DNA of 64,000 bases from positions 83,667 through 147,666 of the forward strand of contig CAIVJR010000005.1 of the NCBI GenBank assembly GCA_903906305.1, written 5' to 3'. Numbering within the stretch: the first letter of the stretch is position 1; every line of letters begins with the position of its first letter. The notes under the pieces are model-generated. The model was not told where the DNA came from. It worked only from the letters and a program-made list of their open reading frames with translations, and did no database searches. The translations under genes and the position numbers were made by a program. Source of the stretch: an uncultured bacterium. Lineage in GTDB: Bacteria > Patescibacteriota > Dojkabacteria > SC72. Positions 1 to 64,000 of this stretch are shown here, piece after piece.

Positions 1-1
1 A

Positions 2-499
2 AAAAATCAACGTGATAAAAGCTATTCCTATCATTCCTAGTATCTGCCAAATGTTTAATCCCAGTACAGAAGGTATCTCTTTTAATATTCTAAAATCTTC
101 CAGGAAAAGCTTTTGCATACTTCCCAACTCACCAACCGAAAAAGAGAACATCATGGAGAAGTTTGATGTCTGAATGTTAAACAAAGTAACAATTATTATT
201 GTCATATATAGGTACGTCCACAGTAAATCTAAGAGATTGAGTAGATTGATATATGGTTTCTTTTCTTCAGATATTCTGCCTAAAACTTCAAGCGTTTTCT
301 TGAACAGAAAAAGTATGACAAAAATGAACACAAAGAAAAGAAGAGCAACCGTAACATATCTTAAGCTAAAGATGTTTTCAGCAACAACTCCATATTTGCT
401 ATTGGCGAGACTTAAAGCAATAAAGCCAAAAAAATAAAGGATGGTTCCTCCCTCTATAACATACTTTGATAATTTTAGAAAACTGGGAATTTTCAACAT
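2..499 (-). CDS. partial membrane protein of unknown function (C-terminus outside window)
   Basis: Hand translation shows the minus-strand frame open from ATG 497-499 to the left edge (MLKIPSFLKLSKYVIEGGTILYFFGFIALSLANS...VTVALLFFVFIFVILFLF...). It has several helix-length hydrophobic stretches. It is absent from the ORF track only because it has no stop in the window. Confidence 0.45.
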   Translation of the reverse strand, partial: MLKIPSFLKLSKYVIEGGTILYFFGFIALSLANSKYGVVAENIFSLRYVTVALLFFVFIFVILFLFKKTLEVLGRISEEKKPYINLLNLLDLLWTYLYMTIIIVTLFNIQTSNFSMMFSFSVGELGSMQKLFLEDFRILKEIPSVLGLNIWQILGMIGIAFITLIF

Positions 500-564
500 T
501 GCCCCCTTAATAAAATAACTGGGGCAGTTTTATTTTTTTAATTATACACCATGAGCCAGCTTAC

Positions 565-1197
565 TCAACATATACTCTTCCAACTCTCCCTCCCTATAAC
601 CATATGATCGAGTAGTTTCATCCCTACCAAATCCAAAGCTTTCCCTACCCTCTCTGTAACAGCAAAATCCTCATCACTAGGTAAAGGGTCTCCCGAAGGA
701 TGATTATGTGCCAATATAACAGAACTAGCATTAAGTTCTAATGCAGGAATAATAACATCCCTAGGAAGTAACCCAGCCCCATCCACAGTACCAATAGCTA
801 ATGTACGTTGTTCTAATAGCTCAAATCTAGAATTAAGAAATATCCCAACAATATATTCCTGTTTCTTCTTTTGCATATCCCTAAGCAAATAGTAAGCCTC
901 TTGAGAATTATGTACGCATACCTTTTCCTTACTCCCAAGATCATACAACCTCCTACCCAATTCAATACCAGAAAGAATCTTCATAGCCGTAGCCAAACCA
1001 ATGCCAAGGATATCAACAATATCATTCACATCAACATTACCATTCTTTTTGATAGATTTACGAATACGATATACCACAGATCTAGAGACAGACATAAAAT
1101 TATGTCCCTTAATACCAGAACCAATAATAATGGCTATTAATTCCATATCACTGAGGCTATCTATACCCCTTTCTAAATATTTTTCTCTTGGAAGCAT
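565..1197 (-). CDS. radC: RadC-like JAB/MPN domain protein
   Basis: JAB motif LAHNHPSGDPLPSDED and an N-terminal LSDMELIAIIIGSG. Start moved from TTG 1254 to ATG 1195-1197 (MLPREKYLERG...), a typical RadC N-terminus. Confidence 0.85.
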   Translation of the reverse strand: MLPREKYLERGIDSLSDMELIAIIIGSGIKGHNFMSVSRSVVYRIRKSIKKNGNVDVNDIVDILGIGLATAMKILSGIELGRRLYDLGSKEKVCVHNSQEAYYLLRDMQKKKQEYIVGIFLNSRFELLEQRTLAIGTVDGAGLLPRDVIIPALELNASSVILAHNHPSGDPLPSDEDFAVTERVGKALDLVGMKLLDHMVIGRESWKSIC

Positions 1198-1314
1198 ATA
1201 TATATCATAGAAGATATATATGAAATTATGATGAAATCCCCTCCTCACTATCAAATTGACTTCCTAATTCACCCTATATATACTGGATATAAGATAATCT
1301 TTTATCAAAAAATT

Positions 1315-1761
1315 ATGTCTGATACCCAAGATTTTGAAAGTTGTGCTCCAGAGGATCTTATAGAACAAGAAGGACCCAATCAAGGCAACATTAAGGATAT
1401 AGAGCTAGCAAGAATAGGCGCAGAAGCCGAGAATGAATCTAGGAGTCATAAAGTTAGAAACAAAATACTTGGTGAACTCGTACAGATTATTCCCGAACTT
1501 GAGGAAGACGGGCGTCATTTCCCAGCAGTGAGAGGAAATAACGAGGGAGAAAATGCAATGAGGAAAGAAGTTGAAAGAAGAGCAACTGAAAATGTCAAAG
1601 ATTTAGATATTGATCCAAAGACGAAAGAAGAGTTTCCAACGTGGGCAGTAGATGAATTTGATAAAAATGAAGATGACATGGAGGCAGCAAAGACCAAGGC
1701 AGATGAGATGGAAGCTAGGAAACCATTTGTCGAAGTTGCGAATATTTTGAAGAAAAAATAA
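1315..1761 (+). CDS. hypothetical acidic/Lys-rich protein
   Basis: ORF 1228..1761. The first 29 codons read like promoter DNA, so ATG 1315 (MSDTQDFESC...) is preferred. No recognisable motif. Confidence 0.4.
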   Translation: MSDTQDFESCAPEDLIEQEGPNQGNIKDIELARIGAEAENESRSHKVRNKILGELVQIIPELEEDGRHFPAVRGNNEGENAMRKEVERRATENVKDLDIDPKTKEEFPTWAVDEFDKNEDDMEAAKTKADEMEARKPFVEVANILKKK

Positions 1762-1784
1762 AACCCTTTCTACAATATTTAGGA

Positions 1785-3920
1785 TTACTCTGAACTCTTC
1801 TTTTTCTTCTTAGCCTTAAATGTCTTCTTTATATACTTACACTCCGGATAGTTACTACATCCAGTAAATGTTCTACCCCACTTACTCCTTCTCTCAACCA
1901 AAGGATGATTACACTCAGGACACTTCTCTTGCAAAAGAAGAGGAACCGTACCCTTACACTTAGGATAGTCCTTACAAGCCCAGAACTTACCATATTTACT
2001 ATTCTTTAACACCAATTCCCCACCACACTTAGGACACTTCTCAGGTCTAAGATATTTAGCAAAATCCAAACTCTCCTCATTCCCAGACAAATCCTTCATA
2101 CCCTTACACTCAGGGAACTTAGCACAACTAAGGAACTTACCATATCTACCAATACGTATAATCATCTCCCCACCACACTCAGGACACTTGTCCTCGGCCT
2201 TACCAAGTATTACAACATCTTCCTTTTTAACGTCTTTTTCAGCCTTAGCAATCTCTTCAACCAAAGGCTTGTATTGCTCATCCATAACTGGAGCATACTT
2301 CATCTTACCCGCAGCAATACCATCCAATTCAGCCTCAACCTTAGCAGTATATTTGTAATCTACCAACCTCTTAAAGTTATCTCTCAAGAAATTAGTAACA
2401 ATTCTACCAACATCTGTAGGAATCAAAGCCTTAGCTTCTTTAGTAATATATCCTCTCGCTTCAATAGTCGAAATGATGGTGGCATATGTAGAAGGCCTAC
2501 CAATCTCCAATGCCTCAAGTTTCTTAACCAATGATGCATCGGTATATCTAGCAGGAGGTTGAGTATATTTCTGTTCCTTAACAAACTTCTTCCATTTCAA
2601 TGAATCACCCTTCTCAATCTTGGAAATCTCTTGCAAATCATCTTCCACCTTACCAGTACCCAAAACCTTTCTAAAACCATCAAACAAAGTCATCTCACCA
2701 CCCAAAGTAAATACATATTCAGGTTTCTTCACATCCTTGTTAACAATGGAAACTGTTAAAATCTCTGCCTGTTTGTCTGTCATCTGACAAGAAACTACTC
2801 GCTTCCATATCAAGTCATACAATTTAGCCTCTGCACTACCAAACTGAGCTTCAATCTTCTCTCTAGTTACATTAATATCTGAAGGTCTGATTGCCTCGTG
2901 TGCTTCTTGTGCACCCTTGCTTCTAGTTTTGTAGTAATTAGGTGTAGCAGGTAAATATTCTTTACCATAGCTAGTACCAATTAACTCTCTAATGGAATCA
3001 ACAGCCTTACCACTAAGATTGAATGAGTCAGTTCTCATATATGTAATGTAGCCGGCTTGATACAGTATCTGAGCTATGGCCATGGTTCGCTTAGATGAAT
3101 ATCCTAAAACATTGTTAGCCGCCTGTTGAAGTGTAGATGTAGTAAATGGTGGATATGGATGCTTTTTAACCTTCTTAACAACTACATCTTTAACAATGTA
3201 ATCAGAAGATCCAAGTGTCTTTTCAATTCCCTCTACCTCATCTTTGTTTGTAGGAATATATTTCTTTCCATCCTTTTGAGCTAATTTTGCGTTTAATACG
3301 TTACCGCTTTCATCCTTAACCTCTACTCCGAAATCCCAATATTCCTCAGCTTTAAATGCTTCTCTCTCCTCTTCACGCTCAACAACCAATCTCAATGCAA
3401 CAGACTGTACTCTACCTGCAGAGAGACCATACCATATCTTCTTCCAAAGTAATTCTGAAAGCTTGTATCCTACCAATCTATCTAGTATTCTTCTTGCTTT
3501 CTGTGCTTCTACAAGGTTTTCATCAATCTCCAAAGGATGTTTAACAGCCTCTAGGATTGCATCCTTAGTGATTTCATTGAACATTACCCTCTTTGCATTC
3601 TTAGTCTTTAATACACTGTTTACATGCCATGCTATGGCCTCTCCTTCACGGTCAGGGTCCATTGCTAAGAAGACATTTCCATCTTTAGGAACTGCTCGTT
3701 TCAAGTCAGTGATTATCTTTCCCTTACCATATATTGTTTCAAACAAAGGCTCGTAGTTATGCTCAATATCTACTCCCAGTTTACTCTTAGGCAGGTCGAT
3801 AATATGGCCAACAGTGGCCATTACTTTGTAATCTGTACCTAAATACTTGTTAATGGTCTTCGCTTTTGCAGGAGACTCAACAATTAAAAGGTTTTTGTAT
3901 GATTTCTTTTTCTTTTCCAT
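1785..3920 (-). CDS. topA: DNA topoisomerase I
   Basis: Toprim N-terminus (LIVESPAKAKTI, DPDREGE), active-site Tyr region GYITYMRTDS, and three C-terminal C4 zinc ribbons (CPECGG..CAKFPECKG, CPKCGG..CKDYPKCKG, CPECNH..CSNYPECKY). Confidence 0.95.
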   Translation of the reverse strand: MEKKKKSYKNLLIVESPAKAKTINKYLGTDYKVMATVGHIIDLPKSKLGVDIEHNYEPLFETIYGKGKIITDLKRAVPKDGNVFLAMDPDREGEAIAWHVNSVLKTKNAKRVMFNEITKDAILEAVKHPLEIDENLVEAQKARRILDRLVGYKLSELLWKKIWYGLSAGRVQSVALRLVVEREEEREAFKAEEYWDFGVEVKDESGNVLNAKLAQKDGKKYIPTNKDEVEGIEKTLGSSDYIVKDVVVKKVKKHPYPPFTTSTLQQAANNVLGYSSKRTMAIAQILYQAGYITYMRTDSFNLSGKAVDSIRELIGTSYGKEYLPATPNYYKTRSKGAQEAHEAIRPSDINVTREKIEAQFGSAEAKLYDLIWKRVVSCQMTDKQAEILTVSIVNKDVKKPEYVFTLGGEMTLFDGFRKVLGTGKVEDDLQEISKIEKGDSLKWKKFVKEQKYTQPPARYTDASLVKKLEALEIGRPSTYATIISTIEARGYITKEAKALIPTDVGRIVTNFLRDNFKRLVDYKYTAKVEAELDGIAAGKMKYAPVMDEQYKPLVEEIAKAEKDVKKEDVVILGKAEDKCPECGGEMIIRIGRYGKFLSCAKFPECKGMKDLSGNEESLDFAKYLRPEKCPKCGGELVLKNSKYGKFWACKDYPKCKGTVPLLLQEKCPECNHPLVERRSKWGRTFTGCSNYPECKYIKKTFKAKKKKKSSE

Positions 3921-4044
3921 ATGCTTGCTTCTTAAAATACATTAAATTAATTAGTATTGTCAAACATGTATACAAAACCTATACGCTATTCTACCCTTTT
4001 TAATTATGTATACATTTTCACTTCGTTGTGTAAAATATCTTTTT

Positions 4045-4713
4045 CTAGAAACATTTAATCTGATCTCCCTCTATGCCTAAAACCTGCTTAAAATCTTCTT
4101 CACCTGCAATTATTCCCGCTCCTTGTTTAATCAGTGAGTGACACCCACGAGATGTAGATTTAAATATATCGCCTGGAATTACGTACACATCTCTATTAAA
4201 TTCTAAGGCCAGATTGGCTGTAACCAATGATCCACTCTGTATATCCGCTTCTATGACTACTGTCGTCTCTGATATCCCAGCAAGTATACGATTGCGCATA
4301 GGAAACATACCTTTGTGCATCTCAACCTTTCCGCCATATTCTGCCATTACCAATCCTTTTTCTGAGATATCCTCGTAGAGTTTAGCATTGCTAAGAGGAT
4401 ATATATTCCCTATACCCCCCGCTATGACTGCAATTGTGGGAATGCCCAACTCCAAACATCTTCTATGCCCCATTGTATCTATCCCTTCCGCCAATCCACT
4501 TACAATACATATATCCAAATCAATGAGGTATGGTTGAAGCAACATATCCAATACCTCCTTGCCATATCTTGTAGCTTTCCTAGTACCAACAATGGTTAAA
4601 CACCGCTTCTTCAGTAAATCCACATTCCCCTTACAATGCAATTGTTTAGGAGGCTTGTGTATCTCCTTTAAAAACCTTGGATATCTAGAATCACCCATAC
4701 ATATATATGACAT
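4045..4713 (-). CDS. dprA: DNA processing protein DprA (short, Rossmann core only)
   Basis: GLAEGIDTMGHRRCLE, PMRNRILAGIS and SGSLVTANLALEFNRDVYVIPG. The N-terminal SAM-like and C-terminal wHTH extensions are absent. Confidence 0.85.
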   Translation of the reverse strand: MSYICMGDSRYPRFLKEIHKPPKQLHCKGNVDLLKKRCLTIVGTRKATRYGKEVLDMLLQPYLIDLDICIVSGLAEGIDTMGHRRCLELGIPTIAVIAGGIGNIYPLSNAKLYEDISEKGLVMAEYGGKVEMHKGMFPMRNRILAGISETTVVIEADIQSGSLVTANLALEFNRDVYVIPGDIFKSTSRGCHSLIKQGAGIIAGEEDFKQVLGIEGDQIKCF

Positions 4714-4747
4714 ATGTAGAGTATGACAAAGAAAGATGAAATATTGA

Positions 4748-6751
4748 TTAAATCTTGCCGTTTTGAACCATCCAAGCTATCATTTCCTTCATAATCTTGA
4801 CGGCGTTGAGACTCTCACCACCATCTTCAAGGAATATACTAAAGGAATATTTAGGATTGTCATATGGGAAGAAACCACCTACCCATGCATGTGTATGCTC
4901 GTAGTTACCCTTTTTGTCTAATGCACCGAACTCTGCAGTACCAGTTTTAGCAGCTACAACAGTTCCTAAATTAGCCAATGAGGATATTGACGCCCTCTCC
5001 CCATTAACCGCAGACCACATACCCTCTTTTGCGATTTTAAAAGCTTCTTTCTTAGCAATATTGCTCTGTAATATTTCCACAGGAATTTCTACTTTGTTCC
5101 CCTCTTCATCCATGAAGTACTTTGCAATATGTGGTTTGTAGAGGGTTCCCTCGTTAGCGATTGCTCCCATCCAGTTAGACATCTGGATTGGAGTAACTAA
5201 ACCAATTCCTTGACCAATGACAGAGTTACATGAATCGCCCTCAGGATACCAGATGGGATCTAACCATGGACTGGTGGAATTAGCTAACATGAGCTTGTTT
5301 GCAGGAGATGGTACCCTTCCCGCCATCTCACCAGGTATATCTATCCCTGTAATTCTTCCAATTCCAAATTTGTCTAAGTAAGGTACTAGAGAATTCATAT
5401 CCCAATGCCTAATGAGTTCACAGAAATATATATTTGAGGAAACAGTAAGTGCACCAACAACATTTACAGTACCATATGCATGATTGTGATATTCCTGAAA
5501 TGAAGCACCATTGGAGAAGGTATAGTTGGAGGTACTGGTATATTGAGTATATTTAGTAATGGCACCAGCATCTAAAGCTGCAGTAGCTACCATTGTTTTG
5601 AATGTAGAGCCTGCAGGAACCTGTGCAGCTATGGATCTATTCATCAATGGATTAGCTTTGTCATTGAGAAGTTTTGAGTAGTCAGCAACTGATATCCCAC
5701 CAATGAACAAATTGTTGTCATATGTAGGATATGTAACCATGGCTAGGATTTCACCCGTATTAACATCTTGGATGATTCCTGCGCCTCCTGTGGCTTTAGA
5801 GTTACTTACGCCCGTCTGTAATGCTTCGTACAACTTATTTTGTATCGTCATATCCAATGTAAGGTACAGGTTCTTTCCAGAGATTGGAGTTTTGATTGTT
5901 AAACCCTCTTGTGATATCTTTTTACCCAATGAATCCACCTCCCAGACCATCTGTCCATCTTCTCCCGCGAGTTGTTCATCATATTCGCGTTCAAACCCTG
6001 TACGGCCAACTACGTCAGTAGAATTAAGATAGCCTATCGATTCTAAATCCTCAGCAGTCACGTCACCTGTATATCCAAGGATTGATGAAAGGACATTCTT
6101 GTATGGATATGAACGTTTACTCCCGTCATCTATATATATACCAGGTAAATTCTCAGTAGCAGCTTTAATTTGAATTATCTCCTCGTTGTTTAGATCTGAA
6201 GCAATGAGGATATCAGTGAAGTATGGGCTTTGCGCATGTATCTTTAACACTCGCTCTATTATTGACCCATATTCAACCTCCTTGTCATCAGAAACCTTCT
6301 TCCATCGCGTACCTAGTATACCCTCCAGGGTATCTGATGTACTTTGTAATTTCGCATTATCTACCTCTCCCTCTACCAAATATCTATCTATCATTACATA
6401 TAGCCCCACAGAAGCCACATTTTCGACAAGTTTAACGCCATTACGGTCAAACATAACCCCACGATATGCGGGGATACTCTCTTTCCTAATCTGGTTGTTC
6501 TCCGACTTTGCCAGCATCTCCTCTCCTTTTACAATCTGAAGTGAACTAAGTTGGAGAAAAAGCACAGTAAACAGTACAAAAAAGAGTATGAAGACAATCA
6601 AATAGTTCCACGGAGAGCCCTCTGAGTACCCCGGAGTTGATTTCCAAAGCTTCTTAGCACTCTCCTTAAGGTTAATCTCCTTTATGCCATTGATTCCCTT
6701 GACCTTCTTCTTGTTCTTTGATTGTATGCTTTTTGAAAATTTTAAATCCAT
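4748..6751 (-). CDS. mrdA: penicillin-binding protein 2 (elongasome transpeptidase)
   Basis: N-terminal TM anchor and transpeptidase motifs STFK, SSN and KTGT. Sits immediately downstream of mreBCD. Confidence 0.9.
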   Translation of the reverse strand: MDLKFSKSIQSKNKKKVKGINGIKEINLKESAKKLWKSTPGYSEGSPWNYLIVFILFFVLFTVLFLQLSSLQIVKGEEMLAKSENNQIRKESIPAYRGVMFDRNGVKLVENVASVGLYVMIDRYLVEGEVDNAKLQSTSDTLEGILGTRWKKVSDDKEVEYGSIIERVLKIHAQSPYFTDILIASDLNNEEIIQIKAATENLPGIYIDDGSKRSYPYKNVLSSILGYTGDVTAEDLESIGYLNSTDVVGRTGFEREYDEQLAGEDGQMVWEVDSLGKKISQEGLTIKTPISGKNLYLTLDMTIQNKLYEALQTGVSNSKATGGAGIIQDVNTGEILAMVTYPTYDNNLFIGGISVADYSKLLNDKANPLMNRSIAAQVPAGSTFKTMVATAALDAGAITKYTQYTSTSNYTFSNGASFQEYHNHAYGTVNVVGALTVSSNIYFCELIRHWDMNSLVPYLDKFGIGRITGIDIPGEMAGRVPSPANKLMLANSTSPWLDPIWYPEGDSCNSVIGQGIGLVTPIQMSNWMGAIANEGTLYKPHIAKYFMDEEGNKVEIPVEILQSNIAKKEAFKIAKEGMWSAVNGERASISSLANLGTVVAAKTGTAEFGALDKKGNYEHTHAWVGGFFPYDNPKYSFSIFLEDGGESLNAVKIMKEMIAWMVQNGKI

Positions 6752-6757
6752 TACTTC

Positions 6758-7252
6758 TTACAGTGATCTTAATTTCGTTCCCTCATCACGCTTTCTAAGC
6801 CTGCTCCATACCAAATCGAATACCACACAGAAAGCTATTGATGCTAATGCCTTAAGTACCATTCCACCTACCATTAACCCCGTTATGCTTACCCAATTGC
6901 CTGTAGAGATTAATTCGGGAACAAAAGCTAGCAAGAGGTAATATATGAATATGCAAAAGAATTTTACACTGTATCCCGGCAAGTTGTAATTGAGGGGAAC
7001 TAGTAATGAGATTCCAAGCATTAGCAAAAGAGATATGCCTGTAATTAGTAAGTTAGTGCCTAGAACATAGTGATATATCACATCGAGGACTACAGAACCC
7101 AAGACTGTAAAGAACAAGAGATATTTCCAATTAATTTTGTTAAACAAGGCAATATTTAACAGAAAGAAAAATCTAAAATTACTCAATGCCACTAAAAAGC
7201 CTTCTAAGAAGATGGTAAGAAAGCAGGTTAAAAGCACGTACAGTATTGGCAT
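6758..7252 (-). CDS. mreD: rod shape-determining protein MreD (putative)
   Basis: 164-aa polytopic membrane protein between mreC and mrdA. The call rests on position and hydrophobicity. Confidence 0.6.
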   Translation of the reverse strand: MPILYVLLTCFLTIFLEGFLVALSNFRFFFLLNIALFNKINWKYLLFFTVLGSVVLDVIYHYVLGTNLLITGISLLLMLGISLLVPLNYNLPGYSVKFFCIFIYYLLLAFVPELISTGNWVSITGLMVGGMVLKALASIAFCVVFDLVWSRLRKRDEGTKLRSL

Positions 7253-7269
7253 TATATCTATTTTACAAA

Positions 7270-8091
7270 TTATTCAACACGCACAAACACTTGCATTAGG
7301 TTGTCGTAATCCAAGATTGGGGAAACAAATGCAGTTTTGTATGTACTTGCGGGGTTACTTGAAAGTGCTACCACATATCCTAAGGCATAGAATCCTCCAA
7401 CTTTTGAGTCATTAATATATACCATGTCACCATCGACTACTTCGGAGTTCATGGCTATATTTTCAATCATTATACCCTCTGCAGAGCCACTAACTACCCC
7501 GCTACTTAGAATATTGGTATTAACGTTTCCATCCTGACCAACTTTAAGTACAACCACTTCCAAATGTGAATTCCCATCTGATGGTAACCTTACAGTGCTT
7601 CCCTTCAAGTCAACACTCGACACTATCCCAACAAAGATATTTCCGACAGTAACCACATCTCCCTGCTGTAATCCAGATTCACTTCCTTGATCAATGGCCA
7701 AAGTATCTACATTGTCATCTCGTAATGTATTGGCTAGTACATACTTTGCCTCCCTATTCCCCAACGCTATCTGTTTTTTTAATGCTTCATTCTCATTTTT
7801 AAGAATGACATAGTTGGAGTACTGGGCTTCCTTGTCGTATGAAGCTATTTTCAAGTCATTGAACTCTTTTCTAAAGTTTCCGAGATTAACGAATGTTTGG
7901 AAATATTCTTTAACCTTCGAACCTGCAATATTGGCTTGAAAAGATGTTGGTTCAAATACAAAAGAGAGTGCATTTCTCACACCTTTCATTCCACTTAACC
8001 CATCCAGAAGAAGAAGTGTAATCGCTAAAAGCAAAGAGAAATATACTACAATGTTGTTGTTTTGTCCTTTGGTAGTATTGTTTTTCATCAA
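7270..8091 (-). CDS. mreC: rod shape-determining protein MreC
   Basis: N-terminal TM, a coiled-coil segment, then a beta-barrel region (GDVVTVGNIFVGIVSSVDLKGSTVRLPSD). Downstream of mreB. Confidence 0.8.
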   Translation of the reverse strand: MMKNNTTKGQNNNIVVYFSLLLAITLLLLDGLSGMKGVRNALSFVFEPTSFQANIAGSKVKEYFQTFVNLGNFRKEFNDLKIASYDKEAQYSNYVILKNENEALKKQIALGNREAKYVLANTLRDDNVDTLAIDQGSESGLQQGDVVTVGNIFVGIVSSVDLKGSTVRLPSDGNSHLEVVVLKVGQDGNVNTNILSSGVVSGSAEGIMIENIAMNSEVVDGDMVYINDSKVGGFYALGYVVALSSNPASTYKTAFVSPILDYDNLMQVFVRVE

Positions 8092-8098
8092 AGTATTA

Positions 8099-9154
8099 TT
8101 AAACTAACTCATTCCAAGATCTTTGGACTCTTTCAAGTAGTTCGATGTGGTCTAACATCAATGCGGTTCCTCTTGCTACTGCTGAAAGCGGATCATCTAC
8201 TATTTTTACTGGAAGATTTAACTCCTCTGCCCAGAATGTATCCAATCCTTTTATCAATGCTCCACCACCTGTTAAATGTAATCCTGAGGTTAACAAATCT
8301 TTTAGTAATTCTGGTGGAGTATCTTCAATTGCATCTTTAACTGCTTCGGTAATCTGATATATGGAGGTCATGATGGCTTCTCTTACCTCTACACTACTAA
8401 GCTCGACTGTCTTTGGAAGTCCCGTTAGAAGATCCCTACCCTGTACAGACATCTTAGTTTCCTTTTTTAGTGGCATTGCTGAACCTATGGCAATTTTTAC
8501 GTCTTCAGCGCTTCGCTCACCTATGAGGACATTGTATTTTTCTCTTACATAGTTAACGATATCTTGATCCATTTCATCTCCCGCAATTCTCAAGGTATTA
8601 TCTACAACAATATCTCCAAGTGAGAATACTGCAATGTCAGAAGTACCTCCTCCAACATCTACAATCATACTTCCAGAGGCATCTTCTACCGGTAACCCTG
8701 CTCCAATGGCTGCTGCCATTGATTCTTCAACTATGAATACTTCTCTCGCTCCAGCTGTTTTTACCGCATCGATAACGGCTTGTCTTTCTACTTCAGTTAC
8801 CGAAGATGGGACGCCAACGATTACTCTTGGTCTTGGAAGTTTAAATGAATTTCCAAAGTAGGAATGTGCTCGGTGTATGAAGTGATGGATCATGGCTTGG
8901 GTAGTATCAAAGTCTGAGATAACTCCATCTTTGAGTGGTCTCACTGCTGCAATGTTTGCAGGGGTTCTACCAATCATTTGTCTAGCTTCTTTACCCACAG
9001 CGAGTACTGTTTTAGTTCTTTTGTCTATTGCCACAACTGAAGGTTCGGAGACTACGATGCCGTGGTTACGCATATATACCAAGGTATTTGCAGTACCCAA
9101 GTCAATTCCCAAATCATATGTTAGTAGTTCCCAGATTGAATCAAAAATTTTCAT
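8099..9154 (-). CDS. mreB: rod shape-determining actin homolog MreB (copy 1)
   Basis: DLGIDLGTANTLVY, DVGGGTSDIAV and LTGGGALIKGLD. Carries an N-terminal amphipathic extension MKIFDSIWELL. Confidence 0.95.
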   Translation of the reverse strand: MKIFDSIWELLTYDLGIDLGTANTLVYMRNHGIVVSEPSVVAIDKRTKTVLAVGKEARQMIGRTPANIAAVRPLKDGVISDFDTTQAMIHHFIHRAHSYFGNSFKLPRPRVIVGVPSSVTEVERQAVIDAVKTAGAREVFIVEESMAAAIGAGLPVEDASGSMIVDVGGGTSDIAVFSLGDIVVDNTLRIAGDEMDQDIVNYVREKYNVLIGERSAEDVKIAIGSAMPLKKETKMSVQGRDLLTGLPKTVELSSVEVREAIMTSIYQITEAVKDAIEDTPPELLKDLLTSGLHLTGGGALIKGLDTFWAEELNLPVKIVDDPLSAVARGTALMLDHIELLERVQRSWNELV

Positions 9155-9196
9155 AGACTGATAGTATACAACTAGATATCCTTGATTCTAACATGT

Positions 9197-9220
9197 AAAA
9201 AAAAAGAACACGAGTGTTCT
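9197..9220 (-). terminator. rho-independent terminator after rpmB
   Basis: Perfect hairpin AGAACAC-GA-GTGTTCT (9205-9220), followed on the minus strand by a 9-nt U run (A run 9197-9205 on plus). Confidence 0.7.
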
Positions 9221-9254
9221 TTTATATATTTTCACCTAATTTGAATTGAGGGAA

Positions 9255-9479
9255 TTATGCTTCTTTTTCTTCTACTCCCTTTTGTAATCTCTTGTAGCAT
9301 TTCATACATATAGTGACGTTTTTAACAACTCCGTCAACTTCTAAGTCTATACTTCTAAGATTTGGTTTAAACTGTCTAACAGTGTGTGGTGCCTTATATC
9401 TCCAACCCACTGAGTGCTTGTGTTGGATACTTCGACCTGCTATCGTAGATTTTGTACAAATAAAACATTCTTTTGACAT
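9255..9479 (-). CDS. rpmB: 50S ribosomal protein L28 (zinc-ribbon form)
   Basis: MSKECFICTKSTIAGRSIQHKHSVGWRYKAPHTVRQFKPNLR... with CxxC...CxxC. ATG 9477-9479 is preferred over the TTG at 9518. Confidence 0.85.
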   Translation of the reverse strand: MSKECFICTKSTIAGRSIQHKHSVGWRYKAPHTVRQFKPNLRSIDLEVDGVVKNVTICMKCYKRLQKGVEEKEA

Positions 9480-9549
9480 AACGGAGGTATTATAAACTAA
9501 AATCTGTTTTATTGTCAAAGATTTTGTGACATATATTATATAATAGATT

Positions 9550-10176
9550 ATGGAAGGTTTAAACGCAGAGACAATTTATTGGATTATACTTGCAGTTCCA
9601 ACTATACTTATTGCTTCTACAGTACACGAATATGCACATGGTTGGGCAGCTTACAAGCTTGGAGATCCTACTGCAAAAGCTGCTGGTAGACTTACATTAA
9701 ATCCACTTAAACATATCGACCCTATTGGTGCGTTATGTATGATTTTGTTTAGATTTGGGTGGAGTAAGCCGGTTCCAATTAATGAGTATAATTTTGAAAG
9801 ACGAGAAGTGGATACTGCACTCACTGCATTAGCTGGACCTGTATCTAATATATTGCTTGCACTATTAACCGCACTTGTTAATTTAATATTTAAGCCTGAT
9901 CCTAGTTCTATATTTGCAATCATATTAATGGTTTTTGCATCTATTAATATTTCATTGGCTGTATTCAATCTCCTCCCTATCCCACCTTTAGATGGACATA
10001 AGATAGTGAGAGCGTTGCTTCCAAAGAAGCTTAGGTATTACTGGGAGAAGCTAGAAAAGTTCTCTATCATTATAATTTTGATATTTATTTTGCCTATCTC
10101 TCCACTATCGGCCTGGACTTCTACCTTTTTAAGCGGCACCATAACGAAACTATTATCACTACTAGGTTTCTTATAG
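9550..10176 (+). CDS. site-2 protease family (peptidase M50) membrane metalloprotease
   Basis: HEYAHGWAAYKLGDPTA (HExxH), RLTLNPLKHIDPIG, NLLPIPPLDG, and several TM helices. Confidence 0.85.
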   Translation: MEGLNAETIYWIILAVPTILIASTVHEYAHGWAAYKLGDPTAKAAGRLTLNPLKHIDPIGALCMILFRFGWSKPVPINEYNFERREVDTALTALAGPVSNILLALLTALVNLIFKPDPSSIFAIILMVFASINISLAVFNLLPIPPLDGHKIVRALLPKKLRYYWEKLEKFSIIIILIFILPISPLSAWTSTFLSGTITKLLSLLGFL

Positions 10177-10358
10177 AATTTTGCTTACAGGCTCGTTCTT
10201 ATTTGCATACTATATATTTCAGTCATAAAATGTAGATGCTCTAGTGGGATGTAATAGAGGAATCATAGCTCTATATCCATAAAACGGGATTCCACACATC
10301 ATTTAACTCTGCGGAGTTGAATTGAGGAAACCCACTTGTATTACAGGGCTCTATGGCC

Positions 10359-11138
10359 TTACCCTGCTGGAGCATTCTCTAAGTCTATAGACGACTCTTG
10401 AGATTCTTTTCTCATGATATAGTCCACACAACCATATCCCCCATCTACAATGATGTTTGAACCCGTTATAAATGATGCCTTGGGACTAATTAGGAATGAA
10501 ACGACATTCGCTATCTCTGAGGGCTTCCCATTCCTTCCTAGAGGCGATAGATCCGCAGCTTCAAGTGATGATTCCGTAGCCATTTCAGTATTAATCCATC
10601 CTGGGGAAATGCTATTCACTCGAATTTTGTATTTGCCATAATTCAAAGCCAAACTCTGCGTTAGATTTATCAATGCCGCTTTGCTTGCAGAATATGACAT
10701 ACTTGAATACGATCCAGTCATTCCATCTGTACTTGCTATATTAACAATGCTCCCACCCTCTTCCATCTGATTGATCAACCTTACAGACGTTAACAAGATA
10801 GCATTAAGGTTAATATTTAATGTCTTGGCCCATATTTTGTAGTCAAATTTCTTGAAGTTTTCCATTTCAATAACTCCTGCGTTATTCACTACTACATTGA
10901 ATTTCACCTTTTTCAATTTCTCCAGCATCAATTCGACTTCTTTTTTCTTTTCCAAATCAAAGTACAATCCAGTGATATTAGGTTTAAGTTTTTGTACTAA
11001 TGCCTTGCTACTTTCACTTTCACTTCTGGATACACCATACACATAGTAGCCTTCTTTTACTAACTGCGTAGTAATAGCTGCCCCTATCCCTCGGGAAAAT
11101 CCAGTTATTAATGCTGTTTTTTGTGTTTGTTTTTTCAT
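10359..11138 (-). CDS. short-chain dehydrogenase/reductase (FabG-like)
   Basis: TGFSRGIGAAI cofactor motif, NNAG, and the YSASKAA catalytic Tyr/Lys. Confidence 0.85.
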   Translation of the reverse strand: MKKQTQKTALITGFSRGIGAAITTQLVKEGYYVYGVSRSESESSKALVQKLKPNITGLYFDLEKKKEVELMLEKLKKVKFNVVVNNAGVIEMENFKKFDYKIWAKTLNINLNAILLTSVRLINQMEEGGSIVNIASTDGMTGSYSSMSYSASKAALINLTQSLALNYGKYKIRVNSISPGWINTEMATESSLEAADLSPLGRNGKPSEIANVVSFLISPKASFITGSNIIVDGGYGCVDYIMRKESQESSIDLENAPAG

Positions 11139-11200
11139 TGTATATACAAATGGACGCTCAATATGGTATATAATACAGTATAAATTGAGATATCATAAAC

Positions 11201-12013
11201 ATGTCGTCCACTGAAACGGACAGATTACATACAATTCTTTTTAACTTCGGATTAGAAGAGGAAGAAGTAAAGATATTTGAGTTCTTACTCCAAAATGGTC
11301 CATCCACTGCTTCCCAGATTAGTAAAGGTACCTCTATCCCTAGAACAACCGTCTACAGACTCATCGAGAAATTAGTTCTTACACAGTTAGTTAAAGAGCT
11401 AGTTACCTCCCAAGGGAAAGCCTTTGAAGCAGGAAATGTTCAAGAGTTAAAAATAATTCTTCAACAAAGAGAAGATGAGTTAAGTAATCTGAAGAATTCT
11501 TTTAAAGAATTAGAAAAGATTACGCGAACAATGGCTACTCCAGAAATTGCGAAAACAAAGATCCTTTCGTACAAAGGATTGGATGGGTTAAAACAGATGA
11601 CATGGAATAGTAAGAATGCTAAGAACGAGCTTAGAATTATAGAGAAATCTACAATGAGTCAGTTTCTAGACTATGGTTTTAGCGAAAGAGCAAGAACCGA
11701 ATTTTTACTTAACAAAATACAAGTTAAAGAAATTACAAACGAGAAGGAGATACCTGCTTGGACAGAGATAAAGCAATTTGTTACAGACTACTGGAAGTGT
11801 AAATACATTCCTTCTTCCCTCTTTGAGGTTAAGTTTGAGATATTAATCTACAATGATGTATATGCGATGTATAACTACGAGAATAACGATATTGTAGGTG
11901 TAGAGATATATAACAAGCAATTGGCAGATATGCAGAGGCAACTCTTTGACTTCCTTTGGAGCAATGGACAAGAATTAAAGAAGTTAAATGATAATGGTAA
12001 AAGCTCCTTGTAA
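11201..12013 (+). CDS. TrmB-family transcriptional regulator
   Basis: N-terminal wHTH LGLEEEEVKIFEFLLQNGPSTASQISKGTSIPRTTVYRLIEKLV. Confidence 0.7.
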   Translation: MSSTETDRLHTILFNFGLEEEEVKIFEFLLQNGPSTASQISKGTSIPRTTVYRLIEKLVLTQLVKELVTSQGKAFEAGNVQELKIILQQREDELSNLKNSFKELEKITRTMATPEIAKTKILSYKGLDGLKQMTWNSKNAKNELRIIEKSTMSQFLDYGFSERARTEFLLNKIQVKEITNEKEIPAWTEIKQFVTDYWKCKYIPSSLFEVKFEILIYNDVYAMYNYENNDIVGVEIYNKQLADMQRQLFDFLWSNGQELKKLNDNGKSSL

Positions 12014-12067
12014 TGGCAATATACAGTTGTATATATTTTTCAAGTATAATATACTTACTGTCGTTAA

Positions 12068-12144
12068 GCCTAAGTAGCTCAGTTGGTCAGAGCAACTGTT
12101 TTGTAAACAGTAGGTCGAGAGTCCGAATCTCTCCTTGGGCTCCA
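12068..12144 (+). tRNA. tRNA-Thr (UGU)
   Basis: Cloverleaf GCCTAAG/TA/GCTC-AGTTGGTC-AGAGC/A/ACTGT-TTTGTAA-ACAGT/AGGTC/GAGAG-TCCGAAT-CTCTC/CTTGGGC/T-CCA. Confidence 0.9.
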
Positions 12145-12148
12145 TTAC

Positions 12149-12231
12149 GCAGAGGTGGCGGAGCGGTCAATCGCATTGGACTGTAAATCCAACGTCTTCG
12201 GACTACACAGGTTCAAATCCTGTCCTCTGCA
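12149..12231 (+). tRNA. tRNA-Tyr (GUA), long variable arm
   Basis: GCAGAGG...TTGGA-CTGTAAA-TCCAA, variable arm CGTCTTCGGACTAC, ACAGG-TTCAAAT-CCTGT, CCTCTGC-A. No encoded CCA. Confidence 0.9.
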
Positions 12232-12294
12232 TATGGATATATATCCTTTTATGTTCTAGAATAAACAAAGGATATAACTTTAGCCCAATTACAT

Positions 12295-13017
12295 ATGGAT
12301 TCTATCTTCCCTATCATCATCATGCTTCTCTTTGCTACTGCAGCTGTATTAGTAGTTGGAGGAGTAATATATCTAGTTACCCAGTTAGTTAAGAACAAGG
12401 ATTCAAAGGATACTAAACCATTGAATATAACTGTAAAGATGCTTTTTAAGATATACCTCTATGTTATCTCTTTCATATCTCTTGCTGTTTCCGTTATAGG
12501 TGGTACCATGCTCCTTAAAGCTGGTGCTTCATATGCATTTGGTATTTCATTTTCATATACCCTCTACTCTGCAAGTGATGCTTCTACGGATGTCGTAAAA
12601 GATCCAGATGTAGTCATTCCAGATTGCTACGAAGGTAACACCATGACATTTGGAGACAAGGTTGTGTGTTTTGATGAGGATACTAGAAAACAAGAATTAA
12701 TAACTGGTGCTACATTCTTTGTATCTATGATGATGATCTTTGGATTACACCAGTTTGCATTGAATAGGTTAGAAAAGAAATCTAAAACCCCATGGTTAAA
12801 GAAGATATATACCTTTGTATCATTGATTCTTTACAGTATTGTAGGTGTAATCATAATTCCTACAGCAATATATCAATTAGCTACTCACCTACTCTACAGA
12901 GTAAATGATGTAACACTGTATGATGCGCCTGGGACAACCATTGGGATATTAATAATGACATTACCACTTTGGATATTCTTCTTAGTAAAAACTACTAAGA
13001 TGAAAGATGAGGATTAA
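12295..13017 (+). CDS. polytopic membrane protein, unknown function (possibly DUF5671-like)
   Basis: Five or six hydrophobic helices. The KIYLYVISFISLAVSVIGG segment resembles that family as I remember it. Inserted between tRNA-Tyr and tRNA-Thr. Confidence 0.5.
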   Translation: MDSIFPIIIMLLFATAAVLVVGGVIYLVTQLVKNKDSKDTKPLNITVKMLFKIYLYVISFISLAVSVIGGTMLLKAGASYAFGISFSYTLYSASDASTDVVKDPDVVIPDCYEGNTMTFGDKVVCFDEDTRKQELITGATFFVSMMMIFGLHQFALNRLEKKSKTPWLKKIYTFVSLILYSIVGVIIIPTAIYQLATHLLYRVNDVTLYDAPGTTIGILIMTLPLWIFFLVKTTKMKDED

Positions 13018-13038
13018 TGTAGTATAATTTTCGCCAAT

Positions 13039-13115
13039 GCTGAATTAGCTCAGACGGTTAGAGCACATTCTTGGTAAGAATGAGGTCCTGAGTTCGACTC
13101 TCAGATTCAGCTCCA
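13039..13115 (+). tRNA. tRNA-Thr (GGU)
   Basis: GCTGAAT/TA/GCTC-AGACGGTT-AGAGC/A/CATTC-TTGGTAA-GAATG/AGGTC/CTGAG-TTCGACT-CTCAG/ATTCAGC/T-CCA. Confidence 0.9.
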
Positions 13116-13116
13116 T

Positions 13117-13956
13117 TTATACCACTCTCACATTTGGTATATCTGGGGAATCACTGTCTAAATATATCCCAGAGCTACTCGTATTTTTTACAACTCCCAT
13201 CATCTGTGCTCCCCATGTCCCATCATCATTCTGTTCTTTGCTAACCTGTAGCAATGCCCAAGAAAGATATCCCCTATCCGTACCTAATAAATTGTTTGAA
13301 CCTATCTCAAAGCTTTGAGCTGGAGTATTCCCATTATCAACAATATCAGAGCTTGTACCTGCAATAATTATTGGAATAACACAGTACATAGTATCTTTCT
13401 GCAATGGTATCTCCCTAGATTTAGACCCCTGTAAAGGCATTGCAAGATTGTCCAAAGTAATTCTATGCAGTATTTCCTCTCCTGTTTCAGTCTTTTCCTC
13501 TTTTTGTGTAAAAATAAAGGTATAAGGAAGAATATCTCCAACATTCTGCTTTCCACTTTCTTCAGACCAACTCATAAAAGTAACATCATCATCCGCAAAC
13601 ACTCCACCCTTGTAAGTTATTCGTACATTTGCTCCGCCAACATTCATAATTCCCCCTTCTCGTATAGCACGAGGATATTGCACATTTGGATCCTTTGAAT
13701 CTACTGCTCCCAGATAATCCCTAGAAACTGATACTGGATGACATTGTGCATCTCTTAAAGACTTCTTCTTTTCTACCAAAAATTTTTCAGCAGCATCTGT
13801 TCCAGCAGAATCAGTTTTAACGCCACAGGAGGATAATGCCACAGCACCTGCAATCACAGCCGTTGTTCTTAGTACACCCCTCAGGAACCTTCTTCTTTCT
13901 GGATTAAATGGTATACGCCCCTCCCCAGAATTACCTTCTTTTCCTTCTCCTCCCAT
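13117..13956 (-). CDS. hypothetical exported lipoprotein with Tat-like signal
   Basis: N-terminus ...NPERRRFLRGVLRTTAVIAGAVALSSCG contains a twin-arginine motif RRxFLR, an h-region and a lipobox-like LSSC. The rest has no recognisable motif. Confidence 0.55.
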   Translation of the reverse strand: MGGEGKEGNSGEGRIPFNPERRRFLRGVLRTTAVIAGAVALSSCGVKTDSAGTDAAEKFLVEKKKSLRDAQCHPVSVSRDYLGAVDSKDPNVQYPRAIREGGIMNVGGANVRITYKGGVFADDDVTFMSWSEESGKQNVGDILPYTFIFTQKEEKTETGEEILHRITLDNLAMPLQGSKSREIPLQKDTMYCVIPIIIAGTSSDIVDNGNTPAQSFEIGSNNLLGTDRGYLSWALLQVSKEQNDDGTWGAQMMGVVKNTSSSGIYLDSDSPDIPNVRVV

Positions 13957-14005
13957 ATGTATATATTTCTACTCAATTTACTTGCATAAGTATATCACAA
14001 ACCAT

Positions 14006-14034
14006 TTGACCTCTTACATATTTTCCCATATAAT
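14006..14034 (+). promoter_or_regulatory. sigma70-type promoter for rpmG-secE-nusG-rplKA
   Basis: TTGACC (14006-14011), 17 nt, TATAAT (14029-14034), 50 nt upstream of rpmG. Confidence 0.55.
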
Positions 14035-14084
14035 ACGCGTATATTTCCCAATATATACATTTTTAAATTGAATCCCTGAAGAAT

Positions 14085-14249
14085 ATGGCAAAAGTTAAAA
14101 GAGATCTCATCGCTTTGAAATGTACAGAATGTGATAGCAAGAACTACACTGATTACAAAACAAAGAATATAAAGGAGAAGATGGAAATGAAGAAGTATTG
14201 TCAGGTATGTCAAAAGCATACAGTGCATAAGGAGACCAAAATAAAATAG
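14085..14249 (+). CDS. rpmG: 50S ribosomal protein L33 (zinc-ribbon form)
   Basis: 54-aa ORF below the track cutoff, translated by hand: MAKVKRDLIALKCTECDSKNYTDYKTKNIKEKMEMKKYCQVCQKHTVHKETKIK. In the canonical position before tRNA-Trp and secE. Confidence 0.85.
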   Translation: MAKVKRDLIALKCTECDSKNYTDYKTKNIKEKMEMKKYCQVCQKHTVHKETKIK

Positions 14250-14269
14250 TCGCTCTTTGAATTAATTAC

Positions 14270-14346
14270 GGGCCCATAGTTTCAATTGGTTCAAACAGCG
14301 GTCTCCAAAACCGTTATTCCCTGTTCGAATCAGGGTGGGCCTGCCA
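14270..14346 (+). tRNA. tRNA-Trp (CCA)
   Basis: GGGCCCA...GCGGT-CTCCAAA-ACCGT...CCCTG-TTCGAAT-CAGGG-TGGGCCT-G-CCA. Confidence 0.9.
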
Positions 14347-14357
14347 GAAATACAAAA

Positions 14358-14537
14358 ATGAAAAACAACATATTTAAAAATATAATAAGTGAATTAAAGA
14401 AAACCAAGTGGCCTACATGGAAACAGGTAGGAATATTAACCATATATACCCTAGTTATATGTGGTATAATCACCCTGTTAATTCTTGGTTTAGACCTAGG
14501 ACTCTACAAAATTAGAGACTGGTTTCTTAATGTTTAA
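14358..14537 (+). CDS. secE: preprotein translocase subunit SecE
   Basis: 59-aa single-TM protein MKNNIFKNIISELKKTKWPTWKQVGILTIYTLVICG..., directly upstream of nusG. The track ORF 14286.. begins inside the tRNA at a TTG. Confidence 0.85.
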   Translation: MKNNIFKNIISELKKTKWPTWKQVGILTIYTLVICGIITLLILGLDLGLYKIRDWFLNV

Positions 14538-14547
14538 CTAAATAATA

Positions 14548-15153
14548 ATGACAAAAGAAGTAGAAGTAAAAAAAGAAGTTAAAGAAAAAGCAGTAAAAGT
14601 TCCTAAAGAAGTTGTGAAGAAAGAAAATCCAAATGCAAAGTGGTATGTTTTAAATATTAGAACTGGATACGAGAACAGTATTCAAAAGGAATTAAAGCAA
14701 AGAATTGAAGCTACAGGTATGGAAAATCAAATAGTTGATATCCTAGTCCCTACTCAAAAGAAAATCTTTGTTAAAAAAGGTAAACAAGAAGTTAAAGAAG
14801 AAAAGATATTCCCTGGATATGTATTAGTAAAGATGGAATTAGATACAAGAACATGGGATTTGGTTAAGAATACAGAAGGTGTAAGAGGTTTTGTTAAAAC
14901 AGAAAAATATCCTAAACCACTACCAGAATCAGAAGTAAGAGCAATTACCAAATTCATGGAAGTCGAAACTCCTTCATTCCAAACATCATTCAGTGTTGGA
15001 GAGGCAGTTAAGATTACAGAAGGTGCATTTGCAGACTTCATCGGAAGTGTACAGGATATTGATACTACAAAAGGAAAGATCACAGTCCTCATTTCTTTCC
15101 TTGGTAGAGAAGCACCTGTTGAATTAGATCTTACACAGGTAAGTAAACTTTAG
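14548..15153 (+). CDS. nusG: transcription termination/antitermination factor NusG
   Basis: NGN domain (KWYVLNIRTGYENSIQKEL), a C-terminal KOW (GEAVKITEGAFADFIGSVQDID), and synteny. Confidence 0.95.
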   Translation: MTKEVEVKKEVKEKAVKVPKEVVKKENPNAKWYVLNIRTGYENSIQKELKQRIEATGMENQIVDILVPTQKKIFVKKGKQEVKEEKIFPGYVLVKMELDTRTWDLVKNTEGVRGFVKTEKYPKPLPESEVRAITKFMEVETPSFQTSFSVGEAVKITEGAFADFIGSVQDIDTTKGKITVLISFLGREAPVELDLTQVSKL

Positions 15154-15169
15154 TTAAATATATATTGAT

Positions 15170-15595
15170 ATGGCAAAAATAGTAAAAAAAATAATTAAGA
15201 TAACTATACCCGCAGGCAAGGCAACAATGGCACCTCCAATAGGTCCAACTCTTGCTCCTTACGGTATCAATGCACAGGATTTCTGTGCACAGTTCAATGA
15301 AAAGACTAGAGAGAATGATGGTATATTAACACCAGTAATCTTAACAATCTATGAGGACAGAACATTTGGATTTGAATTAAAAACTCCTCCTACATCAGAA
15401 TTGATTAGAAGAGAATTACATATCAAGGCTGGATCTGCAAAACCAAACCTTGAGAAGGTTGGAAAACTTACCAAAGAACAGGTTTTGAAGATTGTTGAAG
15501 TAAAGATGCCAGATTTAAATACATCAGACCCAGAGCAAGCAGCAAAAATTATTGCTGGTACTGCAAAACAAATGGGTGTGGAAGTAGAACTTTAA
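15170..15595 (+). CDS. rplK: 50S ribosomal protein L11
   Basis: PAGKATMAPPIGPTLAPYGINAQDFCAQFN. Confidence 0.97.
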   Translation: MAKIVKKIIKITIPAGKATMAPPIGPTLAPYGINAQDFCAQFNEKTRENDGILTPVILTIYEDRTFGFELKTPPTSELIRRELHIKAGSAKPNLEKVGKLTKEQVLKIVEVKMPDLNTSDPEQAAKIIAGTAKQMGVEVEL

Positions 15596-15614
15596 TTACA
15601 AGAGATATACAAAT

Positions 15615-16301
15615 ATGAAAAGAGGAAAAAAATATATTAAGACAACAAAAGGATTAGACAGAGAACAGTCATATACTGTTGCAGAAGGTATTAAGAAAGT
15701 TAAGACCCTCTCCTACTCTAACTTTGTAGGTACATTAGAATTACATGTTGATGTTAAATTACCTAAGGACAGAGATCCTAAGTCAATCAAGGGAGCAATC
15801 TCTCTTCCTAATGCTAGTGGTAACAAGGTTGTTAGAGTTGCAGTATTTGCTACTCCTGACAAAGATGAGGCAGCAAAAGCAGCTGGTGCAGATTTAGTAG
15901 GTATGGAGCAATTGATGAAGGATATTAAGGCTGGAAAGATTGAATTTGATGTAGCTATTGCTACTCCTGCAGTTATGCCTAAGCTTGCAGTACTTGGTAA
16001 AGAGTTAGGCCCTAAAGGATTAATGCCAAGTCCTAAGAATGGTACAGTTACTGATGATATTGCAAAGGCTGTTTCTGAATACAAAAAAGGTAAACAGACA
16101 TTTGCATGTGATGACTCTGGAGTTATACATTTAAATGTAGGTAAATTAGATATGGATGATGCTAAATTGGTAGAAAATGTACACGCTGGCGTTACCTCTA
16201 TTGAAGAAGTATTAGGTAAACCTGTAGATCAGATTCTACAGAAGATGCATCTTGCTCCTACAATGGGTGCAAGTGTTAAGATATCCTACTCTAAAGCATA
16301 G
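15615..16301 (+). CDS. rplA: 50S ribosomal protein L1
   Basis: KRGKKY..., FVGTLELHVDVKL..., and synteny. Confidence 0.97.
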   Translation: MKRGKKYIKTTKGLDREQSYTVAEGIKKVKTLSYSNFVGTLELHVDVKLPKDRDPKSIKGAISLPNASGNKVVRVAVFATPDKDEAAKAAGADLVGMEQLMKDIKAGKIEFDVAIATPAVMPKLAVLGKELGPKGLMPSPKNGTVTDDIAKAVSEYKKGKQTFACDDSGVIHLNVGKLDMDDAKLVENVHAGVTSIEEVLGKPVDQILQKMHLAPTMGASVKISYSKA

Positions 16302-16323
16302 TAGATATTACATATTGTAAATG

Positions 16324-16353
16324 AAAGACCTCCGTAAGGGGGTCTTTTTGTTT
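16324..16353 (+). terminator. rho-independent terminator after rplA
   Basis: Stem AAAGACCTCC / GGGGGTCTTT with a GTAA loop, followed by a T run. Confidence 0.75.
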
Positions 16354-16360
16354 ATATATC

Positions 16361-16389
16361 TTCACAAGATGTATTCTATAGGATATAAT
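16361..16389 (+). promoter_or_regulatory. promoter of ORFan 16451
   Basis: TTCACA, 17 nt, TATAAT. The spacer ends in TTCTATAGGA (16374-16383), shared with the next cassette and the uvrA upstream region. Confidence 0.5.
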
Positions 16390-16450
16390 GTGAATGTCTT
16401 GTTGCTCTTAAGAAGTCTGAAAATCATTATAAAAAGGCGGAGAATACATC

Positions 16451-16807
16451 ATGTGTTATAAAGTAGGACAAGAATTAGTACTAAAGCTAATCGTTGCAAG
16501 AGAGTATGGCAATTGTGCACACTACACACAAGTGGGTGGACACGGTCCAGATTTTCTGGTCCTCCCAGACAAAACGATGAAAGCCTGCAATTCAGATCCC
16601 AACCTCTTTTATCATGAAAGAGAAGAATATGTTTTAATCCATGGAATTAAAATTCCGTTGGAATCGGGATTTGAAAAAGTAACTGATAACTCTCGAAAGG
16701 TTGTTTCAAAAGGTGCAAAGTTCTCTATCACCTTGATTCTTTACAAACAAACAGCCCCAGAAAAAGAATCTGCTACTTTCAGAATTAAGTCGGTTAGTCT
16801 GGCTTAA
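16451..16807 (+). CDS. hypothetical protein (ORFan inserted in the rplA-rplJ gap)
   Basis: 118-aa ORF with a GGAG about 9 nt upstream of the ATG and its own promoter. No recognisable motif. Confidence 0.5.
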   Translation: MCYKVGQELVLKLIVAREYGNCAHYTQVGGHGPDFLVLPDKTMKACNSDPNLFYHEREEYVLIHGIKIPLESGFEKVTDNSRKVVSKGAKFSITLILYKQTAPEKESATFRIKSVSLA

Positions 16808-16858
16808 CGTTACTCATTATTGAATTAGACTTTCTTAGGAACAAAATAGACAGAGGGT

Positions 16859-16934
16859 GCGCTAATAGTCGGATTACCTGAAGGTAACTCGAGAACCATT
16901 CAGGTTCACTATTATTAACAATATCTATTAGCGC
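16859..16934 (+). other. long-range inverted repeat / structured RNA element downstream of ORFan 1
   Basis: GCGCTAATAG (16859-16868) pairs with CTATTAGCGC (16925-16934). An inner stem is ACCTGAA (16876-16882) / TTCAGGT (16899-16905). An alternative partner, ACTATT at 16909-16914, exists. No U run. Confidence 0.4.
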
Positions 16935-16968
16935 GCTCTCAGCACCATCCTATTTATCACAATATATC

Positions 16969-16997
16969 TTTACAATTCCATTTCTATAGGATAGAAT
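16969..16997 (+). promoter_or_regulatory. promoter of ORFan 17066
   Basis: TTTACA, 17 nt, TAGAAT. The spacer again ends in TTCTATAGGA (16982-16991), and an ATATATCTT box precedes the -35 as in the first cassette. Confidence 0.5.
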
Positions 16998-17065
16998 ATC
17001 TAGGCAACAAGTATACCGTTGCACCTTTCAAACCAAAAGAATATCTGTAGTTAGGGAGAAACTTG

Positions 17066-17563
17066 ATGGACACAACAATTCTTGACGTTGAAAAATCCGT
17101 AGAACTAGAAACACAGCAAGAAATAGATTACTCTGGAAGTGACGGAGATCCGTTAATTCCATGGGAATGTCTATGTGAAGAACATCAAAGAAACAAAAAA
17201 TCCCACAGGTGGCACAAATCCTCCATGACCATAATCTCCGTAAGTGAGATTGATAAAAAGCATGTGAGAGTACATACTCCCAAGGGAGTATATATTTGCC
17301 GAATCACAAAATTCGACCAATATAAGGTTATAAGGGTTGTACGAACCAAAAAATCCTTTAAACCAAAAGATCCTCCCATTGAACTAGAAGATGAATTCCT
17401 CCCTGTCGTTATCGCCGAATGTGAGTTCTTGGAAGACAATTGGAAGGAGGTCCTTGCAGAGCAGAATCGGGAACAAAATCCCCAAGGAGAACAGCAAACA
17501 CTTAGAGTTATCTCTCCTGAAGCATTCAAAGCTGCAATGGACAAACGACAACCCAAAGCTTAA
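17066..17563 (+). CDS. hypothetical protein (second ORFan in the rplA-rplJ gap)
   Basis: The track ORF starts at TTG 17063. ATG 17066 is preceded by AGGGAG. Contains a Cys/His cluster WECLCEEHQRNKKSHRWH and has no recognisable family. Confidence 0.5.
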   Translation: MDTTILDVEKSVELETQQEIDYSGSDGDPLIPWECLCEEHQRNKKSHRWHKSSMTIISVSEIDKKHVRVHTPKGVYICRITKFDQYKVIRVVRTKKSFKPKDPPIELEDEFLPVVIAECEFLEDNWKEVLAEQNREQNPQGEQQTLRVISPEAFKAAMDKRQPKA

Positions 17564-17615
17564 GCCAAGGGTATTGTCTTCGTTTCGCAACCGTTATACT
17601 TGTTGAAAAAAGGAA

Positions 17616-17700
17616 GGTGGACCTAGTAATAGAATGTGATCTATAAAAGAAGCTGAGCTCTGCGCAGAGTTTCTTTTAAAAATCATTTCTTAGGTCCACC
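17616..17700 (+). other. long-range inverted repeat downstream of ORFan 2
   Basis: GGTGGACCTA (17616-17625) pairs with TAGGTCCACC (17691-17700). It encloses the palindrome CTCTGC/GCAGAG (17658-17669), followed by TTTCTTTT. Confidence 0.4.
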
Positions 17701-17716
17701 TGCACGTCCCCATCTA

Positions 17717-17745
17717 TTGACCCTACCCCATTCTACTGATATAAT
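17717..17745 (+). promoter_or_regulatory. sigma70-type promoter for rplJL
   Basis: TTGACC, 17 nt, TATAAT, 85 nt upstream of rplJ. Confidence 0.55.
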
Positions 17746-17769
17746 CCAAGCCATATATTAACCTAAGAA

Positions 17770-17793
17770 ACAAGGTATAGAATAAATCCTTGT
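17770..17793 (+). promoter_or_regulatory. hairpin in the rplJ 5' leader (possible L10-leader-type autoregulatory element)
   Basis: ACAAGG-N12-CCTTGT between the promoter and rplJ. Many bacteria carry an L10(L12)4-binding leader at this position. Confidence 0.3.
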
Positions 17794-17830
17794 GAGGTAA
17801 ATAGTGAATTCAATTAAATAAATAATAAAT

Positions 17831-18352
17831 ATGTCAAAAACACGTTCCCAAAAAACGGAGTTATTAGATGGATATAAAGAAATCCTTAAGAACAAGGTTG
17901 GATATCTTTTAATCAACTCTGAAAAGACAGATACTAAGACTGTAACAGGCCTTAAGATCCAGTTAAAAGGTGTAGGTGCTAACTACGAAGTAGTAAAGAA
18001 CAGTATCTTTAAAATAGCTCTACAAGAAACAGAGCAACCATTAAAAACACAAGAATTTGATGGACCTACAGCAATCATATTTTTTGATGAAGATCCTACA
18101 GCTCCTGCAAAATTAGTAAAAGAAGCACAAAAAGTTACCAAACTTTTTGAAGCAAGAGGTGGTGTATATGAAGGTGAATTTTTAACAGCAGAAAAGGTAA
18201 TGCAATTAGCAGATATTCCTTCAAGAGAAGTATTACTTGGTAAGTTACTGGGCACAATGGTCGCCCCACTCTCTGGCTTTATGAATGCCGTTACTGGCAA
18301 TGTCAGAGGTTTAACAATGGTTCTAAAGGGCATTTCTGAAAAGGATGCTTAA
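17831..18352 (+). CDS. rplJ: 50S ribosomal protein L10
   Basis: Length, position before rplL, and typical N-terminus (KTRSQKTELLDGYKEILKN). Confidence 0.93.
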   Translation: MSKTRSQKTELLDGYKEILKNKVGYLLINSEKTDTKTVTGLKIQLKGVGANYEVVKNSIFKIALQETEQPLKTQEFDGPTAIIFFDEDPTAPAKLVKEAQKVTKLFEARGGVYEGEFLTAEKVMQLADIPSREVLLGKLLGTMVAPLSGFMNAVTGNVRGLTMVLKGISEKDA

Positions 18353-18392
18353 GGACATAATTTAGTTATTTAATTTATACATATCTACAAAA

Positions 18393-18797
18393 ATGGCAGA
18401 CGAAGCAAAAACATTACCAGAGCTTTCAGAGAACGCAAAGAAAGTTATGGATATTGTAGAGAAGATGACAGTGCTTGAACTTGCAGACTTGGTCAAGGTT
18501 ATGGAAGACAAGTTTGGAGTAAGTGCAGCAGCACCAGTTGCAGTAGCAGCTGTAGCAGCAGCACCAGCAGAAGCAGCAGAAGAGAAAACAATGTTTAACA
18601 TTGTTCTCAAAGCAGCAGGTGCAAACAAGATCTCTGTTATCAAAGTTGTAAGAGAAATCACAGAACTTGGTCTCAAAGAAGCTAAGGATATGGTTGATGC
18701 AGCTCCTCAGACAGTCAAAGAAGGTGTCAAAAAGGAAGATGCAGAAGCTATCAAAGCAAAATTTGAAGAAGCAGGTGCAACTGTTGAATTACAATAA
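18393..18797 (+). CDS. rplL: 50S ribosomal protein L7/L12
   Basis: Ala-rich hinge ([21 protein letters not shown]) and C-terminal domain [20 protein letters not shown]...[13 protein letters not shown]. Confidence 0.97.
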
Positions 18798-18827
18798 TAG
18801 TTCTACAGAATTAGATCGTATGAAAAG

Positions 18828-18854
18828 GAGCCATAGCAATATGGCTCTTTTTTT
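18828..18854 (+). terminator. rho-independent terminator after rplL
   Basis: GAGCCATA-GCAA-TATGGCTC followed by T7. Confidence 0.8.
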
Positions 18855-18870
18855 ATTCATAGACTACCAA

Positions 18871-19074
18871 GGTCAGACCTAGGACAGTCCTCAATAATAT
18901 GTGATGCGCTTTTTTGTTGGATTGACGGACTTATCAGCCACTTTTTGTAGTTTGGTGCCATGCTAATTGGGCCTGTTTTTCTAATTATCTACACAGTACC
19001 CAATGTGCATTTGTCCTTACCTTCCATAGGTTTGTTGGGTTAATCGGTTGGGGAGGACTGACCTAGGTCAGTCC
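18871..19074. repeat. about 204-bp non-coding element bounded by 22-bp imperfect inverted repeats (MITE-like or structured RNA)
   Basis: Left arm GGTCAGACCTAGGACAGTCCTC (18871-18892). Right arm GAGGACTGACCTAGGTCAGTCC (19053-19074). The arms are 19/22 complementary, and 19055-19074 is itself a perfect 20-bp palindrome. The interior has no ORF and looks GC-richer than its flanks. Confidence 0.5.
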
Positions 19075-19104
19075 TTCGGGGTGTTAGATATTTATTAACT
19101 CCCA

Positions 19105-19134
19105 TCGACAAATACACCCCAAATTAAGTATAAT
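19105..19134 (+). promoter_or_regulatory. promoter of the 7TM/ATP-grasp operon
   Basis: TCGACA, 18 nt, TATAAT, 40 nt upstream of 19175. Confidence 0.45.
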
Positions 19135-19174
19135 CTAACCAGAATCTGCCTTAATTTAATACACATATATTTCA

Positions 19175-19849
19175 ATGACCTATACACCTTTTACTCAATG
19201 GATGATTACGACTGGAGTACCACAACAAGTATTGGAATTGCTACTAGCTGTAATGATTGTAGCAACAATTGTAAGCATAGCTAGATATATAATTGGATCT
19301 AAAACATATGGAATATATGCACCAATAATATTGGCAATCGCATACTCATATACAGGTTTAAGATATGGATTAGCAATAACCTTGATAGTGATTTTGACTA
19401 CCCTACTCTCATACACCATACTACGAAGAGTACGTATGCATTACATAGCTAGAATAGCAGTAAATTACTGTCTGTTAGCTATAATGTTAGTAGTCTTCTT
19501 CATAGTCATAGGACAATTTGGTTTTGGTTTAGACAATATGGCAAATATCTCTGGACTTGCAGCAATATCAATTGCAGCACTTTCAGACTTCTTCATAAAA
19601 CAATATGTAAAGAAATCATTTAAATCTTCTGTCTTGATCCTCTTTAGCACTGTTTTCATTGCCACACTCGGATGGTTTGTCATAACCCGAGATGTCATAA
19701 CAACATATTTCTTAAACAACCTTTGGATTGTTCCAATCTTAATCATATTGAATATCCTCATTGGGCAGTTTACTGGCCTTAGAATCAAAGATCTCTTTAG
19801 ATTTAAATCAGTTATTCAGAATAAGGATAAAGATAATGTTCAGAAATAG
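19175..19849 (+). CDS. 7-TM membrane protein of the type usually fused to an inactive transglutaminase (7TM_transglut-like)
   Basis: Polytopic. IGSKTYGIYAPIILAIAYSYTG resembles the family signature as I recall it. First gene of the ATP-grasp operon, the known partner context. Confidence 0.6.
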   Translation: MTYTPFTQWMITTGVPQQVLELLLAVMIVATIVSIARYIIGSKTYGIYAPIILAIAYSYTGLRYGLAITLIVILTTLLSYTILRRVRMHYIARIAVNYCLLAIMLVVFFIVIGQFGFGLDNMANISGLAAISIAALSDFFIKQYVKKSFKSSVLILFSTVFIATLGWFVITRDVITTYFLNNLWIVPILIILNILIGQFTGLRIKDLFRFKSVIQNKDKDNVQK

Positions 19850-21293
19850 GATAAAAGATGTATTAGGACTAAACAGACGTAATCAAGAATACGTTCGTCC
19901 ATACAACCACCCAAAATCTAAAGCGTTAGCAGATAATAAGATTGCTACAAAAAAGCTTCTTGCAAAGGAAGGTATCAACACATCTGAGGTATACAAACTC
20001 ATTAAAAATCGTAAACAACTAGCCTTCTTAGATTGGGAATCATTACCAAAAAGTTTTGTAATCAAACCTAATCAAGGTACTGGTGGAAATGGAATTCTAG
20101 TAATCTATGGTAGAAAGAGGGGCGAATTAGCATGGATAAGGCCAGGCGGAGAAGTATTAAGTAAAAAAGATCTCTCCTTACACATTGAGAATATCCTCGA
20201 AGGAAGATTTTCAATGGGTGAAAGAAGCGATATCGCAATAATTGAAGAAAGAGTTAGAACTGATTCATTCCTAAAACAATACTCATACAAAGGTGTACCC
20301 GATATTAGAATCATATGTTTCAATCTCGTCCCCATTATGGCAATGATGCGAATACCTACCAAACGATCCAACGGTACTGCAAATCTACATTCTGGAGCTA
20401 TATGTACCGGTATAGACATAGCAACAGGCATAACCACCTACTCTATGCATATGAATAGCAAATCATTGTTGAGCGATACATATGAGATGATAGATAATAC
20501 TCAAGATTTGAAGATTAACAAAAAGCTTTCAGGTGTTCAGATACCTGATTGGGACAAGATCTTGGATATTGCAGTAAGATGCCAAAGAGCAAGTAAGCTT
20601 GGCTATACAGGTGTCGATATAGCATTAGACGCAGACAAAGGCCCTATCGTTTTTGAATTAAATGCTAGACCTGGCCTTGGAATCCAAGTCGCAAATCAAG
20701 CGGGTTTAAGATGGAGATTAGAAAAAGTAAAAGGATTGGAAGTGAAGAGTATTAAACACGGTATAAGGGTAGCGAAGAATCTGTTTGGTGGAGAAGTAGA
20801 AGACAGTATTGAAGCTATTAGTGGAAGAAAGGTTGTTAACATCAACGAGAAAATAACCCTGTATTACAAATCATACAAAGAAGGTAGCAAAAATGAGAAT
20901 AAAGACAGAGAGATTACTACCGCATTTGTAGATACAGGAGCTATAACCTCCCGTATCTCTCGAAGCTATGTATCCAGAATGGGATATTTCGAAACCATGA
21001 GACAGTTTGACTATCTAAAATGCCCTAAGAACTTCCTCGCTTTTAAGGATGCACAAGAATACATAGACGAATATAGTAAAAACATGACAGAGGATGCATA
21101 CATCATACGTTTAGCTAAAATCTTTGAGGATGGGCAAATAGTTGTCCGACCTGTTATCATTGTTAAAGTAAGAATATCAGGCGAAATACGTGATCTTGAA
21201 ATGATCGTAACTGAAGATAGTACACACTCTGTCACATTAGGAAGAAACGACCTCAGAGACTATTTAATTGATACAAGTAAAACATTTAAATAA
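19836..21293 (+). CDS. alpha-L-glutamate-ligase-related ATP-grasp enzyme fused to a C-terminal retropepsin-like aspartic protease
   Basis: ATG 19836 (MFRNRIKDVLGLNRRNQEYVRPYNHP...) overlaps the upstream gene by 14 nt. ATP-grasp core (VIKPNQGTGGNGI, GYTGVDIALD, FELNARPG). C-terminal FVDTGAITS, VVRPVIIV and VTLGRNDLRDYLID form a DTGA protease module. Confidence 0.7.
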   Translation: MFRNRIKDVLGLNRRNQEYVRPYNHPKSKALADNKIATKKLLAKEGINTSEVYKLIKNRKQLAFLDWESLPKSFVIKPNQGTGGNGILVIYGRKRGELAWIRPGGEVLSKKDLSLHIENILEGRFSMGERSDIAIIEERVRTDSFLKQYSYKGVPDIRIICFNLVPIMAMMRIPTKRSNGTANLHSGAICTGIDIATGITTYSMHMNSKSLLSDTYEMIDNTQDLKINKKLSGVQIPDWDKILDIAVRCQRASKLGYTGVDIALDADKGPIVFELNARPGLGIQVANQAGLRWRLEKVKGLEVKSIKHGIRVAKNLFGGEVEDSIEAISGRKVVNINEKITLYYKSYKEGSKNENKDREITTAFVDTGAITSRISRSYVSRMGYFETMRQFDYLKCPKNFLAFKDAQEYIDEYSKNMTEDAYIIRLAKIFEDGQIVVRPVIIVKVRISGEIRDLEMIVTEDSTHSVTLGRNDLRDYLIDTSKTFK

Positions 21294-22282
21294 TGAAAAC
21301 ATACGAAGAATATCTAAAAGAAGCAGGAAATGTCCATTTAGCATACTATGTCGAAGCTGCTGACATCTTAGGAATCAAATATTCCATCGTTGTTAGAAGC
21401 CTAATTGCAAAGTTCGAAGTTGAAGACAAGCATTGGTTCATTATAAATACTGTTACACCCCTAACCTCCTCCCCAAGTGCTACCATTTCAAAACGAAAGA
21501 ACCTTACCAATATGGTATTAAGCTCATATGGTGTAGATGTCCCAAAGCAAGAGGGATTAACAAGCCCCATTGATGCTATAAAATTCTTTAATAAGTATAA
21601 AAACATAGTCATAAAGCCTGCTCAACAGCTTGGTGGAAAAGGTATTACCCTACTTCCAGAGACAGAAGACCAGGTTATATCTGCTTTCAACGAAGCATTC
21701 GAGAAAGATAGATCAAAAGGAGAAATTAAGGTATTGGGAGAAGAATTCATCAAAGGAGAAAACTATCGATTCTTAGTAGTTGGCGAAAACGTTGTTGGAA
21801 TAGTATGGAGAAAGGCCCCAATAGTTATCGGCAATAGCAAAAATACTATAAGAGAACTAATTGATACATCAAACAAAGAGCGTAGCCTCCTCGTTCTCAA
21901 ATCTATTCCCATAGATTCAGAAGTACAAACTAGATTAAAAAATGCTGACCTCACATTAGATTCAATTCCAGACGAAGGCCAAGTTATAACCCTTAGATAC
22001 AATTGTAATCTGACTACTGGTGGTACTACAGAAGAGTGTGCTTCCATTGTAGATCCATACTACAAGGAGCTCGCTGTAAAGGCCGTTAAGGCTCTTGATT
22101 TAGAATTCGGGGGTGTAGATATCATTGCAGAGGATATAACTAAACCAGGGAAGTGTGGAATTAATGAAATCAACTACAATCCTGGATTAAGATTACATTA
22201 CAAAGCTGACAAGGGTGAGAAGGTTAAGGTCGCTGTCCCTATTATGGAATATATTAGAGATAAGTATACAAATAAATTATAA
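21293..22282 (+). CDS. ATP-grasp ligase, cyanophycin-synthetase G-domain-like
   Basis: IKPAQQLGGKGIT, GENYRFLVVGENVVG, RYNCNLTTGGTTEEC, GGVDIIAEDITKP and EINYNPGL. Start shares 1 nt with the upstream stop (TAATG). Confidence 0.65.
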   Translation: MKTYEEYLKEAGNVHLAYYVEAADILGIKYSIVVRSLIAKFEVEDKHWFIINTVTPLTSSPSATISKRKNLTNMVLSSYGVDVPKQEGLTSPIDAIKFFNKYKNIVIKPAQQLGGKGITLLPETEDQVISAFNEAFEKDRSKGEIKVLGEEFIKGENYRFLVVGENVVGIVWRKAPIVIGNSKNTIRELIDTSNKERSLLVLKSIPIDSEVQTRLKNADLTLDSIPDEGQVITLRYNCNLTTGGTTEECASIVDPYYKELAVKAVKALDLEFGGVDIIAEDITKPGKCGINEINYNPGLRLHYKADKGEKVKVAVPIMEYIRDKYTNKL

Positions 22283-22292
22283 GATAAACATT

Positions 22293-23984
22293 ATGAGTAA
22301 CGTGCAAGTATTACAAGGCCTAAATCTAGATTCAGAGATATCTGTCATAAAAATTAATGTACATAAGACCGATACTATCGTTAGATATCTTGAACTTCTT
22401 AAAAATTTTCACCCAATATTCATGCGTGAATACAAATTTGAAAATGACATCTTAAGCATTCACACAATGATAACCTCGTTGTGGAGAGAACTTGGAGAAA
22501 TAATAATCAAACTTTCAGAAGGAAAGATCGATTACGAAGAAGCAAGAAAACACACTCTTGAAGAAGTCCTTAAACAACGAGTAGCCTCTATGTCTACTAT
22601 TCCTCTAATCTTTTTTGCAAACAAAATGAAATATGAGGTAACACCAACGCTATTAGAAGACGAAAGGATAAAATACAATACAGGGCCCAATAGAATATAT
22701 ACTTTAGGCGTAGGTCGTAATTCCCAAATTATATATTCTATATCCTCTAGTAAAGATTCTAAAGAAGCAAAAGAAATTCAAAGAGATAAATATCTTACAA
22801 ACCTTATGATTCAGCGATTAGGTCTCCCTATTCCAAAATGGCAAGTCCTAGACAATATATCACAGATTGAAGAAGTCTGGAGTAGCTATGAAAAACCTGT
22901 CGTCATAAAACCAACAGGTCTTACAGGTGGGCATGGTGTTGTAGTTGGTATAGAAACGCTAGAGAAAGCAAAGGAGGCATTTAAATTTGCAAAAGAAGCA
23001 ACTCAGGATAGAATCAGAGAAGAATGGCAGCAAAAGATCATGATACAAGAACAAATCTCAGGTGAAGATTACAGGCTTCTCGTTATAAATGGCCATCTAG
23101 AAATCGCAACCAAGCGTATTCCAGCCTTCATCATAGGAGATGGCAAGCATACAATTGAAGAATTGATCGATATAACCAATACAGATCCTCGAAGAGATGT
23201 TACTAACCCTACTCATACATTAAAACCTATTAAGATTGATGATCCTCTAAAGTCATATATCAAAGATCAGAAATTAACCCTTACCTCTATTCCTAAGAAA
23301 GAGCAGAAAGTTAATGTGAGAAAGGTTGCAAGCATGAGCCAAGGCGGCATAACCGAAGATTTTACGGATAAGGTAAGCCCAGAAATTAAAGCAATTGTAG
23401 AGAGCATCGCATCATCGATTCATGCATTTACTCTAGGGGTCGATGTCATGTGTAAAGATCTTTCCAAACCATTAACAAAAGACAACGGTGCAATACTAGA
23501 AGTGAACACAATGCCTGAAGCATATCTTAATACCTATCCTGTCATTGGTGAATCCCGAGAATACGTATTCGACAAATATATAAAAGCTCTTTTAGAAGGC
23601 AATAACACAAAGCAGATAGTAATTGTAGGTAATAGCACAGAAGATGTACCTACTCTACTAAGAAAGAAATCGATCTTTGGATCATACCTCAAACAAGATG
23701 CCGTTATCGGAGAATACAAAGATGGAGAGATTAGAATTAATGGGTTGGATATAAATAAGGGCCTAGAGAAATGGAAAGCAATAGAAGGCCTTAAAGTAAA
23801 TGCATCTTTAGATGCAATGATCATACATCATAGAAATGTAGAAGAGGTTAGAGAAACAGGCTTAGGATTTAATAAAATTGACCTTTTAATGGTAGAATCT
23901 AAATATTTTGAAGATAGAGAATTTAAAAAAGCTATCCGAAGATACCAAATGAAAGGATTAATATCTAAAATAAAGAAATTCTAA
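22293..23984 (+). CDS. cyanophycin-synthetase-like protein (N + ATP-grasp domains; M domain reduced to a degenerate stub)
   Basis: ATG 22293 (MSNVQVLQGLNLDS...). CphA-like order: N-domain, then STIPLIFFANKM...LGVGRNSQIIYSISSSKDSKEAKEIQRDKYLTNLMIQRLGLPIPK, then VIKPTGLTGGHGV, GEDYRLLVINGHL, RKVASMSQGGITEDFTD and LEVNTMPE. The C-terminal ~130 aa begin QIVIVGNSTEDVPT where a Mur-ligase P-loop would sit. Confidence 0.65.
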   Translation: MSNVQVLQGLNLDSEISVIKINVHKTDTIVRYLELLKNFHPIFMREYKFENDILSIHTMITSLWRELGEIIIKLSEGKIDYEEARKHTLEEVLKQRVASMSTIPLIFFANKMKYEVTPTLLEDERIKYNTGPNRIYTLGVGRNSQIIYSISSSKDSKEAKEIQRDKYLTNLMIQRLGLPIPKWQVLDNISQIEEVWSSYEKPVVIKPTGLTGGHGVVVGIETLEKAKEAFKFAKEATQDRIREEWQQKIMIQEQISGEDYRLLVINGHLEIATKRIPAFIIGDGKHTIEELIDITNTDPRRDVTNPTHTLKPIKIDDPLKSYIKDQKLTLTSIPKKEQKVNVRKVASMSQGGITEDFTDKVSPEIKAIVESIASSIHAFTLGVDVMCKDLSKPLTKDNGAILEVNTMPEAYLNTYPVIGESREYVFDKYIKALLEGNNTKQIVIVGNSTEDVPTLLRKKSIFGSYLKQDAVIGEYKDGEIRINGLDINKGLEKWKAIEGLKVNASLDAMIIHHRNVEEVRETGLGFNKIDLLMVESKYFEDREFKKAIRRYQMKGLISKIKKF

Positions 23985-23985
23985 T

Positions 23986-24933
23986 ATGAAATACCTCATC
24001 ATAGACAAAAGACAGCGTGTAGAAGTAGCTACAATGGGTGAAATACCTACAGGATCAGCAAGATTAGTAGAAGAATTAGATAAAAAAAATATTCCTCATG
24101 ATTTTGCATATAACGATGAAATAGAGTTCTTGTTTCATAATGGTTCCACGGTTATAAAAGTGGCAGGACATGACGTAACAGAGTACAGCAACATCATTCT
24201 TAGAGGTCATTCCTTAGGTGACGAACGTGAGTATCAATACAAGAGATTCATCATAGACTACGTTGATCAATATAATAGAGACAACCCAGAAAAAAAAGTG
24301 ATCATTCAGAATTCTAAGGCAATCAAGAATCTTCCATATTACAATAAGATAGCCTTTGCAATGCTATGTTCAAAAAATAACCTCCCCTACTTTAATACAT
24401 ATTTCCATACCAATGGGGAATATTTAAAAGATAGAGATATGTTAAAGGAATATCCATTGATTATCAAAGAATACTCGGGAATGAATAGAACTGAAATGAT
24501 TGAGGGTAAAGAGAAGATCAAGAAGAATGTGTTTAAATTAGAGAAAGATGAGGATTACAAGCAAGAAAATCTTGATGGACAAGATCTTTCCCATTTCTTC
24601 ATACAGGAATTTTCTGATGCTGGTGAAGATTACAGAATATTTGTTAAGTTAGGGAAAGTAATAGCCGGATGGAAAAGAAAGGCTGTTAATGGCTTTATGA
24701 CTGTAAGCAAGGGTGAGTACGAGATGTACAATACTCCTAACGAGGAGATAACTGAGATTGCTGAGAAGATGGCATCCGTATTAGAAGCTGACTTTATGGC
24801 CGTAGACTTTATGTATATGAATGGGAAGGCATGTATACAAGAGATAAGCTTCCATCCTGGATATAAGGCATATGAGACTAAGATTGAGGGAGAGCCAGTG
24901 AATATAGCTGAAGCTATAGTTACTGCTTTTTAA
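23986..24933 (+). CDS. RimK-like ATP-grasp ligase
   Basis: LIIKEYSGMNR, GEDYRIFVKLGKVIAGWKRKA, ADFMAVDFMYMNGKACIQEISFHPG. Starts 1 nt after the upstream stop. Confidence 0.6.
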   Translation: MKYLIIDKRQRVEVATMGEIPTGSARLVEELDKKNIPHDFAYNDEIEFLFHNGSTVIKVAGHDVTEYSNIILRGHSLGDEREYQYKRFIIDYVDQYNRDNPEKKVIIQNSKAIKNLPYYNKIAFAMLCSKNNLPYFNTYFHTNGEYLKDRDMLKEYPLIIKEYSGMNRTEMIEGKEKIKKNVFKLEKDEDYKQENLDGQDLSHFFIQEFSDAGEDYRIFVKLGKVIAGWKRKAVNGFMTVSKGEYEMYNTPNEEITEIAEKMASVLEADFMAVDFMYMNGKACIQEISFHPGYKAYETKIEGEPVNIAEAIVTAF

Positions 24934-27211
24934 GTCCTAGCTTCTCAAACATATTATTACTATCACCATTGTGATCATGTATTGCTTGGGCTTTGTATCT
25001 AGGTAGGACGAATATAAACTTACTTCCCTTACCTATTTCACTCTCTACTCGAATATCACCACCCATCTTACGTATAAGGTTGAAGGTTACGAATAATCCC
25101 AAACCAGTACCACCAGGTCTTACAATCTCTAGCTTCTCACCAACCTCTATGCTGGAGTTAATGTGATTCCCTGCCCTAAAGAATTTCTGTCCCAACTTAG
25201 GTAGCTCCTCTGCACTAATACCATAACCAGTATCAATAATGGATACTTCTACCCAGTTATCATCAAATCTATTCTCTATGGTCACACTACCTCTCTCTGT
25301 ATACTTAACAGCATTACTTATTAGGTTGTTCAATATCTCTACCACTCTAGCCCTATCTGCATATACATGAGGAGTATCTAATTGCATATTATTAATAATT
25401 GGAAGATCTTTTTCCATAGCATCTCTCTCATTCCCATGTATAGCCATATCTACCTCATTCTTAATATCTACCTCTTCAGGATCTATGACTATCTTATCCC
25501 CCTCTAATTTAGCACTACTCAGTAATGTATTAATTAGTTTTATTTCATTCTCTACAGCCATCTTAATCCTATCTACATACCTCTTGTATGCTTCAGGATC
25601 ACTCTGTATATCCCCTGTGAACTTCTCTAAGAGCTGTGCATTGAGTTTAACTATGGTAGCAGGTGTTCTTAACTCATGTCCCATTATATCAATCATATCG
25701 TTCTCTTTCTTACGAGCTTCCTGTAGTTCTTGAATCTTAACCTGAAGTTCTGCCGTCTGCGCATCAACCTTATATTGAAGGGTCTGATTGAAGGATTGAA
25801 GCTGCTTGTAAAGAAGGGCCTTATTAACAGAAATATGGAACTGGCTATATATACGATCCCAAAGATCTAATTCATCAATCTTGTACATCTGATTATTAGG
25901 TAGGTCTTGTATGAAAAGAACCCCTATTAGCTCACTCCCAGATACAATTGGATAGACTATTTGAATTTTAGATAACTCTAACAGATACAACAAATTAGAA
26001 TACTCTCGATATTCTAATGCATCTTTGTTACTCAAATACTCTAGCTCAGATCTGGAAAGAGATTTTAATCTTCCTACTGTAGTCGTTTCTTTATTCCAAT
26101 ACACTGGAATCTCTACAAAAATTTTATTAAGGTTTTCTATCTTCCAATCTCCATGAGTAAAACGATATGATTTTGTATTAACAGAGTCGTAAAGATATAT
26201 TTGAGCTTTGTTTGCAGAAGTATTTTGGCATATATAGCTCAAAGTCTTGTTACATATATCAGAAAGTTCTTGCTCAAAGTTAAGAAGTTTAATAAAGCCT
26301 TCACCCTTGTTTCTAAGGATCTGTTTTTCTGACAGGAAAATGTTGGCAACAGCATCTATAACTATTTTAAAAATAAGTGCTAACAAAAACGCAATTATGT
26401 AAAACAATATTTTAGGAATTTCCAACTGCTCAATTAGTGGGAAAACAACTACCAAAGAAACTACAAATACGATAGATGGAATAATGTAGAGAGATAAACT
26501 TCGCAAAATACCCCGTATCACAATCCCAAATCGTTGGAACCGTGTCTGTGTTAGACCATACGAAATAATAAGGTTTGCGATTGAGAATACCACAGGCCCA
26601 AACCAAATATATTCATAAACACCAAAGTATGGAGCTATGATATTAGCAGGGAAAGAACCCACTACTGTTAAAACATTTCCTATAATTAGATATTTTTGCT
26701 GTTCTTTCTCTATAAATGATAATGCTTTATACCCTCTTAAAGTTTTGTAAACATTAACTGCAAATACGATTGTTAACCATGCCATCCAGACCAGATATGC
26801 TTTACCAACTATTATATAGTTATTCCCTTCTAAGACAATTCTTTCTATAAAATTGTTTGTAAAGAATATTTCGTAAAGGAGAAAAAGAAATCCCCCTACT
26901 ACAAACAGAGCAAATAATAAATTGATCTTCTTTCTACGAAGATAATACGTAGAGAAAATATAATGGAACAGACCAATTGATATTGATGATAAATAGATAA
27001 TATCCGCCCAAAGTTTAGCGGTACTTAATGTATCTGTTAATAGAAAAGATACTGTTGAGAAAGCCCAAACCGGTCCAGCTATTATTCCCAAAATTCCTAA
27101 GAAAAAATATGCCTTGTTCTTTGGTTCTTTGAGAAAGGTAACTAAAGGCCCTATTAAGGAGGTAAACCCTAGTATTACAACAAACATATATAAAGTGTTA
27201 TCCCATATCAT
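24920..27211 (-). CDS. sensor histidine kinase with N-terminal multi-TM sensor and GAF-like domain (orphan)
   Basis: About 8 N-terminal TM helices, a coiled coil, H-box MGHELRTPAT, N-box LNNLISNAVKYT, G1 DTGYGI and G2 GGTGLGL. No response regulator in the window. Confidence 0.9.
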   Translation of the reverse strand: MIWDNTLYMFVVILGFTSLIGPLVTFLKEPKNKAYFFLGILGIIAGPVWAFSTVSFLLTDTLSTAKLWADIIYLSSISIGLFHYIFSTYYLRRKKINLLFALFVVGGFLFLLYEIFFTNNFIERIVLEGNNYIIVGKAYLVWMAWLTIVFAVNVYKTLRGYKALSFIEKEQQKYLIIGNVLTVVGSFPANIIAPYFGVYEYIWFGPVVFSIANLIISYGLTQTRFQRFGIVIRGILRSLSLYIIPSIVFVVSLVVVFPLIEQLEIPKILFYIIAFLLALIFKIVIDAVANIFLSEKQILRNKGEGFIKLLNFEQELSDICNKTLSYICQNTSANKAQIYLYDSVNTKSYRFTHGDWKIENLNKIFVEIPVYWNKETTTVGRLKSLSRSELEYLSNKDALEYREYSNLLYLLELSKIQIVYPIVSGSELIGVLFIQDLPNNQMYKIDELDLWDRIYSQFHISVNKALLYKQLQSFNQTLQYKVDAQTAELQVKIQELQEARKKENDMIDIMGHELRTPATIVKLNAQLLEKFTGDIQSDPEAYKRYVDRIKMAVENEIKLINTLLSSAKLEGDKIVIDPEEVDIKNEVDMAIHGNERDAMEKDLPIINNMQLDTPHVYADRARVVEILNNLISNAVKYTERGSVTIENRFDDNWVEVSIIDTGYGISAEELPKLGQKFFRAGNHINSSIEVGEKLEIVRPGGTGLGLFVTFNLIRKMGGDIRVESEIGKGSKFIFVLPRYKAQAIHDHNGDSNNMFEKLGLKKQ

Positions 27212-28700
27212 TGTTCTTTGGCAGTTTTAATTCAAAAAATCTTGTTAAACTCATTTTCCTCTCTTCGTATGGTGGGTAATAAGAGCCTTCAATTCCTGTT
27301 AGCTCCAAGGTTTTCATTCCTGTCTTCCTTAGATCTTGAGCGATCTTTGGTGCTAGCTTCTTAGTTATTGCCCCAGCCTTCTTTGCCCCCATTAGATATC
27401 CCCAGAAACTGTTAAAACCTAATTTTTTTCTAACTTCAGCTAGAAGTTCATACTGCATAGTCGAAGATGGCGAAAAGAGTTGATTGATAAACGAAATCCC
27501 ATTTTTTTCTTTAATACTATATTCTGTATCTCCCAACTTAACATTTTTCTCAAAATTTTCTTTCTTTGTGAAGAAAATTGTCTTCAACATGCTCCCTGTA
27601 GAAAGATCAACTTGCATTCCAGGATCCAATGTACAATCTTGAAAAAGTCCTCCTGGTTTAACTCTTTTAACCATCTCGTCTACGACCTCAAAGTGAGTCT
27701 TCTCATCAAAATAGTTTATCCCGTTATCCGAAAATACAAAATGGTATGTATCATCACCCTTCTGCATAGATTCCAGAGCTGTTTCAAAATATATCGTTAC
27801 CCCCTCAAAATTCTTTTCTTTTTGCCCACTATCCAAAACAATTCGTGTAGGGATACCTCGCAAGGTTAACAACGTAGCTGCACAAATAACAGATTGAAGA
27901 GAGTTATCGGCAGAATGAAACTCAATTTTCTTTCCAGTCTCTTTAAGAGCCTCGTACATTAATGCTGTTGTGATGCCCGCACCGGTACATAATTCCTTAA
28001 CTTTGATTACTTCTTCTCCAGGAAAAGCCTCTTTCATATGATCTCTTGCCTTGGGAGCCATAATCCTTTCTAAACGATATGATTCATAGGCCAAAAGTTT
28101 GTTTAATATCCCTTCAATATTTGATTCCTCCCAATGCATAGATCTTTCCGTACTTTCATCTACGCCATTAGAAAAAAGTTTAGTTGTTTCTTTAAGTAAT
28201 TTTGGTATTAATTGATTAGACATTATTCGAATAGTTGCAGGAGCAAAAACAAATGGATTTTTTGGGTTCATGTATTCCCATTCAGCATAATTGGCATACT
28301 TTTTATGCACATCCATAAAAACAGGGACAAACTCATTTTGAGCATCTCGGACTTCAGCACTTATCTCTGTTGGAATCTTAATATACAAACCGTATTCGTC
28401 TGATCCTAACATCTTTAAATCAAGATCTTTTGGATCCTGAAGGTTAGAAATTTGGGCGTTTTCTTCATTTGTAGCTATTTGTGTCAAATAATTTGTTAAT
28501 GAAGGTAATTGCGAGATATTCTCTTCTGACTGTATTGGCTCATCTGCTGGGACTACAACTTCAGTAGTTACTGGAACGTTTGAAATTTCTTCCTGGGGTG
28601 GTTGCAAAGGAGAATTGGTTTCAACTTGCAAAGACATACCTTCACTCTCTAGTGGTGGTTTGTTATCCATTCTTATTTGGGCAATATTATGTATATACAT
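27198..28700 (-). CDS. hypothetical protein with class I SAM-methyltransferase-like core and a P/Q/E-rich N-terminal region
   Basis: ELCTGAGITTALMYEAL (motif I-like), IEFHSADNS, and VKRVKPGGLFQD (post-III/IV-like). The N-terminal ~110 aa are low complexity. An alternative start is ATG 28670. Confidence 0.5.
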   Translation of the reverse strand: MYIHNIAQIRMDNKPPLESEGMSLQVETNSPLQPPQEEISNVPVTTEVVVPADEPIQSEENISQLPSLTNYLTQIATNEENAQISNLQDPKDLDLKMLGSDEYGLYIKIPTEISAEVRDAQNEFVPVFMDVHKKYANYAEWEYMNPKNPFVFAPATIRIMSNQLIPKLLKETTKLFSNGVDESTERSMHWEESNIEGILNKLLAYESYRLERIMAPKARDHMKEAFPGEEVIKVKELCTGAGITTALMYEALKETGKKIEFHSADNSLQSVICAATLLTLRGIPTRIVLDSGQKEKNFEGVTIYFETALESMQKGDDTYHFVFSDNGINYFDEKTHFEVVDEMVKRVKPGGLFQDCTLDPGMQVDLSTGSMLKTIFFTKKENFEKNVKLGDTEYSIKEKNGISFINQLFSPSSTMQYELLAEVRKKLGFNSFWGYLMGAKKAGAITKKLAPKIAQDLRKTGMKTLELTGIEGSYYPPYEERKMSLTRFFELKLPKNNDMG

Positions 28701-28723
28701 GATAGCACAAAAACTTGATCTGA

Positions 28724-29893
28724 CTATATCCCCGCCTTCTCAAATATTTCTAACCATTTATCTTTGTTTGGTACGTTATTTGGCATAGGTAATAACCCAT
28801 CCTCTACCCATTCACACTGTTTAAATGTAATCTTTCCCGCATACAATTGGTTATACAATCTAGGATTCTCTTCCAATTTCTTCTTAACTTTTCTAAATCC
28901 TCTAAAATATGCAATATCTTTACAATATATTCCTCGATCATGTGTATCCCCCAATCCTCTTTTAACACTATATGTAACATCAAATGCAGAATACTTAGGT
29001 AAAACAGCCAAAAGAACATTGTAAAGCTCTCTAAAGGAAAGATCTTCACCTAGATATACAGCCCATGTTAATGCTGCTTTGTTCTTCAACCATTTCTCTG
29101 TAAGAAGACCCATATTACTCTCATTCCATGTAGCCAAACCCTCCTCAACATCCAAATATTCAGGAAGATTAGCATTACTCAAAGCATTGAACCCACATTT
29201 CATACCATTTTCCGCTCTTAAAGCATGGGTCCCAACCTCGTGTACTAAAGTTTTTCGTAATTTGAAATTACTTCTTTCAATATTGGAATCCACCAAAATC
29301 TCTTTTCGTTTAATACCAAGCTTAATTCCATTTTTTGAAATATTTGCAGATTCATTTACAGTCCAACCATCTAACCCTAGCTCTCTGAAAGTAATGTCAA
29401 ATACTTTTTCAATATCATCATGATACAAAATCTTCCTCCTATTTATATCATCCTCCTTTACCACGTTGTAGTTATCTAACTTTCCTCTCAGTACCCTAGC
29501 CGCATTCCTAAATAGCTTGTCACTAGGTTTACCATACCTATGTACAGAAATATCAGTAACCTCTTCGTTATTACCAACCGCATACATAAGGTCGCTGGCT
29601 TCCTTTTTTGAATCAATTAACTGAAGGTAGAAATCAGAAATGCGAGGATCCACATCAACAATCTCTTTAACATTAGAAAGTTTCTTCAATATCTCTTTGT
29701 TATTATTCTTTACAATCCTGTATTCAAATACCGGATTGTATATCTCGCTATTAAAGAATTTCTTCTTCTCTGCTTCTAAGTTTGTAGGTGTAAATACTAA
29801 TGCAGTCGGTATCCTCAAATCACCAAGTAGCTTAGTAACTTCATCAAGCCTTAATGTCTTCTTTTTTCTAGCAAATATTTCCATGGGATACAT
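28724..29893 (-). CDS. DUF1704 / MATCAP-family zinc carboxypeptidase-like protein
   Basis: HEVGTH (HExxH) followed by YLDVEEGLATWNE (the family QEGLA motif) and KRGLGDTHDRGIYCKDIAYFRG. Confidence 0.65.
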   Translation of the reverse strand: MYPMEIFARKKKTLRLDEVTKLLGDLRIPTALVFTPTNLEAEKKKFFNSEIYNPVFEYRIVKNNNKEILKKLSNVKEIVDVDPRISDFYLQLIDSKKEASDLMYAVGNNEEVTDISVHRYGKPSDKLFRNAARVLRGKLDNYNVVKEDDINRRKILYHDDIEKVFDITFRELGLDGWTVNESANISKNGIKLGIKRKEILVDSNIERSNFKLRKTLVHEVGTHALRAENGMKCGFNALSNANLPEYLDVEEGLATWNESNMGLLTEKWLKNKAALTWAVYLGEDLSFRELYNVLLAVLPKYSAFDVTYSVKRGLGDTHDRGIYCKDIAYFRGFRKVKKKLEENPRLYNQLYAGKITFKQCEWVEDGLLPMPNNVPNKDKWLEIFEKAGI

Positions 29894-29917
29894 TATATAT
29901 GTTAGAGAAGATTAAAA

Positions 29918-30937
29918 CTATCTCCTAAAATCTCTGTTAAATGAGAACTTCCTTGAGCCCTCTTCTATGAGGTCTAAAGCAATACCAGTACCTTTTACTA
30001 CACAAAAAAGAGGATCATCTGCGACATGAGCAGGCACACCTGTAGCACGAGAGAAAAGTTTGTCTAAATTTCTTAGCAAGGATGTACCACCACTCATGAC
30101 CATACCACGATCCATAATGTCAGCAGATAGCTCTGGAGGAGTCTTTTCTAATACTGCTTGTATACTCTTAATTATACTCCTCAATGGCCACTCTACAGCT
30201 TTAGCAATATCATTGGAATTAACAATTACTGATTTAGGCATACCAGCTCCAACATCTCTTCCCCTTACTTCCATCTCCCTTGGATCTTTTACCTCTAATG
30301 CACTCCCTATCTTTATCTTTATCTTCTCAGCTGTCTGTTCACCAATTAAAAGGCCTTTCTTTTTACGCATGTATGAGATTATGGCCTCATTAATAGCGTC
30401 ACCTGCTACTCTTAGAGATTCATATTCTACTACTCCGTCAAGGGATATAACCGCGACTTCGGTGGTACCACCACCCATATTTATAATCATATTTCCAGAT
30501 GATGTATTTATTGGCATCTCCGCACCCAATGCAGCTAACAGAGGTTCTGGGAGTAATGTAACATTCCTTGCACCAACCGCATTTGCAGCTTTAAGTACAG
30601 CTCTTTCTTCTACAGAAGTAATACCTGCAGGTACACTAATTACAACATCAGGTTTGAAAAATCTTCCTTTTCCCAATGCTTTGTCAAAGAAGTATCTAAG
30701 TAAAGCTTCAGTTACTCGAGAATCAGCTATGACACCATTACGAAGAGGTCTTTTGGCAACGATATTATCTGGAGTCTTACCAATCATTTCTTTAGCTTCC
30801 ATACCTACAGCTATGACAGTGAAGTTGTTTACATCTATGGCCACAACGGTAGGTTCAGTTAAGACAATCCCTTCCCCTTGGACAAATACAACTGAGTTAG
30901 CTGTTCCTAGGTCTATACCTAATTTCTTTACAAACAT
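29918..30937 (-). CDS. MreB-like actin homolog (copy 2, paralog)
   Basis: LGIDLGTANSVVF, NMGGGTTEVAV and MSGGTSLLRNLD. Shorter N-terminus than copy 1. Confidence 0.9.
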   Translation of the reverse strand: MFVKKLGIDLGTANSVVFVQGEGIVLTEPTVVAIDVNNFTVIAVGMEAKEMIGKTPDNIVAKRPLRNGVIADSRVTEALLRYFFDKALGKGRFFKPDVVISVPAGITSVEERAVLKAANAVGARNVTLLPEPLLAALGAEMPINTSSGNMIINMGGGTTEVAVISLDGVVEYESLRVAGDAINEAIISYMRKKKGLLIGEQTAEKIKIKIGSALEVKDPREMEVRGRDVGAGMPKSVIVNSNDIAKAVEWPLRSIIKSIQAVLEKTPPELSADIMDRGMVMSGGTSLLRNLDKLFSRATGVPAHVADDPLFCVVKGTGIALDLIEEGSRKFSFNRDFRR

Positions 30938-30975
30938 ATGAATTAGCTTCCAATACTACAAGTTATCTACTATCC

Positions 30976-31977
30976 TTAAAATTTCAACTTCATTGCCTCT
31001 TTCATCTGACCAGCAACACCAGTTGCTATACCGGCTACCTTAACACTTCCCTCTAATGCTTTCTTCATCAATTCTTCTTTCATACCTTCAGCTTCTCTTC
31101 TTCTCTCTCTAATTGGAGTTAAGAACTCATTCATAACTTCAAACAATCTTTCTTTAACTTCTACATCCTTTATAGTTCCATTCCTGTATCTCTCTTTCAT
31201 AGCCTCAACTTCTTCAATATCCTTGTCGAACAGATCTAGGTATGTAAATGCAACATTGCCTTCAATCTTACCAGGGTCTGTAGCATGAATTCTTGCAGGA
31301 TCGGTATATACCTTAAATACTTTCTTTCTTAATTCCTCTTCTGTATCAGCAAGATATATTCCATTGTTTAAACTCTTCCCCATCTTTGCATTGCCATCAA
31401 TCCCTGGTACATTAGCCTCAACACCAAACAGAGCCTGAGGTTGGTGTAATATATCTGTCTTGTATGTACTGTTAAACTTTCTTGCCAATACTCTAGTATC
31501 TTCAATCATTGGAGCCTGATCCTTACCCACTGGAACTAAGTCTGCATTAACACAAAGAATATCTGCAGCCTGATGTATTGGATATATGAAGAAGCCCAAA
31601 GGAGTAGAAACTTCCATCCCCTTTTGAGCCATTTCTGTTTTAATTGTTGGATTATGCTGAATCTGTTGTACGGTTGCAAAATTGGCAAGATATATGAATA
31701 TCTCATGGATAGCAGGAACTTCGCTCTGTATAAATATGGTAGCTTTGTTGAAATCAATCCCAGCAGCATAGTAGTCACAAAGGAGTTCTTCAATATTTTC
31801 TCTAACCTTACCCGGATTATCAAAGTTATCTGTCAATGCCTGCACATTCGCTATCTCAATATACTCCTCATATTCATCCTGTAATTTCGCCCTACTTTGT
31901 AAAGACCCAAAATAGTGGCCTATGTGCAACTGACCTGTAGGTCTGTCCCCCGTTAGAATTCTTTTCTTTACTTCCAT
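30976..31977 (-). CDS. trpS: tryptophanyl-tRNA synthetase
   Basis: ILTGDRPTGQLHIGHYFGSL (HIGH) and KMGKSLNN (KMSKS). Confidence 0.93.
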   Translation of the reverse strand: MEVKKRILTGDRPTGQLHIGHYFGSLQSRAKLQDEYEEYIEIANVQALTDNFDNPGKVRENIEELLCDYYAAGIDFNKATIFIQSEVPAIHEIFIYLANFATVQQIQHNPTIKTEMAQKGMEVSTPLGFFIYPIHQAADILCVNADLVPVGKDQAPMIEDTRVLARKFNSTYKTDILHQPQALFGVEANVPGIDGNAKMGKSLNNGIYLADTEEELRKKVFKVYTDPARIHATDPGKIEGNVAFTYLDLFDKDIEEVEAMKERYRNGTIKDVEVKERLFEVMNEFLTPIRERRREAEGMKEELMKKALEGSVKVAGIATGVAGQMKEAMKLKF

Positions 31978-32009
31978 AGTTTACATTCTAACAAACTTCG
32001 TACCCATTA

Positions 32010-32018
32010 TGCTATACT
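32010..32018 (+). promoter_or_regulatory. extended -10 element placed 6 nt before the PEGA gene ATG (leaderless candidate)
   Basis: TG-C-TATACT at 32010-32018, then 6 nt, then ATG 32025. Confidence 0.35.
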
Positions 32019-32024
32019 CTTGGC

Positions 32025-33563
32025 ATGAAAACGTCTCCCAAGACCAAAGTTAAATCACATATTGGCTCAGTCCTCTACCCAATATTGTACACCTTAATAC
32101 TCTTTTTAGTTGCCTCAAGCATATATTTCTATGCTAATGGGTATAGATTGGATATTTTTAAGCAAGAAATAACTCAGAATGGTGTAATAACCGTTGAAAG
32201 TTCCCCATTTGGAGCAGATGTATATGTAAATGAAAAGTTAGTTGGAAAAACACCCAAAAGCACAAGCGTAAAGATTGGTACATACCATATTACTGTAAAA
32301 AAAGATGGATATTTTAACTGGGAAAAAGATATTGATATATTAGAAGGCAAATCTACTCCCATATTTCCTTGGTTAATTAAACAAAATCCTAAATATACTA
32401 CCCTATGGACATCCACAGGTTCAATTGAAAAATATTGGATTAATGAAGGAAACAACCACGTAGTATTCCTAACTAAAGAGATAGACGGATATATACTTTG
32501 GGAATATACATTAAACCCTGCGCTATGGGATTTCACTACAAATCCATCAGAAATATTGAAATTGGATAACAATGATGTTGATATAACTATGTCCCCTAGT
32601 GGTTTGCAAGTCATATTAAAAACATCAACAGATTCTACAAGCCAATACTATATCCTTAATACGCAAGTACTTTCCCAACTCTCAAACCTCAGGGCTCTAA
32701 ATATCGACGCATCAAAAGCATACGAAATCACGTGGTCAAATGACAACAGCTATTTGATCATCGAGTCGACTGACGGGATCTATTCATATGATATAAGAAT
32801 TAACCAATTGACCACATTAGTGGAAAAGTTGGAATCAAAAGAATATATATGGACCACCGATGAACAAGGATTCTTCTACATTGTAGAGCCTTCAAAAACC
32901 CAACTCACAGACCTCCACTCATACAATTTAAAACAAACAAACCTCAATGGATCCAATCCCAAATATATCATTGAAAACTTCTACTTCTACAAAACAGATA
33001 AATACCTCGAACAATACAGGACCAGTGGGTTTACATATACAGAATTTGCATCGTCCCCCGAAGGAACATTCTCTGCAGGAGAAATCACTAATGTTAATGT
33101 AAATCAACAAGCTCAAGGAGTATATATCAAAACTACTTTGGCTACATATTGGTTCAATATTCAAACCCAGAAATTCATGATGATTTCTGCCTACCCGGCA
33201 CAGTTCATAGCCTTTAACCATGACCATGAGCGCTTAATATTCACAGATGATAATCAGCTTGGAATATTTACCTTTGCTAAAACAGAAGGAGACCACACTG
33301 TAGACATAGGCTCTCAGAAAGTTAAGAATATCGCGGATATATCTCAATCCTCTAGTTACAAATGGCTTACAGACTCCCTAAACATCACCTATTTGCATGA
33401 AGGAATAATATATATTTCGGATGTAGATGGAGATAACAAAACCTATATTACAAAGCCTTCTAATTTGCTAGATTTCTTAATTAGAAATTCAAACAACACC
33501 CTACTCACATTCACCAAGGATGAGGAGAACAAACTTTCAATCACAGAGTTAGAAATTCACTAG
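32025..33563 (+). CDS. PEGA domain protein with N-terminal TM anchor and a repeat-rich (beta-propeller-like) ectodomain
   Basis: FGADVYVNEKLVGKTPKSTSVKIGTYHITVKKDGY is a PEGA motif. N-terminal TM helix. Confidence 0.7.
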   Translation: MKTSPKTKVKSHIGSVLYPILYTLILFLVASSIYFYANGYRLDIFKQEITQNGVITVESSPFGADVYVNEKLVGKTPKSTSVKIGTYHITVKKDGYFNWEKDIDILEGKSTPIFPWLIKQNPKYTTLWTSTGSIEKYWINEGNNHVVFLTKEIDGYILWEYTLNPALWDFTTNPSEILKLDNNDVDITMSPSGLQVILKTSTDSTSQYYILNTQVLSQLSNLRALNIDASKAYEITWSNDNSYLIIESTDGIYSYDIRINQLTTLVEKLESKEYIWTTDEQGFFYIVEPSKTQLTDLHSYNLKQTNLNGSNPKYIIENFYFYKTDKYLEQYRTSGFTYTEFASSPEGTFSAGEITNVNVNQQAQGVYIKTTLATYWFNIQTQKFMMISAYPAQFIAFNHDHERLIFTDDNQLGIFTFAKTEGDHTVDIGSQKVKNIADISQSSSYKWLTDSLNITYLHEGIIYISDVDGDNKTYITKPSNLLDFLIRNSNNTLLTFTKDEENKLSITELEIH

Positions 33564-33565
33564 AA

Positions 33566-33640
33566 CGCACCTGGCCGGAGTCGGACCGACAACCTACACG
33601 TTAGGAGTGTGTTGCTCTATCCAGATTGAGCTACAGGTGC
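33566..33640 (-). tRNA. tRNA-Arg (CCU)
   Basis: Reverse complement GCACCTG/TA/GCTC-AATCTGGAT-AGAGC/A/ACACA-CTCCTAA-CGTGT/AGGTT/GTCGG-TCCGACT-CCGGC/CAGGTGC/G. No CCA. Confidence 0.85.
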
Positions 33641-33733
33641 TTATTTACAAACTAAGCTTAACACAAATATATCACATTTCCAATGGAATTTCATTTTTCT
33701 ATAGGATTATATATATAGCTTTTCCATGGTATA

Positions 33734-36595
33734 ATGTACGTTGCAATGAAACAAGAATATATAAAAATAAGGGGTGCAAGAGAGAATAACCTTCAGAATA
33801 TATCGCTTGATATCCCTAAGAACAAATTAGTAGTCATAACTGGAGTCTCCGGTAGTGGTAAATCCTCCTTAGCCTTTGATACATTGTACGCAGAAGGTCA
33901 AAGAAGATATGTAGAATCTCTCTCGTCCTATGCAAGGCAGTTTCTAGGCGTTATGAAGAAGCCTGATGTAGATTCCATAGAAGGACTCTCCCCTGCCATC
34001 TCAATCGATCAGAAGACCGCAGGATCCAATCCTAGATCTACCGTAGGAACTATCACAGAGATATATAGTTACCTTCGATTACTGTATGGAAATATTGGCA
34101 TCGCCCATTGTCCAAACTGTCATACACCAGTTGAAGCTCAGACTATACAAGAAATAACACAAAAAGTACTCGATCATATCAAAGGTTCTACCAAGAAGTT
34201 CCAAGTGGTTTCACCATTGATAAAGAACCGTAAGGGAGAGTTTTCTTCACTCTTTGAGAAGTTGCTAGCACGAGGGTTTCTCAGAATAATCGTTGATGGT
34301 AATACATATATGCTTGATGATATCGAAAATATCAAGCTTGATGAGAACAAAAAACACGATTTAGACCTCGTAATAGACCGATTAGATGGCAAAAGTGTAG
34401 AACAAAAACGTTTAACAGACGCCATAGAGCTTGCGGTAGCGCAATCTAAGGGTGAAGTTAAAGTATTAGTAGAAGGTGAAGAGCCCCTATTCTTCTCAGA
34501 AAACAACACTTGTCCAACTTGTGGTATATCATACCCTAAAATAGCTCCAGCCAGCTTCTCATTTAACGCTCCAGAAGGCGCATGCCCAAAGTGTGCAGGA
34601 TTAGGAATACTAAAAGAATTAGATATAAATCTACTCTACAACCCGAATTTGACCATATCAGAGGGTGGAATCTTCCCATGGAGTAATAGAACAAGCAAAG
34701 ACTCATGGACATTAAAGATCCTACAAAGTGTAGCAGTAGAACATCATTTTGATCTAAAGACACCAATTAAGAAATATCCTCAAGAGATATTTGACCTCAT
34801 CTTCTACGGAAAAGGCGCAAAAGAAACATATACCATACAGTACACCAATAGATTTGGTAGAACCAAAATCTATGATGCTGAATATGAAGGCGTAATCAAT
34901 GAATTAAACCGAAGATACAAAGAAACCTCTTCGGACTATTCAAGGCTCGAGACCGAGAAGTACATGGTAGAAAGAGTTTGTGATGCATGTAATGGTAAAA
35001 GACTAAAGCCATATACATTAGCAGTAACTATCAATGAAAAGAATATAGATGAGATAACCAATACACCAATTAACGAGTTGATCGAGTTCTTTGGTTCAAT
35101 TGAGCTAAAAGGCAACAAAGCAGAGATAGCAAAGCCAATTATTAAGGAAGTCCTCTCCAGATTAAACTTCCTAACTAATGTTGGTTTGGACTATTTAACC
35201 CTTTCTAGAAAAGCTACCACTCTTTCAGGTGGTGAATCACAAAGAATACGATTAGCATCACAAATTGGTACTGGACTCACAGGAGTCCTTTACGTACTTG
35301 ACGAACCTTCAATTGGATTACATCAAAGAGATGTATCAAAGTTGATAAAATCACTCGAGAACCTGCGCGATACCGGCAATTCTGTCATAGTGGTTGAACA
35401 CGACGAAGAAACTATAAGATGTGCAGATTGGGTAGTCGATATAGGCCCTAATGCAGGTAAGCATGGAGGTAAGGTAGTAGCAGAAGGTACTATAGATGAT
35501 ATCAAGCATAGTGGTTCTCTCACTGCTAAGTATATCAAGAAAGAGCTCTCCGTCGGGAAGAGTCTCAAGAAAAGTACAAGATCAGACACAAAGAACATGT
35601 TAAAACTCACAGGACTCACCACTCACAATCTTAAGGATGTAAATCTAGAAATCCCGTTAAACCAATTCATCTGTATAACTGGTGTTTCTGGCAGTGGGAA
35701 GTCTTCATTGATAAACGACACACTCTATCCAGTACTGATGAATAAAGTTATGCATTCAAAACAACAGGAAGGATCATACAAATCAATCGAGGGAGTGGAG
35801 AAAATTAATCAGATTATTGATATCGACCAATCGCCTATAGGCCGAACCCCGAGGTCAAATCCAGCTACTTACACAGGAGTATTTACTGCAATTAGAGATA
35901 TATTTGCTAATACCAAGGAGGCTAAAGCCAGAGGATATGGAACCAATAGATTTAGCTTCAATGTTAAGGGTGGAAGATGTGAGAAATGCCAAGGAGATGG
36001 TCAGATCAAAGTTGAAATGCAATTCTTACCTGATATGTATGTAACTTGCGATGCATGTAATGGGAAAAGATATAACGATGAGGCATTGCAGGTTGATTAT
36101 AAGGGAAAGAATATATCCGATGTCTTAAATATGACAGTTGAAGACGCATTGGAGTTCTTCAAGAACATTCCTTCTATATATAGAAAGCTTGCAGTATTGA
36201 ATGAAGTAGGCCTTGGATACATACAATTAGGTCAATCTGCACTCACTCTATCTGGTGGAGAATCTCAAAGAATCAAGTTAGCAAAAGAATTATCCAAAAT
36301 GTCTCGTGGCCATACCATGTACATATTGGATGAACCTACAACTGGGTTGCATTATCATGATATTGATAAGCTACTTACCCTACTTAAGGGATTAGTTGAT
36401 AAAGGCCATACTGTAATGTGCGTGGAACATAACTTAGATATCATAAAGTTCGCAGATTGGATCGTGGATCTTGGTCCTGAGGGTGGAGACAAGGGTGGTT
36501 ACATTGTAGCCGAAGGTACTGTCGAGGATGTGATGAAAAATCCTAAGAGTTGGACAGGAAAGTATCTTAAGAAATATCTAGAAAATTTAGAATAG
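33734..36595 (+). CDS. uvrA: excinuclease ABC subunit A
   Basis: Two Walker A sites (GVSGSGKSS x2), LSGGESQR signatures, and zinc-finger CxxC pairs. Alternative start ATG 33746 (MKQEYIKIRGARENNL). Confidence 0.96.
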   Translation: MYVAMKQEYIKIRGARENNLQNISLDIPKNKLVVITGVSGSGKSSLAFDTLYAEGQRRYVESLSSYARQFLGVMKKPDVDSIEGLSPAISIDQKTAGSNPRSTVGTITEIYSYLRLLYGNIGIAHCPNCHTPVEAQTIQEITQKVLDHIKGSTKKFQVVSPLIKNRKGEFSSLFEKLLARGFLRIIVDGNTYMLDDIENIKLDENKKHDLDLVIDRLDGKSVEQKRLTDAIELAVAQSKGEVKVLVEGEEPLFFSENNTCPTCGISYPKIAPASFSFNAPEGACPKCAGLGILKELDINLLYNPNLTISEGGIFPWSNRTSKDSWTLKILQSVAVEHHFDLKTPIKKYPQEIFDLIFYGKGAKETYTIQYTNRFGRTKIYDAEYEGVINELNRRYKETSSDYSRLETEKYMVERVCDACNGKRLKPYTLAVTINEKNIDEITNTPINELIEFFGSIELKGNKAEIAKPIIKEVLSRLNFLTNVGLDYLTLSRKATTLSGGESQRIRLASQIGTGLTGVLYVLDEPSIGLHQRDVSKLIKSLENLRDTGNSVIVVEHDEETIRCADWVVDIGPNAGKHGGKVVAEGTIDDIKHSGSLTAKYIKKELSVGKSLKKSTRSDTKNMLKLTGLTTHNLKDVNLEIPLNQFICITGVSGSGKSSLINDTLYPVLMNKVMHSKQQEGSYKSIEGVEKINQIIDIDQSPIGRTPRSNPATYTGVFTAIRDIFANTKEAKARGYGTNRFSFNVKGGRCEKCQGDGQIKVEMQFLPDMYVTCDACNGKRYNDEALQVDYKGKNISDVLNMTVEDALEFFKNIPSIYRKLAVLNEVGLGYIQLGQSALTLSGGESQRIKLAKELSKMSRGHTMYILDEPTTGLHYHDIDKLLTLLKGLVDKGHTVMCVEHNLDIIKFADWIVDLGPEGGDKGGYIVAEGTVEDVMKNPKSWTGKYLKKYLENLE

Positions 36596-36806
36596 TGAAA
36601 CCTTAGGGCCCGTTTTGGGTCAGAAATACTACGGGTCTGAAAAAGTAGACAGGGGTAAATAATAGGTACATCAGAAGTAAACCCATATCCCAAAACAGAA
36701 ATCTTACTAGAATCTCGCGTTATGGAAATTCGATAGCACCTCATCAGCATGGTCAATTTGAACAGTTTGAGGGTTTGAGAAAATAGTGAATTTCGCTTAG
36801 TTTCAC

Positions 36807-38291
<1,485 letters not shown>

Positions 38292-38307
38292 CTATTTATT
38301 CATTAAT

Positions 38308-39684
38308 TTAAACAATCTTAGGCCCAAATCCCCAATGATGGGCTGCTTTGGCCAATGCGGTATCTGGATGTTCAATAATCCACTGCTCCATATTTCCTCT
38401 GCCTAACGCTACATCCTTTGCCTGTATTACGGCTTCTACACCTGCTTCAATGCCCCATGGATGTCCTAAGACTCCACCACCTACTTGGATTACAATATCT
38501 TCACCTAATTGATACAGCGCTTCAGGAATAGTACCTGGATGTAATCCACCTGAAGCTACATGCCATACGGGTTTCATTCCATACCAGTTCTGTCCTAATG
38601 TCATACTCGTCTCTGGAGTAATATCCAACTGCAAAGTATCTCTAATGAGTTTTGGCTCACCATAATTTTCCATTTTCCCTACAGGAGCTCCACCATGAAG
38701 CGAGTCTACACCTAACATTCTCATGATTTTAGCAGTTACTACCATGGACATAGAAAAGTCTTTGATTTCGCCTCTGTCATACACCCCAGGACCAGACTCT
38801 CTGTCAAAAAGGCTGTGCATCGCCCTATGTGCATGTATTGCCAACCCTGGATTGTGCATCCTCATTGTCTGGATTGCACTAAATCCAGTAGTAACAATAT
38901 CCATCATCATCCATCTCCCTCCCTGTGCCTTTATCTTATCTGCCCTCTGTATCATCACATCTAGATTGGAATGCGTCACATTACATAGGTAGAATTTCTT
39001 TTTCCCCGTCTTCCTTTCTACCTCTCTTTGCACCTTATGTATCAGCTCACATCGATCATCAAAGGTATTGAATGGTAGACTAGTTAGATTTTCATCGTCC
39101 TTAATACCATGATATTCTGCATTTGCAGCAGTAAAAAGTATCTCTGCTAATTTTGCCTGTTCTTTGGCTGTACGTCCTACTTTTGGTTTTGGAACAGTAC
39201 AGAGCAATGGTCCTTCTTCGACTTGTAATAGCTCTCGCATACCCCAAATACCAAACTGTGGACCTTGGAATGCTTGAATAATGCACTTTGGGAAACGAAT
39301 ATCTAAACATCGAAATGCCTTGAGCATCTTCATTCCATCGATATTTCCTACTACTCCTGCCAATATTCCAGACATATTGTCATATTCAAATAGCTCTTTT
39401 TTGTAAGCAATCTTAAACGTCTTGGTATTGTGATCTAAATCAAATGCTATGGCCTTAAGCTTCTCTGCCATCCTTACGCCTGAATCTCGACCAGAATATA
39501 TCTCTGTCCATGTACCAGTAGAGCTTTCTGCAGCACATGCTGCTACTACATCTTCAAATTTCTCCATACCAATACCATCTGCAAGCTCAATATCGAGATA
39601 TGTAATGATGTAATTCTCATCAGGATTCTTAGGTTTCCACCCCTTTGGGGCGATGTAACCGTTGTGTGTAGCTCCAATAACCAT
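38308..39684 (-). CDS. rbcL: ribulose-1,5-bisphosphate carboxylase large subunit, form II/III or III-like
   Basis: GTWTE, KPKVGRTAKE, GIKDDENL (carbamyl-Lys region), HAHRAMH, GGAPVGKMEN, ASGGLHPG and GGGVLGHPWG. The catalytic motifs appear intact. Confidence 0.85.
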   Translation of the reverse strand: MVIGATHNGYIAPKGWKPKNPDENYIITYLDIELADGIGMEKFEDVVAACAAESSTGTWTEIYSGRDSGVRMAEKLKAIAFDLDHNTKTFKIAYKKELFEYDNMSGILAGVVGNIDGMKMLKAFRCLDIRFPKCIIQAFQGPQFGIWGMRELLQVEEGPLLCTVPKPKVGRTAKEQAKLAEILFTAANAEYHGIKDDENLTSLPFNTFDDRCELIHKVQREVERKTGKKKFYLCNVTHSNLDVMIQRADKIKAQGGRWMMMDIVTTGFSAIQTMRMHNPGLAIHAHRAMHSLFDRESGPGVYDRGEIKDFSMSMVVTAKIMRMLGVDSLHGGAPVGKMENYGEPKLIRDTLQLDITPETSMTLGQNWYGMKPVWHVASGGLHPGTIPEALYQLGEDIVIQVGGGVLGHPWGIEAGVEAVIQAKDVALGRGNMEQWIIEHPDTALAKAAHHWGFGPKIV

Positions 39685-39735
39685 AGGGGCAATATGTTTA
39701 ATTAGATATATACATATTAGAGGAGAACGATTAGT

Positions 39736-39764
39736 TTGTAAATCACACGAAAGAACAATATAAT
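39736..39764 (+). promoter_or_regulatory. promoter placed for a leaderless rlmN transcript
   Basis: TTGTAA, 17 nt, TATAAT, then 6 nt, then ATG 39771. Confidence 0.45.
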
Positions 39765-39770
39765 GGGCAT

Positions 39771-40772
39771 ATGTTTAAAAGATTCCTTAAGAACAACAAT
39801 GTGCAGGGTTACAGAATTCAACAGCTGTATGACCAGTACTTCAAACAGGTGATTTCCTCATGGGATGAGCTTACTAATTGGCCTAAAGATCTAAGAGAAA
39901 AGCTTAAGGCAGAGGTTCCTTTTACTGAATTAGAGAATTTTACTGAATTCCCCTCTTCTGATCACAAGACTATAAAGGTATTGGCAAATACCAAGGAAGG
40001 TTTTCCTGTTGAGAGTGTGTTAATGCGCAACAAAGACCGTATTACCGTGTGTATTAGCTGTATGAGTGGTTGTCCTGTGGGTTGTAAATTTTGTGCTACT
40101 GGGAGAATGGGTTTAAACAAGAGCCTCTCTACTCACGAAATTATGGACCAGATTATGTATTTCCAAAGGAAGTTGAAAGCTACCGGTGAGAAGATTACCA
40201 ATATCGTGTATATGGGCATGGGCGAGCCTCTACTCAATTTAAAACATGTTTCTGAGTCTATCAATTTGCTAACAGATAGCAATGTTATGGCAATGAGTGC
40301 TAGAAGGATTACAGTATCTACTTCTGGATATATTCCTCAATTGGAAGAGTTTTTGAAGAAGGATATGGGTGTTAATCTTGCTATTAGTCTTCATGCTCCC
40401 AATCAAAAGCTTCGTGAGAAGCTTATGCCTACCGTTGCGAAGTTAAATCCTTTAGACAAGCTAATGGAGGTATTGATTAAGGATCAGAAGAAAAGAAACA
40501 AGAAGATTACATATGAGTATTTAATGCTTAAAGATATTACTGATACTCCCGAGTGTGCTAAGGAATTAGCTAAGTTACTCAAGAATCAGATTGTACTTGT
40601 TAACCTTATTAACTTTAACAAGGTTAATGGTATTGCCTACGAACCTAGTACTAGAAAAAGGATTGAGGGATTCCAAGCGGTATTGGATAGTAGAGGGATT
40701 ACTAATACATTAAGATATTCGTATGGAAGTGATATAAAGGGAGCTTGTGGGCAGTTATCAAGTCTCTCGTAG
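39771..40772 (+). CDS. rlmN: 23S rRNA/tRNA (adenine-C2)-methyltransferase RlmN (radical SAM)
   Basis: CISCMSGCPVGCKFCATG (CxxxCxxC), GMGEPLLN, and the C-terminal catalytic Cys region GACGQL. Confidence 0.9.
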   Translation: MFKRFLKNNNVQGYRIQQLYDQYFKQVISSWDELTNWPKDLREKLKAEVPFTELENFTEFPSSDHKTIKVLANTKEGFPVESVLMRNKDRITVCISCMSGCPVGCKFCATGRMGLNKSLSTHEIMDQIMYFQRKLKATGEKITNIVYMGMGEPLLNLKHVSESINLLTDSNVMAMSARRITVSTSGYIPQLEEFLKKDMGVNLAISLHAPNQKLREKLMPTVAKLNPLDKLMEVLIKDQKKRNKKITYEYLMLKDITDTPECAKELAKLLKNQIVLVNLINFNKVNGIAYEPSTRKRIEGFQAVLDSRGITNTLRYSYGSDIKGACGQLSSLS

Positions 40773-40779
40773 GGTCCGA

Positions 40780-41424
40780 CTAATTTTCAACGACCTGGAT
40801 TACAACTCCATTTACATAATAATCGTCATCAGGATGTATTAAAATAGGAGGATATTTTTCTGCTTCCGTAGATTCGCTAAGAAGTGTTATCCTATCCGTC
40901 TCTTTTCTAAAACGTTTAATGTTAGCCGCACCATCAATAATGGACAATACAATATTGTTATCCTCTGGAACCTTTGATGAATCGATAATTACGTAATCCC
41001 CATTTTTAATACCTTCAGAATCGCCTATTTGTGCAATATTCATAGAATCACCCACGGCTCTTAATGAAAAGTAATTTTCTTGGTTTCTTTCATTTCCATT
41101 AAATAATTTTTTTGAAACCTTTAAATACCCCTCAAGGTTTTCTTCTGCAATTAAAGTCGCCATACCACAATTAGCAGCGCCATAGATTGGTATATTTAGG
41201 AATATATCATTCTCAACATTTACAGGAAGAATCGATCTTATCCCACTTTCATCCCCTTTAAAGGTAATATAACCTTGCAAAACTAAAGCATCCAGATGAT
41301 ATTTAACACTTTGCCTATGATTTAACCCAATTTTTTCCCCTATTTCAGACAGCGTAGTTTCAAATAGGCCATTAGGATAAATAAGTCCTAATAGCATTTT
41401 CTGATATTTGTTCATATCTAACAT
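40780..41424 (-). CDS. lexA: LexA-like repressor (wHTH + S24 peptidase)
   Basis: N-terminal wHTH. IPIYGAANCGMATLIAEENLEGYL (cleavage-site region), AVGDSM (Ser), NGDYVIID, and ANIKRF (Lys). Confidence 0.8.
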   Translation of the reverse strand: MLDMNKYQKMLLGLIYPNGLFETTLSEIGEKIGLNHRQSVKYHLDALVLQGYITFKGDESGIRSILPVNVENDIFLNIPIYGAANCGMATLIAEENLEGYLKVSKKLFNGNERNQENYFSLRAVGDSMNIAQIGDSEGIKNGDYVIIDSSKVPEDNNIVLSIIDGAANIKRFRKETDRITLLSESTEAEKYPPILIHPDDDYYVNGVVIQVVEN

Positions 41425-41437
41425 TCTACCTGAAAGA

Positions 41438-41450
41438 TTACATTCTGTAA
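41438..41450. promoter_or_regulatory. palindrome TTACA-N3-TGTAA just upstream of lexA (candidate operator)
   Basis: TTACATTCTGTAA lies 14-26 nt upstream of the lexA ATG (41424). This is only a sequence observation. Confidence 0.3.
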
Positions 41451-41636
41451 ATAGGCGTCATAAAGTACTTTACACCTCTTGGAAATTGATATACAATATC
41501 CTTATAGTTAAATTATAAAAGAAAGGCAAATGGTTAATGAGAGCGAAAAATAAAGGCCCCCACCAAAGTGAGAGCCATTACACCAAATAATAGTATATAA
41601 GCAATTAAAAATTTTGCAACTTAATTTCAGTTATTT

Positions 41637-41936
41637 ATGGCTATGGGAACAATTAGGAACATAACAAAAACAAAAAAAGAATCTTCGGCTAGAAATGAGT
41701 CTGAGATAAAAGGCTATCTTTATTATTTAAATAACGATAGTAATACTTTTTATTATGCTGATAAACCAGGAATGGCAAGACAGCATAAAGAAGGAGACAG
41801 ATACTTTTCTGTCGGAAAGAAAACAAAACCAGAAGCTTTTTGGAAGCAATCAGTTAACAATGAATGGTTTTTGCAAACGGAACCAAACGCAAGCGAAGAA
41901 GATAACTTATTAAATCTCGACGATTATGAAAACTAA
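41637..41936 (+). CDS. hypothetical protein
   Basis: 99-aa ORF divergent from lexA. Overlaps the next gene by 11 nt. No recognisable motif. Confidence 0.4.
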   Translation: MAMGTIRNITKTKKESSARNESEIKGYLYYLNNDSNTFYYADKPGMARQHKEGDRYFSVGKKTKPEAFWKQSVNNEWFLQTEPNASEEDNLLNLDDYEN

Positions 41937-42168
41937 CGCTCACTTAATGAAACACCCTGGCGGTGGATGGGAAGGAAAGAAAGAGGGATCTCAAAGAGCT
42001 TCAGTTGTAAGAGAAACAAAATACGAAGCTGAAAAAGCAATGAAAGAGATTCTTAAAAACCAAGGTGGGGGTGAATTAAGAATTCACAACCTAAAAAATG
42101 TAATAATTGATAGTGATACAGTAGCTCCTGCAAAGGATCCTAATCCTCCTAAGGATACTGTCTATTAA
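41926..42168 (+). CDS. DUF2188-like small protein
   Basis: HLMKHPGGGWEGKKEGSQRASVVRETKYEAEKAMKEILKNQGGGELRIHN fits the DUF2188 pattern (GGW..K.eG..ra...f.tk.eA...A...a.......l.iH) as I recall it. Confidence 0.5.
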   Translation: MKTNAHLMKHPGGGWEGKKEGSQRASVVRETKYEAEKAMKEILKNQGGGELRIHNLKNVIIDSDTVAPAKDPNPPKDTVY

Positions 42169-42211
42169 TTGATATACGTAGTTACGCAACGGGACTTGAT
42201 GTCATTTACTA

Positions 42212-42288
42212 TGGTCGGGGTGACTCGACTTGAACGAGCGACCTCTACGTCCCGAACGTAGCGTTCTAGCCAACTGAACTACACCCCG
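42212..42288 (-). tRNA. tRNA-Pro (CGG)
   Basis: Reverse complement CGGGGTG/TA/GTTC-AGTTGGCT-AGAAC/G/CTACG-TTCGGGA-CGTAG/AGGTC/GCTCG-TTCAAGT-CGAGT/CACCCCG/A-CCA. Confidence 0.9.
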
Positions 42289-42295
42289 TACTCAT

Positions 42296-44083
42296 TTACA
42301 TCTCATCCACCACCCCTATACCAAGTAGTTCTAGCCCATTCTTCATCGTTAGCATTGTAGCCTGTACGATTGCTAGTAGGGATGCTCTATCCTTTTCTGG
42401 AGCTTCTAATACAGAAACCTGCTGATAGAAATTGTTAAAAGATTGTGCAAGATCAAAGATATACTGGGATAATATTGAAGGTGAGTAGTTTATACCTGAG
42501 CTAAGCAATACATACTTAGATTTGCTAAGCATCTCACCCAAGCTCTTCACTGCGGCGTTATCGAGGATATCTTCACCAATGTCTCCACCATTTTCCAATT
42601 CCGTATTGTTTTTTAGCAAAGATTTACACCTTGCATACACATACAAAAGATATGGACCCGTATCCCCATCAAAACTCAAAGCCTTAGTAGAATCAAACAC
42701 AATATCGCTGCCTACTCCAACCTTAAGAAATGCATATTTAATAGCTGCAATAGCTATTTTAAGGCTCTTTTCCTCAATACCCTCAGTAACCCTACCATTC
42801 TCCTTCATCATCTCCATAGCCTGCTGTGCAGTAGTATCAATTAGGGTTTCTGCACCTGCTGTACCCTTACGACTGGACATCTTCTTACCATCAACAGACT
42901 TGATTAAGCCATGAGGAATATGTGTAGTCTTCTCTGCCAAATCTTTATCTATCTTACTCAACGCATCCAATACCACCTTGAAATATCCCGCTTGCTCTTT
43001 ACCCGTGATGATAATGGACTCCTCGTAGTCAATAAGTTCATGCTTCTTAAATGCCAATCCCAAATCCTTAGCCTCATATGTTGGAATACCAAATTTGTTT
43101 ACAAAAACCCTTGTATGAAGACCTTTTGATTCATCACCTTCATATATGACAGCACCCGCATCCTTCTTAAATACTGTCTCCATATTCTTCATAACCATAT
43201 CCAAGCCAATGCTACTAGTCTCGCTTTCTAAGAAGTAATAGTCGAACTTAGTACCTAATTTCTTGTATATGGTTTCAAAATATTCCATACACCACTCCTT
43301 ACCCTTGAGGTACTTCTCCTTGATCTCTTCTTTTTCGTATAACCCAAAGTCCTTTTCAGGTAATTCTGGTACACACAATGAGAATATGTAGTAATTTAGG
43401 TTATCAATCTCTTCCTGTGCTTGCGCATCTTCCTTCCCATCGTAATACTCGCTACCTAATACATATGCCTCACCTAAATACTTAACCCTGCTGGGTAATT
43501 CCAACGATTCTAAGCTATTAAACTCCTTACCTTCTTCTCCCATTTTCTTCTCCAAACCCCACAATGTTTTAGCAACATGTAATCCAACATCTCCCTGATA
43601 TATGGCTCGCTTTACATCGGCTCCTAGCGCCTCCTGTAGGCGCGCATAGGACTCTCCAACTATGTTGGTATATAGATGACCCACATGGAGTATTTTGAAT
43701 GGATTAGGATCGGTATATTCAATTACAATCTTCTTTCCTTTTTTAACATCTAGCTTGAAGTAATCATCCTTCTGTTTAAGAATTTCTTTAACCTCATTCA
43801 TGAGATATGTATTTGAAAGGTAGAAGTTGATGAATCCTGGACCTGCTATTTCTACTTTCTCAATCTCTGTACCCTTTTCAAAGCTATCTACAATAGTTTG
43901 GGCTACCTCTCTTGGAGATTTCTTTAATTCTCCTGCAAGCTGCATCGCAATATTTGAAGTATATTCACCATGTGTTGGATTGTCTGTACCTGATACCTGG
44001 ATTCTTTCTCTGCCAAAACTACTGTTTAAGCTTAGAACTCCTTTCTCTAACCTCTCTTGTATGGTTTGAACTATATCCATCAT
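42296..44083 (-). CDS. argS: arginyl-tRNA synthetase
   Basis: HVGHLYTNIVGESYARL (HIGH-like), KMSSRKG (KMSKS-like), and the C-terminal anticodon-binding domain ending ...LGIGVVDEM. Confidence 0.93.
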   Translation of the reverse strand: MMDIVQTIQERLEKGVLSLNSSFGRERIQVSGTDNPTHGEYTSNIAMQLAGELKKSPREVAQTIVDSFEKGTEIEKVEIAGPGFINFYLSNTYLMNEVKEILKQKDDYFKLDVKKGKKIVIEYTDPNPFKILHVGHLYTNIVGESYARLQEALGADVKRAIYQGDVGLHVAKTLWGLEKKMGEEGKEFNSLESLELPSRVKYLGEAYVLGSEYYDGKEDAQAQEEIDNLNYYIFSLCVPELPEKDFGLYEKEEIKEKYLKGKEWCMEYFETIYKKLGTKFDYYFLESETSSIGLDMVMKNMETVFKKDAGAVIYEGDESKGLHTRVFVNKFGIPTYEAKDLGLAFKKHELIDYEESIIITGKEQAGYFKVVLDALSKIDKDLAEKTTHIPHGLIKSVDGKKMSSRKGTAGAETLIDTTAQQAMEMMKENGRVTEGIEEKSLKIAIAAIKYAFLKVGVGSDIVFDSTKALSFDGDTGPYLLYVYARCKSLLKNNTELENGGDIGEDILDNAAVKSLGEMLSKSKYVLLSSGINYSPSILSQYIFDLAQSFNNFYQQVSVLEAPEKDRASLLAIVQATMLTMKNGLELLGIGVVDEM

Positions 44084-44103
44084 ATTGTAAATATATTTTA
44101 AAA

Positions 44104-44177
44104 CGCACTCGGGGGGAGTCGAACCCGCAACCGTCGGTTCCGAAGACCGATGCTCTATCCAGTTGAGCTACGAGTGC
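44104..44177 (-). tRNA. tRNA-Arg (UCG)
   Basis: Reverse complement GCACTCG/TA/GCTC-AACTGGAT-AGAGC/A/TCGGT-CTTCGGA-ACCGA/CGGTT/GCGGG-TTCGACT-CCCCC/CGAGTGC/G. One C.C mismatch in the T stem. No CCA. Confidence 0.8.
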
Positions 44178-44185
44178 ATATTAGT

Positions 44186-44262
44186 TGGCGTACCTGGCCG
44201 GATTCGAACCGACAACCGTTGATTCCGCAAACCAATGCTCTATCCAATTGAGCTACAGGTAC
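44186..44262 (-). tRNA. tRNA-Arg (GCG)
   Basis: Reverse complement GTACCTG/TA/GCTC-AATTGGAT-AGAGC/A/TTGGT-TTGCGGA-ATCAA/CGGTT/GTCGG-TTCGAAT-CCGGC/CAGGTAC/G-CCA. Confidence 0.85.
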
Positions 44263-44308
44263 AAAAGAGCTATTTATACAGCCATTCTATCATATATTCT
44301 TACTCTTT

Positions 44309-45127
44309 TTAAAATGTAAATACAATATTACCTTCTTGGTACGTTACCAAATGTTGTACGTTGTGCTTTTCGAAAATATTGATTGTTTCACTGTGTGGAT
44401 GTCCGAAAGTATTGTCTGTACCACAGCTACAAATTGCAATCGATGGGAAAATCTCGCTGAGAAACATATCACTCGTAGCCGATCTTGAACAGTGATGCCC
44501 TGCTTTCAAAATATCAACCTGGTTTACTAAATTATTCTCAAGTAAATATTCTTCCGCCTCATATCCAGCGTCCCCCATTAACAAAATCTTCGAATCCTTT
44601 ATCTTAACATCTAAAACAATTGAGTCTTCATTTACATTTTGATGGCAATTAACGTCAAGAGGATATATCGCAGAAGCTGAGATATCACTATATGTGAGCT
44701 TCCAGTCATCATTTAGGTCATACAGAATGTTTTCGTAGTTAGTTTCAATATATTCCCAGTCTTTAGATTCAAAACATTGAGAGGCGTACACGATTGTACC
44801 TACTTTGTAATTATTCAGGATACTAAACAAACCTTGAATATGGTCATCATGGGAATGGGATAATACAACCACCTCTATAGTTCGATCATTGGCTGGCATG
44901 TATTTAGGCAATTCAAACAATATGGATGTATCTGCTCCAGTATCTACCAACATTTGAAAACTACCATGCTGAATTAGGGTTGCATCTCCTTGTCCAATGT
45001 TAAGAAAAACAAGAGAAGGTGTTGCTGAGGCTTGCATAGTACAAAGCCTGTAGATGGCGATAGCTAGTGAAAGAGTTAAGATGAAATTCTTAACTAGAAA
45101 TTTTAAGATAGAAATTATGACTTTCAT
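44309..45127 (-). CDS. comEC: ComEC/Rec2 C-terminal metallo-beta-lactamase domain protein (separate ORF)
   Basis: LNIGQGDATLIQ and VLSHSHDDHIQG (HxHxDH). An N-terminal hydrophobic helix. Overlaps the upstream comEC part by 38 nt in another frame. Confidence 0.8.
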   Translation of the reverse strand: MKVIISILKFLVKNFILTLSLAIAIYRLCTMQASATPSLVFLNIGQGDATLIQHGSFQMLVDTGADTSILFELPKYMPANDRTIEVVVLSHSHDDHIQGLFSILNNYKVGTIVYASQCFESKDWEYIETNYENILYDLNDDWKLTYSDISASAIYPLDVNCHQNVNEDSIVLDVKIKDSKILLMGDAGYEAEEYLLENNLVNQVDILKAGHHCSRSATSDMFLSEIFPSIAICSCGTDNTFGHPHSETINIFEKHNVQHLVTYQEGNIVFTF

Positions 45128-46799
45128 CTTCTACAGGATAGAAATATATAGAAAGGAATATTAAAAGTACGCACATCACTATGGGAATAATAATTCCAAC
45201 TTTTTCTAATTCCCAATATCCCCACCCAACCTTACCTATCAAATTTACTACAAGTTCGAAATATTTGAGTTGAATGTTGGAGGCTTCGAATAATAGAACT
45301 GATAGTAAGGGGAAAAGTTTTAAAGATATTAATCCAAATATTCCTAAGAACATGGTGCTCTCTACGACTGGTAATATGAGGCAATTAGCTACCACTGCCC
45401 ATATTGATACCGTTCCGAATGTATATATCGTTATGGGCAATGTAGTAAGCGTACAACTCAATGTAGTAAGCAATGTATCTTCAACAAAACCATTACTTTT
45501 CTTGAATACCTTCTTCCATATATTGCTTAATGCAGGTTGGAGATATACCAAGCCTAATGTTGCCACTACAGAGAGTCGAAAGCCTACATTAAAGACAATC
45601 TTTGGATCAATGAGAACAAATATGAACGCGGCTAACGGCAAGGATATATGTATCGTATTCTTCTTCCCCAAGATCATAGCTACAAGAGCTATACTGGTCA
45701 TTATGCAGGCTCTCACTATGGATGGAGACAGTCCTGAAAGAATACAGAAGCCCCAAATCAAAAACAGGAGTAAGAACAACCGTATCTTTAATGGAAGAAA
45801 CTTTAGAAGCTTACTTCCTGCCAATATTAATATCGTTATATTGTACCCTGAAGCTGCTACGATATGGCTTACCCCAGCCATCCGCACGTTGCTATCGAAT
45901 TTTTCACTGAATAGCCTATCCTGTCCAAAGATTATTCCCATCATTAAAGATGATTGTGGCTCCTTAAGGTTTTGAGAAATAATATTGTTAAGTTTTTGTT
46001 TAAAATCTACCAATATATTTTGCAAAACAAAGCCTTCTCTTTTTCCGCTACAATCAATTTCAGGAAACTCCATCAAAAGGTAAATGTTATTGTTTTTTAG
46101 ATAGTCTTTGTAGTTAAAATCTTCGAAACTTTCAGGTATTTTAAACAAACCCTTTATGTTACACACTTCCCTTACCCTTGGATTTTGATATTTTTTAATC
46201 TTTATCAAGAACTTTTGGCTTTCCTTTTTAATCACACTCTCTCCTATCGATATATCTGAAGCGGGTTTTACTTCGATTGTATTGTAATTTGCCTTCTCTG
46301 TAATTTCAGATGTTACAATTGCGTCAAAAGTAGCCCATTGGTCTGTGAAACTTGCCGACACAGCATCATTTCTCTTTTCTTGCTTAATCATAGGAGCCAA
46401 TCTGATTGCAGAGAATACTGTTATCAGGACTAACAGATTAATTAGGTTCAAAAAGTGCAACAATTTTCTACATGTACTTTTTCTCTTTTTTGACTGATTT
46501 GAATTGGCAGATATGTTTCTCAGATGTTTTGATATCAAAAACAGAATAATTACTACCCCAAAAGTTAGTAAAATATGTCTCATGGAGATATGGATGTTTA
46601 TGTTTCTCAGAAGAGTGATGACCAAAATATTCAAAACGATATATGAGATGGAAATGAAAATAATTTTGAAATCGATCACATAGTGGATGAATCCACCTAC
46701 CCTTTTTCCCACATGGACGATTTTAGTCTTAAAAGAGTGAAACATACTATATACAGATATTATCTTTAAATTTGTCATATGTTGCTTGACCAATTCCAC
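45090..46799 (-). CDS. comEC: ComEC/Rec2 DNA-uptake channel, N-terminal OB + competence (TM) domains
   Basis: Polytopic core with GVSHIVAASGYNITIL and PSIVRACIM. The likely true start is an internal Met (46778 or 46745), which would avoid overlap with comEA. Confidence 0.8.
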   Translation of the reverse strand: MELVKQHMTNLKIISVYSMFHSFKTKIVHVGKRVGGFIHYVIDFKIIFISISYIVLNILVITLLRNINIHISMRHILLTFGVVIILFLISKHLRNISANSNQSKKRKSTCRKLLHFLNLINLLVLITVFSAIRLAPMIKQEKRNDAVSASFTDQWATFDAIVTSEITEKANYNTIEVKPASDISIGESVIKKESQKFLIKIKKYQNPRVREVCNIKGLFKIPESFEDFNYKDYLKNNNIYLLMEFPEIDCSGKREGFVLQNILVDFKQKLNNIISQNLKEPQSSLMMGIIFGQDRLFSEKFDSNVRMAGVSHIVAASGYNITILILAGSKLLKFLPLKIRLFLLLFLIWGFCILSGLSPSIVRACIMTSIALVAMILGKKNTIHISLPLAAFIFVLIDPKIVFNVGFRLSVVATLGLVYLQPALSNIWKKVFKKSNGFVEDTLLTTLSCTLTTLPITIYTFGTVSIWAVVANCLILPVVESTMFLGIFGLISLKLFPLLSVLLFEASNIQLKYFELVVNLIGKVGWGYWELEKVGIIIPIVMCVLLIFLSIYFYPVEDESHNFYLKISS

Positions 46800-47421
46800 T
46801 AACTTTGAGTAGATCCGAGACTAAGTTATAGGGTCGACTATCTATTATCTTTTGAGCCGTTGATGGTCCTATTCCATCAAGACTATCTAACTCTGTTATT
46901 GATGCTGTGTTGATATTAACGCAACTGTTTTCTACAGGGTTGTTCGTTATATCCTCTTCTGGCGTGACATTTTCTTCAGGGTTTTGAGGAGCAATCTCCT
47001 CCTCCTTTAAAGTGAACGGTTTTAATTCACACAGAAGTTCCTCTTTAGAAGGTATATATATCTTCTGATTATTTACTAAAACCTTAGATAGATTTATGCT
47101 CCTTGCTACATATTCTAACGAGGTATTTGTATTAAAACCCCCAGCCTTTTTTACAGCATCAATCACTCGGTCCCCTGGGTTAAAACAATACACTCCTGGA
47201 GTCCTGAGAGCCCCACTAATATCTATGAAGATACTACATTGTGTATTTACAACTTCGGGTTCTGGGCATACGTTATGCTCAACTTGGTAGAATTTCTCTT
47301 CCTTTAAACTTTGTTCTACTGTACTTAGGTTTGGAAAGATATATTTAAGTAAAAAGAAGCCTCCTAAAAGACCTATTACAAGACTACCTATACATAGAAA
47401 GATGATTTTTCTTGATGACAT
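46747..47421 (-). CDS. comEA: ComEA DNA receptor (TM + SLBB + helix-hairpin-helix)
   Basis: GVYCFNPGDRVIDAVKKAGG (SLBB) and INTASITELDSLDGIGPSTAQKIIDSRPY (HhH). Confidence 0.85.
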   Translation of the reverse strand: MSSRKIIFLCIGSLVIGLLGGFFLLKYIFPNLSTVEQSLKEEKFYQVEHNVCPEPEVVNTQCSIFIDISGALRTPGVYCFNPGDRVIDAVKKAGGFNTNTSLEYVARSINLSKVLVNNQKIYIPSKEELLCELKPFTLKEEEIAPQNPEENVTPEEDITNNPVENSCVNINTASITELDSLDGIGPSTAQKIIDSRPYNLVSDLLKVSGIGQATYDKFKDNICI

Positions 47422-47455
47422 ATATCAAATATATCAACAAGATATGAATCTTCGG

Positions 47456-48118
47456 TTAATTTTCCAATATCTGAACAGATACTAGTTTTACATCATTTAC
47501 TGGTTTATCATTTTTGTCTGTTTCAACCTTCTCTATGGAGTCAACAACTGCGAATCCTTTAGTTACGATACCGAAGATTGTGTATTTACCATCCATATAT
47601 TCCGAGTTCTCTGCAGGTATATTGCCAGATGTGATGAAGAACTGAGAACCGTTGGTATCTGCTCCAGAGTTTGCCATGCCTACTACATATGGGCCATATT
47701 TTCTCTCTGTGATTTCATTTTTAACATAGTAGCCTGGTCCACCAGTACCTGTTCCAGTAGGATCTCCGGTTTGTATGACGAAGTTCTTAATTACTCTATG
47801 GAAGATCATATCTTCGTAGAAGTTTTTACCCGTTAAGAACAAGAAGCTATTTACTGTTAATGGGGTTTCTTTCTCTAAGAGATCAATGGTTATATCTCCT
47901 ACTGATGTTTTTAATACTGCTTTGTAATCTATGTTTTTCTCCATGACTTGTTCTGATTGCGTGTATGATGCTTTGGTAAGATCAGATAGTCCTGAATCCA
48001 TACTTAGAAGCCCACCACTCTTAGTTAAATACAGGCCTAATACACATGCAAGAAGTAATCCTACCACTAGGAATAGTATTTTCTTGTTGTCTTTTAATAC
48101 GTCTTTTACTCCGCTCAT
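47456..48118 (-). CDS. membrane-anchored cyclophilin-type peptidyl-prolyl isomerase
   Basis: N-terminal TM helix. FHRVIKNFVIQTGDPTGTGTGGPGY and MANSGADTNGSQFFIT. Confidence 0.9.
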   Translation of the reverse strand: MSGVKDVLKDNKKILFLVVGLLLACVLGLYLTKSGGLLSMDSGLSDLTKASYTQSEQVMEKNIDYKAVLKTSVGDITIDLLEKETPLTVNSFLFLTGKNFYEDMIFHRVIKNFVIQTGDPTGTGTGGPGYYVKNEITERKYGPYVVGMANSGADTNGSQFFITSGNIPAENSEYMDGKYTIFGIVTKGFAVVDSIEKVETDKNDKPVNDVKLVSVQILEN

Positions 48119-48163
48119 ATGTATATATACTATACAGTACCGATATTAAATTGCCAAGATTAC

Positions 48164-51100
48164 TTATATTGGAGCCGGTGGTGGTGGTGGTGGTGGTTCT
48201 GGTCCCTCGGGAGTACCACTACCTACCCACCAGAACCCTTTCTTTGCACCACCGCTATCAAACCATTGCCCATGTCTCATTAATTGATCAATTGTTGGGC
48301 CACTGGATACATAGTCTACTTGTACCTGGCTTAAATATGGCGTTACATTACTATCCCAGCTTGTAAATATCGTTTTGTATTGTACATACTGGGCGCTACT
48401 CGCGAATGATATATTTTCATTTGATGAATTTTTTAGATATCCCGTAGATGATCTTAGGTCATCTATCCACATATTTCTTCCTTCATTTCCATCATTTAAT
48501 CTAAATGTTAAGAGATTGGTTGCGTCTACCTGATTAGATATGGTTCTGTTTTTTACTGGTATATATTCTTTTTGCCATTTAAATACGTCTGCATTTACGG
48601 TATATCCCCCTGATGGGAATGTTGATCCACTATCCCATGAGGATACTGCTACTGCACCTGTACTTAGGTTTACTGTAGAGACTGTTCCTTGAGCTATGTA
48701 TTCAGTTCCATCATAGTTTTCTTTGATTATGACTTTGTCTCCTGCATAGAGTTCGCTTCCGAGTGATGGTAAACCATACTTGGTTGCATCGATATTGAAT
48801 GCATAGTCTCCGGAACCTGTGATGAGGTTACCACTGGCTAGTGATGCTCCAAATGTTACTGTTATATTGTGTGTTCGAAGACCTACCTCATATGCTTGGC
48901 GGATTTCGTCAGCAGTACGTGGTGTATTGTCAATTCGAATTTCATCCATTGATCCATTAAAAAATCTTCCCGCCACAGTTGGGTCATTGCCAATAATAAC
49001 CGCCGTAGCAGTAGTATTGGGAGCCCCAATAGAAGAATCTACTCCCGCTAATTGTCCATCTATATACATCCTAGCATCTGTTGTTCCATTCACCAAAACA
49101 GCGAAGTGATGCCATTGGCCATCGGTAACTGACTGTGGAGACAGAATATCTATTACATTCATAGTACCTCCTGAACTGGTTCTGAAGGATAACTGCCCTG
49201 TGGTTATCCAAGTAGCCAACCACCAGTTTCTGGCTGTTGTAGATGTATTCTTGGTAATAATTCCTTTGTAATCAGAGGTTGTTGTTGTTTTTAGCCAACC
49301 GGAGATTGTAAAGGTTGTTAAATCGAATGAAGTTGATGTCCCTAAGTTAATAATGTCACTTGTCCCGTTAAAGGTCCTTGCTCCACCTAATTTTCCACTA
49401 CTAGTATATGTCGTTCCTGTAGGAGTTCCGTTATTACTTCCTGTAACATTCTGTATATATGCTCCACTTCCCCCTATCTCATCCATATGCCAAAGGCCTA
49501 CGGTATTGATATCTGATTGAGAGTTTGCAAATGCTGATTCCCCCCATGTAGCAGATAGGTATGTACCTGGCCTATCACTTGCTACATTTATAGCCATAGT
49601 ATTCTTAGTAGAGAGGTTTATAGTATTAAGTGTTTGATTAATATATGAATCTCTACCTAATTTATATGATTCTGCTATTTCATTTGCAGTACGAGCAATG
49701 TTTGAGATACGAACTTCGTCCAATGAGCCTTGGTAATATTCCGCTGTCCCAAAATTTCCCAAAGATAGTTCACTTGGAACTCCTGCTCCATAGGTATATC
49801 CCGTAAGTGATTGAACCAAAATTCCATTTGCATATAACTTATAATTCCCTGAAGTATCTACTGTTGCCGCTATATGAGTCCAAGTATTAAGTGGTGGAAT
49901 GTAGGATGATTTATTTTGGGCCGAACCATGAAGTTGAAGAGATCCATCAGTAGCATGCATATATAACATCCAGTTGTAGACAGTTGCAGATCGATTAACA
50001 ACAAGATCTTGATAACCCGTATATCTTGAAGGATTTATCCAAGTTTCTACTGTTAATTCTTGTCCATTTGTCCTATTAAATGCACTAGTGGAGGCACGTA
50101 TATAGTCACTTGAGCCATTAAAACTCCTTGCCCCTCCCACCTTTCCTGCATTAGTATATGTAGTACCAGTTGGAGTTGCATTGTTTGATACAGTTCCACC
50201 AGTATATGTAGAAGGATAGCGTATGATGACAATACCAGATCCTCCAGAGGCACCCGCAGCACCATTCCAACCACCACCACCTCCTCCTCCAGTGTTTGCC
50301 GTACCTGCAGTAGCTGCGGTAGGTGTACTGTTCCCTCCTGAACCACCACCACCTGTTCCACCATTTGGAGTATCAGGATTTCCGAATTGTCCAAAACTAC
50401 CACCACCACCTCCTCCGTATGTAACTGCAGTTCCTGAAATTGAATTGGATACTCCATTACCACCATTACTTCCACCACCAGTAAGTCCATCTGATCCTTG
50501 ACCACTTGCCCCACCACCACCACCAGCGCCATAGTTAATAGAGGCGTTTCCTATTCCACCAGCAGAACCTTGCCCCGCAGTACCAGAAGAACGAGATGTT
50601 GTTCCAGATCTGGATCCACCACCAGAACCTCCGTTAGCTCCAGTAGCATTAGTTGCATTTCCACCATAACCACCACCAACAGCTGTCACAGTAAGGAATG
50701 AGCTATTTCCACCACTAGTATTAGCAGCTCCGCCATTTCCTACAACAACAGTATTATTACCTGCACTAACAGATACGGAAGATGAATATAGTACGCCACC
50801 AGCACCACCACCTCCACCTCCACCAGTAGCAGCTGCAGTTCCACCGCCACCACCACCGGCAACGGCTAACACTTCAACATTACCTGCCCCATTAGCTACA
50901 AATGTACCACCCGAGGTAAAGGTGTGAGTTATATATCCTACGGAATACGATACTGTACCTCCTGTTGCAAATGGAATTGGCGTTATCGTGGAATCCTTTA
51001 AATAGGCTCCAGTACCACTTCGTTCATCTAGATGCCATAATCCAACAGTATTTGAATCAACGGAATATGCGCCATTAGATAATCTCGTAGCTCCAGTACC

Positions 51101-54100
51101 TTCTGTCTTGAAACTACTTAATTTTTGAGATATTGTGCTACTTTTATTCATAATCCCTTTAGTATAGTCAGAAGCAATAGTTGAAGCTGACAAAGCAGTA
51201 TTAAAAATACGAACCTCATCTATAACACCATTGAAGAAATATGAAGCAGTTCCACCATACGCCCCTATTCTTTCCCCAGTTTGTCCAACTCTTAATGTTT
51301 GAGTATATGCCTTACTCGCAGCTAATATCCCATTAACATAAACTCTTTTATTACTTCCATCGTATGTGCAGGCTATATGGTTCCAAGCGTTATTCTTTAC
51401 ATACGTGCTGGTTATGAATGTTAGATCATCCATTGCTGCAGCAGTATTAAATGTTCTAAAATAGAATGTATCTGCAGCTGTAAAGAAACAAGAGTATTGA
51501 GTATTTACAGACCCTTTTTCAAATATAAAACCATTTTGATTAAAATTCGCAGAATATACCCATGATTCAATTGTTAAATTTGTAACATCAAAAACCCCTG
51601 AGCTTGGAATTTCAATATAGTTATTACTTCCATTAAAACCTCTGGCACTTTCAGATTTCCCATTTACGTATGATGCTCCTACTGGTGTAGCATCTTCAGA
51701 TGTAACACCACCTATATTTACAGTAGGATATCGTATAACAACAATACCAGATCCTCCAGAAGCTCCTGCTGCACCATTCCAACCACCACCACCTCCTCCA
51801 CCTGTATTTGCAGCACCCGCAGTAGCCGCGGTAGGTGTACTATTTCCTCCAGAGCCACCACCACCTGTTCCACCGTTTGGAGTTGTAGGATTTCCATACT
51901 GACCAAAACTACCCCCACCACCTCCACCGTATGTAACTGCAGTTCCAGTAATTGAATTAGATACTCCATTGCCACCATTACTTCCTCCACCAGTAAGTCC
52001 ATCTGATCCTTGAGCACTTGCACCACCCCCACCACCGGCGCCATAGTTAATAGAGGCATTTCCAATTCCTCCAGCATAACCTTGTCCCGAAGTTCCCGAA
52101 GAACGAGATACATTTCCAGATGCAGAGCCACCACCGCTTCCACCATTGGCCCCTAATGTGTTACTCGCATTACCACCATAGCCACCACCAACCGCATTTA
52201 AAGAGAGGAATGAACTATTCCCTCCACTTGCATTTGCACTTCCGCCAGATCCAACAACTACAGCATTATTACCTGCACTAATAGCTGTAGAAGCTGAGTA
52301 AAGGACACCACCCGCACCACCACCACCTCCTCCGCCAGTCGCAGCTGCCGTTCCACCACCACCACCACCGGCAACAACAAGGACTTCTACTGTGCCTGGT
52401 TGGCTAGCTGTGAAGGTTCCACCCGATGTAAATGTATGTATCGTATATCCTCCAGAATATGTTACTGTCCCTCCGGTACCAAATGGAACTGGTGTTGTCG
52501 CAACATCCTTAAGATATGCCCCAGATCCATTGGCTTCATCCATTGGCCAATAGGCTACTAATCCAGGATCAGTAGTACTATACAAATATGGATTATCAAA
52601 ACTATACTCAGGATAGTCACTCCCTAATTTAGTCTTAGCTGTCCACCCACTTGTAGTAGAAGAATCCCTTCCTGTTGTACTTGCAAAATTCGTTAGAGTA
52701 CCATTGCAAGCTATACCACAAGTACCAGCAGATATTGCTGTAGTTCCACTCAATTCATTGAACTTCCAATGCGCTAATAGTCCTGTAGAGCTATATGGTG
52801 TTTCAAAATCAGATACAGTGTAATTTGAAGCTATCTCTGACCCTGATAGTACCCTGTTATATATCTGTATGTTGTCTATGCTTCCATCAACGTAACTTGT
52901 ACCGTTATTATATTTACCGATAGTCAAAAGATTTGTACCTGCATCTAATCCAGTTATTCCTACTGTACTAACCGGACTATTAGCATCTTCCACACCGTTA
53001 ATATATAGTCTGAGTCCTGTAGCACTATTGGCTGTAAATGTAGCACATACATGTTGCCATGCACCTGTGGTAGCACTATTGGTAGCACCCTCTATAAAGG
53101 CAGCTGCACTATTTTGTCCTACCCATATCTTGTACATATTGGTACGTCCACTTACCTGGCCTACAATATCCTTAACCAACATTATTCCACTCCATGTACT
53201 ATTATCTACCTTTGACCAGATCATACTGTCTCCAGTCATTGTATCGTTGTTTACCCATGCACATGTAGAGAATGAGGTTAGGGCATCTACAGTTGCAATA
53301 TCTCCTACATTTACATAATCATCATTTCCATCAAACATTAATGCACCATCATTGTATGAGGTCCAGTTACTCCATGTACTGTTGTCTGTACTTGTTCTGT
53401 ATTGGAATTCTATATTTCCAGATTGGTAGTTAGAGAGAATTTCATTAGCAGAAAGGGCACGGGAATATATACGGGTAGAATCAATCATACCTTGGAAATA
53501 ATATTCGTAACTGGCCAGTCCTAATCTTCCGATTTGCAAGACTCCAGCGTTTGCAGTAATAGGACTTGCAAGAGATCCTGTGGTACCTTGTAATACACCA
53601 TTTACATAAAGTAGCATTGTTGTACCATCCCAAGTGCCAACTAAATGATACCAATTTCCAGCAGAGATTACAGCTGAGCCTGTTGCCTGTTTAAAAGATC
53701 CACCTTGATAAATTCTGAAATATACTCTGTTATTATAAACTAATAAGTCATAATGTCCCTCTGCCTGATCTGTTGTTCCTTTCGAAACTATAACACTCGT
53801 TTGTGCACCGGAAAAAGAAGGAAACCCTGTCGGTTCAATCCAAGCTTCAATAGATAAAGCCGTCGTTGGATCAAGCCTACTATCACTACCAGCAGTAACA
53901 TAATCATTACTCCCATCAAACATTACTGCCCCACTTCCCCATCTTCGGTTATTCGCTGTCCATCCTGTCCCTACAGCAGCATCTTGTCCAGTAGTAGTCA
54001 TATTGGTTAAAGTACCATTACATGATGTACCACATGTACCACCACTTACAGCTGTAATACCACTTGTTTCATTGAAATTCCATTGAGCTACCATACCAGT

Positions 54101-56038
54101 AGTACTGTATGGTGTTTCTCCATTACCAGTATTAACACCAGAAGCTAACCAAGACATAGTCATACCTGAGGCAGCCGAACCAAAATCTATGGAAGAGGAA
54201 ATATATTCTGCATATGGAGAAACATTACCACCCGGAGTGTTAGGAGTTGTTAGATATCTCACTATAACACCCCCATTCCCTCCTAATCCCAACGATGCGC
54301 CAGTAGCCATTCCACCACCACCACCACCTGAGAAACTGGCACCACTACCACCACCAGTTTGACCAAAACCAGCACCCCCTGGACCACCAGTGGCAAAAAA
54401 TGAGTTTCCACCACCACCGCCACCATAGTAAGTTGCTGTGCCACTAATCGAAGAAAGATAGCCTGCTCCACCTGCTCCACCTGCTCCCGAGTTTCCAGCC
54501 GCACCCGCAGCACTTGCACCACCACCGCCACCTGCGGAATATGGACTAGCACAACCATATCCAGATCCGCCAGCATTACCTTGTCCAGCTGTACCACTAG
54601 CGCCACCTCCTACTTGTGGCGCACCACCACCAGATCCACCCGTTTTAGGAGCAACCGTTACAGAACAGCTGTTACTACTACCACCACCACCTCCACCATA
54701 CCCAGTTATTGTTCCAAAAACAGAATTTCCTCCATTTGTTTCCGCAGCTCCACCAGCACCACCGGTAACTGTAACAGGAGATGTGGTAACTGCGTATGAG
54801 GCATTGTACACAACACCACCACCACCGCCACCACCACCGTAGGTTCCACCACCACCACCTCCTCCTCCAACAACAAGAGCTTCAACATTCCTACTAGAAG
54901 GACACGACAATGTTGTTGTACCTGTTGAAAATGTATGAATAGTATATCCACCAGAATATGTTATGGTTCCACCCGTACAGTCAGTTAAAACTTCAGCGCT
55001 TTGTTTAATTTGTACTTTAGGTCCCGCTACACTCTCAGTTTTATTAAACACCCCACCACTAAAATCAGTAGTATCATCATGTACAATACTCGGGTCTATT
55101 CTTATGGGATATACCCTATTTGGATCCAACAGCCACTCAGAACTGACTGTAACTTTAGCCTCATAGTTCTCGGCCTTGATTTCATTTATTGTTAAACCAA
55201 CCTCGTATGTCTTGTTACCAGCATCATCTACTGCATAACTAGGTAGGAAATGTGCTAGATACTTACCATTACCATTAACAAAATAGTAAACTTCCGAGCT
55301 CTTTCCATCTACTGTAAACCAACCTTTCTTTAATACCACACCATCATCCACCTTCAAATCAAATACAAACTCATTTAATGGCAACTTACATCCCTCATCA
55401 CAACTATTTCTGTATGCTTCCAAGTCATTTATGACTATCTCTTCCTTCAAACCCAATCCCTTCAATACCTGATATTCCAAATCTACACCATCTGCAACAC
55501 CTTGATTGACTATAGTTTGCTTGGAAATAATTTGATCACCCTCATTTTCCCCTATTTCTCGACCCATTTCAGTAAGTACTGTGGAGGTCTTAATTTCCTC
55601 TGTTCCTAAAATGTCTGCAACTTTCTGTACCTCTTCATCTTGTTGAGCTTTCCCATCTGCCTTAGTTTCACTGAAATCTATGCCTTGCAAAGACATCTCG
55701 ATGCCTGACTTCTTCTTCGGTGTGAATATGCTAGCTATTTTTGTGAAAATGTTTTTCTTTTCTTCTGATGAAAATGGATTATCATTTGAAGTTTTTGCTT
55801 CAAACCTAATCCATTGCCCCTCAGGATTTTCTTTATCTCCAAACTGTACTTCGAAAGTAGGATTTTCATTTGCAAACAGTGCCACACCTTCAGAATTGGT
55901 AAGAATCTTGTCATTGGGTCTTACTCTAACCGCAAGAAAGTAGAAAAGAAGAGTGCCAATTAAAAGCACTATTAAAGGTACTAAATAGTAGAGATCTTTC
56001 TTTTGTTGGGCAGTCAATCGCATGATAAATACTAACAT
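48164..56038 (-). CDS. giant (2624 aa) surface/secreted protein: signal anchor, 3 glycine-rich modules, at least 5 LamG/ConA-like modules, poly-Pro C-terminus
   Basis: N-terminal KKDLYYLVPLIVLLIGTLLFYFLAV. Gly-rich modules start GGT(I/V)(T/S)YS.GY(T/I)(I/T)HTF..G and end GG.G(V/I)(I/V)(V/I)RY. LamG hallmarks are repeated (F(D/N)G..DY, W.H(L/V/I/F), LY(V/I/A)NG, ID(E/S/N)(V/I/T)RI). C-terminus PEGPEPPPPPPPAPI. An alternative start is ATG 56023 (MRLTAQQKK). Confidence 0.8.
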   Translation of the reverse strand: MLVFIMRLTAQQKKDLYYLVPLIVLLIGTLLFYFLAVRVRPNDKILTNSEGVALFANENPTFEVQFGDKENPEGQWIRFEAKTSNDNPFSSEEKKNIFTKIASIFTPKKKSGIEMSLQGIDFSETKADGKAQQDEEVQKVADILGTEEIKTSTVLTEMGREIGENEGDQIISKQTIVNQGVADGVDLEYQVLKGLGLKEEIVINDLEAYRNSCDEGCKLPLNEFVFDLKVDDGVVLKKGWFTVDGKSSEVYYFVNGNGKYLAHFLPSYAVDDAGNKTYEVGLTINEIKAENYEAKVTVSSEWLLDPNRVYPIRIDPSIVHDDTTDFSGGVFNKTESVAGPKVQIKQSAEVLTDCTGGTITYSGGYTIHTFSTGTTTLSCPSSRNVEALVVGGGGGGGGTYGGGGGGGGVVYNASYAVTTSPVTVTGGAGGAAETNGGNSVFGTITGYGGGGGGSSNSCSVTVAPKTGGSGGGAPQVGGGASGTAGQGNAGGSGYGCASPYSAGGGGGASAAGAAGNSGAGGAGGAGYLSSISGTATYYGGGGGGNSFFATGGPGGAGFGQTGGGSGASFSGGGGGGMATGASLGLGGNGGVIVRYLTTPNTPGGNVSPYAEYISSSIDFGSAASGMTMSWLASGVNTGNGETPYSTTGMVAQWNFNETSGITAVSGGTCGTSCNGTLTNMTTTGQDAAVGTGWTANNRRWGSGAVMFDGSNDYVTAGSDSRLDPTTALSIEAWIEPTGFPSFSGAQTSVIVSKGTTDQAEGHYDLLVYNNRVYFRIYQGGSFKQATGSAVISAGNWYHLVGTWDGTTMLLYVNGVLQGTTGSLASPITANAGVLQIGRLGLASYEYYFQGMIDSTRIYSRALSANEILSNYQSGNIEFQYRTSTDNSTWSNWTSYNDGALMFDGNDDYVNVGDIATVDALTSFSTCAWVNNDTMTGDSMIWSKVDNSTWSGIMLVKDIVGQVSGRTNMYKIWVGQNSAAAFIEGATNSATTGAWQHVCATFTANSATGLRLYINGVEDANSPVSTVGITGLDAGTNLLTIGKYNNGTSYVDGSIDNIQIYNRVLSGSEIASNYTVSDFETPYSSTGLLAHWKFNELSGTTAISAGTCGIACNGTLTNFASTTGRDSSTTSGWTAKTKLGSDYPEYSFDNPYLYSTTDPGLVAYWPMDEANGSGAYLKDVATTPVPFGTGGTVTYSGGYTIHTFTSGGTFTASQPGTVEVLVVAGGGGGGTAAATGGGGGGGAGGVLYSASTAISAGNNAVVVGSGGSANASGGNSSFLSLNAVGGGYGGNASNTLGANGGSGGGSASGNVSRSSGTSGQGYAGGIGNASINYGAGGGGGASAQGSDGLTGGGSNGGNGVSNSITGTAVTYGGGGGGSFGQYGNPTTPNGGTGGGGSGGNSTPTAATAGAANTGGGGGGGWNGAAGASGGSGIVVIRYPTVNIGGVTSEDATPVGASYVNGKSESARGFNGSNNYIEIPSSGVFDVTNLTIESWVYSANFNQNGFIFEKGSVNTQYSCFFTAADTFYFRTFNTAAAMDDLTFITSTYVKNNAWNHIACTYDGSNKRVYVNGILAASKAYTQTLRVGQTGERIGAYGGTASYFFNGVIDEVRIFNTALSASTIASDYTKGIMNKSSTISQKLSSFKTEGTGATRLSNGAYSVDSNTVGLWHLDERSGTGAYLKDSTITPIPFATGGTVSYSVGYITHTFTSGGTFVANGAGNVEVLAVAGGGGGGTAAATGGGGGGGAGGVLYSSSVSVSAGNNTVVVGNGGAANTSGGNSSFLTVTAVGGGYGGNATNATGANGGSGGGSRSGTTSRSSGTAGQGSAGGIGNASINYGAGGGGGASGQGSDGLTGGGSNGGNGVSNSISGTAVTYGGGGGGSFGQFGNPDTPNGGTGGGGSGGNSTPTAATAGTANTGGGGGGGWNGAAGASGGSGIVIIRYPSTYTGGTVSNNATPTGTTYTNAGKVGGARSFNGSSDYIRASTSAFNRTNGQELTVETWINPSRYTGYQDLVVNRSATVYNWMLYMHATDGSLQLHGSAQNKSSYIPPLNTWTHIAATVDTSGNYKLYANGILVQSLTGYTYGAGVPSELSLGNFGTAEYYQGSLDEVRISNIARTANEIAESYKLGRDSYINQTLNTINLSTKNTMAINVASDRPGTYLSATWGESAFANSQSDINTVGLWHMDEIGGSGAYIQNVTGSNNGTPTGTTYTSSGKLGGARTFNGTSDIINLGTSTSFDLTTFTISGWLKTTTTSDYKGIITKNTSTTARNWWLATWITTGQLSFRTSSGGTMNVIDILSPQSVTDGQWHHFAVLVNGTTDARMYIDGQLAGVDSSIGAPNTTATAVIIGNDPTVAGRFFNGSMDEIRIDNTPRTADEIRQAYEVGLRTHNITVTFGASLASGNLITGSGDYAFNIDATKYGLPSLGSELYAGDKVIIKENYDGTEYIAQGTVSTVNLSTGAVAVSSWDSGSTFPSGGYTVNADVFKWQKEYIPVKNRTISNQVDATNLLTFRLNDGNEGRNMWIDDLRSSTGYLKNSSNENISFASSAQYVQYKTIFTSWDSNVTPYLSQVQVDYVSSGPTIDQLMRHGQWFDSGGAKKGFWWVGSGTPEGPEPPPPPPPAPI
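50213..50962 (-). repeat. glycine-rich module 3 (near-identical to module 2; about 1.5-kb period)
   Basis: GGTVSYSVGYITHTFTSGGTF...VEVLAVAGGGGGGTAAATGGGGGGGAGGVLYS...GSGIVIIRYP. Long identical stretches are shared with module 2. Confidence 0.8.
51725..52477 (-). repeat. glycine-rich module 2 (near-identical to module 3)
   Basis: GGTVTYSGGYTIHTFTSGGTF...VEVLVVAGGGGGGTAAATGGGGGGGAGGVLYS...GSGIVVIRYP. Confidence 0.8.
54250..54977 (-). repeat. glycine-rich module 1 of giant protein 1 (diverged copy)
   Basis: GGTITYSGGYTIHTFSTG...VEALVVGGGGGGGG...GGNGGVIVRYLT, read from the DNA at these coordinates. Confidence 0.7.
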
Positions 56039-56070
56039 ATACCAGAGGGTATTTGTAGGTTATTTTGCTA

Positions 56071-56099
56071 TTGATTTGCGACCAGAATACGACTATAAT
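56071..56099 (+). promoter_or_regulatory. promoter placed for a leaderless fic transcript
   Basis: TTGATT, 17 nt, TATAAT (56094-56099), then 6 nt, then ATG 56106. Confidence 0.4.
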
Positions 56100-56105
56100 A
56101 TGACT

Positions 56106-57131
56106 ATGTTTAATCCCCAATATACAATTACAAACAAGCTCGCTACCAACATGCGAAAGGTTGGGGAGATTATTGGATTTCTTAATTCTCAAGCACTTTC
56201 TGATACCGTCCTTATGACCATGACCTCTGAAGCAAGAGCTTTGTCCTCATTCTCCTCAACTCAGATAGAGGGGAACCCCCTACCACTTACCGATGTAAAA
56301 AGAATTATTAAGTCTCAACCAGCAATAATTAAAGATACAGAGAGAGAGGTTCTGAACTACAATAAAGCGATATTAGTTCTAGATAAACAGATCAAAGATG
56401 GTGGTATTGGAAAACTTTCAAATCCATTCATATGTAATATCCAAAAAATAGTCATAGATGGACTTCTAAGTAATTCATACAAAGGTAAGTACAGGAATGA
56501 ACCTGTTTTTGTAAATGATCCAGTGAAGAGGGAGACTGTATATCTGCCTCCCGATGCAAATGATGTAGAACCTCTCATGACTGATCTAATTAACTTTGTT
56601 AATTCTCAAGAGAAAGAGATCGATCCTTTAATTATAGCTGGGATATTTCATAGGCAAGCGGTGATTATCCACCCATTCATGGATGGAAATGGTAGAACTA
56701 CAAGATTAATTACAAAGACTTTACTAGCTAAACTAGGCATAAATACATTTCCTCTTTTTAGTTTTGAAAACTATTACAACAGTAATGTAACCCGGTATTT
56801 TGAAAAGGTTGGGGTATTAGGAAACTATTACGATATAGTGGATCAAATTGATTTTACAGAATGGTTAGAATATTTTACAGAAGGTATCCTAGATGAATTG
56901 AACCGAGTAATATCAAAATTCCCACAGTACATGGAGAGGTTAGAACCACATCATAAAAAAATTCTTGAATATATTCATGAACACGGGTCAATCACAACTA
57001 GAGAATACGCTCAGATTACATCAAGAGCCAAAGCAACAAGAATTCAAGATTTTAAAAAGCTTACTGATATGGGGTTGATTAAGTCTGTAGGTATAGGCAA
57101 AGCTACCTACTACATTCTTAAAACTGAATAG
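56106..57131 (+). CDS. Fic/DOC family protein (class II, N-terminal inhibitory motif) with C-terminal wHTH
   Basis: Fic motif HPFMDGNGRTTR. Upstream auto-inhibitory-type motif STQIEGN ([ST]xxxE[GN]). C-terminal HTH-like GSITTREYAQITSRAKATRIQDFKKL. The ATGs at 56100 and 56106 are both possible; the track start at 56022 overlaps the divergent gene. Confidence 0.85.
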   Translation: MFNPQYTITNKLATNMRKVGEIIGFLNSQALSDTVLMTMTSEARALSSFSSTQIEGNPLPLTDVKRIIKSQPAIIKDTEREVLNYNKAILVLDKQIKDGGIGKLSNPFICNIQKIVIDGLLSNSYKGKYRNEPVFVNDPVKRETVYLPPDANDVEPLMTDLINFVNSQEKEIDPLIIAGIFHRQAVIIHPFMDGNGRTTRLITKTLLAKLGINTFPLFSFENYYNSNVTRYFEKVGVLGNYYDIVDQIDFTEWLEYFTEGILDELNRVISKFPQYMERLEPHHKKILEYIHEHGSITTREYAQITSRAKATRIQDFKKLTDMGLIKSVGIGKATYYILKTE

Positions 57132-57137
57132 TTATTT

Positions 57138-60100
57138 CTATAACGACCTGTTATATGTAATCGCAATATCACCTATCCTCACATAGTTATCACTCAATGA
57201 CGACATCCTCATTATGAATACGCATGTATCTCCTGCCACTGCACATTCATTTAGATCTGTTCCTGCAATAGTACTTGATGTCCAAACTCCTGCGGAGGAT
57301 GATACTCCTGCTGCAAATGTTCCATCAACTGTTACAGAATCTTCCTTGTAGATATACATATCAACCTTATTGTTGGTATCACTTGTTGATTCTGTAGTAT
57401 AGTTAAGTTTTACTCCTCCAGTGCTACCCCATCCATTGAAATCGGATGGTAATGTAAATCTTACACGTAAGTCATAGTCGTTTAAGGAAAGAGCTGCACT
57501 ACTCCATTCATAATAGTTCATGGAGTTAGATGATGATCCTGTATTGTCAGAGGTCATTGCCCCTACGTTATCTGTCCCATCTCCTGAGAGTACGGCACCT
57601 GCATATTCTGCAGAGAGTGTAACCTTTCTTGCAATATCACCTAATGGCATCCATTCTATACCATCGTTTGAGAATTCTATCGTATTATCGGTTGCATTAT
57701 ATCTTATACTCCCCTGGTCTCCTGTTGTTCCTAGGGTTATGCTTCCTCCTGCAATAGCGACATCCCCTGCTAAGGTCATATCTCCTTCTGAACTTACTAC
57801 CATCATATCTACACTATTGGTTTGTAGTTTGAGGAGATTTCCTCCTGTCCCCATCTTGTTTACCCATATACTATTCGTATTGTTTCCCCCATCTATCTGA
57901 GCTGCATTAGGTGCAATGTTTACTGAATATTCACTGGTTCTTAAATCAATTGCTGCACTTCCTAATATCACATCTAATTTAAGTTTCTGTGCTTTTCCAC
58001 TGTTGTTGTACAGTCTTACGGTATTTGCATCTGTTATCTGGATCTTGAATCCGGATGAATATGTAAAGGTAATATTCTCTAACTGTGGTTGGTAACTTAG
58101 GTTTGTGGTTGTAAAGATTACTCTGTACTGCATATATGCATTTGGTGTACTTGCTACTGGACTTCCTGTATTTGTAGAAAGTAGTTTCTCTGCTTCTACA
58201 TTGTCTAAGTAGATGGTATTACTGCTTGTAGAGAAGTTGGTTAATCGTATCTTGGTTATGGCATCTCTACTACCTACTGCTATATCTGATATATCCCAAT
58301 ATATCTTCTGCCATACATTGGCTGTATCGATTGTAATATCTTCGTACTGATCTGCTCCTGTGCTTTCTCCCATCCCTATTCTTATGGTATTACCTGCTTG
58401 GGAGGCTCTTACCCAAAGGGTTACATAGTCGTAGTTGGTTAGGTTAGCTGCAGCTATGGTTGATTCCATATATCCTCCATTGGTACTGCTAGTTACCTTA
58501 GTTAGGTTAGTACCTAGTGGTTCTACCTCATCTTCAAAACCATATATTGATGGCCGTGTTATATCTCCTTCCGCTACTGTTGCATTGGTTCCTGTCCAAT
58601 CTGTATGGGTATCGGCTCCTTGCAGTGTTGTGTAGTTAGTACCTGAAGTACTTGGTTTCCACGATTCCCATGTTCCATCGGTTGGATCATTGGTTGCTCC
58701 ACTTCTGGTTTGTACAGATATTTTTCCATATGTATTTAATGATGCATCCCACTTTAGGTTGTCATATGATTGGGCATTGGTTGTAGATACTACAGGACTA
58801 TTATATATTCCATATGGGGTTTGGTTTCTATATCGAACTATAACAACACCCGAACCGCCAGCTCCTGCACCACCATATCCATTGCTTCCACCTCCTCCAC
58901 CACCAGTATTTGCAGTTCCTGGATAGCCAACATACATACCTCCATCTCCACCTCCTCCTACGCCACCAGCTCCTCCACTACCTGTTGTATCTGCACCACC
59001 ACCACCTCCTCCTGCATAATAGGTTGAAATTCCCGAAATACTGTATGCTGATCCTGCACCACCAGCACCACTATGTGTAGTACTTGCAGGCAAGTATCCT
59101 CCACCGGCTGCACCACCTCCACCAGAGCTAGGATATGGAGCAGCGATAACATTTGTATTTCCTCCTGCATATCCCTGACCTGCCGTACCAGTTCCACCAT
59201 TGGCAGGATTAACTGTTGATGTTCTACCACCACCACCACCGGAGCCACCATTTTGAGCAGCCTCTGGACCCGTCGTGTCATTAGTACCACCTCTACCACC
59301 ACCTATGGCAGTTAGAGAACCAAAAACAGAATTACCACCTTGAGTTGGTGAAGCTCCACCCGCACCTCCAGCTCCTACAGTTACTGTTATTGGAGATGCC
59401 GTCGTTGCTGCATATGAAGCATTGTATAACAAACCACCAGCACCACCACCTCCAGCTTTTCCACCACCACCACCTGCTACTACCAATACTTCTACATTAG
59501 CTGTAGTTGTTGGTGTAAATGTTCCAGAAGATGTAAATGTATGAACTGTATATCCACCTGGATATGGCATAGTAGTTCTAGGATTTAATCCATTGGTATC
59601 TGTATATGTTATTGTTCCCCCTATTCCGATCACTGCAGGATTTAGATTACTTGCGTTTATGCTTGTCCTAATAACTCCACCTGCAGCCGCATCACTCCAT
59701 TGATTAGAAAGATTCTGTGTTACATTGTTATCTGCCCCCGTTACTTCTACCCATTTGTTTAATGTTGTATCAAATACCCATCCATTAGCTACTAGATTGT
59801 ATGTATTTTGACCATGTACTACCTCTAAGTAACTACCATTAGCTATAACATCGTTTGAGTTAGTAAATAGTCCATTTACTGAAGCATCATCTAATTCCAT
59901 CTGCGACAGTCCCCATTTAGATATATATATTGCTGTTTTGTTAGATGATCCTCTAGCTATCTCAAATTTTACCTTGTAGTTCTTGTCTGATGTTGGGAAT
60001 ATGAATGAATATTCATATTCTGGTAATGATCCCAACGTATTCGTTTGTATGAGTGTTCCTGTTACATAGTTAGCACCGTTATCATTTGATGCAGAGACTG

Positions 60101-63100
60101 TGATACTACTTGATGGATCACTTCCATCTATACTTGCAGTCATCCATAGGAAGGCTCGGTTGGTACTTTCTGCGAAGGTTGTTACATTAGAATAGTATGT
60201 TCCTGTACTGTTATTTCCATTAGAATCTACTCCCATTAAGGCTCCACTACTTCCAATATCTCCTGCGAATACAGGATAGTATCTACCCGATAGTGTTTCG
60301 ATGTTGTTTGTACTTGTACTTGGATCTGTTGCTGTAGTATATGCATTTAATCTTGTACTTGATGTTAGATCTATTTTAGATATTCCTCCTCCTTCTGTTC
60401 CTACATACATGTATTTACTATCTGGGGTTACTAGTATGTCTCTAATATCATTGCTTGTTCCACTTAATTGGTTGTATGTATCTGCAGATGTATGTGAGCC
60501 TTTGAGAGCTCTAAGACCATCTTCATATTGTGATTTGATTTGAGCAGAAGTTAATACAGTGCCAGTTACCATTGGTTCATCTATTATTCCTGCAAAGTAT
60601 ACGCTTGGAGTTCCAAGGGAGATACGACTTCCAATGGTAAAACGTTCCGTATTATCTATAAATGCAGCAGCGGGGACACCAGTTTGAGATGCTACTTCTA
60701 CTCCATTTACATACAATCTCATTACCGACCCATCATAGCTACCAACAACATTGTACCAAGTATTTGCGGTTGGAATAGCACCCGTAGCAGTTACAGTATA
60801 GCTGGTCCCATTGTATGTTGTGAATGCTAAATTCTGGCCGGAAGTATAGAACTGGTATGTATAATATGGAGCAGTTCCTCCATCACCCTTCCCAAGGATC
60901 TGCTTCGTACCCGCAACATTTGCGGGGTTTATCCAAGCAGAAACAGTAACATTTCCAGTGATATCTGTCTTTGTTACTCCTCCGCATGTGGCATCAGTAC
61001 AGTATAGATATTCATCTGTTCCATTGAAGTCTACTGCCTTACCTCTTACTCCAGAGACTGCGTCATTGCTATCTATATTTACTGCTGTTAATGCATTTGC
61101 CTTTGTGGATACATCTTCATTATCTGCACTTGTATTATCATAATTTAATGGCCACATTCCTCTAATATCCCCTACCATTTGTTCAGAGATATAGTCTTTG
61201 GTATAGTATTTTACAGAGCCCGTAGCTTCAACTGAACCATCTGCTAGATTACCTTTTCCCTGTACCTCTTGAATTACAGAAACACCTGCGGCAGTACCAA
61301 CATAAAGAGTATTTGATTTCCCGTCTACTATAGAGGTTCCTTCTGTAACCCTTAAGTTCTTAATTTGGTTGACGCTTGTAACTCCTAATATCGCCAACTT
61401 CCAAGCACTAGCTCCTTGGAAATAGTAACCGTTATTTTGTACAGTCCAAGTAGCGTCAGAGGATATAGATGCAGGATTATAGTAGGAATATAAAGCACTG
61501 TTATTTCCTGTATCGTCATTTCCAGCAATATATAAAACATTATTACTTGTCAAAACAGCCTTGCTTGTCCAGAGGACATTGGCATGCTGAGTCCCATTCC
61601 AAACATCTGCCTTTGTACCTTGTGTCTTATTTATAACCGTAACCGCCCCATCCACTCCCGTATCCCCTGTAGCCACAGCTACAAATTGTTTTGGAGATAC
61701 AGTACCTGTAGCGGTCCACGTATAACAATAATTATAAGAAGACGAGTAAAGATAAGTAGCATTAGCACTCCCCATATCTGCTTCAAAATTAGTGTTTGTC
61801 CTACCAACTCTAGGTTGCGCAGAAGACGCTTCAAAAAACCAATCAACACAATCGGCTTGGCTACTTGGGACACCACTAGAAGTAGCTCTCCTACCAACAT
61901 GACTCATGGTAACAATAGGCGTATTGTCAAATTTATATGGGAAGTTTACGAATTCTGCTATATCTTGCGAGTTATCTCCTTGTATATATCCCCACCCACT
62001 CACAGTCATCTCTTGTGTAGGTTGATTTGGTATAACAGCAGCAGAAACATCATTAACCTCATTGCTAATAATAGATACAGACGTATTAACAAGTGTATAG
62101 CCACTTCCAATATCTCTTCCACCAATACCTGTGCTTCCGCTAAACCTATATGTTCCACCATTAGAAATATCTATAGCAGAATCATTAACAAAGCTAATCT
62201 CTTGATATCCATTATCAGCAGCACTTGTATTACTTACAACATATAATTGCCCATTTAGTACATCCATTGCATTTATAGTTCTACCCGTATTTGCACTTAA
62301 CATCTTACCTCCAGCATAAGCAGCATTATTTGAAGCAAACTTCATCCATACTCTTTGAGTATCTACATCAACAATAGTTACATAGATATATGAAGCATCA
62401 GTACTACCAATGATTACAGATCTCTCTGGGAACTCCCTCTTACTACCCCTGTCATTAGCAGTAGTAGGCTCTATAATCCAGCTTGCAATTCTAAACTTGT
62501 CCCCATTCTTGTAATCACTTCTTACAGGCTTAACGGTTATACTGCTCCCGGAGCAGCTTCCTGATACAAATGCATACGAAGAACCAAATGCAAGATTAGC
62601 ACCAGAAGCCGTACAAGTACCATCTGAAGAAACAATATTAGCAGTAATACCCGTTGTAGTAGTACCAGTAATAGTCAAATCAATATATCCATGTTCAGAA
62701 CCAGTACCATATACACCGGATACACCAATTAAACTACCATTGTAGGAAGTAGTAAGATTAGAGGTTGTTTGAAGTGATACACCCTTGTACCAATTAGGAT
62801 CTACACCAACATCTACTAATGTCTCTGGAGTAGAATCTTGATCCTGTAGTCCAGATTGAGTTCTGTCATAGTACTTACTAGTTAGGAGTGTAGCTGTAGC
62901 AGAACCTAGATATCTGTTACCTGCAATATCCAACATACTGCTATCTATGGTTATTCCACCCCACACACCAGCCTTTTTAGCATCAGAGTCCACACCAATG
63001 GTTGAGTTAGTACTATCAATCTTCAGTGAATCTACAAAGTTATCAAACATTACTGTCTGAGATTGATTACTCTCTAAGTATCCTCTTCTCTCAGCATCTG

Positions 63101-64000
63101 ACATTGCTGTGTAATCATTTGCTAACTGATTGTAGATATCTCTGTATACGTTTTCATCATAGCTGACATTGAGATACATATCTGCGGTTACTTTGTTCTG
63201 TGCATCAAATACCATCTTTACATATCCAGAACCTGCATCAGCTATTGATGTAACAACACCTAACAATCCATTGGTTTGGGTTGTCCCAGAAGATGAATGA
63301 CCTTGTCCTGCTACTGTAGAGGAGTAAATATAGTCGCCACGAGAACTAGAGGCTGCATTATCTAGATTTACATCTACTACACCTTCAAATGCTACTAAGC
63401 ACGCATCTCCGTTGTCACATACTCCATCTTTATCTACATCTCCATTTAGTTCCACTCCTTGTACAACTCCTAGCGCTCCTTGGAGGCCTGGCACTGTGGT
63501 TGTAGTGAATGCTCCATTAGTAGATGAGTCTACAGTGACTAACGATCTTTCAGTTACTATACCTCCTGAGTTATTTATCAATACTGCTCCTAGACCCTTT
63601 CCTGAGGTTATGGTTCCTGATACATACAGGTTTCCATCTGCATCTAGGTACATCTTTTCTACACTGTTATTCATCACAGAGAGTAGCTTTGATGATGGGT
63701 TAGTAAATGCTGTAGAAGTATTGAATTGGAATGCGATTGCATCTTCACCATCTGCTACATGCGATACTGCTAAGCCATTTACAAAACCACCACCACTACT
63801 TCCAGCTCCTGTAGATGCTACTACTTCTAGTCTTAAATATTCATTCCCTCCAGAGTAGTTATACAGCCTTACGTTATTGGCGTCATACATAACTATTCTG
63901 TATCCACTGTTGTATGCAAGAGAAATACTTTCTAACTGTGGTTGATATGACAGATTTGTTGTTGTAAAGATTACTCTGTACTGTAAGTATTGATTTGGGG
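57138..64000 (-). CDS. giant surface/secreted protein 2 (over 2287 aa; N-terminus outside window) with LamG and glycine-rich modules
   Basis: Hand translation shows the frame stays open upstream of the track start (63890) to the window edge: ...PNQYLQYRVIFTTTNLSYQPQLESISLAYNSGYRIVMYDANNVRLYN... It has a LamG module (GKAVDFNGTDEYLYC...WYNVVGSYDGSVMRLYVNGVEVAS...YFAGIIDEP) and a Gly-rich module. Confidence 0.8.
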   Translation of the reverse strand, partial: PNQYLQYRVIFTTTNLSYQPQLESISLAYNSGYRIVMYDANNVRLYNYSGGNEYLRLEVVASTGAGSSGGGFVNGLAVSHVADGEDAIAFQFNTSTAFTNPSSKLLSVMNNSVEKMYLDADGNLYVSGTITSGKGLGAVLINNSGGIVTERSLVTVDSSTNGAFTTTTVPGLQGALGVVQGVELNGDVDKDGVCDNGDACLVAFEGVVDVNLDNAASSSRGDYIYSSTVAGQGHSSSGTTQTNGLLGVVTSIADAGSGYVKMVFDAQNKVTADMYLNVSYDENVYRDIYNQLANDYTAMSDAERRGYLESNQSQTVMFDNFVDSLKIDSTNSTIGVDSDAKKAGVWGGITIDSSMLDIAGNRYLGSATATLLTSKYYDRTQSGLQDQDSTPETLVDVGVDPNWYKGVSLQTTSNLTTSYNGSLIGVSGVYGTGSEHGYIDLTITGTTTTGITANIVSSDGTCTASGANLAFGSSYAFVSGSCSGSSITVKPVRSDYKNGDKFRIASWIIEPTTANDRGSKREFPERSVIIGSTDASYIYVTIVDVDTQRVWMKFASNNAAYAGGKMLSANTGRTINAMDVLNGQLYVVSNTSAADNGYQEISFVNDSAIDISNGGTYRFSGSTGIGGRDIGSGYTLVNTSVSIISNEVNDVSAAVIPNQPTQEMTVSGWGYIQGDNSQDIAEFVNFPYKFDNTPIVTMSHVGRRATSSGVPSSQADCVDWFFEASSAQPRVGRTNTNFEADMGSANATYLYSSSYNYCYTWTATGTVSPKQFVAVATGDTGVDGAVTVINKTQGTKADVWNGTQHANVLWTSKAVLTSNNVLYIAGNDDTGNNSALYSYYNPASISSDATWTVQNNGYYFQGASAWKLAILGVTSVNQIKNLRVTEGTSIVDGKSNTLYVGTAAGVSVIQEVQGKGNLADGSVEATGSVKYYTKDYISEQMVGDIRGMWPLNYDNTSADNEDVSTKANALTAVNIDSNDAVSGVRGKAVDFNGTDEYLYCTDATCGGVTKTDITGNVTVSAWINPANVAGTKQILGKGDGGTAPYYTYQFYTSGQNLAFTTYNGTSYTVTATGAIPTANTWYNVVGSYDGSVMRLYVNGVEVASQTGVPAAAFIDNTERFTIGSRISLGTPSVYFAGIIDEPMVTGTVLTSAQIKSQYEDGLRALKGSHTSADTYNQLSGTSNDIRDILVTPDSKYMYVGTEGGGISKIDLTSSTRLNAYTTATDPSTSTNNIETLSGRYYPVFAGDIGSSGALMGVDSNGNNSTGTYYSNVTTFAESTNRAFLWMTASIDGSDPSSSITVSASNDNGANYVTGTLIQTNTLGSLPEYEYSFIFPTSDKNYKVKFEIARGSSNKTAIYISKWGLSQMELDDASVNGLFTNSNDVIANGSYLEVVHGQNTYNLVANGWVFDTTLNKWVEVTGADNNVTQNLSNQWSDAAAGGVIRTSINASNLNPAVIGIGGTITYTDTNGLNPRTTMPYPGGYTVHTFTSSGTFTPTTTANVEVLVVAGGGGGKAGGGGAGGLLYNASYAATTASPITVTVGAGGAGGASPTQGGNSVFGSLTAIGGGRGGTNDTTGPEAAQNGGSGGGGGRTSTVNPANGGTGTAGQGYAGGNTNVIAAPYPSSGGGGAAGGGYLPASTTHSGAGGAGSAYSISGISTYYAGGGGGGADTTGSGGAGGVGGGGDGGMYVGYPGTANTGGGGGGSNGYGGAGAGGSGVVIVRYRNQTPYGIYNSPVVSTTNAQSYDNLKWDASLNTYGKISVQTRSGATNDPTDGTWESWKPSTSGTNYTTLQGADTHTDWTGTNATVAEGDITRPSIYGFEDEVEPLGTNLTKVTSSTNGGYMESTIAAANLTNYDYVTLWVRASQAGNTIRIGMGESTGADQYEDITIDTANVWQKIYWDISDIAVGSRDAITKIRLTNFSTSSNTIYLDNVEAEKLLSTNTGSPVASTPNAYMQYRVIFTTTNLSYQPQLENITFTYSSGFKIQITDANTVRLYNNSGKAQKLKLDVILGSAAIDLRTSEYSVNIAPNAAQIDGGNNTNSIWVNKMGTGGNLLKLQTNSVDMMVVSSEGDMTLAGDVAIAGGSITLGTTGDQGSIRYNATDNTIEFSNDGIEWMPLGDIARKVTLSAEYAGAVLSGDGTDNVGAMTSDNTGSSSNSMNYYEWSSAALSLNDYDLRVRFTLPSDFNGWGSTGGVKLNYTTESTSDTNNKVDMYIYKEDSVTVDGTFAAGVSSSAGVWTSSTIAGTDLNECAVAGDTCVFIMRMSSLSDNYVRIGDIAITYNRSL
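58824..59621 (-). repeat. glycine-rich module in giant protein 2
   Basis: GGTITYTDTNG...GGYTVHTFTSSGTFTPTTTANVEVLVVAGGGGGKAGGGGAGGLLYN...GSGVVIVRYRN. Confidence 0.7.

Follow-up and report, generated by a model that had tools for sequence, protein, structure and literature searches.

CPR bacteria represent much of bacterial diversity, and a life attached to other cells is assumed for the majority of them. To our knowledge, partner recognition in these organisms is essentially unknown outside Saccharibacteria. LamG/concanavalin proteins of CPR and DPANN organisms have been predicted to act as attachment factors (PMC11310336, PMC12911398, PMC10266531). Giant proteins of this type resemble the one reported here in their reduced-genome candidate-phylum hosts, their membrane-anchored or secreted nature and their several LamG/ConA-like domains, and also in very large size, strain-specific variation and predicted function (PMC11310336, PMC10266531, PMC12911398). 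The Dojkabacteria family described below differs from them in having its own unannotated N- and C-domains and an MRHGKWF...FWW tail, in mixing phage-type Gly_rich_2 modules among its LamG domains and in being encoded in a conserved two-giant-gene cassette.

The tail fibre gp24 of cyanophage Pam3 (PDB 7YPX), which according to structure prediction has a fold in common with the glycine-rich module, combines a TNF-like beta-sandwich with a polyglycine-II lattice, and the pair has been proposed to recognise the host receptor via variable loop tips (PMC9608196). Gp24, with 250 residues, forms a trimeric fibre that docks to the baseplate by a helical domain at its N-terminus and has its own chaperone, gp25, whereas the giant protein carries the module three times per chain within a LamG array, with no helical shaft seen. 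Also among the closest known systems are Mycobacteriophage Bxb1 gp33, the 'tail wing brush', which shares the fold, and gp29, the tail spike (PDB 9D93), as well as gp38 of Salmonella phage S16. A distant likeness (17-18% identity over ~115 aligned residues) extends to the glycine-rich domain of the ALK/LTK receptors (PDB 7LRZ, 7NX3, 7LIR, 7LS0); ALK, however, is a metazoan receptor kinase, and the giant-protein modules are Gly_rich_2 (PF21722) with no match to the ALK-type Gly_rich family. TafC, a subunit of haloarchaeal Tat-fimbriae (NF052521), shares a LamG-like region with the giant protein (E 3.5e-42 over 4 stretches). Assignment to the TafC family was rejected at a score of 144.8 bits against a 410-bit cutoff. 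The giant protein also lacks a Tat signal and comes from a bacterium; the match reflects the LamG fold only (PMC11821415).

The window analysed, a stretch of 64,000 nucleotides from an uncultured member of the Dojkabacteria, contains a single ATG-initiated ORF that is uninterrupted over 7.9 kb and has exactly the extent given in the first-pass annotation. A public entry on a 244,877-bp contig, labelled 'hypothetical protein', already has the exact protein sequence. The nearest homologues carry the names candidate division WS6 or Candidatus Dojkabacteria, which makes the source a reduced CPR bacterium, in agreement with the small gene set assumed from the DNA alone. Self-BLASTP returned the identity match only, and modules were therefore delimited with phmmer and with HMMs built on the modules themselves, giving the following layout:

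48164..56038, minus strand: whole giant ORF, 2,624 aa, coordinates including the stop codon
55928..55990, minus strand: N-terminal hydrophobic signal-anchor, about aa 17-37, after the basic stretch QQKKD
54983..55918, minus strand: conserved N-domain, aa 41-352, beta-rich, family-defining
54227..54982, minus strand: Gly-rich module 1 (Gly1), aa 353-604, Pfam Gly_rich_2, variable
53345..54208, minus strand: LamG1 with N-terminal hairpin, aa 611-898; best Laminin_G_3 stretch at aa 708-867
52703..53344, minus strand: LamG2, aa 899-1112, conserved; Pfam matches to Toxin_R_bind_N, Sialidase N-terminal and Laminin_G_3
52631..52864, minus strand: orphan LamG N-terminal hairpin with CxxxC motif, aa 1059-1136
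51683..52486, minus strand: Gly-rich module 2 (Gly2), aa 1185-1452, modelled as TNF-like sandwich plus polyglycine-II lattice, apparently nested in the first hairpin of LamG3
51059..51682, minus strand: LamG3 body, aa 1453-1660; first strand upstream of Gly2, about aa 1160-1184
50171..50974, minus strand: Gly-rich module 3 (Gly3), aa 1689-1956, apparently nested in the first hairpin of LamG4 (splice alignment)
49529..50170, minus strand: LamG4 body, aa 1957-2170, variable
48824..49528, minus strand: LamG5, aa 2171-2405, uninterrupted, variable; Laminin_G_2 and Laminin_G_3 at aa 2254-2371
48224..48823, minus strand: conserved C-domain, aa 2406-2605, a ~95-aa beta-barrel followed by a QYVQYK...VQVDY segment
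48227..48301, minus strand: near-invariant extreme C-terminal motif GPTIDQLMRHGQWFDSGGAKKGFWW
48167..48226, minus strand: proline-rich tail VGSGTPEGPEPPPPPPPAPI, where relatives stop with few residues (e.g. GTH)

The predicted N-terminal anchor was borne out by a Kyte-Doolittle scan, in which this segment (about aa 14-41 in the scan) is the sole window above 1.6 in the whole protein. We infer an N-in/C-out orientation. Downstream of the anchor lie ~2,590 residues of beta-rich modules, comprising five jelly rolls of the LamG/ConA type and three Gly_rich_2 modules. All 14 cysteines fall into 7 close pairs, as expected of an extracytoplasmic protein. The C-terminal strings quoted from the DNA, AQYVQYKTIFTSWDSNVTPYLSQVQVDYVSSG, LMRHGQWFDSGGAKKGFWW and the terminal PEPPPPPPPAPI, are all present. 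A Gram-positive sortase-anchored surface protein was considered and rejected, given that the C-terminus, which reads ...FWWVGSGTPEGPEPPPPPPPAPI, carries neither an LPXTG motif nor a second hydrophobic segment.

Both module types are recognised by Pfam far above chance. Laminin_G_3 (PF13385) matches in 5 stretches at E 5.5e-131 (432.8 bits; cutoff 27.6) and Gly_rich_2 in 3 at E 3.8e-44 (151.8 bits; cutoff 24.3), in line with the at least five LamG and three Gly-rich modules originally proposed; the best Gly_rich_2 stretch lies in Gly3 (aa 1709-1941), and Gly2 on its own scores 63.3 bits. The strict alternation of the two types did not hold, the module order being N-G-L-L-G-L-G-L-L-C. The orphan hairpin at aa 1059-1136 repeats aa 611-698 (phmmer self-match, E 1.2e-23) and is not followed by a LamG body. 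One LamG domain matches phage virion and baseplate PHROGs.

The Gly modules contain 36-38% glycine. Each carries the opening motif GGT(I/V)(T/S)YS.GY..HTF (aa 356, 1189 and 1693) and ends in G(V/I)(I/V)(V/I)(I)RY, and VE.L.V(G/A)GGGGGG is likewise found, as had been read from the DNA. Gly2 and Gly3 share 84% identity, and either is 52-54% identical to Gly1. At the DNA level, Gly2 and Gly3 form a repeat (D2) with 83% identity over 300 nt at a spacing of 1,512 nt, which marks them as diverged copies and not the product of assembly collapse. Both seem to sit inside a LamG domain, inserted into its first hairpin, an arrangement that would account for the 504-aa period. This claim is limited to modules 2 and 3 of the giant protein, as a flanking-motif regular expression for the nested pattern matched only 31 of 181 Gly modules.

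PDB sequence searches with the Gly module alone and with the A1 profile returned nothing useful, and only fold comparison was informative. The AF2 model of the Gly module (pLDDT 91.1, pTM 0.88) does not show the beta-helix anticipated in the first-pass annotation and instead matches the Pam3 gp24 tail-fibre tip; the proposed likeness to phage tail-fibre glycine-rich domains is thus backed by structure prediction and fold search alike. The predicted fold of the Gly_rich_2 module is that of a phage tail-fibre receptor-binding tip, a TNF-like beta-sandwich plus polyglycine-II lattice. It matched 203 viral models at E<=1e-3, with TM-scores up to 0.85, and several of these models also contain ConA-like lectin domains. 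Among PHROGs, the module matches phrog_2295 (E 1e-52).

Judged by sequence comparison, the giant protein belongs to an unnamed family of Dojkabacteria (CPR) defined by conserved, unannotated N- and C-domains. Across 120 homologues, the inner array holds 0-4 Gly and 2-10 LamG modules shuffled between these two domains. The N-domain HMM matches 54 of the 120 homologues, while the C-domain is found in ~100 (99 domain matches with a single-sequence HMM) and matched 774 representative clusters at E<=1e-3. A word-index homologue search with the N-domain yielded 9 fragments only. Of 87 proteins with the MRHGKWF...FWW motif, 85 have it at the C-terminus. Pfam at E<=5 returned nothing for the N-domain, C-domain and linker but a sub-threshold DUF5060 match, and PHROGs gave no match to either domain. 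In PDB searches, the N-domain produced chance-level matches to OXA beta-lactamases only (E about 0.1), and the C-domain profile nothing useful. In the C-domain model, the ~95-aa beta-barrel is confident and the QYVQYK...VQVDY segment is modelled poorly.

Identity to close orthologues is 88-91% for the N-domain, 84-89% for LamG2 and 86-91% for the C-domain. These values (84-91% overall) share the baseline of the neighbouring housekeeping proteins (82-93%). Gly1 and LamG1, 3, 4 and 5 are 34-67% identical to their counterparts (53-58% for Gly1), except for LamG3, which is at 88% against P0002, and the Gly1 slot of P0006, which is occupied by a LamG domain; the Gly2-LamG3-Gly3 block is 87-89% identical to that of one orthologue. 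In these alignments, N-domain, LamG2 and C-domain behave as a constant scaffold, whereas the other modules diverge, swap or vanish between close relatives. A diversity-generating retroelement was set aside as the source of this variability: whole modules are replaced, at 34-67% identity, and no reverse transcriptase was found among those ORFs of the window that were scanned with Pfam.

The gene neighbourhood comprises the following features:

57138..64000, minus strand: giant partner gene, upstream, C-terminal 2,286 aa, frame open to the window end
56022..57131, plus strand: Fic/DOC + wHTH gene, between the two giant genes
47456..48118, minus strand: membrane-anchored cyclophilin-type PPIase, 45 nt downstream of the giant gene
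44309..47421, minus strand: downstream genes for ComEA (46747-47421), ComEC (45090-46799) and an MBL-fold protein (44309-45127)

In its full form, the partner (P0121) is 3,965 aa long; besides a Sec signal peptide, it has a single LamG and a single Gly_rich_2 domain. The giant gene lies directly downstream of such a secreted giant partner gene in all six loci compared, with a 1-nt overlap in two. The C-terminal 180-560 aa of the partner are conserved, and a PDB sequence search with this region returned nothing useful; some partner homologues contain Peptidase_S74 and are named 'tail fiber domain-containing'. Downstream, the cyclophilin, which has an N-terminal transmembrane segment, ComEA, ComEC and the MBL-fold protein are syntenic in five of the six loci. 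ArgRS, ComEC, ComEA and PPIase, plus RuBisCO where the locus extends that far, make up the housekeeping neighbourhood of these five genomes. The exception is L007, in which the link to ComEA/ComEC is lost and ribosomal L10/L12 genes lie downstream, and the ComEA/ComEC link may be plain synteny. A promoter and terminator scan found no excess of sites over shuffled sequence, and operon boundaries are hence not established.

The giant protein is of a kind to be expected among CPR surface proteins. We predict with moderate confidence that it is a cell-surface adhesin of Dojkabacteria (candidate division WS6, CPR) with variable recognition modules, based on its topology, domain content and variability pattern and on the literature predictions for CPR/DPANN LamG proteins. 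Held in the membrane by the anchor at its N-terminus, the protein would extend tens of nanometres beyond the cell. Glycans or surface proteins, whether on a host cell, a partner cell or a substrate, would be the ligands of the variable LamG and Gly-rich modules, whose many weak sites would act jointly, and exchange of modules may diversify specificity in the manner of phage receptor-binding proteins. Anchoring and assembly would fall to the conserved ends, possibly including docking of the co-encoded 3,965-aa secreted partner, and the downstream cyclophilin may aid folding of the Gly/Pro-rich exported giants. The presumed distal end, that is, the C-domain with its MRHGKWF...FWW tail, is the most conserved part of the protein, contrary to what a tip-binding adhesin would show; on the adhesin reading, recognition would need to be lateral or multivalent, or the C-terminus would need to be a second attachment point. 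The locus thus offers a concrete candidate for partner recognition, in which an anchored giant combines a constant scaffold with recognition modules that differ sharply between near-identical genomes, one module type having the predicted fold of the receptor-binding tips of phage tail fibres. Should binding be confirmed, the variable modules would mark host range in metagenomes, and the protein would be a natural case in which polyglycine-II binding domains of the phage type work within a multidomain protein of a cell.

The LamG and Gly-rich domains could also be purely structural, and the hypervariability of the modules could equally stem from phages or predators that exert selection on an exposed coat protein. 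Along these lines, the protein may be an S-layer-like envelope coat or a phage decoy that mainly builds or shields the surface, with its far end tied back to the wall by the C-terminal tail and with modules that vary to evade phages for which it is the receptor, and not for host binding. The conserved ends around a hypervariable middle fit this account, the invariant extreme C-terminal motif suggests a second anchoring or assembly contact, and phages of CPR bacteria, including Dojkabacteria, have been documented (PMC11310336). We nevertheless consider it rather unlikely, as neither an SLH nor another wall-binding domain was found by Pfam, lectin-type and phage receptor-binding-type modules are binding folds, and lattice-forming S-layer proteins do not resemble a 2,624-aa chain of 10 heterogeneous modules. 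Such a role and adhesion are not mutually exclusive. Very unlikely, in our view, is a carbohydrate-active protein whose ConA-like domains degrade or capture polysaccharide as food instead of mediating cell-cell attachment. Laminin_G_3 does belong to the concanavalin A-like lectin/glucanase superfamily, and ConA-like genes around Patescibacteria phages have been read by some authors as glycoside-hydrolase-associated (PMC12911398), but Pfam and NCBIfam gave no match to any glycoside hydrolase or lyase family, and the matches obtained are to non-catalytic LamG, pentraxin, toxin receptor-binding and sialidase-lectin types.

The fold similarities also raise the question of a prophage or tailocin tail-fibre gene, that is, a viral receptor-binding protein residing in the chromosome. 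Phage tail-fibre and tail-spike proteins are the best structural matches, the PHROG matches of the Gly module and a LamG point the same way, and so do the Peptidase_S74 domains and names of partner homologues. The N-terminus, however, consists of a membrane anchor and the beta-rich N-domain without a helical baseplate-docking domain, the surroundings are the same housekeeping genes in five of the six genomes (and ribosomal genes downstream in L007), the Pfam-scanned ORFs of the window include no capsid, portal, terminase or tail genes, and no fibre chaperone (gp25-like gene) was seen adjacent; this origin is largely refuted and highly improbable. Finally, the internal repeats of Gly2 and Gly3 are of the type that short-read assemblers mishandle, and repeat collapse or expansion could in principle have produced a false ORF or module count, a concern already raised in the first-pass annotation. 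At just 83% DNA identity, these copies are easily resolved by short reads, and the reading frame is unbroken. An independent ENA assembly (P0001) is 100% identical over 97% of the length with the same order of Gly and LamG modules, which recurs in orthologues P0002-P0004 from other samples; orthologues with this order are 74-81% identical in best local alignments. This recurrence in independent assemblies makes an artefact highly improbable.

Beyond the adhesin reading, we can envisage, as a quite unlikely extension, that the cassette encodes one apparatus for host capture and DNA scavenging, made up of the secreted, fibre-like partner of ~4,000 aa, the anchored 2,624-aa giant, the exported cyclophilin, ComEA and ComEC. 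The two giants would dock via their conserved terminal domains, including the invariant MRHGKWF...FWW tail. Host specificity would then depend on receptor-binding modules of phage origin, lodged in LamG domains and exchanged as cassettes. If true, the locus would encode a tail-fibre-like organelle of a cell, assembled from phage receptor-binding folds that had been domesticated. The Fic/DOC + wHTH gene, which was not found in L001, L002 and L005-L008, is a variable insertion outside the conserved cassette.

The giant protein, a product of 2,624 amino acids, is encoded at 48164..56038 on the minus strand with an ATG start, as reported in the first-pass annotation, and all motifs quoted there were found, including the C-terminal strings, among them PEPPPPPPPAPI. 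A hydropathy scan of the whole protein revealed a single hydrophobic segment (about aa 14-41), in keeping with the claimed N-terminal anchor. Pfam searches identified Laminin_G_3 in five stretches (E 5.5e-131), where at least five LamG modules had been claimed, and Gly_rich_2 (PF21722), already known as a curated Pfam family, in three stretches (E 3.8e-44) matching the three proposed glycine-rich modules, whose GGT..YS.GY..HTF openings lie at aa 356, 1189 and 1693. Weaker LamG-type matches were to Laminin_G_1, Laminin_G_2, the clostridial toxin receptor-binding N-domain and the sialidase N-terminal lectin domain. Module order was derived from a phmmer self-comparison and HMMs made from the protein's own modules. 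Both module types are present as described, but they do not strictly alternate, the actual order being N-G-L-L-G-L-G-L-L-C.

Module order of the giant protein (phmmer and own-module HMMs; LamG1-LamG5, Laminin_G_3 modules; Gly1-Gly3, Gly_rich_2 modules) and identity of each domain to five close orthologues
Transmembrane anchor: first element, before the N-domain
N-domain: aa 41-352; 88-91%
Gly1: aa 353-604; 53-58% (18% vs the homologue P0006, whose slot holds a LamG)
LamG1: aa 611-898; 61-67%
LamG2: aa 899-1112; 84-89%
Gly2: aa 1185-1452; 54-89% for Gly2 and Gly3, varying with the partner genome
LamG3: aa 1453-1660; 34-47% (88% vs the orthologue P0002)
Gly3: aa 1689-1956; range shared with Gly2
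LamG4: aa 1957-2170; 41-54%
LamG5: aa 2171-2405; 49-56%
C-domain: aa 2406-2605; 86-91%
Proline-rich tail: last element, after the C-domain

The Gly modules contain 36-38% glycine, and Gly2 and Gly3 share 84% protein identity. At the DNA level they are 83% identical over 300 nt at a spacing of 1,512 nt, and are thus too diverged to have been collapsed in assembly. Module order also recurs in other assemblies, which together argues against the assembly artefact that had been raised as a possible source of the ORF. P0001, a homologue from an independent ENA assembly, is 100% identical over 97% of the length, and P0002-P0004, orthologues from other samples, show 74-81% identity in best local alignments, all with the same module order. 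The exact protein is already public as a "hypothetical protein" on a 244,877-bp contig. The annotated ATG is overlapped by 17 nt by a Fic/wHTH gene, so Met6 is possibly the true start.

Gly2 and Gly3 appear to be nested insertions. They are preceded by …LVAYWPMDEANGSGAYLKD… and …VGLWHLDERSGTGAYLKD…, corresponding to a LamG domain's first strand, and followed by …DATPVGASYVNGKSESARGFNG… and …NNATPTGTTYTNAGKVGGARSFNG…, where the same LamG domain resumes. Joined without the Gly module, these flanks can be aligned collinearly to the start of LamG5, which has no interruption (VGLWHMDEIGGSGAYIQNVTGSNNGTPTGTTYTSSGKLGGARTFNG), and on this alignment Gly2 and Gly3 look inserted into LamG3 and LamG4 in their first hairpin; this would account for the 504-aa period. 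Gly1 shows no such nesting in LamG. Since a crude flank-motif test matched only 31 of 181 Gly modules, the apparent nesting, an addition of the present analysis, is claimed for Gly2 and Gly3 specifically. A copy of the LamG N-terminal hairpin, bearing a CxxxC motif, at aa 1059-1136 (52631-52864, minus strand; E 1e-23 vs aa 611-698) is not followed by a LamG body and may be the scar of module loss, deletion or recombination.

For the Gly fold, 35 diverse modules were aligned (alignment A1) and Gly2 was modelled with AlphaFold2 (mean pLDDT 91.1, pTM 0.88). The model has a few β-strands at its start and end, most of the chain being neither helix nor strand. Foldseek searches of predicted viral structures returned 203 matches at E<=1e-3 (TM-scores up to 0.85, 35-47% identity) from tailed phages, prasinoviruses and one haloarchaeal virus, several of which also bear ConA-like lectin domains; the module further matches phrog_2295, of unknown function (E 1e-52). 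A related unit of phage Pam3 has been described as a TNF-like β-sandwich from which GGGGxGG glycine-rich loops project and stack into a hydrogen-bonded lattice, with conserved glycine stems and variable loop tips proposed to bind host receptors, and was related to S16 gp38 and ALK (PMC9608196). The Pam3, Bxb1 gp33/gp29, S16 gp38 and ALK domains have since been classed as polyproline-II/polyglycine-II helical bundles (2026 paper, PMC13243192). The suspected likeness to phage tail-fibre glycine-rich domains is thus upheld, and this structural identity with tail-fibre tips is newly recognized here, while the β-helix expected in the first-pass annotation proved wrong. Across 181 aligned Gly modules, conservation falls on the glycine runs, and most differences between Gly2 and Gly3 lie in the poorly conserved stretches that separate these runs.

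Domain-by-domain comparison revealed a constant scaffold carrying variable modules, a pattern added by the present analysis and resembling that of phage receptor-binding proteins and variable adhesins. In two of the orthologue genomes, the counterparts of the neighboring PPIase, ComEA, ComEC, MBL protein, ArgRS and RuBisCO show 82-93% identity, similar to the scaffold, which therefore tracks the genome, the other modules being replaced or diverging far faster.

Of 120 homologues, nearly all belong to Dojkabacteria or to CPR bacteria related to them. Their N-domain and, above all, C-domain recur around an inner array of 0-4 Gly and 2-10 LamG modules in many orders. Sequence searches of Pfam, PHROG and PDB gave no match for either terminal domain. 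Searching 1.84 billion proteins with a C-domain profile yielded 774 representative clusters at E<=1e-3 and 331 at E<=1e-30; among the matches listed, most are proteins of 1,000-6,400 aa, those below this size being possible fragments. Family members usually terminate in a near-invariant GPT.DQ.MRHGKWF.SSG.KQ.FWW motif, found in 87 proteins and C-terminal in 85 of them (48227-48301, minus strand, in the giant protein), which matches no known sorting or anchoring signal. A poly-proline tail follows it in the present protein only. LamG/concanavalin-rich giant surface proteins are a recognized feature of CPR/DPANN genomes with a predicted role (PMC11310336, PMC12911398, PMC10266531); new here is a Dojkabacteria family whose defining features are terminal domains lacking annotation and a motif in the C-terminal tail.

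The nearest homologues bear the names candidate division WS6 or Candidatus Dojkabacteria, and the window is ordinary chromosome (TopA, DprA, PBP2, MreBC, tRNAs, UvrA, ProRS, RuBisCO large subunit, ArgRS, ComEC, ComEA), with no phage structural genes among its scanned ORFs. A large gene lies directly upstream in all six loci examined (36-81% identity to the query), overlapping by 1 nt in two, and cyclophilin PPIase, ComEA, ComEC, MBL protein and ArgRS lie downstream in five of six. This conserved two-giant-gene cassette is likewise an addition of the present analysis. The upstream giants have their C-terminal 180-560 aa conserved in common, and some Microgenomates homologues of the partner in this genome contain Peptidase_S74 and go under the name "tail fiber domain-containing protein". 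That partner, P0121, has 3,965 aa, with one LamG, one Gly_rich_2 and a Sec signal peptide; 57138-64000 (minus strand) covers only its last 2,286 residues, the frame being open to base 64000. The neighboring ORF listed as 2,250 aa, with no upstream stop within the window, is its C-terminal part. P0121 contains an internal duplication (86-nt repeat at 58060-58145 and 63913-63998, 79% identical; motif QYRVIFTTTNLSYQPQLE twice). A Fic/DOC and winged-helix gene (56022-57131, plus strand) sits between both giant genes on the opposite strand; being present in one other related lineage (loci L003/L004) and absent from L001, L002 and L005-L008, it is a variable insertion. In L001, from the related WS6 genome GW2011_GWC1_36_11, the orthologous cassette is followed a few kb downstream by an ORF (18086-18490, minus strand) with a CdiA_C (contact-dependent inhibition toxin C-terminal) domain, which has no counterpart in the window.

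Most probably, the giant protein is put into the membrane via its N-terminal signal-anchor, in an orientation that would leave the chain extracytoplasmic and reaching out from the cell by tens of nanometres; the seven pairs of closely spaced cysteines and the all-β modules fit this. Anchoring and assembly would be the role of the N-domain, LamG2, C-domain and tail, which possibly also dock the secreted partner; the variable LamG and TNF/polyglycine-II modules may bind multivalently to glycans or proteins of another cell or substrate, with specificity diversified through module exchange. The main difficulty for such an adhesin is that conservation is highest at its presumed distal end; this leaves room for a coat protein that is fixed at both ends and diversifies under pressure from phages. 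Under the adhesin mechanism, the membrane-anchored cyclophilin, which like ComEA has an N-terminal hydrophobic segment, is a plausible foldase for Gly/Pro-rich exported giants, and a link to DNA uptake is conceivable.

Elsewhere in the window, prolyl-tRNA synthetase has an in-frame TAA at 37944-37946 (minus strand). A 110-aa ORF (37944-38276) shares 87 of 90 residues with the N-terminus of the 489-aa ProRS found in a relative, and the frame of this ORF runs on into ORF 36807-37844. Possible explanations of the interruption are a sequencing error, a pseudogene and readthrough of the stop codon. The 44 long ORFs of the whole window end in TAA (28), TAG (15) and TGA (1), TGA being hardly used as a stop yet frequent as a trinucleotide. 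Two MreB paralogues, MreC, PBP2 and a RuBisCO large-subunit gene are present in this reduced genome (8099-9154, 29918-30937; 38308-39684; all minus strand). Four consecutive ATP-grasp genes (ATPgrasp_ST, RimK-like) near a MATCAP-like (tyrosine carboxypeptidase family) gene and a histidine kinase (19761-24933, plus strand; 28724-29893, minus strand) may form a peptide-ligation or modification cluster.
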